Positions 1-64,000 of a stretch of 64,000 nt of DNA are shown in pieces (position 1 is the stretch's first letter; the number at the start of each line of letters is the position of its first letter). Where the stretch lies: assembly GCA_030704615.1 (NCBI GenBank), contig CM060732.1:54436001-54500000 (forward strand), read 5' to 3'. The notes under the pieces were generated by a model. The model searched no databases, was not told where the DNA came from, and was given only the letters and a program-made list of their open reading frames with translations. Both the position numbers and the translations under genes were made by a program. The DNA comes from Takakia lepidozioides (Eukaryota > Plantae > Bryophyta).

Positions 1-3000
1 AACCAAATGCGTCTCCTCTTTCTTAATCAGAAAAACAGAATAAATCCCTCACACTCAATCCTCCTCATTCCTTTATCACTTTGAATACATCTCTCACATC
101 TCTCCACATTTACAGCCTACTAGATCCAAAACAGTCACATGGCCCGTGCTTTTGCTCACTCCAAGACAAGCAAGGTTAATAACTCGTTGCACCACTTTCC
201 ATATTACACTTTACAAGATTCCAACACGGATCTCTCACACCCTCCTCCCTCTCCTTCTCTCCTCCGTCTCCTTCCTCCCCTTTATCTCTGCTCCGTCTCC
301 TCCCTCGGATGGACTCTCTTCTTTTTTTTTCCTTTTTTCTTTTCTTCTTCGTATTCATCCACTCCTCTATACACTATACACCTATTTTTACTTGTATTTG
401 TATTCTTAATTATATTTTCCATTTTCATTTCTGTGAATGTCATGATTTTCGCACCAGAGTTTCCATCGGATAACAAGGAAGAAAAAAGAATCGTGGATTT
501 ATGAAATAAGCCCAAAACAGATTTCGAGATATTTACACGCTGGATTTGAGATTTTGTGAGATTGTGAGAATACTTCCTTCACGTTAATAAATACGTACTT
601 ATTCATCCTGAGTCCTCATCCATCATAAGGGACTTCTCATCCATGTCAGGGCCGGAATCACCGCCGGTATTCTCAGTATTTCCGGTAGTTCACCTACTTA
701 CTTTCACTCATAGGCTTATTTACTGACTACTTACCATAGTCAATGTGGATGAGGGTGATAGTAGATTAGTGTAGTAAATCTGTAACTTACTAGTGATGGG
801 GGATGCTCACAAGGCCAACCGAGCGAAAGAGTTGACGGTTATGTGGATGCAAATGGACCTTTAATTTTTTAGAAATTGGGTCCTTCCAACAGCACCTGAA
901 CGGATTTATATTACTAGAAATGTATGTATTATTGGATTATTTATTTATTTATTTATTTTATTTTTGGAAATTTTCCAAATATTTCGTCGGATTTTGTATG
1001 GTGTAACGGTCGAGAGTAAGGGCCACTTTTTCACTTTACGGCTAGTACCCCTTTTGGAGGTGGGACCTATGGTGTAGGGGCCGACTTCATAGGAGGTATA
1101 AGATGTTTGAGGCAACTTCATCCAGGAACCTTAATGTTTGTTTCCATGGATGATAAATCTACTTACGGACATCTACTCATCCTTCACTCATTCCATAGTT
1201 GGTGGCACTTGGTACACCAATGTCACCGAACTGGTCGGACTTGAATTGTGTTATGTATAGACAATTCTCCGTTCTAGAGAATTTTCCGAGATGAGTAGGA
1301 CATTGGAGGGACTTTGGGACCTACTCGTCGGACTTTGAAGCGTTAAACTGCTGTCTAAACAATTTTTCGAGACGAGTCCAACATTGTAGGGACTTTCGGA
1401 CCTACTTGTCGGACTTTCGGACCTGCAGTGTAAGCAATTTTTCGCAACATGGGAGGGACTTTCGGACTTTCAAAAGTCCATCCGTCCTACGCCTTGATGC
1501 GTTTGATGGTGGGAACATTGTAATAAGATGCTTTGGACAAAGTCAGAGATGTCAGACGGAAATTTGCAAGGGACCCACGGTTACCAAATTAGGGTTCCGG
1601 TCAAAGGCAAGCGTGGGGCCCCGCCCTCAATGGTACCCTATGTTCTTACCTTCCATCCGTCAAATGTCGGTTGTCGGATGTAATATATTGTTCATCCATC
1701 TTTATCCACACAATTACCTGCTATAAGGGATTTTCCAGATGGATGAAGTGGAGGCTCAACGAATGAAAACGTACTTCATTGCCCAGGCGCGTGTTGGTTG
1801 ACGGCGTGGATAACGTGGCCTGCTTTAAACCTCTATTATTATATTATATTTTACTTCCTTTTCTCTATTTTTATAGTATATGATATATTTCTTACTTCTA
1901 TGCTTTCGGTCGGTAGAATTTATCTATCATTTATAATGTTGTGGCTAATTTCAGCTCATTTTGTGGAGGATATTAGCTCGTCATGGATGACCTCATTTTA
2001 CCATCCATGAGGAGTTTATATCCATTCAATTTTCATGCTTGTGCCCGTGTTATGTCCGCAAATCCGTAGGAGTTGATGGATCGGCTCATCGTCCATCTTG
2101 TCGCTACCAAAATACGAAAAGCGGAACCCATCAAAATACCATAGTCCTCGTGAAGAGCTCTTTGGGTGATGTCGCGAAATTCTCCATTGCTATGAGGATG
2201 AGCGCTATCTATATTTGATAGCAAGGGGCACCACATTTTTCGGATGCGATGTGGCATATGTGGATGTAAAGTAGCCAAATGTGGATGTAAAGTGCACTCA
2301 TCATGACAGACTATGTCCGATAGAGCTCCGCCTTGGTACATCCAGTATTCCGGTATACCCTTTTCAGAGGTTATTTTTTCCTCTTTGTTCCCCCTTCAAA
2401 ATTTTAATATATTCTCCAGGGCCTCTGTCCCCTGTTGCTAAAAATATTAAAAAAAAAAAAGGGGTATTCCCCCTTCTCTTGAGCTGTATCTAGTCCATCA
2501 TCACCAATCATCAATCCGTCCCAACCCTGCCAATGATGTTACCCACACTTTTGCTTCAGTATTGTCAAAAAAATATGATCACCTACTATTCATCCACCAT
2601 CCATCCATCGTCCATGGACTGACAGGTCTCATCCATGACTCTAGTCAAACACGTCCACTTGGTTGTGCAGAATATGACAAAAAGGCCACTTTTCATTTTC
2701 TTAATTTATTTTCATACAAAATTTAATTACTTACTAAATAATCATAAGTCTTACTAACCTAGTAAATCGAAGTAGAGGAAAGTAAGAGGAAACAGGATGG
2801 ATGGCAAAGTAAAAACGGCGAAATAGAGGGGGATGGATGACGAACGCGAGTCGTAGATGAGAGTGACTAGACATGCGCTGGAGCGGATGAATGTTTACCC
2901 TGTCTATCTCATACGCTCGTACCTCACCTGACAGACCGTATAGTATACCATGTGAGGTGGCAAGGTATGAATGGACGCTTTGCGTCCACTGATTGCGGGC

Positions 3001-3250
3001 GCGTGTCGGCCGGATTAGCGAGGAGGTGGCGAGATGGATGGAATCATCCACTCAGAAATGGCGGTGGTCGCCAAAGGGAGGGTAGCGGAGGGCAGGATGG
3101 CGGCGCCGCCGTAAAAGGCTGAAAAGCGCGTCAGTTCCGACCGAAATCTGGCGCGGCCTGCCAAAATGGCGGGCCTTTAATGTAGCGCTGCCTGAATGCT
3201 CAGCGGCTCTCGGGAGTCGGATAAGATGGAGTTTCTAATTATTATTAATC
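1..3250. repeat. Non-coding, probably TE-derived region rich in GGATG/CATCC motifs, with three degenerate ~80-bp tandem units at ~1280-1470
   Basis: No credible ORF; recurring GGGACTTT(C/G)GGAC core, followed by CTAC..GTCGGACTTT in the first two units; dense GGATGA/TCATCC motifs. Confidence 0.4.
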
Positions 3251-6200
3251 TTTTTCATCCGGTTTGAACTTTGTTGTAGATATTTTGGTTGGGGAGGTTA
3301 CGTGTTGTTGGTGACGTGGAAGAGAGGAAGGCAGTTACAGGCGGAATGTGCAGCAGGAGAAGCAAGCAGGCATGATGGCGCGTGTGGGGCAGAGAGGACA
3401 AGCAGCATCAATGCGACGGGAGCAGTGCAGAGCGGATCGATCCATGGCGGCCATGAGATCCATGACGGCCGAAGTGGCAGGGAAGGGGCACGAGCCCACG
3501 TCGCGACGAGAGAGACGATCGGGGGCTCAGGTCTTAAATGTGCGTCTTGGCACACTCCCAAGTCTGTGTGATCGAGCGAGTCTTGTGCATCCAGTTGCCG
3601 TGGTCAGCTGGACCCACACTTGTGGAATGAATGAAAGGAACAGAGGGGACCCAGTCTCCCTCCCTCTCTAGACTCTGGCAGAATATCAGAATAAGAACCA
3701 GAATGTCAAAGACTCGAGAGGTATTCATGAATCATGGAAAGCTGGAAGGTAAGTGAATACTTACCTTATCAACATTGATGCTCCATGGATGCGGTTGAAC
3801 GGAGCTTGTTCGTGCACGGGTACGCATCAGCATCCGGTGGAGTCAGATTGCGAGGGGCAATGTGATGGATTGAACAGTGGCCCCCCAGTGGCCCAGCTGT
3901 GGGATTGACCTTCAACTCTGCGAACACCGTTATGGAATGTGGACCCTTGAGCTTCTGTAGAGCATGCGGTGAACTGTCGGATGTTGTGAGAGTAATTGGG
4001 CATGTGGGTTTCTAGTTGCTACGTGCTTCAGTAATGGACGGAACTGCAGACTTGTGTGCAGCCCTGGCATGCCAGCCCACCTCGTAGAACAGGCTGTAGC
4101 TTTGACAAGTAATTTTGTGGGTGATCCAGCTATGGATGGAAGAGCAGTTGGTGGAGATGCCATCCCATTGGTCCGTGGGGTATTGGACTCCGAGCTCTGG
4201 AGTGTACTGCAATCTGTGAGAGAACAGCTATGAAATGAACAGATCAGAAAGGTTCCAGTACAGAAAGACTGTTATGTTGCGTTGCAGTTCCATGAGTGTC
4301 CCATGAATGAATGGAGACGACATAGTTTTTGACCTTTCTTGTGAAATGCTTATAGTATTTTCCATGATGAATTCCTGGTAAGGAGATCAGATTTCAGTTG
4401 TAGCAGTACATTCTAATCTCAAGAAACAGTTGGCTGTGTTGCAAACTTGGTGTGAAACATGATCATTTTTCTTCACACATTTTCATCCATGATGATCATC
4501 ACTTTCTGGTTGTCCAACCTCCCAACAACAATTACAATGAGATAACCTTGAGTATAGTGCCACCCACCTCATGCCAAACATATGGGTCGCGACGACTCCA
4601 CCGACGATTTTTGCAGGCTTTTGCACCGTGCCAATCATGTTGCTGATGTCACATTGTTCAGTTTTAAAGGTCTAGAATTCCTCACTCCAAAAGGAGAGGA
4701 GTGGAGAGGAGAGGAAAGGCAGTTTGACTAAGCAGAAACAAGACAAATCCTCAAGTGAGGATAGGAAGATCTTCGACAAAAAGGAGAGCAATGATCAGCG
4801 TTGCAGGCCAAGGCCAAACCCATCCCACTTGAGCACGAGTAACATCATCGCCTGCTAAGGGGGAGGCACTCATTAACATGCAGCCCCATTGGTGACTCTT
4901 AGGGAAGTGGCTCTTATCTGGCTGGAATCTTCTCTCTCTCATACCACCATGAGTTCTCCAGGGGAATCAAAGAGTGGTGATTCCCTTTGAAGTGGCAGTA
5001 ATTAGGGACTTGAGGGAAAGAAAAAAGGGAGAAGAGAAGTAATCAAGGCGAAGGTCCTTTGAAGAAAGTGGAGAAAAATATGAGCTCGGAGTAGCCGTAA
5101 AGCTCTACAAGAACAGCCAACAAGGGCTGGCTAGTAACTGACATTGTCTCCTGCAAACTGGTAGCCATAGACCATGCCAGCATCAGAAGCCAAAACCAAA
5201 GTCTTCCAAACCGGCCTCTGCTTTGGAAAATATTCGTGGAGATAGTCACCAAATTGGGTTGAAAGCCAGGCTATCAGCAACCACCCTTATGACCTTGACT
5301 CTTGGGAGGCAACTCCAATGGAATTTCAAAGGACAAGTGTACTCGAGCCTTCTTTCATTTCTTCCTCCTTGGCTAAGTTGATCATGCTTTCGATCTCTTC
5401 CAACCTTTTAAATCCAGAGAGTATTTATCATCAGTGGGAATGAGTTCACTCCAAAGCACCCTGTTCCACACTCCTGTAGGAAGTTTGCAAAAGAAGAGAG
5501 CGAGTAAACATGTCCTGGCTGCATTTGATATGTTACGAGAGATGGACCGGACTGAAGAGCACTGCAGAATCAAGAGGGAATGCATCATGTGGGGTTTGAG
5601 GCCCGCTATGTCTATGTGGAACAAGCGGAAATCTCGTTTGTCCGCCACCTGCAAAGTTCCTGATCCTTATCTCTCATTTCCATCAATTCACCCCTCAACA
5701 CTTTTTTCTCTTGCCTCACTTTAGCTACGATTTTGATTACACATATCATTGCAATGCAACAGCTTCGAGTAATCCAGCACAAAACGAAACCCTTGATGGC
5801 CCCAGGAACAAAATTAAGCCCAACCATCTACTGAGAAAATGCAAAAGATCAAGGCAAGTATTCAGTAGTGTTCAGTAGTATTCAGTAGTATTCAGAAGAC
5901 ACTTAGAAACACTTCCTGAGATTTTCCAGGAACAAAGGTTTCCGTGCTTGTATTATTGTCAGAAACTTGCTCAGCTGGGGACCAGTGATCCCCGCACGCT
6001 TCGCAAAACAAAAAATTCCAGTACAGCCAACACTGTACCTGCAATCAGCCACTATGTATGAGCTCTTAAATTACAAAGTGACACCAGAAAATTGTGTGAA
6101 GTGGCTATTATATTAAACGACCCATGTAACTGCATCCTTCAGAGCTACCCTTCACATAATTATGAAAAGTCCTGTTAGATATCAGCCATATCTATAAGCA

Positions 6201-7216
6201 CACCAGACATTCAGTAGGGCACAGCCACTGGCCTGCGCAAGTAAAACCCCCACTAAAGTATATCCAACTATCACTAAAGAGAAGCACCATATGGATATGG
6301 CACCTTGTAACCAGCTTGTGCATATCACCAACTCAGTTTGGACTTTTGGGGAGGTTTAGATAACTCTTTGAGCTTATGTGCTTGCATTATAGCCAGATCA
6401 TGCCTTGGACTCATAGCACAACAAATATAAGAGCAGTTAAGCTTGATCCGTGCACTTGCCTGCTGCATGCTTGAACATGGACGCCATCAATGTAGCCATA
6501 GCTTGTCACTCACAGCTTGCCAATAAGGCCCATAGACAAAGTACCCCCTTCGCCCCTTGAACAAACAAGATCCGAGCATCAGATACAGATAAATTATAAG
6601 TTTCATCTGCAACTGAGCAGCTACCACCCACAGAAAATTAGAAAACATCAGTTAAGTGGGTCCCCATGACACCTCTGGTAAAAATAAGAAGTACGAACGC
6701 ACCTATCCAACGCACTCACACTGTGGTTATGGTTCAATATGCGTATCGGTATACTTTGTAGAAAATGAGCGAACACAATTCAGGAGTGCTATGACCGTCC
6801 ATACCCCTACCATGAGAACCTGCAACAAACAACATGACTTTTCTACTTTGTTGTAGCGAGACTCTCTTTGATCTATGTGTCAAGCTTGTGATTATGCCAT
6901 CCACTAGTTGATGGTTCCACATATTTCTTGCACAAACCATCCCAGAGCTCATTGTGGGGTTTCAATCCATCAAGCTCAACGCAAAGTTGATTATAATGCA
7001 AGCACACTCAATGACATCAAGTTGAAGAGAACTAAGTGATGGTATATGCAATGACATTGGCAAAGACAGCATCCAGCAGTATAGCCATAGCCCTCCAGCG
7101 AGCAAGAAATGTTGGCTGTCGTTGCTTTGCCAATAGAAAGATAGGAAAGTATAGGGTGGAGAGATAAGAGAGAGAGAGATACTCACAATGGTTCAATTCC
7201 TAGTCAAACACAAGCA

Positions 7217-10200
7217 TCACATATCCATATGGAGGCCTGAAAAGCCAGTGGTAGAGTCTCCATCATCATGCTCCAAGATAAAAGTCACTGCCGTCACCAC
7301 CAGCCTGCATCCACTTGTCCAGGCATGGGTGACTCCTCTTCATTTCGTAAACATCCAAAACATGAAGGCAGGTGCAGCGAAAAAGAAAGTGGGGGTGAAC
7401 CTCGTGACTGTAATGGAGAGGCAAGTAACAACATCAGAGAAAAAGAAGAGCTCACCCCCAACGAGTGTAGTGATGCATAGCCTTTCTCAGAGAAGGACAG
7501 CCATCAGCATCCTGTAGACCAAGTTGCACATACCTTACTTCACAATCCACCTACATAACCTTTCTCCTTTAGGAAAGGCTCCAAAGAAGACCAAGGCACA
7601 AGGATTCCAAAACCAGGGCTAACAAAAAGGCTCTGAGAACCTACCTACTTGTTTAGCTGTTGTAAATTGCATCAGATTGACCTCCAACTTCAGCAGACAT
7701 GTAGCACAAACTGAAGGGCTGAAATCAACAAAAGAATGACGAATGACCCGCCTCAACAAGACTTTCTTTCTCCAGGCAGATCTCTTGTCAACCCCCTGCC
7801 CCTTTGCAGAGACTAAGTGCCTACCCAAGGATGGGTGGTTTAAATCCTGGGAGCTTAACTAGAGTTGAATTCTTGAAAAAAAATTCATAAACATTCCAAA
7901 GCTTCATAAGAAAGCTAAGCAATGAATATATTTCCAGCCAGTTCTTCCAAACATGGCTAGTTCTGGGTGCAGGCACGTACTGGGTGATAGCTTGATGGCC
8001 TCTCACTTGTATAAGGGTTTGGCAGCTATATCAAACCAGGGTTCCAAGCACATCTGGAGGCATACACGAATGCCAAATTAGCTGGCACAGAGAAAGAAAA
8101 GCGGAAGATGAAACAACCACCACCAAGTCATAAGGATGGTCGGTATCTCCCAAAGATTTTGAGATTAAGATTGTAATTCTAAACCCCTACCAGATCATTA
8201 TACCCCTTTCTAAATGCACAAGACCATAACGCAACTTGACGAACCAGATCATTCCCATATATGGTTACTAATATAAGCCTTGATTTTGATTAAAAAAAAA
8301 ATGGCAGGATGTATCTATTATGTCTCTGGAAACAAACTCAAGTGGGACAGCTTGAGTCAACATCAAGATTGATTGACAGTCCACTTCACAACGGTGAACT
8401 ACACACATTTGCTGTGTAACCAGGAGCCCATGGCAAGGTGCTATCGCTGCTTCGATAAGACCTCAACTGCATCCCTACCTTATCTCTTGTTCCCCTCTTG
8501 CTTTCTCTCACTTCAGTCTTCCTCAGACACTTGCTAGTTTCTGAAAGATATACAAGCCAGTTGTGGCTCCTACAATACTCCTCCACATTCCAACTTGCAC
8601 TGACAATAAAAGCCAAAACAAACAAAAAGTAGAACACCACAAAAAGCAAGGCTGTCACCTACACAACAATACTTGTTTGACCAGAGGTTGAAGATCCAAA
8701 CCTGTAGATGACAATCAAAAAGAGGAGAAGATAGAAGCCAAGCTTCACCAATCGATACTTCTTCTCATGGTCAAGCTGATTGAATATTTCCGTGACATCC
8801 ACCAAGTGCTGCTTCTTCAAATATCTGGGCCCACTCATTTTCATGAGCCCACAACAATCCTGCCTGCCTTTTGCAAGGTTGTAAAATAAAAAAGACTAAA
8901 GAGATTTGAGACTCCAAAGCTGAACGGTACTACTGAGAAATAATCTTTGGTCTCTCTGTCGCATTCATCCTAATGTCAGTGGACAGGGTACTACAAAGAA
9001 GTTTTCTTTTGCATTCATCATATTGTCAAAGTGATCCCCCAGAAAGTGATAATGAGTGATGTCATAACGTGAGTGGCATTGAGGGGTTGAAGGCAAGTAT
9101 TAACATGATGCACGTACACTAATACTACAGCTGGACAGTTATTGTGAGAAAGACTCACAAGCGGGCATGATAGTAGACAAGAGGGGCATTGAGCAAGAAC
9201 ATAAGCCAATGGCCAAATATGAGGAAGATGCAGCACAACGCTCCGTGAAGTGCTAACTCTGGGAGCACAAATCTGTTGATTCGTGTCGCTGAATCAAATG
9301 GATTGATGTAATCGAATTCTAGGTCTGACAAACACATGAGCTGCCACCCACCCACCAAACAAGGAAGCAAAAGTCAATAGCTTATAAACTCCGGCAAATG
9401 TAACATACATGTAGCTTCACATACGCGCAATGCAAATTACAACCCCTGTCAAACCCCAAACCAGTTACCATTAAGGTCATTTAACAGCAAAGGCTGTTTG
9501 TTCTGCTTTCAGCATCAAAGAGCAAAAGTTTAATTCACTTGGGGATATGGACATAATCCAGTCACACAATATTATTATACCTGCTTTGTTCACAAGGCCT
9601 TGATCTTTTCACTTCAAAAAAAAGAAACTATCATAAAAACCATGTAGTCACCTTTTAAAATATCTAAAAGTAAAATGTTATAAGTTGTCATTTCATAACT
9701 GTCAGTGGTCCTTGTACTACAGTCCTATTTTGTGTCCTCACAAGCCCAAGGCCAAAAGAGTATAATTATGCCAAACAACTTTCTTTTAGGTCCATGTCTG
9801 CAATTACACCTAGGTGACAACACAGAGTCCATACCTCCATCCAAGTTACACCTTCATAAAGACTTCAGCAGATATTGTCCTCCAATGGCAACCATCACAA
9901 ACAACATCCAACAAGGAGTCGTGACAATGGCAGTTGATCTAGGGGGCAATCTATGTCTACAACTTCCAGAAAGTTTCACTTTTCATCCCTGTTATACATT
10001 ACACCAGCCCCCTGTTGCAGCTTGACATTCTTATAATTCGCTGGGAAGAGGTAGGTCTACCAGATGTCTAAGTCCACCATGATCTGTTAGGCTAAACCAA
10101 CATCAGCATCTCCAACAATCTCTTTCGTGGAGGTGCTCTGTTGCATGCCCTCCATCCACCTATTAAGGTTGCATTTGTGCCCAAATAGGTCATTACCATC

Positions 10201-11031
10201 TCACAAAGACACTGTCAATGATTTAAACTTCTCACTGGGAATAACAAACAATAAACAGCATGAAGCCACTACTGTAGCCCATTCAGCATGTGGAAATGGA
10301 AGTGTCATGAAAGATAAAGCCAAATTTTGATGGGAACATTTCCTTGTGAAATTTAAAGTGAGACCAACACCTCTCCCTAAGGTCTATAAATAACGTCCAC
10401 AAGAACAGGTGACAACAAGAGAGAAAATTATCGGAGGCCTTAAAGAGGTGACACAACCCTCTCTTTATCTCCCCTGTGTTCAACAGCTTCTGCTGTCCCT
10501 CGACGCTCCCGAGTACAATACCCCTTCATGCTACACTTTCCACTTACAGGTGAGAATGACATTCCTTTTCTCACCCTGGTCAGTCCAAGTAGACCCTCTC
10601 ACACTTTAAGAGGCTCTAACAAATTCTATGAGCTTCCTGATGTACACGAAGTGAAAAACGGTCTACCGTGTCCCTAATGTTCAAGTTACTGTATTCAGGG
10701 AGTAAATTCGTGTCCTCAATGTAAGTACCCACGAAATTCCCCCGACTCCCACTTCACCCCTCTCGAGCTATCCCTCGGTCTCAAGTCATCCGTTCTGGAC
10801 CTATAGTTTCTTTGCATACATCGCATTCAAACGGTTTTAGGGAATGTCTAGGTCAAGCACCTTAATCGCGCTGTAGCAACTATCAGACATGAAAAAATCA
10901 GATTTCAAGTCTTACGTTTCGTCAGAGGCGTCTAATGACGACCTTGCTGTACATACCTGGTACACAAGAATACCGAGAAGACTGCAAACTGCAAAGAAGG
11001 CGATGAGCCACAAGACAAGCTCCCCGGCCAT
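7217..11031 (-). CDS. CNIH: Cornichon family ER cargo receptor, 4 exons (10957-11031, 9159-9340, 8702-8824, 7217-7304)
   Basis: Spliced translation MAGELVLWLIAFF..LVYQ|LMCLSDLEFDYINPFDSATRIN..HARL|YLKKQHLVDVTEIFNQL..IVIYR|LVVTAVTFILEHDDG..DM*; GT-AG introns with consistent phases. Confidence 0.92.
7530..8100 (-). mobile_element. Possible decayed LINE 3' fragment (zf-RVT-like) in cornichon intron 3
   Basis: Remnant WRKKVLLRRVIRHSF..CATCLL resembles the C-terminus of plant L1 ORF2; heavily degenerate. Confidence 0.3.
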
Positions 11032-11202
11032 GCCCTGCCTCTCAAATCGCTCAAGCAAACCGCTCTTGCTCTCCCAAAACTTTCCGTCTCCCCCACATTC
11101 CAAACCCTAAAAACTGATTCCCAGTCTCCTAAACTTATGTTCCCATAAATGGATGAATGATACTATCGACTGGTCTCATCCATTACAGTGATCCCTCCGA
11201 AT

Positions 11203-11724
11203 CAGTGTTTGAAAAACAAAACACTGCCTCCGTGTTTTTATTTCTGGCGAAATTTCGCACTTTTTCGACCTCAAAAACGAATCACCAACAGTCAGTAGCT
11301 CAGTTGGTTAAGTGCTCTGAGTGCCACCCAGATGATTCTGGGGTCAAATCTTGCTACTTGACGGGTGTGGTATTCTCTTCTCCCCTTCCCTGGCCGGTGT
11401 CCCACTTGTTCGTCTCCATGGCACATAAATGAAAGAGGCTATTTTCTCCTCTCACTAGAGGGGCCTGATTTGTGAGTTTCCCTTAAAAAAAACCAAAAAA
11501 AAAAAACAATCGAATATTCTGTCGTAAATTCCCTATTTTCTCATGGATGAAATCGCCAAAATTCTCCAAAAAAAATAAACTGAGGATGAATTCGCCTAAC
11601 ATGGATGATATAAATGGATGAAAGTTCAGAGGAGGATGATTCTGTCGAAATTTCAGTGGATGAACAGAAAATATGGCTATTTCCTGCAAAACATTATTTT
11701 CCAAATTTGAAAAAAAAAACACTG
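11203..11724. mobile_element. hAT-like MITE between cornichon and USP genes
   Basis: Ends CAGTGTTT...AAACACTG; flanks cctccgaat / cctccgat resemble an ~8-bp TSD. Confidence 0.5.
11286..11506 (+). mobile_element. tRNA-derived SINE nested in the MITE
   Basis: A-box TAGCTCAGTTGG, degenerate B-box GGGTCAAATC, A-rich tail at ~11485-11506. Confidence 0.5.
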
Positions 11725-11758
11725 CCTCCGATGACGAGGCAGCTGGTCCTCAATTTTC

Positions 11759-11905
11759 CACGTGTCAGTATGTGACATAATAGGATAAAGATCTACCACG
11801 TGTCGTCATCGGAATAAGATCTGATGGCCAGAATTCGGAATGTCCTTTTACGTACGAGGTCCCACCTTATATTTGTCGGGAGACCGGCTGCGTACCGGAC
11901 ACGTG
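11759..11905 (+). promoter_or_regulatory. Three G-box/ABRE motifs upstream of the USP gene
   Basis: CACGTG at 11759, 11797 and 11900, each in ACGTGTC (ABRE) context on one strand. Confidence 0.45.
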
Positions 11906-12121
11906 CCAGAAGCGTAATGCGACCGGAGATGACCGGTGATGCATGAAGCTTGCGGGTGTGAAGGTGGGCAAGAGGAGGGAGAGAGGCTCTGTGGATTCTG
12001 TGCACTGTGCGAGAATTTGTGAGAATTTGTGAGAGGAAACGAAGGATTCAGTGGATTAATTGGAGAGAAATTGAGAGGGAGAGAGAGAGAGAGAGAGAAA
12101 GGGAAGGAGGACGGTCGATAG

Positions 12122-14219
12122 ATGGATATGGACGGAATTCCAGAAAGCGAGGCGGTACAACCCGAACTCGAGCATGAAACATGTCAGCGGAGGCGGGGAA
12201 GGGACGTCTTGGTGGCCATTGATCATGGTCCTCAGAGTCGTGCAGCCTTCGAGTGGGCCCTAACACATTTTCTGCGCTTGGCGGATACTCTCCATCTTGT
12301 CCATGTTCTTCCCAGTTGTGTGTCTTATCCTCGCTCAGTCCTTAGGATTCTCTTCAAACATTCTAACTTGGATTCCGCTGAGTTCTTCCATGATGTAGTT
12401 TTGTGTGTCCTCCTGCAAACACTATTGTTGCTAGGGAGGAATAGCAACAGCTCTTAGTGTGCGACAATCCTGGAGCAATTGCTGCAAAATGCCGACCATG
12501 GCCAAGTATAGGGTTAAATTACTGGCGTGAACGAGAGATTGTGACTGAAGAGTCACTTGACAGCTTTCGTGGCTTGTGTCTTGTCTCTTCTACATGTACG
12601 CGCGCAGTGACAGACCTTGAGTGTGTTAGGAGCTGAATATATTTTCAATAGTTTGGCAAATTGGAAATTATCTCGTGCTTTGAAGCCATGAACATAGACA
12701 TAGTAAATCCTGCACATGGAAGTAAGGTTCTATAAATGTTTAGCCCTTCTGTTACAAGGCAGAAGTGCAATGTAAACCAACATTGAAATCTCAAACATCA
12801 TCGCACATTCAGCTCATTTTTTTCCTGGTGAGTCGTCTCAACTTGTTCCCTCTCTGATGAGGCATGCTTGTCTAACAGAGCCCGAAGCGGAGTACGAACA
12901 GCATATTACTAAGTCCAATGACGATGAAGGCATTTGGCAGGCCTCCCAATTGTTGATGGAGCAACTTTGCAAAGAAGCCTATGAGGTGGCCATGGTGGGA
13001 TTCTCTTTCTCTGTCCTGCCTTACATGCATGTTCATACCTTCTATATATGACCAGAGTTAGGCACTGGTGCATTGTGGCAACGGTAAAGAACCTGAAGGA
13101 TTGATTTTTCTGCAGATTACGGTGCTGGATACACTTACAATAGCGAAAATCCTGTTATGACAATTTCTGTGATCTAAAAGTTGACAGATCAAAATTACAC
13201 CATCCGTCTGTTCTTTAATAATGGGATGAATTAAAACTGCATGTCGTCACTGTTAAATTAGAGATAGTTCTTTAATCCTTGAATACTTGAGACCGAGATA
13301 TTCGGTCCAGAATTATCAAGTACCTGTGTCTTCCAGATGTAAGGAAAAAGTGATACAAGAGTGTTGCTATCGTCAGTGCTGTGAAAAAGCATGGTCACCA
13401 CCATATTGCATCTGGACAATCCAGCTTCAAATGTGGTGAAGTTGATAAGAGTGTAACCCCTTACTAATGGAATTTAGAGGACGTACTGATTGGTGTTAGC
13501 TTTGGTGTGGACTTCTAGAACAGGTACAGACAAAGGTGCATTTTCTGGATGGCGATGTGGGCAAGGCCATTTGTGCTGAGGCTTCACGACTCCAGGCTCC
13601 GGCGGTCATCATGGGCAACCATGGCCATGGCCTGGTTAGAAGGTAGCATTACACACTGTAACTTCATGTGCTAGCTAACAATCTTTATTATGATGTAGCT
13701 GCAGCCTTGAAGCAAAACCTGTGAAATGTTCTTCCAATGCTGCATCCAAACTGTTGCACATGCTGTGAAGATGTGTCAATGCACACGAGTGCAAATTGAA
13801 AAAGCTCTGATACTGCTCAATGGGACTGAATAGGATGAAGCTACAAATGGAAACTGTTGAGGTTGTTGGCAATCCCAATAGGAGGCCATGTAACGACATT
13901 GTGTTTCCAACAGTCAGTTTATAGGTAGTATGCTGTGAAAGATGGAAGAAAGGACATGTTGCGTCCTTAATGACAAATTTTAGTTGTGGCGCAGCAGAGT
14001 GGCATGGTAATGGCACATAGAAAGGAAGCTAAAGAACTCATAATTCTGGGCTACCCACTGATGCTACAATGCGCCTGATGGTTGTGTGTGGCTGGGGCTT
14101 GTGGACAGTGTTGTGATGGGAAGTGTTACCGAGTATTGTAGTCGGCACTGCTCCTCTCCAATTGTCATTGTACCCTACCACGGTAGACACCTGTCACAGG
14201 GAGAACTTTTCCTGACATG
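12122..14219 (+). CDS. Universal stress protein A-like; exons ~12122-12314, 12879-12994, 13524-13642, 14109-14219 (3' end uncertain)
   Basis: GRDVLVAIDHGPQSRAAFEWAL..LHLVHV; GDVGKAICAEASRL..VIMGNHGHG; MGSVTEYCSRHCSSPIVIVP. Confidence 0.88.
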
Positions 14220-15570
14220 ATGCTTTTGTGGTTGTATGCTAGCTGAGATAGGGATACTGCACATTACTGGCAAATATGTTTCAAGTGCTTGATGGAATCG
14301 GTTGGTGTCTACATCTTGGGCTCACACATCAACATTTTTTCCATAGAGAGTAGAATTAACTTAGAAATTGCTGCAGCTTCTGGCCATAAACTACATGTCT
14401 GTTGGACACGTAGCAATAAATGAGGGGAGAGTACTAATGCAAGAATAGGTTGGGCTTCCCGTGGAACGGACAGAGGGAAGATCTCCAAACACAATTAAAC
14501 TTTGATGACATCAAATAACAATCCCTACTCATACAAGAGCTTGATAGCCCCAGCTTTTTCACCCAGGTAGTTTTTTGTTATAAGGGGTGGACACGGATAT
14601 GCTAATGGTGTCAGGCTCTGCCTTGTGGACTGGCTGCAGGAGTACATGCATTGTTTGGAGACGAGCATGACGAACTTGGTAGCCCAAAGCCCAAAGCCCA
14701 AAGCCCAAAGCCTGCTACATAGATTGCCAAACTTTTGGAGATATTTTCAAGCTAAGACTTTCAATGTGTTTTTTTTCTCTCCGATTCAACCACTGGCAAT
14801 CAAACTTAACAACGGCTGTGTAACAAATATGTCTCCTTAACGGCTGGCTGGGACCTCTTCAGGAAGCTCGAATAGCCATCGAGGATAGCTCTGATTGCGC
14901 TATAGCAGTAAAATGTACAATAGCTGTTCTATAGTAATGACAGTCACTATACAGTACAGGAACTATAGCTGTTCTTGATTTTTAGACTTGCAGTTGACTT
15001 GTTCAAAATTGGCTGTGGCACAAACGCTCATGTAAGCTTTTTTTTTGTACTGAATTCCACACACCCATTTGATCAGAAGTGAATGTAGAAACATGCATAA
15101 GAAAGAAAGGATCAAAACCTAAGCCTTTGGAGTCATGTTCAACATATCTCAAAATTCTGAACTACAAGAAAACTGCTTGCTAAAGCCTGACTCACTTGTC
15201 TCCTTCGTGTGACGAGGGCCGGGCCCTAGTGGGACCCGGCCTGGTCGTGGCCGCCATGAGAACTTGGAACGTGGACTGTGAGGCTTCCTTGCATTTTTGG
15301 GGACACTTCCGCAACTGTTTCCGATGTTCTGAGCTGCAGCGGCAGTTGAAGTCCAAGCATCAATATTCTGGTGCATCCGCGTGTGATATAATTCCTTGGC
15401 GAGTTGCAGTTAGATTTAGTTACGGTTCAGTTGTTGCTGTGAGTGCAGTGATCGTGATTTGAGGGAAGAAGCAGGGGTTTCTTGTGTTGAGCAGAATTAG
15501 TTTCAGTTCTCAGTTGTTGTTCTTTTCCGAGGATATCAGAGAAGGAGGATTCCGTCTGTCGTTCAGAATT

Positions 15571-18018
<2,448 letters not shown>

Positions 18019-19901
18019 GATCTTGGGAGTTTAAGATTTGTTCCTCGAGGGGTTGAACTCTAAACAAAATCTTGATCATTCTTCAGAATACTGAATATCC
18101 CCCGTGAAATTCCTTTCCTGCTTGCGAGAGACTAATTTGTAAGCCTGGCCTGAGATGCACAGACCATGAGGTTATTGTTGGTGGAAAGTATTTCACTGTT
18201 TTATAAGTCAGTTGGAGAAGATATTGCAGAGATGTTTTCCTCCTATTACTGTAAATGTACAACACAACTGGAATTTTTCCTACAGTGGCTGCTTGTGGAG
18301 GGCCCCACTCTCTTCTTGTTTCATGCTTTCTCTGGTCTTTGAGATTCCGCAGCTCATTTCTTTCATTTCTTTCTTTCTTTTTGGGCTGCTTGTTGAGGGT
18401 TCTCTTTCTGTTTCCAGCTTTCACTTGTCCCATAAGTTCTTTGAGCCGTCCGTCGATGTTATAAAGTGTCATTTCATTTCCGCTAGTAAGGAATACTAAG
18501 TAAAAAAAGGATACCCATTCACTCGAAATATTTCAGCCAGTATTGTCCTCATGGCTCAGATCCGCAGTGGAAAAATCCAAACATGTGAACCCACCAGCAG
18601 GCTTCCATGTCAGCATGCATGTAAGAAAATAGAGCTGTCTTGAGATACAGGTGAAGGAATAGGCTGCAGAGAACACTCGTAATCTATATATACTTCAAGC
18701 TTTCAAGCTTGCAGTGCATGTAGTGTGAGGGATTCACTCTGGTCATGTGACTTACTTTTATAAAGACAATTTCCAGATCTCCCCTAGACAGCCCTTCACG
18801 CATCAATCTGCTGTGTGTGAGCTGCCCAGCAATTAAGACCCCAACAGTACCAGGGCTGTAGGCTCAGCCTCAAGATTTTCAACGTTGGTGAACAGAGATG
18901 CGAGAACAATACTGTTTGGGCTGAAAGTGAGAGACAGGGAGAGAGAGCACACCTAAGTTCTTTCCTCATCACATCAGTGTTGGGCCGTTGTGCACTGATA
19001 TATACTAGTATGCATAATCTCTGACAGTGTAAAACAACGGTATGTTTGTGTGTGGTTTACTTACATTCCCTAAACATCTCATTGTACTCATTGATGCAGT
19101 TTTGTTGAGTAGTTTTGAGTTTTAAAGCTAATACCAGATCCAGACTACTAAAGGAAGGACCAGAGAGGGGAGCGCAAAACGAGTCCATCAGGAAGCATAC
19201 TACGATTTTTTATGGTTGTTGGATTATCTAATATGTTTTCCCACCGTCCAAATGGATACGCAGATACTAGATACACTTACTCAGCTCACCGACATTTCCC
19301 TGATCCTTCGCAGTGAGATTGGTAAATAGTGGGGAAAACGAACGAGGTTTTCTTGCTGTTACATATACTTGCGTCTCCAGCATACTATGCGACGCCAGAC
19401 ACTGCTCATCATTGCCGATGGGTTGTATGTATTGCGAAAAAGTGTGTAAAGAAAAGGAAGTGAAAGATCAAACTGGGAGGCTGCAGCTGGGGGAGGGAAA
19501 TTGCGTCGAAGCCCATGGCTTTCTTGTGTGATATTTCAAACACTGCTCTGATTCGTGTGTACTACTAAGTCCAGAACGCATAGCTTCTAGAAGATTCAAG
19601 CACAAAGCATCCCTGGTGAGAGTGGGCGAGGAGGAAGCAGTGAATACCACCCCGTGCTACTTACTTAGAGAAGCTACGCAGGCAGAAACATCCATTTTGC
19701 ACTACGTTTATGGTCAGGAGGTGGTTTTTCTGCCATTTTTGCCCCTCTGTTAAATGGCAGAATATTCGAGTAGGTAGCAGAATGCACGACTAGTTGGCTC
19801 GGGTCCTCCATGTTTGGGGCAGTCCCGGCCTCGCCAAAAGGCATAGTAACAGGCTCGCATCGTCCTTAAACTCAATTACGTCAGGTAGTGTTCATGTTTC
19901 C

Positions 19902-19992
19902 ACAGGCTATAGGAGGTAGCCGGTCCCCAGGCTCATCTCGCCGCTACCGAGGCTTCATAGCCCAGGCGGACCGGCTACATCCTGTAGCCTGT
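19902..19992. repeat. 25-bp inverted repeat (2 mismatches), MITE-like hairpin
   Basis: acaggctataggaggtagccggtcc ... ggaccggctacatcctgtagcctgt. Confidence 0.6.
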
Positions 19993-20220
19993 CTCAGCCT
20001 GAATGTTACCTAGTCCATAGTACCTCAACTGGTATGAGCAAATTCCAATATCGTAAAAACCTAGCTACTAGTGTAGTTTTGGTGGGCTTTAAATAGCATA
20101 AAATCCCGCTTGTCCTGTTACTCCGTGGAGCCAATGGGCTGGGCCCGTAATCTTAGATTATGGGCAGATAGGGAAGTAGTTTTCTTTTCACACAGTCTAC
20201 AATGCAGTTTTTACGCGAGT

Positions 20221-20413
20221 TAAAATCCTGTAACTCGGGCTTTACGCGAATCAAGATTCCCATGCGGGGGGTACATTAGAGTCAAAACCAGTCTTGTTTT
20301 GTATTAGGTAAAGTCCTGCAACCAGGGCTTTAAGCGAATAAGATTCCCACGCCCCAAGGTGGTACCAGTCTGTTTTGTATTAGGTGAAGTCCTGCAACCA
20401 GGGCTTTACGCGC
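20221..20413. repeat. Degenerate ~80-90-bp tandem repeat, about 2.5 copies
   Basis: Recurrent gtcctgcaaccagggcttta.gcg and ttttgtattaggt segments. Confidence 0.55.
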
Positions 20414-21830
20414 TCGGGCGGTATCGGTCTCCTCATAAATTTGGGATTGGAGGGTATCAAGAGAGAAAAATTGTGAAAGGATACACGATATGGTGAAGAA
20501 ATGGAACTCTTTGGACCAGTGAAATGTACTTAGAAAAGTTCAAGTGTACCTTGAGATCTTCCCGGTAGCAGGCCTTAAGTAGAGCATAAATCTAAAGAAT
20601 GGGGAAATTATTCGCTATTTAGCCAAAGTATTGAAGCAAAGTGTTGACTTGATCATTGAAGTTGTTTTCCTCCTAATAATCCCAAATAAAATTAGTACTG
20701 ACTTAGAAAAGGGGATTAATTTTCCCCCCAGTGACTCAACAGCCTGAAATATTTCTATGCATCTAAGCGACAAGACCTGTTTTTTGATTTTTGGACAAAA
20801 CCAGGACCCACCCTCACACTGCCTACCCCCATTCATCCACGTGGATGAACCATACGAAGTCATCCCTACCTACCAGATGCACAAGCACCCCAAATTTGGG
20901 GAGATTCCACCTTTCTGTTTGGGAGATTATAACAATTGAAAAAGGTGCATTTTCTGCAAAATGAAAAAAACAAACAAAAACTTCATGTTTGACCAAGCAA
21001 AAACTCAACGTTGCAAACTTTTCCTGGAAGAAAAAGTGCCATATTCTAATGTAGTGCTGCATCCCAAACCCTCACATCAAATTTCACCCCAATCTACCAA
21101 AAATTAGGGGGGGTTTGCTTTGTATGTGAATGCAATGGGGGTCAAAAGATTGAATTTGCAAAGCAAATGGTTCAGGCCCCATTGGGACCCAAAATTTTAC
21201 TCCAATCTGGATTTCCAACGGTCAGACAGTGCTAGGCCAAGAACTACACTACACTGCCCAAGAATTTCCCAAAAACCTGCAAAATTGCATTTCGGATGAA
21301 GGATTTTGTGAATTTTCCGGCCTCTTTTAAGTCAGCCAAATGGTTGCCGAATTTTGTACTGAATCCGGCAACGTTTTCCAGGCCACGTCATGCTTTCCCA
21401 ATAATTCTCAAGGCCACCTCATTCCAACCGTCCCGGTGTTCCTCCCCATTTTTTGCAGGGCTTGTGATCCACTCAACTCCAACTGCCATTCAACTGTTAG
21501 GTTCCTTCTCCTGGGACTCCTCAACTACCAGCAGACAAAGCCCAAGACAGTAGACAAGGGACAAGGACTCGACGCTTACACACTAAACTGAGGGGGAGTC
21601 GAACCCCTTGATCCGCCCTCATATGCAGACAGTCCCTCCCCCCCCCCCCCCCCAACACACACACACACACACACAACACACTGAACAACTGACACCCACA
21701 CACACACCCAGACTCCCACACACTCCCGTGAACCTATCCGCCATGTCCGAAGGCCAACACAACAGCAAACACCTGCAGATGCGATTCCCACCTACACACA
21801 CACACGCACGCACGCACTCACTAATGTTCA

Positions 21831-23510
21831 TCAACACCGGAGATGTGCTTCACGCCAACAACTTCCAAGATAGAGGAATGTATTATCGCATTGGGGACAA
21901 AAGTAATGGGTACGCAGCCCGCACTGAATGCACACACGGCTGAAACAGGTTGTGCAAAGAGAAATGCCAATGGCAATGCGAGGTCGTCAACACTGTGGCA
22001 TGAATCGGGTGCACAGCCAATATGGCAGGAGCCATCAGACCGTCTGTCAATGCCAGCGGAAACTCAAGATGGGTCAGCCCACGCAACCCCATCCGGCGTA
22101 TGTGATACACATGCAAGAGATAAGAATTCACAATCGTGGTGTCCAATAGGAAAAAAAACACTCTATGCCACCATTTGTGAGCCTTCAGCTGCATGCTATA
22201 TGCACCTCGCAACTGGTCCTGGACATCTACACCACGCATGTAAGTTTGGTATTGAACGTGCATCGGAATAGAAGGCACCTGCACCCTGGCATTCCCCACA
22301 AACCTTTTGACCGTCACAAGTGATTCGGGCCAGATGCGGGCCAACACCATGAACACGCATTTCTTATCCCACCACAAACAACAACCTGTGCCGATACGCC
22401 ACCAAGTGCCCTTGCTTAGTCTTGGACTTGGACAAGCAAGTCAAAGAAGGGGGCAATCCTTTTCTATTCAGCTTGACAGTGCCAGTGGCCCATGTCCCAA
22501 ACAAAGCCATATCATACAGCAACTATGGTGATGTGAAGTAATTGTCAGTCACCACCACATGGCTGAGTCTATGCGATGGAGAGACTAGCCGAGTGACCAC
22601 ATCATATCCCTCACCTTTGCTAGACTTCTCCCTCATGCCCTCGGGGTCCCCGTTCTTCCCACAATACACATCGAAAATCATACACATAGCTATTGACTGC
22701 ATCTGCAAGGGCCCACACTTTTATGCCCCACTTGACTGGCTTCTTAGGCATAATATATTGTTGTATAACACAGTACTTCCCCTTGTACCTTATCATGATT
22801 TTGTCATCTGTCAATAATTTGTGCAGGTTCCAATGTCGTTTGCAAGCACTGGCAATTTTTGCACAAGCCCATCTGACTTTGCCAATTTTGTCAATCGCAA
22901 CACTGCTACGATCAGTCTCCAGCGTTGAGTTATCCATCAAATGCAAACAATGCAAAATTGCTTCACAACGATCTCTTGTCATGACCTTTCTAGTCACAGG
23001 GCATGCAAAGAATACTTCACTCTGCTGCCAATAGCAACGGTTGTTCGGCAGCCTCTTTATCCCCATGAACAACACACACCAACCCAGACTTCCAGCTCTG
23101 GCACAACCAATATTGGCCTCCACATTGGCCCACCTCGAGTTCCGCATGCCACTGTTTCCACAGCGTAACGATTCGTCTCCCGACAAATTCGCAGCAGGGT
23201 TGCGGTGGACCAGAACAACTTGAAAAAAAAAAAGCACAACAGGATGTCATGTTGCCTCAGAAGAGGCCCAGCTGGTGTAGGACCAGCGAACTTCTTTCTA
23301 TCACTATAGAACGTTGTTTCTCTGCATTCCCAATTCCCAGGAGCGAACAAAGTGGCAAACGACTCATTTGTCTCCTCCTCCACCTCCCCTGAGGCCCCAT
23401 CATTTTCCCAGTCCTCTTCCTCACATGAATCGCCCTCATATCCCTCCATACGAACCATTGGCACATCCCCATTTTCACAATCCAAGAATTCTAAACTACT
23501 AGCATCCAAA
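21831..23510 (-). pseudogene. piggyBac-family (PGBD-like) transposase, frameshifted
   Basis: IRYKGKY..QYIMPKKPVKWGIKVWALAD, VVVTDNYFTS, YMRGVDVQDQLR..KWWHRVFFFLLD..IVNSYLL, and C-terminal Cys-rich RVCIQCGLRTHYFCPQC..CWREAH in a shifted frame. Confidence 0.88.
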
Positions 23511-24163
23511 TTGGCCCCCGCATGAGAAGGGGGATGCTAGAGTGTGAGCCCAGGAGCGTGAGCACAGGAGCCTGGCGTGAGCCCAGAACACGTGGCATGA
23601 TTTTGGGAAAGATGCGGCATCTATTTCCGTGGAAGAGGACCCATTACCGCAAAAACACGTCTTCATCCATATTAACCCTGCAACACCAAACAGAAACCCC
23701 AACCCTTGTCAGCCTTAGGGACCCACCTCAACCCCGACAGTGAATCTCGCCATCCCGCCCCTGTGCATGATACTGCGCACTGACATCATCCATGGGACCA
23801 TCCATGCATGCAACATCATCCACATTGTACATCCAATCGGGCTTCATCCATCCAAAAACATTCATCCTCCATCCATCCAACCAAATATTGGTGTGATGGC
23901 ATATGTTGAATGACTGTCTACTGGACTATGCACATATTCATCTCTGTTGAAAAACTTTTATTGAATGCACATGGTTGAATTGGAGAGCAATGTTTAGAAG
24001 GAAAACACTTTCAAATTCTCAGGACGCAATGGACATAATGTTTCAATTCAGGGATGTGAATTTCATTGTAGTCCGTGCTCATTACAACCGATGGTGGGAA
24101 AAGAAATGGTGGTGCAACGGAAAACGGAGAGTATGTCCCCTCATGTTCCATAAATGAATGCCC

Positions 24164-24950
24164 TCAAGTACATCCGTAGGTGGTGTCAACACTGCTAATG
24201 CTACCACCTGAATCTGCTGAACTGCTAGAAATACTGCTACCACCTAAAACTGCTGCACTATCATCTATGAAGACCTTTGCGTGGAGGTGCCTGAGCGTCT
24301 TCCTGGAACTCCAACGCAAGGGTGGGGGAGAAAGCACAACTGCTTGCACACGAGCAATGCCTTCCGCGTAGTCGGGAAGGACATAATTAGGAGGTGGGCT
24401 CCAGCACAAGTCCCTCAAGTATATGGAAGACAGGGGCAACGGGATTGCGTTGACATTCCTGCAATCAAAAATGCACCATTTGGGTAGTAATTAGACAACA
24501 GAAGGGGACGTGACAGAGAATATACACAGGGATGAAATATACAGAAAATGAACTTACTCACATGAAAAATCATTGTCCAGGTCCTTGTCGTCTCCGTCGA
24601 GGATATCAATTTGTGCAGTGACATCCTTCACATTGGAGGTAGATAAACCCCCTTGCAACTCGGCGAGTAGGCCAGTGAAAATATCTGCATCTCCTTCCAT
24701 ACCAAACAAGTGCCTGCCACCTGCCTTGCAAGCATGGTAAGAAGCGCCTGCAAGAGACAGAATGATGGAATTAGAGTTTTAGAATTATTGAGTAAAGAAG
24801 GTGCAGAAGAAAAAAAAATCGATGACAAAGGCAAGAAGAGAAACCTGTGCCGAGAGTGAGATCTATGATGCGGGCCCCTGGCCGAGAACAACTCTCAATG
24901 ATCGTTTGGATAAAAGCCGGGCTTTTTTCACGGGCCCCTCTCCGGGGAAT
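24164..24950 (-). pseudogene. Amino-methyltransferase-like gene, copy 2 (3' part only; exons ~24845-24950, 24558-24747, 24164-24458)
   Basis: RGAREKSPAFIQTIIESCSRPGARIIDLTLGT|GASYHACKAGGRHLFGMEGD; same intron positions as copy 1. Confidence 0.75.
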
Positions 24951-25399
24951 GCTTGCGCGTGAGCCTGGCCGTGTGAGCTTGTGAGCCTGGCTAGGCTCAC
25001 GCCACGTCAGCAAGCATCCACGTGTGCAGGCCCTAATTCCGTGCTTTCCCCCCCTATTACCGCAGATCGGTTGTCGCCTATGTCCTTTTTTTTTTAACCC
25101 TCTTCATCGCCCCCACATGAATATTCTTTCCAGCCGAAAACAATGGTAGGTTTGTGGATGGTTTAGGATTGAGGACATGATTGAGATCGCCCGCTAGAGA
25201 TTGAATATTAACAGCAAACCCTTTTTTTGCAAAGTAGTTCATTCATTCCAACCCACAAACATTTTCCAATGCCGGAATCTCAAGACCTACCCCAGGCAAT
25301 CCCTAACTGTACTTACAGGAACGCGCGAAGAACTTGAAAAACAGTTTGGGGATGGAAGCAACACCAAAACACAATTTATTAAGCCTCGGTACATGAACC

Positions 25400-27519
25400 T
25401 CAAGAACTACTAGAGGTTCCAGAGGAACCACTTCCAGAGTCTGCAGCAATATCATCTATGAACACAGCAGCCTATCCGCGACGTTTTTTTTTTCCACGAC
25501 CCCCATGGCGAGGCGAATACATTGTTTGTTGGGACAACACCCGTGCGCATGCTTCCGCCTAAACCGGCAAGCGGTAAGCTCTAGGGGGACTCGGGGTCAT
25601 GTAGTATCCTTGGAAACCGAAAGGTGTCTGCTGATTCGATGACTGGTGCCGAACTCTGGAAAGCAAGAAGATGAATGGTGGTAGATGTTATCATCCAAAA
25701 ATAGACAATGTAAGCAACCATCTGTCGAACGGGAATGACACAAAGAAATGCAACATATTTTGCACGACAAGAAACGAACTTACTCACACTCAAAATTGGA
25801 GTCCACGTCGAGATCCTCGTTAGGCGCTTCGGGCTCCTCCAGAAGTCCCTCCATGGATGGGGCAGAAGTAGTGCCCGACTCAAGCTGATGAAGCTCGCTT
25901 GAGAAGAGCTCCGTATCAGCTTCCATGCCGAAGAAGTGTCTTCCAGCGCTTTTGCACGCATGAAAAGATGCTCCTGCAAATCGAAGACGAACGAGAAATT
26001 AAAACAGGGCTTCCCTAAGCCCACTGCCCATATTTAAATACAGTGTTCAGGGACCCACCTGTGCCAATAGACAAGTCAACCACTCGTCCACCATGACGGT
26101 TGCATGTCTCCACCAAAGTCTACATGAAAGCTGGGGATTTCTCCCGGGCACCTCTCCAAGGGACACCAGTCGACCTTTTCGTAGTTTGACCCGAGTCCAT
26201 GTAATTGAAGATTACATCGTCCTCCACAGGCTCGCAAGTGGGGTCAATGTGAGCTGCAAGGTCCCTCAACTGGAACTCAGCAATACCAGGAGGAAGAGTG
26301 TCATTCTGCACCCTCACCAGGCACAAAGCTTCGAACACCCGAGTCTATCAATAATCACGAAGAGAGCATGAGGAAAAAGACATAACCTACTTTTGACACT
26401 TACTGAAGAACCACGAAACTTTAATTCAAAGGAATCAACTCACTTTCTGCCCCGGGAACTCACCCTTCGCAAGAGGCAGAGTGTTGATGCATGTCCAAGT
26501 TTTGATGACATGAAACCCGGAAGCTTTCATGTAGCTGAAAAGAGTTCTCCGTGCCGACATGTCCTTTGACTGCATGAGAAGAAGAGCCCCCGAGTCAAAA
26601 AGAAATTTGTTGCTGAATGAGAAAGCCCACTGCCAGTAACGAGAATCCGATTTGTTCCAAGTGAGGGTTGCATTGGAAGGCAACACATCAGGGACAGGCA
26701 AACCGTCAGGAATGTCCAGCACCACAAGGTCAGTCGCGTATGCCTGCTGAACTCCATTCACCCAATCTGGCCTTTTTGTGACCTGCAACAAAAAACAAGA
26801 CACGGTGTCACTAGCCTAATCCAAATCCAACATGAAATCAATAACGATGACAAGCCAGAACGAGTTGCCAAAACAAAATCATTCATACCACAGTTAAGAC
26901 ATATGTGCTTACCTGAGTAAGGAACAAAACAAGCATGTCCCATGATTTCGACGGTACCCCTTTGAATGTGGACTTCCTGGATTCCATCATTGCCAGAAAA
27001 CTTTCATTCACCACCTTACGATGGAACTGGCCCAAAACCCTGGATGGATGTTCTCTCGCCTCGAAAGGTTGCTCCCTCGTCTTTGATGTTCTCCTATCCC
27101 TCCTAGTTGGAGAAGGAAGTCTTTCAGCGACCTCTGACGGGCCCTGTTCCTGCGGAGCTGAACTCTTCCCCTTCCCCTTCGGATCCCCGGCAATCTTCCC
27201 CTTCCATTTTGGAGTAGCAGATTACTCAGGCTCTTTTGCAGCCAGTGCTTGAATTATTTTGTCCTGAATGTCTTTGTCAGCAAGCGGGGCAAGTGCCACG
27301 GCGTTGTCGTTAAGGTTTCTCAAAACCACTTCATCGAATGGTGTGTCTTGTTTTGGCAGATCGAGGTACCACCCACAGTCTCTGAAGTGCGCCCTGCTCC
27401 AGTCTCTGGCAATACCAGCCGTGTACATTGTCTTGTCGTTGGAGGGATCAACCCATGAGTAGATGAAATCTGGGTCATCGCTAAGGTATTTTCCCGGTAT
27501 GAGGACATGATACATGTAC
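25400..27519 (-). pseudogene. Beta-class N6-adenine/N4-cytosine DNA methyltransferase-like gene, copy 1 (exons 26913-27519, 26444-26782, 26059-26344, 25784-25973, 25400-25655); 5'-truncated, 4 in-frame stops
   Basis: Motif order IV (DLVVLDIPDG)..V/VI (FLFDSGALLLM)..X (EKSPAF)..I (VVDLSIGTGAS)..II (GRHFFGMEAD); GT-AG introns in phase. Confidence 0.75.
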
Positions 27520-27640
27520 CTGAATCACACACACCCAAAACCCAGAAAGTCATTCGATCTGAACAGGACACAGATCACACATCATGAAAAGGGTATTGGA
27601 ATGCAAGTCAGTAACACAGAGAAACTAACTTTTGCCAGCC

Positions 27641-28294
27641 CGAATCAACCTTGCGTTGACGCAATGTTGATTCGAGCTGAAATGGAAAACACCAAATGTG
27701 GAGAACTGTACTTTCAACGAGCACTTACGAGAGGGAAAGCCCATTATCCTAAACCATCGCATGCACAACATGGAATCCCCAATCAACCTTGCGTTGACGC
27801 AAAGTAGATTGGCGGATACACATATGATAATGTTGCATTGAAAGAGACAGTGATTGACAAGCGGAATTCAACATTGCGTCAATGCAAGGTTGATTCGGTT
27901 AACAGAGGAAATGGAAAACAATGCTAGAAAACAACCATCCGAAGATTTGCTGATATGGATATTCAACCTTGCGTTGACGCAAGGTTGAATTCCTCTGCTG
28001 TAAACACTTGTCCATGGTATTTGATAACTTTAACTTTCCTACAATTGTATGGAAATCGGGGTATTTATGCGGGACATTTCTAGCAATCCATACCATCAAA
28101 CAACGTTGCGTCAACGCAAGGTTGTTTGTTGGTACAGTGTAAGCTGTAAACAGCATTTCAAACAAACTCCAAACAAACTTTATGTTCATCCTGGCAACAG
28201 TGGAACTGAAAACGACAGCAAACAACATCCCAGGAATACAGGAAAACCTACATAGCCTGGCCCTTCATCAACCTTGCGTTGACGCAAGGTTGAT
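27641..28294. repeat. Array of six 28-44-bp palindromes, core CAACCTTGCGT-(TG/CA)-ACGCAAGGTTG, with unique spacers
   Basis: Copies at 27641-27674, 27779-27812, 27864-27896, 27961-27990, 28091-28134, 28267-28294. Confidence 0.9.
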
Positions 28295-31200
28295 TTGGCG
28301 GTGCTAAAAATGAGAGTGAGTGGGAAGGACTCTCCGACAATCCTTTTATCCCAAGCTGTGCTCCACCAGTACATTTGTTTGTAAGTTCTGCAAGGTGGCC
28401 CCCTCCTGTATTGCACATTGCCCTGCTCGCATTGTCGTGCACCTCACTTCGGTAAGATCCCTTCAAGTCATAGTTACTCGCTTTGATACGCGCGCCTAAC
28501 TCCCAACCTGGCCGCCGGGCCAACTCGGAGCTTCGGCTGCTCACCGGGACATAACGGTCCCGCTTTACTCCCCCAACAGACCCTCCACCAATTTGGGCCT
28601 AGTGGAAATTCCCTTTGGTAGATGGTAGTCCGGAATAGCTCCCCACTTTTTGGTCGTTTTCCGACTCGCTCGCTTACTGACTAGTTTATGGTCACCAACG
28701 GGCTTGCACCGTTCTCGGGGTTACTACTCCCTATATATACTTCTGTGACTGTCCACGGGGGTTTCACAAACAACCATGCCATTTTATGGCGAACCACCAC
28801 GAAGACCCTCGATTCCCGGTGATGAGTTGCGGTGAGTTTTGGCCCACCCACCACGGCCCCATTGGACCGTGGCGAGTCCCAAGACTCCCCACGACTCCCA
28901 CCACAAGGTGTCCGCCCCATGGTGAGTCCTATGCCACCCCCACTAAGTCCCACTAAGCTACCATCACCCCTTGTGGAGCTACCCCCACCGCAACCCGGTG
29001 TGCGGGGCTCCATCTAGTGAGCGCCTCCGCCTCCTTGAGTGCCTTGGGCACTCAAGGGTGCTTCAGCCCCCCCGTACCTATTGCTGCCACCGCCCCCACC
29101 ACAGGGGCAGCCTGCGTCCCGACCCCCTGCCCTCAAGGCAAAGGGCCGCGACACGCATGTACTACGTTACTCACTGTTGCAAAACCATGACTCGAGCCTA
29201 CATTCATTTTGGGACTCACGACCATCATGTGTCTCACAGCAATTGCAGAGATAGTGTGGAGTTGGCGCGTGGGCTCGAGGAGTTTGCAAAGTCTCCTTCA
29301 ACCGAACCATCTGCCATAGCGCTGGCTGCCAGCAAAAGTTTCCTGGAGAGGCATATTCTGGGGCAAGGAAGCAAATCCAGCTCAAGACTTGAGGGGGCGT
29401 CTTTGGATGCAGTGATGGATCACTTCTCCGTGTTGAGCTCCCCCAATATTGGGAATCAGGTGAATGCATTGAGAGTGCGCGGTGGAAACACAGGGTCCAT
29501 CGACAGCATTATGGAGCTCAAACGAATAAGTCAATATGACTTTATCCAATCTAGCGTCTTCCCGGATCAGGGGTCTTCAAAGGTTTACTTGTTCAAGATG
29601 TCTACGGTGGGCGAGGGCAGTGGCGTCAGCCTGGCCAGACGTATGCAACCAGGGGGGGATCTGGAGAAAGCCTGGATGATGTTCGATCATTGCAAACGAG
29701 TGAAGGGCTAGACAACCATGTCTTGCCATGTTTACGACCCGAACTACCAAAGAATAATGACAATTGCCATCTGTGACATGCAGTCTGAAGATACAGAGTC
29801 CCAGATGATAATGTGGAATTGTTTGCTTTCAGTCATGGAGTCCAATGGACATACATGCATAAATTTCAACGGGTTTATGGCGGATAGTGCACATGCTAAC
29901 TTCAACGCTGTGCGCCAAGTTTTTGGATCTGGTGATCCAAAGGTACCCATGCCTAATAGGGAGCGCACATGTCTATTCCACTGGACTCAGTCCCTGCAGA
30001 AACATACGAAGAGGTGCATCGGAAGAGATCTGAAGGCGGAGCACATGAGGCTCTGCTTCTGCATGTACAAGAATGCGACTACAATGGAAGAGGCTGAGAC
30101 CAGGTACCAGACAGTGAGAGCATGGTGGTTCTCGTCAGGGGCTACTGATCATGACGGTGTCAAAGAATTGGAAGACTGGTTGGTCTTCTGGCACTTCAGA
30201 TACCGGCAATGGGGGCCTTTCATGACTACTGTAAGCTGTTTTTCACCTCTGAAATCCCTTGTATGTGCCCAGTTTCTTTCCTTGTTCCCAGAATGATCCG
30301 CGCTTGCATGAATGACGCTCTTTCATTTTCCTTTCACAGGACATGTCCCTTGAGGACATTGTGGACATGCCGTCCTACAACCTGGCAGAAAGCGTTCACG
30401 CGGTCTGGAAGCAGCAATCTGGCAAAGCAGGAAGAGATCTGTACATTGCTACAACAGATGATCTGGTACGAGCTCTAACCCAACAAACAAGATATCGTGA
30501 CTTCCTCAGGGGGCGATGTGGGGGCAAGGGACCAAATACAGCAGAGTTGATGCTAAGGGTTGCAAGAAGGTCCGGGGATCCAACGAAGATGGCAAAGGCA
30601 GTGAACAGGTGCACAATAGGCTTGCCTCTCCAATCAAGGGAGCCCCATCTGGAAGGAGAGGAAATGTTTGGGACTTGCAAACGCAAGCTAAATACACCTC
30701 CAGGATCAGATGGGGATTCACATCGCCATGACAGAGACAACTTCTCTGTACCCAAGATTTCTCCACTACAAAGTATGGCATCCAGTAGGAAAGAGGCTGC
30801 TGGTGCATCCTCTTCCACAAAGACTTGTCCTTTATTTGCAACCCCTTTAATTGCGGGTTTCCAGCAGGACCACAGGGGGGCAGTGCAGGAGTCACCTTGT
30901 GCTGACTCCGAATGGCACATCGAGCGAACTACTCCAGGGTTTAGAGTTGGCTGCGCTGCAGTGAGGGCCATTAGTTATGAAAAGTGTAAGTCCAGGATAG
31001 TCAGAGGCTCAGCGGGTACTCCAGCTCCGACGGTCACATGTTTGATTCGGCCATATATGTCGAAGGAGTCGAAGACGCACAAATTCTGGTTCTACCCGGA
31101 CGATATGGCTCGCTGTGTGAATGGTACCATCCGCGACTCCTGTATTGCTAAGCCTCCCCCACCCACCATTTGGCCAGTGCGGGTGGGAACCTCCCTAACA

Positions 31201-31365
31201 GCACTAGAGATTGGCAAGTTGGAGGACGCCGGCTTTCGTCTGCACCGATCTGTGGCGTCGACTCTTGGTGGCCTTGTTGCTATGGTGCCTCCGTTCATGC
31301 AAGAATCCCTAAGTAAGATTCATGATGACTCACCCAACCTTTTTTTTTCACCTCTTCTTCAATAA
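28295..31365 (+). pseudogene. Mutator-superfamily (MULE) DDE transposase, 5'-truncated, solo-LTR-interrupted, stop at 29709, intron ~30231-30339
   Basis: Cys/His N-domain (VCKFCKVAPSCIAHCPARMYY..HFGTHDH), MFDH (D1), FMADSA (D2), CLFH (CxxH), NLAESVH (E). Confidence 0.8.
28433..29153. mobile_element. Solo LTR (721 bp) inserted in the MULE transposase
   Basis: Ends TGTCG...CGACA; 5-bp TSD CGCAT (28428-28432, 29154-29158); removal restores CPAR-MYYV. Confidence 0.85.
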
Positions 31366-32424
31366 GAAAACCTGAGTAAGTTTCACAATGACCATTCCAT
31401 TCTCTCTATACCTCTTTTTTTAAGCGCTATAACTGCTTCCACGACAATAGGACCCTCTCTAAACATAGGACTCGGGTATGGGGCATGCTTCTTCCTCCAC
31501 TAAACCCGTGGGTTCATGCTTAGAGGGCAAAGCGTGAGCCGAGCTCCTGCGCTCACACGGCTAGGCTCACGCCGTGGCTGCACTCGCATGAGAAGAGCCC
31601 TGCAAATTGAAAGACAAGCCAGTCAAAGGAGACCTGCAGGGGTTAGCGGCAGCATCACAGTTACCCGCGCACCCCACATCACTTCTTCTCCTCACAGGTG
31701 CTTGATGAGGAGGCAAATTCTCCTTCCCCACAGGTCTTACCCCTTCTCCCGTGCTAAATCCCTCATCTGGCCAGACATCCTCTCTCACAGCCTCACTCTA
31801 AGCCTTGTGAGCCACCTTCCTCCCTTTTCTCTTTCCACCCCAAATCAAACTAACATGTCTTCTAAACAAAAAGCGAAAATTGACAGGACGAGGATGCTTC
31901 GGCCACCGCTGCGCACGGGGAGGCGGAGACAAGCTGCACAAGTACTCCTCACACATCACACCCAAAATATCTCTCAATTGCCCCTCAGTACAGTGTTGTT
32001 CATTCAACGCCCGTTGAGTGAGCACATCAACCGCGGTCTTATACCACAACGGATGTATTGGTGGCTCCAAGGCATCACACCTTGCGCTTCACATCCAGAA
32101 GAACATGCCCAAACCCTATCAAACCCCCCTAAGTACGAGGAATGGAAATGAAGACACATAGACACAGCGAAAATGAAGACGACGGCCAAGGCATGATTGA
32201 GAAGTAGCACCCTAAACGAATGCGTTGAAGGTCATTGAACAGAGACGGCGGACATATGCGCTACATTTTTCATTCAGCCCGTGACCTCATCGAACTTCAT
32301 CTGACGAAGCTGCGGATGGATGAAAAAATGCCTCGTTGTTAATGGGGGTTAAGATTTGGAAAATGTGCTGGGAGAGCAACCTTAAAATTAAGTAAATGAT
32401 GTTGGATTTTTTTAAGTGTTGAGC

Positions 32425-34010
32425 GGGTATATTGATTACCCTGATATACGCGACGAGTATATCAGGGTATATATATATATATGTACCGTGGTGTGTATAT
32501 CCTTATATTAGGGTATGTTTCTATGATATAAGGTAGAAACACCCAAATATGAGCGTGACCTTGAATAGACCCCTATTTTTGTGTATAAAAGTGACTTCAT
32601 AGGTCCTTGAATGGATGGATAGAATCAAGTGATTTATTTAAGGTCTACCAATGGCCAGAGTTACCTACAGATAGGGTGGTTTTACAACTAAACGTATACA
32701 CATCCATGTCCTTATTTGATTTATAATTGCACGGTTTTGAACAAATCAAATATATTACTGTAATCATGATTTGCACTTAATTAATCACCTTAAGAGCAGG
32801 CATAGGGCAGATTTGGAGCGGATTTTGTTTCAAAATACCACGACGGCTGCTTCATTTAATGAGCAAGGCTGCGCAATTCGAATTCCTTCTAGCAACCATT
32901 TGAAATCACACAACAAGTATAACAAGGTGCCGAGCCTACTCACTTTCGACCATCTGCAGTCACCAAATGTAAAGAGCTCGAGGGGGCTCACTTTCTAAGT
33001 TAGCTACCAGCTGCAGTCACCTTGTGTAAGTAAAAAGGGCCCGGCTCATTGTCTAACTTATGTTACTAAGTTAATATCTGTAGTCAACAAGTAAGGAGGG
33101 GCCGACTGCTCACTGTGTACCATCTGCACTCACCAAGTGATAACACGGGGGACCACTCTCACTTTTCTACAAATCTCCTCAGCTATGCATGTGTGCTACA
33201 AAAGTCCAGTGTACAGTATTTTTACGTTTGAGAGTTGTTTGCTATAGTCTTTCACGTTGTAAATGAGCACATAAGCTAGGGACATTGGAAACTGGTACCT
33301 GCAAGCATGATTTCACATAAATAAACACCTTGAAAAGTTGAAAGTAACATTACACATGTCTCCAATATAGCTTGCAACTTGGACCCACGTTAGAAGAGAG
33401 AATGGACGGGATGGGGAATGAATTGCTTTGTGTTCCAACAAGGATAAGAATACAATTACGGGGGCTTAATATTTCATCCCATGTTTGATGACTTTTGGGA
33501 ACCATCATGGACAGACTTCGTATTGTAGGTGTTCAGTTTTGAGGCCATTGCTGCTTCGAGTTTGCATGCCTACGATACCATTGTAGATGTCAGGCCAGGC
33601 CATTGGCAGGTCTAAAGGTGGTTATTAATTGCTTACACATGGCATGTTTTCAGATGCACAAGTTGTGCATATGAGACATGAGCAGGTTTTAGATTAGATA
33701 TAATTTGGGTGAGCATTAGGTGGGTCTACTGCACAGACATAGGAAGTTATTTACCACCACTTTGATAATTCATATCAATTGACCACTTGCCTCTAAAATT
33801 TTGGAATTTACATGAGGTCCTGTTCGTTGAATTGCTAATCCAACCATATTATTTCCTCTTCGCTGCACCCAGCCCTATGGGTCATATTGCTTAAGTGCAC
33901 ACATTTGGGTGTTTCTACCTTACCCTTATCTTTAATATATATTTACCCTGCATCAAGAAGTCCAATATACCCTACTTTTTTGAAGGGTATATCGAATCAG
34001 GGTATATAAG
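32425..34010. mobile_element. Non-coding element bounded by degenerate inverted repeats, with an internal ~55-bp tandem repeat (32925-33170)
   Basis: aaggtagaaacacccaaat (~32530) is inverted at ~33903; GGGTATAT/ATATACCC motifs at both ends; CTGCAGTCACC-like unit x4. Confidence 0.45.
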
Positions 34011-34224
34011 GTAACATAGCCACGGCCGTAGCATTCGATGGCGGTACCATTCGAGGTGACATTTAGCGTGGAGGTACTTTTAGGGAATCTCACCCTTGAC
34101 CCATCTAGCAAAATCTAGTAGTTTTTTTTTTGTATGTAGAATAAGGGAGGGATGTTTTTGGGACATCATACTAGTGCCCTATGACCTTTATGTGCTAAGC
34201 TTAGGTCTTTTCTTTTTTTGTTGT

Positions 34225-34932
34225 TGTCGTGCGCATACATATCGCTACACAACTACATCGCTGTCCAAAACCACACAACACATGTGCACACCACACACTA
34301 GTATACCACTAGTCTACCACTAGTCCAGCCACTAGTCCAACCACTAGGCTACAACTAGTCAGTCACTAGGCTGCCACTACGCTGCCCACTATGGCAATCA
34401 CTAGTCCACACAATGATAAAGAAGAAGAATACAAGCACGAGCTCATGTGAGCTCACAAAGCTGAAGCATAAACTCATGCATATATAACCTCATCACTCAA
34501 ATACAAGTCAAGCCAAGTGCACCCCACGCCATGGGGAATCCACACTACGGCGCCATAGCTAGGCGCGGTGAGGCTCAACTCGAGAAAGATGAGCCTCCTG
34601 CGCTTGCCGTGAAGATAACCACTCCAGGGCCTAAATCTGCCTTGACCCCTGGATTGACACTTGGACCAATCCCAAATGTCAATATGTAAAAGCTAGCTAT
34701 TTCCTAGCTAGTTTCACACTAGTGGTAAAATAACTTGACAGCTGTCGTGCGCATACATATCGCTACACAACTACATCGCTGTCCAAAACCACACAACACA
34801 TGTGCACACCACACACTAGTATACCACTAGTCTACCACTAGTCCAGCCACTAGTCCAACCACTAGGCTACAACTAGTCAGTCACTAGGCTGCCACTACGC
34901 TGCCCACTATGGCAATCACTAGTCCACACAAT
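34225..34932 (-). repeat. 3' terminal repeat block: A (34225-34413), B (34414-34740), GC, A (34743-34931)
   Basis: The two A copies look identical by eye; B matches 46137-46463 with one visible substitution; PPT AGGGGGGCGAT (minus strand) at 34931-34941. Confidence 0.92.
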
Positions 34933-35190
34933 CGCCCCCCTAGCTGGTGCTTAGGTCCCTCTAAGTCCAGGTAGCCACAAGATGTGATAGTGACCATAGC
35001 CTCACTAAGTCCTCCACCACTATCCCTACTACACTCAAACTCGATAGATCAAGAGGCCGGGTGCAAGAGTTGCCCCATCGTTAGTCGCCGTCTTGCAACC
35101 TGTGAACTTGAGCTTGGGATCTCATGTATTGACTCCTATGAGCTTGGCCTCCCATGTCTTGTTAGCTGCCTCCAGTCATGTCCACTGCCA

Positions 35191-38166
35191 CTATCCCAAG
35201 TAGTGTGGACACAACCAATCTCCGTCAGGAACCTTCTCAAGAGGTGGTGTCAAGCATCCCATATGCCAACCCCTTGAGCATCGATCACACACCAGCATGG
35301 TGGCTGCCCCTTTGGCAGACCCACAGAGCATGCACCTCAAACCTGCAGGTACCACTGCCAAGTTTGGGTCAACTCTGCCATCGACATTGGGAAGGTGACA
35401 TGACGCACAATTACGCACATGGTCCTTCCAAGTCATGTCATCCCGACCCTCCAAGATCAGGACCCCTGAGGGCAACACCTCTCGAACCCTCAGAATAACA
35501 CGCCCTGCAGTAACATCCAGAGTCGTAGGAGCAGTCTGCTGCAAATAAACATAGTCACCAGGGCTAAACCTCCGAACCCCAGGACGATATCCTCCACCAC
35601 GTATAGTGGCATACCTCAACGTATCACGGTGCTGTGCAATGGCAAGGTTCTCAAAAGCCATGGGCATGACTTTCTTGAACAACTCTGCACGCTGATCACA
35701 TGCACGTACGCACACGTCCGGATCGTCAAGGTTAAGGACTTGAGCAGTGTCCCTACGAATGGCTGCAGGCAAATCCGGCTCTCGGCCAAAGAGAAGGAAA
35801 TATGGTGAGAAGGAGGCAAGTGATGCTTGTTTGCTGAACCTGTAGCCCATGGCTAACCAAGGAACCTGAAGATCCCAATCTCCTAGGTGTCCCTTCTGCA
35901 AGCCATACTTGCGCAAACCCCTCTTCACCGTCTGAACAACTCTCTCTGCTAAGCCATCGGCCTCAGGATGATCCCGAGAAGTGGTGCGGTGGTCTATCAA
36001 GGCTTTATCACACAAAGCCTGAAATTCCCCCAAGAACTCTCTCCCTTGGTCCGTGAGTACCTCAGCTGGAGCACCAAATCGGCTAAGCACACGATCCAAG
36101 AATGCATACGCAGCCCCCTCACTAGCCTTGTCAGGCAATGGAACCAACTCAATCCACTTGGAGAAGTGCTCCACCATCACCAACACATATCTGTGGTGGC
36201 GCATAGTCAGTGGCAACGGTCCTGCGAAGTCAAGACTCCACCTGTAGCCCAATCCCATGATAGGTAAAGGATGCAACTGTGGTGTAGGGGCGTTGAATGA
36301 AGCACGCACCCTGTCACACACCATGCACCTAGCCACAAACTGTTGCACCTCTGTATGCATACCACGCCACCAATACTGCCCCTGCAGTAAACTGTGAGTG
36401 CGTCGCACTCCAAAATGCCCCAACTCCTCATGGGCATGCCGCACTAACCGTGCACGCTGTGTGGGGTGAGGCACAATCCTCACCCGACCACCCTCCCACA
36501 CTCGAAGTAGGTGTATCCCCTCCCACTTGAACCTCTTGGCTCGTTGCAGGATCCGATCCCTCTCCCTGGCAGTCACAATGGCTGCCGTGTCTCCCGTGCG
36601 GAGGTAGTCCAACACAGCCGAATCCTCATGTATATCTCTGGCACCACCTAGCTCATCACTAGCCTCAGGGTCCTCAGACACTCCGTCTACAGTCATCCCT
36701 GTTGTAGGTCCAATCTGACCTCCCGATGCCAAGATACACAAAAATGCAGATGCGTGCCATCCCGGCACCATCTCCTCGTCCGTCTCACCATGCCACCGAG
36801 CTCCAGTGTCATCCTGCTGGCTCATGCATGGATTGCGACTCAATCCATCCGCATCCCAATTGACCAAACCCGGTCGATGCACAACCTGAAAGTCATACTC
36901 CTGGAGTATAAGTGCCCACCGTGCAAGCTTCCCTGTAAGCTTGTCTGACTCCATCAACCACTTGAGTGGCTGGTGATCCGTGACAAGGGTGAAAAGATTG
37001 CCGTATAGATAGCACCTGAAGTGTGCCACGGCCCACACTGCAGCTAAGCACTCTCCCTCATATGAGCTGTACTTAGCCTCTGCAGCGTTGTTCGAGCGGC
37101 TAGCGTAAGCCACTACGAACTCTCTTCCCTCATCATCCACCTGTGTGAGCACCGCTCCAAGCCCCATCATGCTCCAATCCGTATGCAGCTGAAAGGGACG
37201 CCCCCTGATAGGTCGTCTCAAGATAGGCGCCGAGGTCAACCTCGCCTTGAGCTCTTGAAAAGCTCGTTCCTGCTCATCTTCCCACTGCCACTCCTGGTCC
37301 ACCTTGGTCAGCTTGGTTAGAGCCTTTGCAATGGTACTAAATCCCTTGACAAACCGTCTATAATAGTTTGCCAACCCCATGAACGCTCGAACTCGGCTCA
37401 CATCCGTGGGGCGTGGAATTTGTGCAATGGCCTCTACCTTAGTCTGCTGTACCCCCAATCCTCCAGGATATATCATGTGACCCAGATACTCAATCTGGTT
37501 GTGGAAAAACTTGCACTTCCCCGGATGCAACTTCAATCCGTGCGCTCTCAAACGCTCCAATACCACCTGAAGGTGTCTCTCATGCTCCTCCATCGTAACA
37601 CTAAAGATGATGATGTCATCTATGTAGCACCGAGCAAAGTCCACCCCTGCTAGAATCCTATCCATGACTCTCTGAAACTCTGCAGGAGCATTCTTAAGCC
37701 CAAATGGTAAGAACCGCCACTGATATAGGCAATCCTTGCCGTGCTCATTGATCCCCCAGAATGCCGTCTTCTGCTTGTCCGCCTCCTTGATTGGCAACTG
37801 GTGATATCCGGATCGTAAATCCAAAGTGCTAAAGGCCTTAGCATGCCCGATGGCATCAAAGATCTCCTCTGGTGTTGGCATGGCATACTTATCGGACTTG
37901 GTCTGACGATTTACAGGCCGGTAATCACCGCACATACGTCTCTCCGTCCAATTGCCATAGACATCCTTCTTGGCTGGCATCACTGTGGCTGAAGCATACT
38001 CTCCACCAGAGAGCTCCACCAAACCTGCCTCCCAGAGATCTTGAGTCCTCATCTGAATCAAAGACCTCTCCATGTCACTGTATCTATAGGGTCTCCGAAA
38101 GATTGGCGTGTCAGTGGCCAACTCAATACGGATCTCTTGACCCTTCAGTGCTCCCGAGTCCTTCAA
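35191..38166 (-). CDS. Pol: reverse transcriptase, RNase H, integrase (H2C2 + DDE), C-terminal PHD finger
   Basis: LDLRSGYHQL, LPFGLKNAP, YIDD, LHTDWS, HEELGH..CMVC, SLDFAG / LTDQG / LAERVV, CMLC..CDRC..WHMGC..WLCPH. Confidence 0.96.
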   Translation of the reverse strand: MKDSGALKGQEIRIELATDTPIFRRPYRYSDMERSLIQMRTQDLWEAGLVELSGGEYASATVMPAKKDVYGNWTERRMCGDYRPVNRQTKSDKYAMPTPEEIFDAIGHAKAFSTLDLRSGYHQLPIKEADKQKTAFWGINEHGKDCLYQWRFLPFGLKNAPAEFQRVMDRILAGVDFARCYIDDIIIFSVTMEEHERHLQVVLERLRAHGLKLHPGKCKFFHNQIEYLGHMIYPGGLGVQQTKVEAIAQIPRPTDVSRVRAFMGLANYYRRFVKGFSTIAKALTKLTKVDQEWQWEDEQERAFQELKARLTSAPILRRPIRGRPFQLHTDWSMMGLGAVLTQVDDEGREFVVAYASRSNNAAEAKYSSYEGECLAAVWAVAHFRCYLYGNLFTLVTDHQPLKWLMESDKLTGKLARWALILQEYDFQVVHRPGLVNWDADGLSRNPCMSQQDDTGARWHGETDEEMVPGWHASAFLCILASGGQIGPTTGMTVDGVSEDPEASDELGGARDIHEDSAVLDYLRTGDTAAIVTARERDRILQRAKRFKWEGIHLLRVWEGGRVRIVPHPTQRARLVRHAHEELGHFGVRRTHSLLQGQYWWRGMHTEVQQFVARCMVCDRVRASFNAPTPQLHPLPIMGLGYRWSLDFAGPLPLTMRHHRYVLVMVEHFSKWIELVPLPDKASEGAAYAFLDRVLSRFGAPAEVLTDQGREFLGEFQALCDKALIDHRTTSRDHPEADGLAERVVQTVKRGLRKYGLQKGHLGDWDLQVPWLAMGYRFSKQASLASFSPYFLLFGREPDLPAAIRRDTAQVLNLDDPDVCVRACDQRAELFKKVMPMAFENLAIAQHRDTLRYATIRGGGYRPGVRRFSPGDYVYLQQTAPTTLDVTAGRVILRVREVLPSGVLILEGRDDMTWKDHVRNCASCHLPNVDGRVDPNLAVVPAGLRCMLCGSAKGAATMLVCDRCSRGWHMGCLTPPLEKVPDGDWLCPHYLG

Positions 38167-38624
38167 ACTGAAGGCAAAGCAATTCCTGTAAGCCCTCAGG
38201 AACCGCCGTATACGTCGTCTCTCTCCTCCGGTGACAATGGGTCCAATGTCAGGCTCCCAATTGTCCTCCGTAACTACAACCTTAAGTCCAGTGGGCTTAG
38301 AGGTAGAGGACGCGTCCCGTGGTTGCTATGCTGCAACCTCTTGAGCAGTACTCCCTACTTGCTCAGTCAATGACAAGGCATCATCCTGCCCCATCATCTC
38401 ATCCTTGAGGACCTCCTCAACTCGAGAAGAATCCCCAACCTCATCCATCACAGCCGCCTTGGCTGCCAACTCCCTCTGAACCTCGAGCACCTCCCACGTG
38501 TGCCATGGATGCATGCACCCCGTGGTCCTCATATGCTCGCCCCCACTCACTGCCTGTACCGTCTCGGTAGGCAGAGAGACCATTGAGGGAAGTGTATTCC
38601 GCACTCTGCGTTGCTCAGCTAGAG

Positions 38625-39575
38625 CCAAGCTGATAATCCAGGTCAAGCAATTGAGATCCATTGCTTGCCCCAACACTTGACGACGTGATGCCTCAGAAAG
38701 AGACGACACCGCCGTGGTACCAGTGGTAAAACCCATTGCCCGCTCACGCTCGTCAGCATTAGGCTCCACTAACTGCTGCAACTGAGCATCCCACAGAAGG
38801 CCAGGTCCACTATCCCGGAAAGCATGCGATCCTGGGAAGCTGAGCAGTGTAGGTAATGCTGCTCGTGGTTGACCCACCTTGTTGACCACTGCCAAAGGCG
38901 AACGGTCATCGTGTCTCACACGTTGAGACTGCCTCCCTGTGTCCAGAATGTTATCCACTGTGAGATGTGCTGGCCGCTGCACCCCATCAAATGCACGCTT
39001 GAGCAGTGCGGTGGCATCATGTTAGTCCACCATAGCCGTGGACGATGAGCCCGTGACCCCACTGTAGCTGCATCCAGCAACACTGCTGACCCAAGCCACG
39101 ACCGGACTTGATGCACACTGGCCATCACCCTGGCCCGAGAATTGCCCATCAGTGGCACATTCTCCAAGATGTATGCTGGAGATACAGCTTGATGAAGCTG
39201 CAAGTGGCGCAAAACCCGCACCATCTCCCAAAACAGACCCGACCTCGAGTCTCGCAATCCATTGCCATGCCCGGCTGATGAATGCCCTTGGCAGGGCCAA
39301 CCTGCCACTACCAGATCAATGGAGCCAACCCGCTCCAAATCCTGCGCCCCCAGCAACGAAATGTCTGCTGGCAAGGCCTGCTGATATCCACGAATTGCAG
39401 ACACCGACAACAACTCAGGGTACCGCTGCACCAACTGAGCAACATGGCGAAGTGAAACGCGTCGTGCAGTCTCATCCCTCTCCACATACAGGTAACGCCG
39501 AACTCGTACACCTGCCTGTAACACAGCAGCCAATCCGGTGCTGATCCCGCCAAACAAGTCCAGAAGACAAATGCC
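38625..39575 (-). CDS. DNMT3-like C5-cytosine DNA methyltransferase domain within the polyprotein (1-nt frameshift ~39010)
   Basis: Motif I LDLFGGIST, IV AGWPCQ, VI ILENV, VIII AHRPRLWWTN, IX ERERAMGF, X LGQAMD. Confidence 0.9.
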
Positions 39576-40019
39576 TTCATCCGGAGACTGCCACACAATA
39601 GGTGTGGTGTCCAATGGAGACAATTGAGGTGGTCCTGGTGCAATCTCCACACTCTCCTCCTCTCCTGACGGTACAAAAGCCTCCACCCAGGCTTGTTGCA
39701 CCCGTCGATCAGCATCCCGCTGCAAATCCTTGCTCGTGCCCCACAATGGAGTCTGAGCAACCATGGTAGGCAACTCCGCCATACCATACATGTCATCCTG
39801 CTCTCCCGAAGGTGGTACATCCTCTGAATGAGCATTGCCCTCAAGCAACTCTCTAGGCCAACTCACTGCCGCTGTGAATGCTGCTAGTGTCGGCATCTTG
39901 CCTCGCTGGGCAACCGCAACTCCTCCTATGAACGTCACAGGGAGCTGCGCACGCCGGCCCTCCCCTGACTGCCATGCAGGCCTATAGGAAGCTGACTCCT
40001 CCCAAAAATCCAGGGTGAA

Positions 40020-40320
40020 GCCCATGGGGTACAACACTGCCCCACCAACCAGGACATCGTATGAGACTGCGTCTGTCACAATGGCCTTGGCTCGCATCAC
40101 TGAGCCATCTGTAGGGTGATCCGGCCGTAGTCTGATAGCCAACTCATGCCGTGTCATGCCCCGAGCCTGCTCCGATCCTCCGAGAGACGTCTGTATCTGG
40201 AAAGGACAAGGCTCCATATCCGCCTCCGTGAGGCCCAAGCCTGCAATAGCAGCTCTGCCCAGCATCAGTGGCTGAGCTCCCGAGTCCAACAAGACTCGCA
40301 GTGGCCGGTACCTCTTGCCT
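40020..40320 (-). CDS. Retropepsin aspartic protease domain
   Basis: VLLDSGAQ active-site motif and YDVLVGG. Confidence 0.8.
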
Positions 40321-40802
40321 GCCGGTCCACTCAAACAGAAAATGCCATCCTGGTTGTCTAACATGACAACTCCAGGTGTCACCATGGCGCGCTCAATGGC
40401 TGGCCTAGCTGGCAGCTCCATCAACCTGGCAGCTGCAGCTTGCCATGGCGCCGCCGTGGCAGTCTTGACCCTCAAATCCGAGGATCCCTCCGGCACTACA
40501 CCTCCCACTATCTCCGCAGAAGATGAAGTAACCTCCCCACTCTCACAAAGTGTAGCTGCCAGCCTGAACACCTCAGCTGGTCTTACCCCCGGCGTCGCAA
40601 TCATGGTAGCCGAGAACAATGGAGCCTGGCACACAGATGTGGCCGCTCCTAGCAGCACACTAGCTGCCGTAGCCTTGGCAACACTAGGTAGTGGTGCTAC
40701 TCGTGTAGCTCTCCCCAATGGCATAGTGACCTCCGCCTCGGTAACAGTCGGGCGAGAACTAGGTGCCATGGATGGCGTCGACACTGTCTCCGCCAATGTG
40801 AA

Positions 40803-42490
40803 TGACTGAGGAAGCCTAGCCTGACGGCTTGCCTCCCACGCTGTGGATCCAACTCCACCTCTGCACCTCGTGGCTCAGGAACTCGTGCTGCTCCTCGAGT
40901 CACGGCTGCAGCAGACTCCACCTGCACTAGTGGTAGTGCTGCTCCACACATGAATCCCATGCCTCCCATATCTCCTCCCTCAGGAGCAGGAGGTGGACCA
41001 TCCGGCCTTAGAGCCGGTACCACCTGAGCTGTAGCCATGGCAGCGAGCCTCTGCTCTAGCTGCTGAAGCCGGTTGGCCATGCCTTGGTCAACACCCTGAC
41101 CTCCGCGTCCTTGGCCACGTTGAGCTTGCCCTTGGCCTGCACCTCGTGGCTGGCCACCTCGTCCCCTCTGGGCTGCTCCACCTCGCCCCCGGCCACCATT
41201 GTTCCCTTGGAACTGGCCTGGGCGCAACTCAGGATGCAAACCATAACACTGAGCCTCTCCATGCCCGTGTTTGCCACAATGCCCACACTGTAACTGTGCA
41301 GGCTGTGCATGTGCCGGCCCTTTGCCTCCCTCTGGACAATCCGTCTTGACATGGGGTCCTCCACATGTCCAGCACACCACATCCGCCCGTTGTTGGCCAG
41401 CAAATGAAGGGAGAGACCCCTGCATCTGAGGTCCTCTCTGCCCTTCCCTGAGCTTCACCTGAGCCCCCTTGTTGCCTTGAGCACGTTGAGGTGGTGGTTG
41501 GCTAGGAGCACCACTACCCCGTGGTGTCTCCTTAGCAAATCCCACCATGACCACTCGTTCCTCCACCATGTTGAGCTCTATCCGCTCTGCCAGCAAAAAC
41601 ACATTTGCTAAGGGGTTGGGCCGCTTGTAGGAGAGTTGCATCCCGCACCCTTCTCCTCAGCTCCTTGTCCAATATCCCATACCAGAATTGGACTGCCTGA
41701 GCTTCCGTAACCCCTTGGGTTACATTTATCAAGCGCCTCATGCGAGTGAAAGCCTCCCTCAAGCTCTCGGTCGGCTTCCGTTGGAACTCTTGCAAGCTCC
41801 GCAACTTCTCTGTCCTCACCCCTTGGTAGTTCCCTCTCAACTCTTCGAAGAACTCCACGACAGGGTTGAAGGCAGGCACGGGTGCTAGTGCTGGTGCGGG
41901 TAGTGGCTTGGGTGGACGTCGTAGCTACTGTACCACCAGTCCCACTGCTGCTTGCTGAAGCTGCCGGTGCAGCGGCAGGTGTAGCCACTGCCCTCGTGGC
42001 TCTAGTGCCCCTAGTGATGGAGACATAGTCGGGTGACCAGTACATCCTCCACTCCTCGATCTCAACCTCATGCCCCCGCCTGAACTCATGGTAATCATCC
42101 ATAGGCGGCCCCTCAAGGTGCTGAAACAGCCCTTTCCATGCCATGAACGGCGTAAATAGTTGTGGATTGCGCATTTGCTGCAAATCACACCAACACTTGG
42201 ATAAAATCATCCACTCAATGGTGCCCACCGCCCAGAGTACCTTCGTGGCCCCTTGGTAGCTCCATACATCTCCTCCATTGTGTCCCACAACAATGGCAAA
42301 GAAACAACTTGCACCGCCGGTATGAGTCCTCCCGATTCACAATCCGAATCAGAACCTTCCGTAGAAGACACAGGAGGTGAAGGTGGCCTAAACCGCACAC
42401 CTCGTCTCGTGTACCCACTAGTATCGCTAGTGCTCGAACCGGCACTGTCCCCAGCAACTAGTGGCACCTCCGTGTTGACACTCAACCGGT
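40803..42490 (-). CDS. Gag with zinc knuckles (several 1-nt frameshifts)
   Basis: FQRKPTESLREAFTRM gag motif; CWTCGGPHVKTDC and CGHCGKHGHGEAQC. Confidence 0.8.
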
Positions 42491-43279
42491 CATGAACACA
42501 ACATAAAACGAACCGCATAATAACAACATGACCCAACAGAAAAATACTCTCTGGCCTTTGGGGTACTGAACATAACCTGTCCTTCTCTCATGGTTCTTAC
42601 CCAACTTGATTCTGGTGCCTCCACACAGCACAGGATAGGTGGCTGGCACCCAACCCGCACAACCCAGTCACACAAAACACATACGTGGTCAATCGGTAGT
42701 GGATCCACACAAGAAATCAGATCGACAGGCCACCAGCACAGACAACAAAACCACAAACACACTAGCTGCACCACACAGTTGCACTCACCAGCACACACAA
42801 CAATCCGTCACACCACAGCCACACCAACAACCACACACAAACCCACCCCTCTCACAAGGTAACCGGGTTAGAGAACTGTGCGGCTTATGGTTGAATAATA
42901 AGTCCTAACATAGCCTACAGTACCTGCATCCACCACAAAGCACTCCTATGGTTGGCTGTGGTCACGCCTCCAACCTCACCACAGGAGAAACAATGATGGT
43001 CTGGCTGGTCATCACCCGCCTCACCATCGACGCATGCTCTAGGACTGGCCGGTGTCATCCGACAATCACCTATAAAAACAAGCGCCCCCACACACAACTA
43101 GCATGGCGCACAGTAAAGCATGCAGGTATGGAGGGGATCCAACACAAGAAATCAGATCGACAAGCCCCCACACCCAAAAACAACTCCACGGGTCTTAGGC
43201 AGTCCACCAGTGCCTCCACGAGTCAGCACAGGCCGTCCACAGGCAACCGGGCCACCACAGACCACACAGGCCCACACAG

Positions 43280-44600
43280 CCACTGGTCAGGCCGTCACAG
43301 TCCAAGGCCACTGGGCAAAGCCTGTCGCCAGCCATCACAGCCTGTCACAGCCTCAAAGGCCTCAGGCACGGCCTGTCACAGCCCCTCACAGCCCGTCACA
43401 GCCTCAAAGGCCTCAGGCACGGCCTGTCACAGCCCCTCACAGCCCGTCACAGCCCCAAAGGCCATGGGCACGGCCTGTCACAGCCCCTCACAGCCGTCAC
43501 GCCACAAGCCTCAGGCACGGCTGTCACAGCCCCTCACAGCCCCTCACAGCCCCAAAGGCCCCAGGCCGGCCTGTCACCGCCCCTCACAGCCCGTCACAGC
43601 CCCAAAGGCCATGGGCACGGCCTGTCACAGCCCTCACAGCCCGTCACAGCCTCAAAGGCCTCAGGCACGGCCTGTCACAGCCCCTCACAGCCGTCACAGC
43701 CCCAAAGGCCATGGGCACAAGCCTGTCACAGCCCGTCACAGCCCATAGGCCTCAGGGCACAGCCTGTCACAGCCCCGCACAGCCGTCACAGCCCAAAGGC
43801 CACTGGGCACAGCCTGTCACAGCCTGACACAGCCCGTCCAGCCCCACAGGGCACAGGGCACAGCCTGTCACAGCCCATCACAGCCCATCACAGCCGGTCC
43901 AGCTTGCCACAACCTGTCACAGCCGTCACAGGCCGTCACAGCTCGCCCCACAGCCTGACACAGCCCGTCACAGCCCCACAGGCACAGGGCACAGCCTGTC
44001 ACAGCCCCTCACAGCCCGTCACAGCCCCAAAGGCCTCAGGCACGGCCTGTCACAGCCCGTCACAGCCCCAAAGGCCACTGGGCACAGCCTGTCACAGCCT
44101 GACACAGCCCGTCACAGCCCCACAGGGCACAGGGCACAGCCTGTCACAGCCATCAAAGCCCATCACAGCCTGTCACAGCTTGCCACAGCCTGTCACAGCC
44201 GACAGCCCCACAGGCCACTGGGCACAGCCTGTCACAGCCCGTCACAGCCCCAAAGGCCATGGGCACAGCCGTCACAGCCGCCACAGCCTGTCACAGCCCG
44301 TCACAGCCCCAAAGGCCTCAGGCACAGCCTGTCACAGCCCGTCACAGCCCACAAGGCCACTGGGCACAGCCTGTCACAGCCTAACACAGCCCGTCACAGC
44401 CCCCAGGGCACAGGGCACAGCCTGTCACAGCCCATCACAGCCCATCACAGCCCGTCACAGCCCCACAGGCCTCATGGCACAGCCTGTCACAGCCCCGCAC
44501 AGCCCGTCACAGCCCCAAAGGCCACTGGGCACAGCCTGTCACAGCCTGACACAGCCCATCACAGCCTGTCACAGCTTGCCACAGCCTGTCACAGCCCCAC
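43280..44600. repeat. ~1.3-kb minisatellite of (C/T)GTCACAGCC units (~11-bp period, ~44-bp higher order) in the retroelement 5' leader
   Basis: Directly visible tandem array. Confidence 0.95.
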
Positions 44601-46136
44601 ACATGGCCGCTCTGGCAGTTTAGCCATTTCTCCAAGGGGTTTAGCCACGCCAAGCTAGGGTTTGTGTCTCTTGGACTCTAGGCTTCTTTCCACCGAGCTA
44701 TGGTGGCTGTGAGGAAATCAGCAAGGTATCCTTGCTCTTTCGGCTCCCACACACCACCATAGTAGCCCTAAGCCATGAGGTGGTTGCCACAAACCAAGCC
44801 TTCTTTCTCACTTAGCCTCCCCAAACACGCCACTAAACTCAATGGCAAACAACCAAGCCCTGTTGGTTCCCAGCCCTTGTGAGCACTCATTCAAGCACTC
44901 CCCTCATTGGACATAGCATCTGTCTTAGAGCCTATTCCAACCCTCTACACCTGTTGCTTCAAGAGTTGCGCTCCCTTCAAGCTTGAAGTTGAAACCCCAA
45001 CTCACATAGGCCCTACAAGTGCTGTTCTTTCACTCCAAGTGGAAACCAGCCCTAGACCTTCCGTTCTAGCTCTCTAAGGCTTGAAAACAAGAGCCTCAAT
45101 GGGCTGAAGGCATGCTCCACACATGCCCCACTCTCACCATAAGAGAATCAGCTCCTTTGCTTCATTTCTTGCACCCACAAACCTGATAATACAAGCTTCA
45201 GCAGGCTGAAAACATGCTCTACATGCCCTACAGGGAACCAGCCCCTTCCTTCCTTTCTTGCACTCCCACACCTAAAAGTGCAAGCCTTCACCAGGCTGAT
45301 AGCATGCTCCACACATACATTGCCCTCACATAAGGGAAGTCAGCCCTTCCCTCTTCCTTGCTTGCCCTCCAAGCTTGAAGATGGAAGCTTCAATGAGCTG
45401 AATACATGCTCCACACATGCAACCTCTTCACACAAGAGATATCAGCCCCCTATCTTGGCTCCTTGGCTCCTTGATGCTCTCTAAGACAAGACTAAGCACT
45501 CCCAAGCCCTTGCCAAGCTCCTGAAACCCTAAGGCTTACATTTCCAGCCACAAGACACTTCTCTTGTGGTGCAAGAGCTCTTCTTCCAAGCTCTGAAACC
45601 CTAGGTGCACATTCCATGGCCTTGCCGCACCTCTTAGCTCCTGTTCCAGCCCTGCTTTTGCCATGACAAGAGCCCTCTCAATGCTGAAGCTCGAGATTGA
45701 AACCCAATCTCACCATACTCCACAAAGTGCACTGATTTGCCCCAAGCCAAATCAGCCCTTTCGCTTGGTCTTGCAATCCTTCACACAATGACAGCTCGCA
45801 TTCCCAAGTCCAGTTCTCAGCTTTGCCACCAAAGCCACTATAACCTGCTCTTGACTGGTCCTCTTCCCAATCGTGCTTGCTCATGCATGTACACAATCTG
45901 AAACCATCAAGGTGCTCTGGAATTACCTACAGTATGGTGCTTTCATCTCTGAAGCTGAAGATCGAATGCCAAGGTTTACCACCTCGTAACCCACATCGCC
46001 TCCGCTTCTAACAACCAAAGAGCTCCACGGTGCTCCTTGCATAACAACTTGGTTTCTCTCATTCTCAAGCAAAAACCACAAGTGCTACAACTAACTCGTA
46101 TCTAGCACTCATAGATACGAGCTCATCTTTCTCGAG

Positions 46137-46463
46137 TGATAAAGAAGAAGAATACAAGCACGAGCTCATGCGAGCTCACAAAGCTGAAGCATAAACTCAT
46201 GCATATATAACCTCATCACTCAAATACAAGTCAAGCCAAGTGCACCCCACGCCATGGGGAATCCACACTACGGCGCCATAGCTAGGCGCGGTGAGGCTCA
46301 ACTCGAGAAAGATGAGCCTCCTGCGCTTGCCGTGAAGATAACCACTCCAGGGCCTAAATCTGCCTTGACCCCTGGATTGACACTTGGACCAATCCCAAAT
46401 GTCAATATGTAAAAGCTAGCTATTTCCTAGCTAGTTTCACACTAGTGGTAAAATAACTTGACA
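46137..46463 (-). repeat. 5' terminal repeat (B only), followed on the sense strand by a PBS (46121-46137) complementary to the LTR
   Basis: Matches 34414-34740; 46121-46137 is the exact reverse complement of 46301-46317. Confidence 0.9.
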
Positions 46464-47303
46464 TTGTGTTGCGTGTGGCAGGTAAGTGGATGAGACTGCA
46501 TTCAATTCATATTGTCCGCCGAGCTCTCTTCCCATTTTATGGGGCGGCCCTACATGGGAACTCGGCGACCGGGCCCGCCGCCCCATGCATGAAAGTGAGA
46601 AGTGTACCCAGCCATTTTTGTCAGTTTTCTCCCTTAAAGGGTGGGCCAGGTACATGGAAGGCTGCAATAACACAGCAGATAAGAGATGCAATAAAGCATT
46701 ACGACCCATCATGTTGGCTGCTTCTCTTTGTTAATCCCACCCATAAGAAACAAGAGCCGGTATCAATAGAGAGCTTCCAATCACTCATACCTCATAACAT
46801 GCACTGAAGCATTTGTAGTGGCTGGAACTGATTGCAATTTGCAGCTCTGTTTCCATCAATCCTGCATTCTTTGAGATTCAAGGAATTACTGGAAGATCAA
46901 ATGGAACTTGACTTGAACTTGTGTTTAAAGCACAACTTCCATCCACAGGTGCAGAGCTGCAACCACCTTTTCCATCCATGTGCTGGAGCCTGAAAGAAGA
47001 TGAGGGCCAGGGTTCCATGGGCCCATCGGCCGTGATCTGTGCGGCCCCACAGAAGGCGCATTTGGGGCCCATTCAACAGAACTCAATTGATTCCAATGAG
47101 GGGGCTACAAAGAGAGCAGGATTATGCAGGTTGCAGTCATGGGTTTAGTGACAGCTTCTTTCACAATGTGTTGAGCAGGACAGTGGGGTGAAGCACGACT
47201 CACAAGTCGCAGTAGCATTTCTGTGAAAGTTTTCTGGTACGGGTTGTGAAAAAAGGAGCAGAAGTGTTTCTTCTGGGTTGCAAGAGAATTCGCACACCCC
47301 CAC

Positions 47304-48470
47304 ATGCTAAAGAGGTTCGCACCTGGGTTCATCACCGGAAATCACAAGCAGACACTCTTGAGTACGAAATTCTCAGTGCATACTCAGGTACCCTACCCTT
47401 TCTTTTTCCTTCTCCTCTCACCAAGGTGAATTGGATAGTAGTTGGGCTGTTTGCTGCTCTCAGAAAAGGAGCAGATGTTGTTACATGCCATGGCTGGAAA
47501 AGATCAACTTCCGAGAGGGATTTTGCGGTTGAATAGCAGTATCTAGTGCAGAGAACATTGCCCAGAGGGAACGATAAAAGCTGGTACTGACATAGAAACG
47601 GGTGGCCTGGAACTTGCACTCACGAATGAAAATAAGGAAACATAATTCTGATACTCTCAGAGGTCCACTAAGAGAGAACAAATGAAGAGTCATTCTCATC
47701 TGAGGAAGGGCACTCTGATAAAACTGTTTCGAATTCATGCAATGGTGTGTTTACAGTGCAATTCCGGCTCAATGGATTCATCCACTAATTCTGGAGGAGG
47801 AGGATTACCAGAGAGAGTGATTGAGAAAGGGGCATCAGAAAGACTGAGGGAAGTGACAAAGAACATGCCAATGACGCAAGCATGGGAGCAGGTATGGGTG
47901 GAAGGGGTCACGCCCTGGGATGCAAAGGGGGCTACACCTGTTGTCACCCAGCTGGTGCAAGAAGGCAAGCTTGCAGAGGGCCAGGCGTTGGTCCCTGGCT
48001 GTGGTTTAGGGTATGATGTTTTGGCTATGGCAAGTCCAACGAGGAGCGTTGTCGGTCTTGACATCTCTAAGACCAGTCTTGAGCGGGCCAGAAAGCTGCA
48101 TGCAGGAAACCCCAGCAGCCAATGGGTTGAGTTTGTTAACGCGGATTTCTTCACCTTCTCACCCCCTGAGCCTTTTGATGTCATCTTTGATTACACATTT
48201 TTCTGTGCATTGGACCCTTCATTGAGGTCCCAGTGGGCCCAGACAATGTCAAAGTTACTTGCATCAGATGGCGAACTACTTACACTTCTCTTTCCGATCT
48301 CTGATCATGAAGGAGGCCCCCCCTATGCTGTTTCTCTTCAAGCTTACCAGACTGTGCTGCATCCATTGGGTTTCACCGTCGTGAGTATGGACGAGGCTAT
48401 TCCTAGTCTTCCAGCACGGAAAGGAATGGAATCGCTCGCTCGTTGGAAAAGATCCAACGTAGAAGCTTGA
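47304..48470 (+). CDS. HOL: Thiol/halide methyltransferase (HOL/TPMT family); probable short first exon 47304-47387 plus 47757-48470
   Basis: WVEGVTPWD, ALVPGCGLGYDV, DFFTF..FDVIFDYTFFCAL, HEGGPPYAVS; phase-0 GT-AG join to an upstream ATG exon. Confidence 0.9.
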
Positions 48471-48740
48471 ACTTATGGCTGTAAATCTTGTGGCTGCAAA
48501 GGAGACGACATAACGTGTCTTTCTTTAAAGCAGTAGAATGGCTATGAACGAGTGTCAGTACTGCAGTCACTCTCATGTTTCGGGTATAATGATGTCAATG
48601 CGGGTTGACTCTGAGACAATGAAACAGTTCGGGGACCACGTCTTGATTCCTACTTGTTATGTGAGGCCTTCTGCCATTTCACAACTGATGTGCACTCCCT
48701 TGTTGTAACTTCATCAACTGAAGATATTTAAAATAAAATC

Positions 48741-49122
48741 GACTTGAATACAGCATGAATATGATGACAACTATAAGTGCAGGATTCCCAGCCAACAAGG
48801 TTCACAGCTTTGGGTATTGATTGAGCCCCTTGAGCTATTGGAAAGATATGCAATGATAGCGTTTTGGTGAATTGACCATTCCACTGCATCACAAATGATG
48901 GCTATATATATATATATATTAGTGTTCCTTGCAACTGTCATTAACTGAAAAAATTCTGACTTGAATAAAGCATGAACATGATGACAGACTGCAGATTCCC
49001 AGCCCACAAGGGTCACAGCTTTGGCAGTTGGATTCAGCCCCTTGAGCTATAGGAAAGATATGCAATGATAGTGTTCTGGTGGACTGACCATTCCACTGCA
49101 TCACAAATGATGGCTGCTCTGA
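48741..49122. repeat. Tandem duplication of a ~160-bp non-coding unit (48741-48903, 48958-49114)
   Basis: Two similar copies visible by eye. Confidence 0.75.
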
Positions 49123-49556
49123 ATTCTGTACAATGTTCCTCATAGTGCCCAATTTCGCAATTGGCACAAGTGTATGAAAATATTATACATAGAATCTGGC
49201 CTGTGTGCCAGGTTTACAGACTGTTTGAAGTCCTAAATTTTGTGAGCAGTGTTTATGCATCCTACAGTCAAATCTGAAGGCGCACAAAGCAAAGGTTTGG
49301 TAACAGTGCAAATGCACTCTTAGTTGAAATACTTGTCAATCCTGGCCTACTCATTGCTGCCTTCTGTGTGTCAGGACAGGAACAACCAAAGACCTGACAC
49401 TAATAGGTGGTCTGTAATGGACAGGTGCTCTACACAAAATCCATCGGGGAAGAAAGATTCACTGGAATTCAACATCATCATATATGCACCCAATCAAAAA
49501 GGCCTGAAGATGACCCCAACTCCATGCCAGAATTTTGCTCGAAATGCACTGTGCTT

Positions 49557-50753
49557 CTAGAACATTTTCTCCGAGCATCCTACACATTCCAGGCACCACC
49601 TGTGTTAATCCTACATGTGCCTGTAGCTCAAAGTGCTTGAAAACTCCACAGGGATAACTGTCCGATACACTCAAATGGAGTGAGCACATGTGTCACACTT
49701 GAGTGCAAATTAGGGCAGAGCTTCATATACCCAAACTTGAAGCACCTTAAACTACAGTCTTGCTTGATTACTCACTGTAGAAATCAGGGAATCTAAGTTA
49801 CTCTGCCTCTGCAATTTGGAGCTCAAACTCTGGAGTCGCATCACATCTACAGAGTCTCTGCCTCAAGAAACACAAGGACAGGTGCCGCCGAGGATGAAAA
49901 GAGAATTGCTGTGAATCACACCAACGTTACTGGAGTGAAAGCAAGCACATGCAAAACATGTGAGGAGGGAACACATACTGGTTGGAAGCACAGGCTTCAA
50001 TTGGGGACGGATACGCAGCGTATGCACCAAGTGCAGCACTTCTGCATTGCCCGTGGCCACAAACATGCGCAGAACTCGCTCGGTCAGCTTCCCTTCCCTC
50101 AAAGTTTTCTGCACCCTCCATCACTGGATCTGTGACTTGTTTGTAGTGCATTGCACCCCTGGTTGAGGAATGGTGGAAGAAAAAACTTCCGAGGAAAGAC
50201 ACATGGTTAGTTGCTAGCCAAACATGTAGCCTGGATTAGGTCAACTCTCGTCATGCAATCCAGATGCTAGGATGTGCTCCCTTCACAATCAGGGGAACCA
50301 CAGGTCCCTGACCCACCCTGCAACACTACCACTGCATGTGCAAAATCCTGCAGGTCCTGCAGGATAAACAACCCTAAATAGCTGCTAAGAAGCACGAACC
50401 CTACACTTAGTGATGAAATTCCTTTCACTCCACTCAATCTAACACCGCAATCAAAATCTCACCCCCACAGAAGGCGTGCAACAGGAAACGACAGAGTTGC
50501 GATGCTCTAGTATGAGTTGCGAAGACAGTAACTTCCAGCACTCGTGCCTTACACTATTTGCAAGATGCATGCAAACAACCAGACCAGAACCCAGGAGAAA
50601 CATAGAAAAAGGTCAGCGAGCATTAACCTGAAAGAGCTCCGCAACGATGTTATCTGGGATGCTGCCGAGGTTGGACAATCGCTGTATATTTGAGACCGCC
50701 GTGTTGATGCTCAGATCTAACAGCGACGGCGGATGGGAGCCCTCATTTGACAT
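49557..50753 (-). CDS. Small (~92 aa) conserved plant protein of unknown function, 3 exons (50628-50753, 49979-50108, 49557-49579)
   Basis: MSNEGSHPPSLLDLSINTAVSNI..PDNIVAELFQ|KTLREGKLTERVLRMFVATGN..PVLPT|RCSEKMF*; GT-AG introns in phase. Confidence 0.8.
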
Positions 50754-51521
50754 AAGCCCTGCTTCCCTGCAGCCCTAAAAAGTCTTTCCTCGAATGCAGT
50801 TAGCCCACCTTCCCTAAACACCCTGGGCCAACAATGTGCATCTGGTACAATTGCGCAAGCTACGTGGGTACTCTCTGTTTTCCTTTCAACCTCCACCAAA
50901 GTCGACAAGCATCGCAGGCCCCTAGACTGTTCTGTTGTGGGAGGAGTTGGTGACCCCGGCTTTCTACTGTCATCAAAGCCGTGTCAGAAAGCTTCCAGAC
51001 CCATGTCCACAAGGTCAACCCAAATTCCCATCCGATATGACGCACACACGATCGTCCACAAAAGAAGCGAAACCAACAGACCTCTTTCCGCGGAAGGCCC
51101 CCAAATGGCCACGTCTGGAAAAATATTCTCTTTCTTTAATCTGTTCCAAGGTCGAACGGAAGGAAAAGGGATCAAGCCCGAGGATTCCTCAAACAAATCC
51201 CCTTCTCTCGTCAATGTTAGATGGGCACCTTCCTTGTAGCAGCCAGATGCTGCCGGATGACGGATGCCCCAAACCCACATTCTCGTCTTATGGCAAGGCA
51301 TCTCAGAGAACTGTACAAGAAAGCGTGCACGGAACTTCACTATCCTCTTTAGCGAAGGGGGGGGGGGGAGAGATGGGTTCTCCTGTCTCTTCCTGGTTTC
51401 AATAGTATTGTAGTTGTCCAGTGGTAGTCACTACAACTAATTCGATTCCAGGTCCGCAGCAGAGCCAATTTCTGTCTCTTTCACGACCGAGATAAGAGCG
51501 ACCGATTCCAGGTGGGCAGAA

Positions 51522-54003
51522 ATGGCAAACAACTTGTGGCTGCGTGCAAAACTCAATTTGCAGTGTAAAAATGTTTGGGACGAGGTGAGTGGATCACTGG
51601 GCGATTTGGGTACGTTTGTGCCGATTGTGCTGGCCCTCACTCTGGTGAATGGCCTTGATTTTGGAACAACACTTCTGTTCACTGGTGCCTACAACATTAT
51701 CACAGGTGAGATTATCCTTCGAGATTTCAACCTATTGGTCTTTTTCGATAATGGATCTCTTTGAAATTGGGTGACAAGCATGCGTGTTTTAAACTGCTGG
51801 GCTCAGTTGTTCTCGAATTCATGGATTGGTAGGGTAAACTAAGCTGAACAATATTATGTGGGAAAGGAATCAGACAGCTTGACAGGCTGTATCCTTAGAA
51901 TTATAGCTCGGATACTTACATGGGCCAAATTTGTGTTTTCTGTCTGTCTACAGAAGCTCACTTTTACGAATGGCATGTCTTTGGTGTGGTAGAGCTATGA
52001 CAGTTGTTGAAGTTATTAAAAAACTAGAAAGTGTGCGTGGAAGAGAGATTTCTTAGATGAGAGCATCCTCAAGGTCGTAGATTGCAAAACAAGTCTTCAC
52101 ATCGATGTGGTTTCTTGTACTTTCCCCATATTTGGAACGTGTTCAAAACTGCCTGGCAATGTTGTGCTGACGGTCGACTCCCTAGAAGACTCGCCCCCAA
52201 AGAAGACTTTTACGAGCATCGAGGGAGAGTACCTACCTCATCTGTGAATAACCAGCAACTTTAGGAACTGATTTGTACGTTGGGGGCCAAGAAGCATGGT
52301 CGTCATGCACACGTACTCTTGACTTTGTCTCTGTATCTTTAATGCTGCACAGGCGTGCTATTCGGAGTGCCGATGCCAGTGCAACCAATGAAGTCAATTG
52401 CCGCTGTAGCTATCTCTGAGGGAGATCCACTCACAGTGCCTCAAATAATGGCAGCTGGCATTACAACAGCCCTGGTGTTATTGGTGCTGGGAGACACTGG
52501 ACTCATGAGTGTTGTGAACCGATTAGTTCCTCTTCCAGTTGTGAGGGGCATACAGTTGTCACAAGGCATCTCGTTTGGGTCCACAGCTGTGAAATACATT
52601 CTGAAAAACCAGAATTTGCCAAGGAAAGGCAACTGGGGATCGAGCTTGGATGGGCTTGGATGGGCTTCTCCTTGCTCTCTCGGCATTATGTTTCATTGTC
52701 CTTGCTATGGGCTCCGGTGGAGGCATGGCAGATCAGTGTGGAGCTGGAGGCTGTGCTCAGCAGGAAGGAGAGGATCTTTTGGAGGGTGAAAGAGAGAGAG
52801 ATGAGAGAGGAGACGGAGAAAGAGGGACAGGAGAGGAGGAAAGGCAGCAAAAGTTTTTTGCCATTCCAACCGCACTTATCGTATTTTTCCTTGGAGTGAT
52901 TCTTGCCATTGTTCGAGACCCCAGCATCCCAGGGAAGCTCCACATTGGGCCATCAACTCCCCATTTTGTGAGAATCTCCCGGGAGGATTGGAAGATTGGC
53001 TTTGTGAGGGCCGCCATTCCACAGATCCCTCTCTCCATCCTCAATTCTGTCATAGCTGTCTGCAAGCTTTCAAATGACTTATTTCCCACCAAGGAAGTGT
53101 CACCTTTCAGGGTCTCGGTGAGTGTACTTTACCGGCTTATTAGAGCATCATTTCAGTAGAATCTACTCTAACTCGCTGATAACACCCCGCCTCGGGTTTC
53201 TGGAACCACATTCGTAGGTATTTGCCGCACAGTCAAAGCCCTGCCCTTTCAGGATATGTCCCATCAAGGCCCAGGGGCCGTGGGCAAGTACATACAATGT
53301 CTTCGACAATTTTGGCCCTATCTGGCTTGAATGGTAAAGAATGGACCTTGGAATTAGAAATGAATCCAATCAAGATGCTAATATGTAAGAATCGACATCT
53401 GTAGCTTCTTGCTGCCTCACACATATATGTGAACCAGTACTTGTGAATGCCCGCATGCAGAAGATGCATTCTGAATTCACAAAGGATAACAGGATGTGCC
53501 GCTCCATGTTCTCTTGTGTGTAGGTGAGCGTGGGGATTATGAACCTGGTGGGCTGCTGGTGGGGTGCGATGCCCGTTTGCCATGGTGCAGGAGGCCTAGC
53601 TGGCCAGTACCGATTTGGAGCCAGAAATGGGGTTTCTGTGGTTTTTCTTGGGACTGCTAAAATAGTTCTTGGCCTTCTTTTGGGCAGCTCTCTTGTGCAA
53701 ATTTTGGTCCCTTACCCTATTGGCCTTCTAGGTGTGCTGCTGCTGTTTTCAGGCCTTGAATTAGCAATGGCCTGCAGAGACAAAAACTCCAGAAGAGACG
53801 CATTTGTGATGCTAGTTGTCACAGTCGTCTCATTGACAAATTCAAGTTCTGCACTTGGATTTGGGTCTGGAATTGTTCTTGCTGTTCTGCTAGAGCTCCG
53901 AGAGAAAGAATTCTGGGTAAGGCTCTGGTCTCTTTTATCTCGCCGGGGGTCAGAAGAAAGTCTTCCCCCATCTGGCTATGACCAGCTATCTCACAATCCA
54001 TAG
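51522..54003 (+). CDS. MOT1: Molybdate transporter (MOT1 family); exons ~51522-51706, 52353-53117, 53524-54003; apparent frameshift at ~52615-52625
   Basis: EVSGSLGDLGTFVPI, FGVPMPVQPMKSIAAVA, PQIPLSILNSVIAV, GAMPVCHGAGGLAGQYRFGAR. Confidence 0.92.
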
Positions 54004-56724
54004 CTGAAGATCACTAAACAATTGAACTATGGTCATATTTAATTTTGTGCTATCCTGACAACTGCATCCAAACTAGCCCTGTAAAAACTTATTCTAGTTC
54101 AGTGTTATCTCATGTTTATCTGCCAGGTTTAAACTTCCCGGGCAGCAGAAGAATAGTAGCCTTCACACTGGAGTTCAGTACTCTATTTTCTCATAGAGTC
54201 CATGTCTTCAACATTATAATACTACAATGCCTATCCTGAAAAGGTCCCTCGAATACTGAATCTTTCCTAGTGGATACAAGCATATACTAATTGCATTATT
54301 CGGACTCGTCCCATCTTTCCCTTAAGGGCACCTGAAAAGCTTGCACTATGTATCTTCCCTAGGAGTTCATGGTGCAAAGCCTCGGCTGTATAGAGGACAC
54401 TGAATCACTTTTTCTTTTGAGTGAGAGGAGTCGAGATACTTGACCATGCCTGGCCTCATCTATTCCTGCAAATGATTAGTCGACTAATGTACTTCTCTTG
54501 CATAGATTGTAGCTATGAGCATTGGCCGCTTCAAGTTTGGTGAGGAGTTCAGGTGGCATGTTTCAAAGTTGTTTCATTGCTATAGCTTTCCTAGCTGGTT
54601 CCTATTATTATGCATGCATGCTACTAGTTAAGTTGGTGGGACTGAGCAGGCTGTTTGCAACAGTAGTCAGCCATTTTACCTCCCATTCCGTGGGAGACAC
54701 ATTTCTAGCCAGATAGGCCCTTTGCATCACATTGTAATATGCCCTTTGGATCATACGGAAGCCATCAATATTGCCCTATCTCCCATCCTTCCAACCAACA
54801 TCAGGAATGATACCCTCAGTGTAATTGGGCTGCTGGTTGCCCTCATCCCAACAGCTCTCTAAAGTATAAGGGTCTGGCCACAAGGCGGGGGGCCAAACAA
54901 TTCTAAAGCATCAACCAACACTACATTGTATAGGCACTGAGTGTTATGTGCCCCTCAGTCACTCTTCTTCCCACCCTGTAACTAAGTTTTGGTTCCAAAT
55001 GATTCATTGTTTTGTCTGCCACCTCCCAAGGGAATCCGCACTCATAACACGCAGAGACAGCATGGACTTCAAAACACAGAGGGATAATTGGAGGAGAATG
55101 TAGGCCTTTGGCATGCTCCCACTCCCCATTGCTACCAACCTCCACCAAGCACAGCGACAAGCAATCAAAGCTTGAAGCACTAGTCTCAACACTCCCATGG
55201 CTGCGGTCCCAGGCTCAGAGCGCCAGACTCCCGTGTTTGCTGTTATCACTTCAACATTTGGTTGCGAGGACCACGCAGCCCACAACAGCTACGGCATTTT
55301 GCAGTTGCCTGCAAAGGTAGGGTTTTGCATTTTATGTTGGAAAAATTATAACCAAATATTTATCCCATATCGTTTGCAAACATCTCGATGGATGAGTCCT
55401 ATATAAGCCAGGCTTTCCAGGTATGTTCTAACCAGCCGTGTGCTCAGCACAAAGCGAACTATTCTTTCGCCTTTTACTAAAGAATACCGTGCGCGGTGTA
55501 CAGAAAGCGGCATACCTTAGTTTTTGGGCCGGCTCCTTCATCGGGGCCCTCCAAGAAAACCTAATCAGGATCAGCCCTTCTTTTTTCATATATGGAGTTT
55601 CACAGACATGGCTACAGTCAGCAGGCTCCTTGGAACTGAAGTGGCGACTGTGTTTAAATTTGTTGGTGCAACGGCTGGCAACAATACCGAAATTCAGCTT
55701 GAGTTTAGCCCAAGTGTGAAACAAAATAAAAATTTGTGATGGCGACACTCTGACTTTTAGGATACAAAATCTGTGGCTCCAATATTGGAATATGAAATAA
55801 AAAACGGGGGGCTGGTCAAGCTACTTGCACAATGACCATGGCAACAGCCCATAGAATAAATGCTAAGATGAGCTGGGCGGTACATGTACGCACTACACAT
55901 GGAAACTTACTTAGTGGTGTACCTGTATAGATCTGGCTATAGTTACAAAATTGAGATCCAAAAATAAAGGCGCCAAGCCTATATAATAATGAAGCGTTTT
56001 GGCTCTGTCTGTAGCTGGCTCCAACAAATTATTTTCATCCCATATTTCTATATAACTATGTCAACTCCATATTGTATTTGTAGCTTTTTGGCTATTTTTC
56101 GCCTAAAAAAAGGGGCTGATCAGGATAGCAGGCACATTGACAGCACAGTATGTCTAGGGTAATGCCCAGAGTGGAGGGCATTCTCGGATTCTTAAGGGCC
56201 TGACTCCGAGGGCGGCAGCCAGAGGGGGAAGGCTCGAAAATTTGGGGATGCCCGACACAAGGGGCATTACCCTCCGTAAAGAAATGCCGAAAAATTAAAA
56301 AAATATAATGGTCAGTGCATCCTGCATTTCGGAATGCACTCGAGGGAGTGCATTCCGCCAGCCCCATGAATTCTGCTTTTTAACTGCTTTTGGCAGTGCT
56401 TTACAAAACTTTTTGGCAGTGCTTCACTATGTCTGAAAATGGTTTTTTGACGTGGAGATTTCATGGAGATCCTAGGAGGACAGCAAACAGGGCGTTTGAA
56501 CATGCCCAAGCAATTGATACAGCATATTGATGATATTTCAATTCTCAATACAACTTGGGGTGACTCGGGAAATTTACATAAGTCTAAGTTTAGTGGCTTC
56601 TGAATGATGGAGAGGGGATGTAGCACTTTGTAACATATGTATGGAGAGGTCTCCCCTCTTCTTACAAGTCTAGTATATGTTTTTGGACCTGTCATTTTTG
56701 AATACTCTAGCTTGCAATCACCAT

Positions 56725-57700
56725 CCCGTCATCTCCAATCAGAGATCGCAGAGATGGTTCTTGCACGTCTCCCAGTGCGCTCTCTTCTTGCAACCCAAGC
56801 TGTCTGAACAACATTGAGCCAATCACCCGAGTCGATTGGACGATGGAAAGAGGTCGTCTGCTAATTTGGCAACCATGTGCGTTGACCCCTTGTATTGGAA
56901 CATGTTATAAATTATTCGTCCTCTCGCGCAGCGCAATCTCCCCTCTCTCCCTCTCTCTCTCTCTCTCTCTCGCGACTATAGCACCTCCGTACAGTCAGGT
57001 TGATAACATTTGACATCGAAAAATGAGAGTTTGAGATGTCTTGTATATTCCATCCTTTGTCAAGAAAAGAGCAAGCCACGGCTTATGGCTTGTAGGGATA
57101 GTCTCTTCTTTATTGAGGTTTCATTGACCCATGGTGGGCCAATGATCAACTATCACAATGTGCTATTTTCCATCCATCGGATTAAGAGGCATTGAGGCCA
57201 GTACATGTGTATGTTTGAACCAAGATGTCACATAATCTCGGTGATCCAACGAATGTCGATGTTGCCCGAAAATCTTTGGAAAATAACTGGCAATGCGCAG
57301 CAAAAGATGAATGCATATGGGTGACCTATAGACTCTCTTGTACTACAATGTGAGGACTGATACTATAGGGGAGCAACGTATCATACACAATATTAGCAAG
57401 TATGATCCATCTCAGTGGCTTAACAACCGCTACCTTCCCAACATATTTGCACTGAGTTTGAATGTTACTCCTTAAGTGATGATATGTAGACAGCCAAGTT
57501 CTGATGGTGTTCAAGGAAGATGTAGCTTGTAGAGCTTTGCCATTTGCAGAAGAATTTGTGTGGATGTACATACGCTAGATCCCTGCTAGATCTTCAGCAA
57601 CAAGTATAGACTACGCTTGTTGTGAATGAACATTACCACTCTTACTTTGTCGGGTTCCCAAAATGTTTCCAAGTTGGAAACAGAGAACTCATTAATTCAC
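56725..57700 (+). pseudogene. Decayed, rearranged duplicate of the F-box-associated-like fragment at 62435-63240
   Basis: Blocks 56725-56900, 56995-57325 and 57615-57700 match 62435-62600, 62805-63152 and 63165-63240. Confidence 0.6.
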
Positions 57701-58329
57701 TAAGCATCAGCACAAATAACTAGTGTATAATGTTGTTGCTTTTCTATATTACCCGCCAACATCTTTGTGTCAAGACTATATCTAGCCCTATACATGTGCA
57801 AGTTTTTGAAAATAGGTACATTGACGTTTGATGTGGTCCAGAATTTATGGAAATCTATCGTAAGGACAGTAATCGCCTTCATGTCTGATCATGAATTGAT
57901 ACAACATATAATTGATAATCAATTCTCAATGATATAGCTTGGGGTGACTAGGGAAATTTTACAAAAGTCTAACTTTAGTAGCTTTTCGATGATGGAAAAG
58001 AGATGCATGACTTTGTAATACACGTATGGAGACGTTTCCTCTTCTTACCTAGGTGGTACATGTTTTTGGACTATGAACAAGTGTTGTGTATAATCCTACT
58101 AAAGGTTAATATCCTAGCACATCGGCAACACATCCCAGCTTCATGCACCGAAAGCTTCTCATCGTTGCAGCTATTTCCTAGTGCTGAGCTAGTGTTGTCT
58201 TGTTGTTGTTCTCCACTGGATGTTACTCTACCTAATGGGGTGCTGAGATGGACATGTCTTGGAATGTTAGATTGTAGACAAATTAGATAACTAGGAGTGT
58301 CCAAATGTGATCAATACCATCTCACAATT

Positions 58330-58530
58330 CCGAAATCCCACAAGAACGAGTATTTGATTTCGGAGACTTGTTGCATAATAAAATTTGTTGACTTTGACTG
58401 GGCTGGCCAGGAGTCTGTGTGGACATATCCACCTAATATGAACTATGAAATGAATGCTTGGGCCGAAGGCGTAGCTGCAGGGAAGCCCATGCTGCAGAGA
58501 CACGATGCTAAGCTCCTTGATTCAAACCAT
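58330..58530 (+). pseudogene. C-terminal fragment of an atypical (fungal/CRN-type) protein kinase-like domain
   Basis: IKFVDFDWAG..YPPNMN..WAEGV..G..HD..LL. Confidence 0.45.
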
Positions 58531-60544
58531 ACAAAAGTATCAAACTATAATTGGAGGAGAGGTCTTTAAAAAATCCTATGTAGAATCCTCGTCTTTCCTT
58601 GGGAGACTCAGAAGAAGCAGTTTTCTCTTGTCGCGAAGGAGCATATCGATGTGGACTTAATTTAGTAGCTCGAAAATATAAAGTAGTTCGATTGGTCCAG
58701 ATACTTATGTTCTCTGCTCTTATCATGTTGAGTGAAACATTTTTAATTTCATGGATTGGAGTATGTTGCTTTGAGATTAGGAAGCAGGGGGCTTTTAGAG
58801 GTTGGCCATATCTGTTTCATGCAACAGATAATCAACTTTAGATTTTGGATTGGTTTACTACGATCATCCCTCAGCATTCAAGGTTTTTTTTTGGGTTCCT
58901 TGGTGAGCAATCAAGGGCAAAATTGGTGACTGATAAGTTTATCCAGAATCGATAATAATGATCAGATTCCAAGGTAAATGAGAGGATGCTGGGAATAGGC
59001 TATATCAGAAAGATCTGGTTAGCAATAAGAATGGTTTTTTTCTAATATATTCTTGAAAAGTGCAACGACTTTTTGCAATCGATGAAGCAATTGGGGATCT
59101 GGGGTCGCATTGCACAGATGGAGATGGAGAGAAGCAGTCCTCACCAGCTCGTGAAAGACCATACACCAGCACATGAGGTCTTACCGAAGCTTCTTTGGAC
59201 ACCTAAGACACGAAAATCCGTGTTCCAATACTTAGGGTCTGATGTTATCCAAAAGAATGGCAACCGTAGCCAACTTCAGGTCCACTCTCCCTGTGACTTT
59301 CAAGCATGTATGCCCAATGTCCGATGTGTGATGTTCAATATACTCTGTCCTGTGAGCTTTTGTTGAGTTATGAGAGGCTATAACTTTGTATGCATTGTGT
59401 TTCTCGAGAAGGAACCAATCATATACCTCATTTCGAGATGCCCAGCTCAGGCTGCTGAAACCTACTGCTTAAACAAATTCAGCAGTCATAATATCTCAGA
59501 AGATTGGTTGATCCCAAAAACAATTACATGCGTCCTCATTGTACACAATATTTTGAATATGATCTTAGAGTATGAAAGCGGCAAGGCTAGGATTCATTTC
59601 AAGCGAGCCCATTAAAAACAGGAGCACATGGTAAACTTTGCTCACGAAGAGAGATGAGAATTCACAATGATCTATTTTATTACAATGTTATTGCAGACGA
59701 TGAGCAGATGATATCTACATTGGAAGATGGTCTACAAGATGCACAAAGTCTCTGTGAGGAACTAAAATGAAGCCAAAAAGTACGAAGGATATCAAGAGAT
59801 GGTGGTCAAGAGCTTGGTCATATGATTTGACATCATTTGATCTAAAGATTGGAACGCGAGTGAAATTTGATGTTGAGTTGGATGAACAGGTATATTCTGA
59901 TGATGTAGATCACCAAGTTGTTTCATATGATAGTGCTATATCAGATACATTAGAGAAACAGCACAAGACGTCGAGCACACATAAAGACTAGACACACAGT
60001 GCCAGAATGTACATTGATCATGAATTTGTGTATGTTCAAGCCCTAGACATTCTGCAATTTTTTTTTTTTGTTTAGAGAACAGGGGGATTGTAGCCCTGTA
60101 AGGAAAAAATAACCTTACAGAAAAGCCATGAGGCTAAGAATAGAGGTTCCACTCCTAAGAAATTGTCATTGAATATCTAATATTTGAGCACGGCAGACTG
60201 ATTTACAGAGAACAAGGTAATCGCCAGGCTCGCTCCACTTCACCAAGGGCAGATTCCCATGCTCGTCTTATCAGAAGGCCCTGAGGGTATGTGTGGATGT
60301 GTTTCACTTCTGACTCGTGCAATGAGCCATCCGGCACATTAGCTTTCGTACTATCCAACATAAGCATGGCGCCTGATCGCAGCAACAGGAGCGATGGCGC
60401 ACGGCAAGGCTAGGAAGCTTAAGCATAATTTTCCTAACCTGCATGAGAGGGTAAGATGAAGATCATACCAATTGTTTAGGTTTTACAATTATTCAACCAC
60501 TGTAGATGATAAATTGGTTGCTAATATTGTTTTGTTAAAGTAGA

Positions 60545-60690
60545 TAAAGATAAGATAAAGGTAACGAATTTACAGAGCCTACTGCTCAACACACAGGTCT
60601 GAAAGCACATGTTGAAGGATTGAACCCAGGATCACCAAGGTTATGCACAGGCAAGGCACAAACACCCAACCACTGGGCTACCTGCTCAAG
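60545..60690 (-). mobile_element. tRNA-derived SINE with TCTTA-type tail; an inverted 3' copy lies at ~61014-61085
   Basis: A-box TAGCCCAGTGG and B-box GGTTCAATCC on minus strand; 30-bp inverted match gaatttacagagcctactgctcaacacaca. Confidence 0.5.
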
Positions 60691-62434
60691 TAGAGAAAAA
60701 ATGTTTTAAAACATGTAAAAATCTATCTTGTTAAAAGGGGTATTTTTAATCACCTTGTGAATTACAGAGGGGATGGAAAATTATTAGAGTAATCTACATA
60801 AGGGATTATTCTAACAACCTGTTTTTTTACAATATTATATACATAGTGAGTTGAAAAGACAATACATACATACATAACATTTTTCTATTCTCCAAAGTTA
60901 CATTTACATGGTACTTTTTAAATCCCCAATGTTCGCACTTGGTACTGGACATTTACAAAGAGTGACCCCCCAGAGCAAATACCCATGTCAAGGTAATATC
61001 ATGTCAAGCAATATGTGTGTTGAGCAGTAGGCTCTGTAAATTCACTGGACGTTAAAGAATCTTTATCTTATCTTATCTTATCTTTGCTCTGGGGATGAGG
61101 AAGCCGTGTATGTTGAAGGCGGCCTTATTAATATACTACCACTAGTCAAGTACAACGAATGTCGACTAGTCTCCGAGCATGCAGGCCTACAAGTGTTACA
61201 CTTTCAACACATAATTTGTCATGGAATTCTTGCATGAAAGGTGGTTGTGTCACCCTTCAATGCTGCCTCTAATCAGCCCTGCAAGTTCTTTCTCGAGATG
61301 GCACTGAACGAGTAGTGCTTACAAGTGGTAAGTGCTTACAAGGAAATACTAGAGTCATCCTAAGAAGGGGAAGAAGGGACATCAGAGCATGAAAGAGTGG
61401 CAACCATGAACAATCATCTGTACTGTTCACTGCAATAGCAGCAAGGCCTTCTTCTGAGACCTCTCTGGAAGATTGAATATGTATCTAGGGGAATGCTCAG
61501 TCCGAATATCTATCAAAATTGACATGCAGATGCAGTCCTCGTCAAGATCCACTAGTACAACTCGATCTCGATTTTCAAGCACTGGACTTCAACCTCATGC
61601 CATCAACAGGGTGCAAAATTACACGATTTACCTTCAAGATCCCGAAGCTCCATGATAGGAGCAGATGGGGACATCTCGTGTCTCGAAACTGTGCAGGAGA
61701 AATCTAGATAATCAAGATGGGAAGTGTTAATCATGTTGATCTGGGTACATCATAGATTTATTATGACGCTCGACCAGCAAGCACCATGTTTATCAGATGA
61801 GACGAAGGTGCACCTTTAGATTGCGAGTAGCTGGTCGCCCCACGAGCTATCCATGCTCCTGAGCCCTCAACCACATATAAGCTTCATAGCCTCAGAACAA
61901 GGGATTCCTTCAATGCTTTCCTGGGGACACAGTATTTTCCAATCTAATATGGAAATCCCTCAGAATCTTCGTACCGGCTCTAAGTTGATGGGTGTTAGCA
62001 TCCCGATGGCTGTCCAAGCAGTTACCCGTTATCTCGTTGGGCGTTCATCCGAACAGGTATGCCATTTGCAGCATTGTGTTGGACAGCTGTTGAGGCTTCT
62101 AAGACTATTATTAAACATGTCGATAAAAAATTTCTAGACTATATTAGACGTTGCCTACTGTCGGGGTGAACGTGTGGGCGAAAGTAGGACTATTATTAGA
62201 CGTTCAGATCGGGTATATATATGTCTTTGCCTGCAGATGCTCATTCACGACATCTCTCTCGACTCTTTGGTTTCCCTCGAGTGCAGAAGTATCGGTGTCT
62301 CTCGTCTCTTTTATTTCCATCGAGTGCAGAAGTGAGAAGTGTTGACCAATGTTTGGACATCTCAATTCTGAAAGCTTTGGAGGAGATTCCTGGGAGTTAA
62401 CTCCAGGAAGAGTGAAGATGGGGATAGCAGTGCT

Positions 62435-63390
62435 TCCCGTCATCTCCGTCAGAGATCGCAGAGATGGTTCTTGCGCGTCTCCCAGTGCGCTCTCTTCTTG
62501 CAGCCCAAGCCGTGTGCACGACATGAGCCTAGTGAACCCCGAGTCGATTGGACGATGGAAAGAGGCCGTATGCTAATTTGCAACCTTGTACGTTGTAGAT
62601 GACCACGTGCATGGGACATGTTACAAACTTTTTATGCTCGGCCAATATTCTCTCCAAGTGTACAATTCTGGAACAGTTATGGAACAATTCTGGAACACAG
62701 AAGTGGATGGTGCATGAGTTACAGTCACTCTCATGGCTTGATTTATGGTATGCAATGGGATCTTCTATTATCTAGAGCACGACCGTGTAACTGCAGGTCA
62801 AAGAGCAGTCAGGTTGATAGCATTTGACATCGAAAAAGGAGAGTTTGAGTTGTTTGTATACTCCATCCTTTGTCAAGAAAAGAGCAAACCAAGGCTTGTT
62901 GCTTGCAGGGACAGTCTCTTCATTATCGAGGTTTCATTCCTGGTCTTTGAGAGCATGACCCCTGGTGGGCCAACCAAGTGTCACAATGTGCTCTTTTCTA
63001 TTCACCGGATTAAGAGGCAAGGAGGCCAGTATGTGTGTATATTTGTAACCAAGCTGTCACATGATCTCGGTGATCCGACGAATGTCGATGTTGCCCGAAA
63101 ATTTTGGAAAAGAACTGGCAATGCGCAGCAAAGGATGATTGCATCTGGGTGAAAAACTATTCTTGCTGTGAATGAACATTATGACTCTCTCTTTGCTGGG
63201 TTCCTCATATTGGTCCAAGTTGGAAACAGAGAGCCTTAATACTACTTTTAATGCATGCAGGCCTACCGCTGTGTTTTACTTACAACGTGTACATAATTTA
63301 TCATGGCATTCTTGCATGAAAGAAGGTGGTGTGACCCTTCATATGCTGCCTCTAATTATCACGCCTCTAATCAGCCCTGCAACCGACCAT
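62435..63390 (+). pseudogene. F-box-associated/kelch-like beta-propeller fragment
   Basis: VCNGIFYYL..LIAFDIEKGEF..PRLVACRDSLFII; interrupted by stops; no F-box motif found. Confidence 0.5.
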
Positions 63391-64000
63391 ATCTCATAAA
63401 GGTGAAGAGCGCGACCATTCTAGAAAATTGAAAGCTCATCCAGTCAACTATTTACTCTCTGCAGATCCATCACCCACACCATGTTCGTCTCCCTCAGGTT
63501 TCCTGCTCTGATGAAGCCGCAAGACAGGGCTGACTATTTGCTATGTTTGAAAGGCGGCAACCCATCTCGTCTCAAGAGCAAAAGCACAAAGATGAAAGCA
63601 AACATAATAACGAGAACAGTCTTCGGAAGATCGGATTCCACACTTTGTAGTGAAAGACAATCGGAATAATATAACAACTGAATGTACTCGTGCACAATCT
63701 GACGTAACTTTGGCCGGATGCAGGCAGCGTCGGCTCCTCCGTCGGGCCCCCTATCAAATCCTCCCCACCTCCTCTTACTTACCCCGGGTTCTTTATTAGA
63801 ACCACTGTTTTCTGCCAGATTTCCACCTGGAAAGTACATCAGTTACTTGTACAAAGAAATTACCAGGGTTAGAATCCGAAAAATCCTCGGAAAGGCACCT
63901 AATTGTGCCATTGTGGACCTGTTAAAAGGCGCCATCTGTCATATGGCGCCTTTTAGAGGTGCCAGCTCGTTTTCTCACCACGTGGGCGTTGGGTAGAGTA

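Follow-up and report, generated by a model that had tools for sequence, protein, structure and literature searches.

A conserved DNMT3-like methyltransferase domain in a land-plant family of Gypsy-type retrotransposons with split repeats

Why should a transposon carry the kind of enzyme with which its host silences transposons, and how would such an element be expressed, copied and inserted? These questions are raised by a locus in Takakia lepidozioides, where a cytosine-C5 methyltransferase (DNMT) domain lies inside a retrotransposon. We analysed the 64,000-nucleotide stretch that holds it (contig CM060732.1 of assembly GCA_030704615.1, positions 54,436,001 to 54,500,000; hereafter the window, within which all positions are numbered).

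The element spans 12,239 bp on the minus strand (34225-46463), has TG...CA termini and is bracketed by an identical 4-bp target-site duplication (46464-46467 on its 5' side, 34221-34224 on its 3' side). Along it run, in order, repeat A1, a primer-binding-like site (PBS), an untranslated region, gag, protease (PR), DNMT, a stop codon, reverse transcriptase (RT), RNase H (RH), integrase (IN), a PHD finger, a polypurine tract (PPT), repeat B1, the dinucleotide GC, and repeats A2 and B2. The long 5' non-coding region contains a tandem array with periods of 10 and 51 nt (43319-44599) and, at 45094-45448, three to four degenerate copies of a unit of about 90-100 nt. Gag (40697-42280) encodes two zinc knuckles and has several 1-2 nt frameshifts in this copy; its Retrotrans_gag Pfam match (E 5e-4) is under the cut-off, and it was also found by tblastn with Marchantia gag. 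The aspartic protease (39975-40424, LLDSGAQ at 40292-40272) has a weak Pfam match in the window copy (E 0.03); that of the Closterium homolog P0377 clears the cut-off. An open frame of 1044 codons (35191-38325) encodes RT (YIDD), RNase H, an H2C2 finger, a DDE integrase core (rve, E 2e-13) and a C-terminal PHD finger (35334-35203; E 7e-10 in the same Pfam scan). The element thus has the Gypsy order PR-RT-RH-IN with a DDE integrase. In Pfam scans, no tyrosine recombinase was matched in the element frames scanned, and no chromodomain was matched after the integrase, where the PHD finger stands instead. CpG depletion in the element equals that of its flanks (0.47 versus 0.49-0.54) and is uninformative.

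The window holds other, mostly broken, features. At 21883-23246 (minus strand) lies a broken piggyBac-like DNA transposase (DDE_Tnp_1_7, E 1e-21). Three consecutive broken frames at 28947-31365 (plus strand), without a significant Pfam match, resemble a Mutator-like transposase. A decayed gene-like segment occurs twice, at 56739-57686 and 62449-63232, the two being 81-92% alike and about 5.7 kb apart; we take it to be F-box-like, with no Pfam match in the one frame scanned.

On the evidence of motifs, profiles and a predicted structure, the methyltransferase domain is real and DNMT3-like. LDLFGG (39563-39546), GWPCQG (motif IV, 39302-39285), ENV (motif VI, 39164-39156) and RAHRPRLWWTN (39053-39021) mark the part that carries motifs I-VIII (39021-39596), and motifs I, IV, VI and VIII lie together with the protease motif in a single open frame of 652 codons. 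The target-recognition region and motifs IX-X (38600-39021; ERERAMGF 38751-38728, GQAMD 38670-38656) follow in a different frame, past a break near 39010. The full C5-methyltransferase motif set that the earlier note placed in the protease frame is therefore in that frame only as far as motif VIII. Comparison with the Pfam DNA_methylase profile, which that note had proposed, came out clearly positive (E 7e-13, 49 bits against a cut-off of 22). Searched against the PDB, a profile of 12 close homologs ranked DNMT3A top, with DNMT3A/B/C at E 9e-13 to 6e-8 (DNMT3A, 9e-13) and the best non-DNMT3 methyltransferase at E 5e-6. An AlphaFold model of a naturally stop-free relative, built from a 66-sequence alignment, reached a pLDDT of 95.8 and matched DNMT3A among known structures at E 4e-20; it aligned with DNMT3B at Z 28.9 (rmsd 2.8, 278 aligned), DNMT3A at Z 27.7 (rmsd 2.5, 265 aligned) and M.HhaI at Z 22.9, and its nearest folds are DNMT3A/B and the CpG enzyme M.MpeI, ahead of DNMT2. 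The modelled region contains no chromatin-binding domain of its own. The catalytic Cys is retained in 65 of the 66 aligned homologs and the Glu of ENV in all 66; the motif IV Pro is the commonest residue at its position, yet is present in only 37 of these distant sequences. The domain is intronless and unrearranged, with motifs in the linear order I-IV-VI-VIII-IX-X, whereas plant DRM enzymes are described in PMC6453930 as having circularly permuted motifs.

The DNMT domain is whole in relatives and split by a frameshift in the window copy. Contigs from all four runs (three samples) show a one-base length difference from the window near 39010, and other copies differ in length from the window gag near 40834, 41612, 41898, 42212 and 42230. 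Thus, the breaks are private to the window copy or to its assembly. Eight of 13 indel sites adjoin runs of at least three identical bases, against a background of 26%. Assembly error is a plausible cause, as the element's repeats differ at just 1 base in 517 and a nearby host gene also carries a frameshift; our basis here is contigs, with which mutation and assembly error are both compatible. The host gene in question, a molybdate transporter (MFS_MOT1) at 51441-54003 (plus strand), shifts frame near 52720-52740 and is either a pseudogene or misassembled.

The nearest named relatives of the DNMT are in Marchantia polymorpha (up to 77% identity), Calypogeia fissa (74%) and Sphagnum (72%), followed by Closterium and Scenedesmus. 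In a metagenome scan 100 of 217 candidates held up, and the 80 loci kept belong mostly to one family resembling Sphagnum proteins (hereafter the moss family). Viral contigs yielded nothing close (none of 3 candidates, then 1 of 75, at 36% identity). Window and moss-family DNMTs are 63-74% identical, with dN about 0.2 and synonymous sites at or near saturation. Omega between them is 0.07-0.11 where computable, and 0.17-0.23 between locus L004 and the moss family; in these pairs the protease has diverged further than the DNMT. Pairs inside the old moss family give omega of 0.4-1.6, as post-insertion decay would. Additionally, 10 of 15 segregating DNMT changes in the window's own family are synonymous, against 25% expected (p 0.0009; 0.008 if 33% is expected), counted over 37 rows among the matches listed (40 of 92). 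By these sequence comparisons the DNMT domain is under purifying selection. Recent horizontal transfer, hinted at by 70-81% protein identity between liverworts and mosses, was dropped because synonymous sites are at or near saturation (pS about 0.7-0.8); ancient transfer is possible.

Next to the insertion lies a host thiol/halide methyltransferase gene (47688-48470, plus strand), which we used to place the host. It branches deep within a 16-row group that contains mosses, a protein of the lycophyte Diphasiastrum and further records (support 99/95), with liverworts and algae apart; thus the host is a non-seed land plant, probably moss-like. The earlier note had named three findings that would undo its claim of a land-plant Gypsy-type element with a DNMT3-like domain: algal contamination, absence of the domain from other family members, and neutral evolution. 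None of them was found, since the neighbouring gene groups as described, the domain is conserved family-wide and selection on it is purifying, and the claim stands. An artefact in a wider sense (algal contamination, but also a chimeric assembly or a host gene captured just once) could draw on the many small indels in the window, one of them in the molybdate-transporter gene, which suggest that the assembly may be error-prone. The same layout nevertheless recurs in Marchantia, Calypogeia, Sphagnum and many of the 80 metagenome loci; contigs from several runs cover DNMT and RT alike, although summed contig depth is not a copy number; and the host-gene tree and the clean 4-bp duplication point the same way. 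Having given such an artefact only a negligible chance, we count it as refuted, save for the single-base breaks, which are possibly assembly errors.

Homologs show two layouts, PR-DNMT-RT and RT-RH-DNMT-IN-PHD. These split on a single branch of an RT tree (11 versus 34 rows, SH-aLRT 98), and a DNMT tree requires two layout changes (45 versus 53 rows), the latter tree having been made by a quick method, with long-branch warnings and with proteins lacking either domain half omitted. Both trees include Closterium but not Klebsormidium. The second layout belongs to a larger Gypsy group (P0014, P0016, P0018 and about 50 more, including a Scenedesmus protein) with the DNMT between RNase H and integrase and often a C-terminal PHD finger. 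The DNMT occupies two positions in two RT clades, and chlorophytes are unmentioned in the parts of PMC5890265 available to us. Three further proteins (P0017, P0410 and P0411) join RT and this DNMT type to a Dam adenine methyltransferase, a DIRS-like combination, and branch first in the DNMT tree, subject to its long-branch warning; they possibly link the DNMT to split repeats.

For the charophyte alga Klebsormidium nitens, de Mendoza et al. (2018, PMC5890265) described KnitGypsy-Dnmt3, a type termed streptophyte Gypsy-DNMT3 in 10.64898/2026.05.21.726589, which combines a Gypsy domain set with repeats of DIRS-like structure. Thus, this kind of element was already known; the earlier note had itself named dinoflagellates and charophyte algae as sources of DNMT-carrying retrotransposons, which it did not count as a standard feature of embryophyte Gypsy elements. 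As far as the available sections of PMC5890265 go, the likeness extends to the Gypsy domain set, an unrearranged Dnmt3-like domain with its key residues, purifying selection and the DIRS-like repeats. The window family differs in living in land plants at high copy, and the DNMT of KnitGypsy-Dnmt3 lies in the RT/RNase H open reading frame (PMC5890265), whereas here a conserved stop separates the two. Because the DNMT is not in the RT frame, we file the element as a KnitGypsy-Dnmt3 variant and not as a proven member. In the same sections, a PHD finger, self-priming, target duplications and an integration route go unmentioned for KnitGypsy-Dnmt3; of the non-seed land plants that we looked for in the survey of PMC5890265, only Selaginella and Physcomitrella were present. 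Our sequence searches retrieved no named K. nitens element among the homologs. We found no description of the family in bryophytes, including by term searches of PMC6317226, PMC6453930, PMC10952607, PMC11982613 and PMC12344493, and likewise none of the stop after the DNMT, the predicted self-priming or the junction evidence; the 'streptophyte' papers, supplements, subscription papers or Repbase may include land-plant copies.

The earlier placement of the DNMT between protease and RT holds for domain order, but the DNMT ends the Gag-PR frame, and an in-frame TAG (38328-38326) precedes RT. It is followed by CAA CCA (the whole at 38320-38328), matching UAG-CAR-YYA, the type I or tobamovirus-type readthrough signal (PMC3542737). 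Stop-CAA-CCN recurs in 42 of 46 distinct aligned junctions, most of which are copies of the one moss family; one other reads TAG-TAG-CCA and three are unalignable. The strict CARYYA hexamer occurs in only 3 of the 46, most having CAACCC and then ATG. This context has been kept although the families share just 56-65% nucleotide identity, and RT is in frame in undisturbed copies. Single Gag-PR-DNMT proteins of 1250-1330 aa terminate at the corresponding place, 70-113 residues past motif X, and in P0377 of Closterium, as in two other relatives (P0376 and P0181), the DNMT runs on into RT without a stop. The conserved stop between DNMT and RT thus assigns the DNMT to a Gag-PR-DNMT frame, and its sequence context makes it likely that RT-integrase-PHD is produced by readthrough.

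The ends of the element are unusual. A1 (46137-46463; 327 nt, beginning TGTCA) stands alone at the 5' end; the 3' end consists of B1 (34743-34931, terminating in GACA, with the PPT immediately 5' of it at 34932-34945 and conserved in the moss family), GC, A2 (34414-34740) and B2 (34225-34413), so that A1-body-B1-GC-A2-B2 has no two identical terminal LTRs. The B1|A2 junction is a 10-nt palindrome centred on CA-GC-TG (34737-34746), which we infer to be the integrase cut site of a circular copy. B2 abuts A2 with no spacer, joining the PBS-defined end to the PPT-defined end of the cDNA. A1 and A2 differ at 1 position in 327 nt and B1 and B2 at none in 190. The near-identity read earlier as that of terminal repeats is therefore genuine, but it belongs to split direct repeats and not to a terminal LTR pair; likewise, the recent activity read from it fits this insertion, which the repeats suggest is young, and not the related moss copies, which are old, their A and B pairs having 91-94% identity.

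The arrangement recurs in the moss family, with repeats whose sequences mostly show no relation to those of the window. All 22 distinct 5' ends in that family have A without a preceding B, and the 3' ends are B-A-B in seven distinct insertions and a single B in nine loci (L032, L033, L034, L036, L040, L043, L051, L064 and L073), several of the latter with a 4-bp duplication. Single-B ends could reflect B-B recombination, assembly collapse or a cut one-LTR circle. L034 and the B-A-B locus L061 apparently have a common 3' flank, and L053 is a nested cluster of at least three family copies in both orientations. Target duplications in 10 related insertions with both ends are exact 4-bp in seven, 4-bp with one mismatch in two and absent in one; none of the 10 has a 5-bp duplication. 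All nine of nine loci have a 2-nt B1|A2 spacer (GC in five). A2|B2 is an exact end-to-end join in seven of nine distinct insertions, one exception having a primer-binding-site remnant and the other an insert ending in the PPT tail, and in each of two repeat families that are unrelated to one another this junction coincides with the two ends set by the primers. We rejected a pair of nested ordinary LTR elements as an explanation, as one and the same 4-bp duplication encloses everything from A1 to B2 and other insertions repeat the layout.

The site after A1 (46120-46137) is a primer-binding-like site of a non-tRNA type; it complements positions 147-164 of A, pairing with an A1 segment (46301-46317) that is the predicted RNA 5' end. 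In the window this duplex scores -30.8 kcal/mol, equalled by none of 500 shuffles. Duplexes of 17-18 bp, different in sequence, are predicted in both families (0 of 500 shuffles each), and the full-length duplex is kept in only 7 of 26 moss-family rows. Such pairing suggests Tf1-like self-priming. Tf1/sushi elements and Tcn1 chromoviruses likewise have predicted self-priming in place of a tRNA primer, a chromatin reader after the integrase and, in some, an in-frame stop after gag, as described in PMC6317226 and 10.1101/2022.12.06.519325; ours differs in having a PHD finger and not a chromodomain, a stop after PR-DNMT, split repeats and a DNMT. With canonical Ty3/Gypsy elements it shares TG...CA termini and a duplication within their 4-6 bp, but not two identical terminal LTRs. 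Its split direct repeats are those of Ngaro/PAT elements of the DIRS order (PMC8547959), and SymbioDIRS-Dnmt3 carries an active Dnmt3 domain (PMC5890265); unlike both, the window element has a DDE integrase, an H2C2 finger, TG...CA termini, a PPT and 4-bp duplications. Troyka, reported with CG...CG termini and a 3-bp duplication (PMC12440569), was rejected as a match.

We propose that the element combines a Gag-PR-DNMT frame, readthrough into Pol, methylation of its own cDNA and a two-LTR circle cut at the internal CA-GC-TG palindrome, and assign this model as a whole a probability of about 0.6. Very probably, the DNMT would be made at the level of Gag, released by the protease and packaged, with Pol a minor readthrough product; as the stop is sited after the DNMT, the enzyme would be wanted at capsid-like amounts. 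The RNA would, with good likelihood, start within A1, fold back onto the site after A1 and prime itself. RT would then produce ordinary linear cDNA, the true LTR being B-GC-A at both ends. We lean towards the view that the DNMT methylates cytosines of this new element DNA before insertion, and methylation of its own cDNA is a reasonable inference. On balance, the primer-defined ends of the cDNA would be joined, and integrase would cut CA^GC^TG beside the primer site with a 2-nt stagger, generating both processed ends and the inserted form A...B-GC-A-B. There is perhaps an even chance that the PHD finger would steer the integrase by way of histone H3 tails. HIV-1 integrase cleaves the palindrome at its own 2-LTR junction in vitro (PMC1905944), a reaction that likewise involves a DDE integrase and a CA...TG palindrome of two att ends; retroviruses use it as a side route, at a junction of joined ends, whereas the palindrome of our element is templated within the LTR and cutting it would be the normal route.

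The order of these steps can be read otherwise at two points. The stop might be a true terminator, with Pol expressed by ribosomes that restart at an ATG further downstream, from a spliced RNA or from a transcript of its own. Most moss-family copies do have an ATG 6 nt past the stop, in a CAACCC context that departs from the strict CARYYA; the codon at that position is CGG in the window and GTG in L004, yet both keep TAG-CAA-CCA and the RT frame, and in-frame gag/pol stops are a known readthrough strategy (10.1101/2022.12.06.519325). We consider true termination improbable. A more serious challenge does away with the end-joined two-LTR circle: templated strand transfers of the Ngaro-like kind, or else cuts inside a linear copy, would produce the split repeats; in the Ngaro-like version, the A|B junction is inherited from an RNA running through B2. 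Ngaro elements are built as A1-[ORFs]-B1A2B2 (PMC8547959), and templated copying predicts the exact A2|B2 joins seen in most insertions. Moreover, a closed circle would hold two identical CA-GC-TG sites, of which only the one adjacent to the primer site is seen to be cut; the circle model has no explanation for this one-sidedness, which counts against it, as do the nine loci ending in a single B. However, the extra sequence in two of the nine junctions matches the primer-binding site or ends in the PPT tail, and in unrelated repeat families the junction lies precisely where the two primers set the cDNA ends. An integrated form with B-GC-A at both ends was never seen. We regard templated transfer or linear cutting as possible but doubtful: A2|B2 joins two primer-defined cDNA ends and two of nine junctions hold primer-site remnants, which points to integration from a two-LTR circle.

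The use of the enzyme can also be construed in other ways. The DNMT may act mainly on chromatin during or after insertion (the site, a promoter or host DNA), guided together with the integrase PHD finger. That Pol terminates in a PHD finger fits such a role, and an influence on chromatin at the insertion site is among the possibilities named by de Mendoza et al. (PMC5890265). Yet the DNMT is encoded ahead of the stop, together with Gag, and would be cleaved from integrase-PHD, and would thus not be tethered to a chromatin reader, nor does the modelled region supply one; we think this role unlikely. Less likely still is that the domain is kept for a function other than 5mC, for example to methylate RNA or to bind nucleic acid within the particle. 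Yeast DNA gained no methylation from the K. nitens domain, a result that the authors of that study deem inconclusive; human DNMT3B also failed in the same assay (PMC5890265). The catalytic motifs of our family are all conserved, and the fold stands nearest to DNMT3A/B and M.MpeI, above DNMT2. Our preferred reading therefore remains methylation of new element DNA. A bolder version, which we hold to be improbable, is that a green-plant Gypsy lineage uses the two-LTR circle as its normal substrate, with a templated CA-GC-TG cut by a DDE integrase, and that packaged DNMT3 methylates the circle, maybe shielding one of the two sites in a switch resembling restriction-modification.

These findings extend DNMT3-carrying retrotransposons from one alga to land plants, including the tractable model Marchantia, in which it can be tested why a transposon carries the silencing enzyme of its host. 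In annotations such elements appear as hypothetical genes or host methyltransferases, and they would escape tools that rely on paired LTRs. If the circle route is true, the family would provide a natural DDE integrase that routinely uses circular DNA, which bears on the view of two-LTR circles as dead ends.
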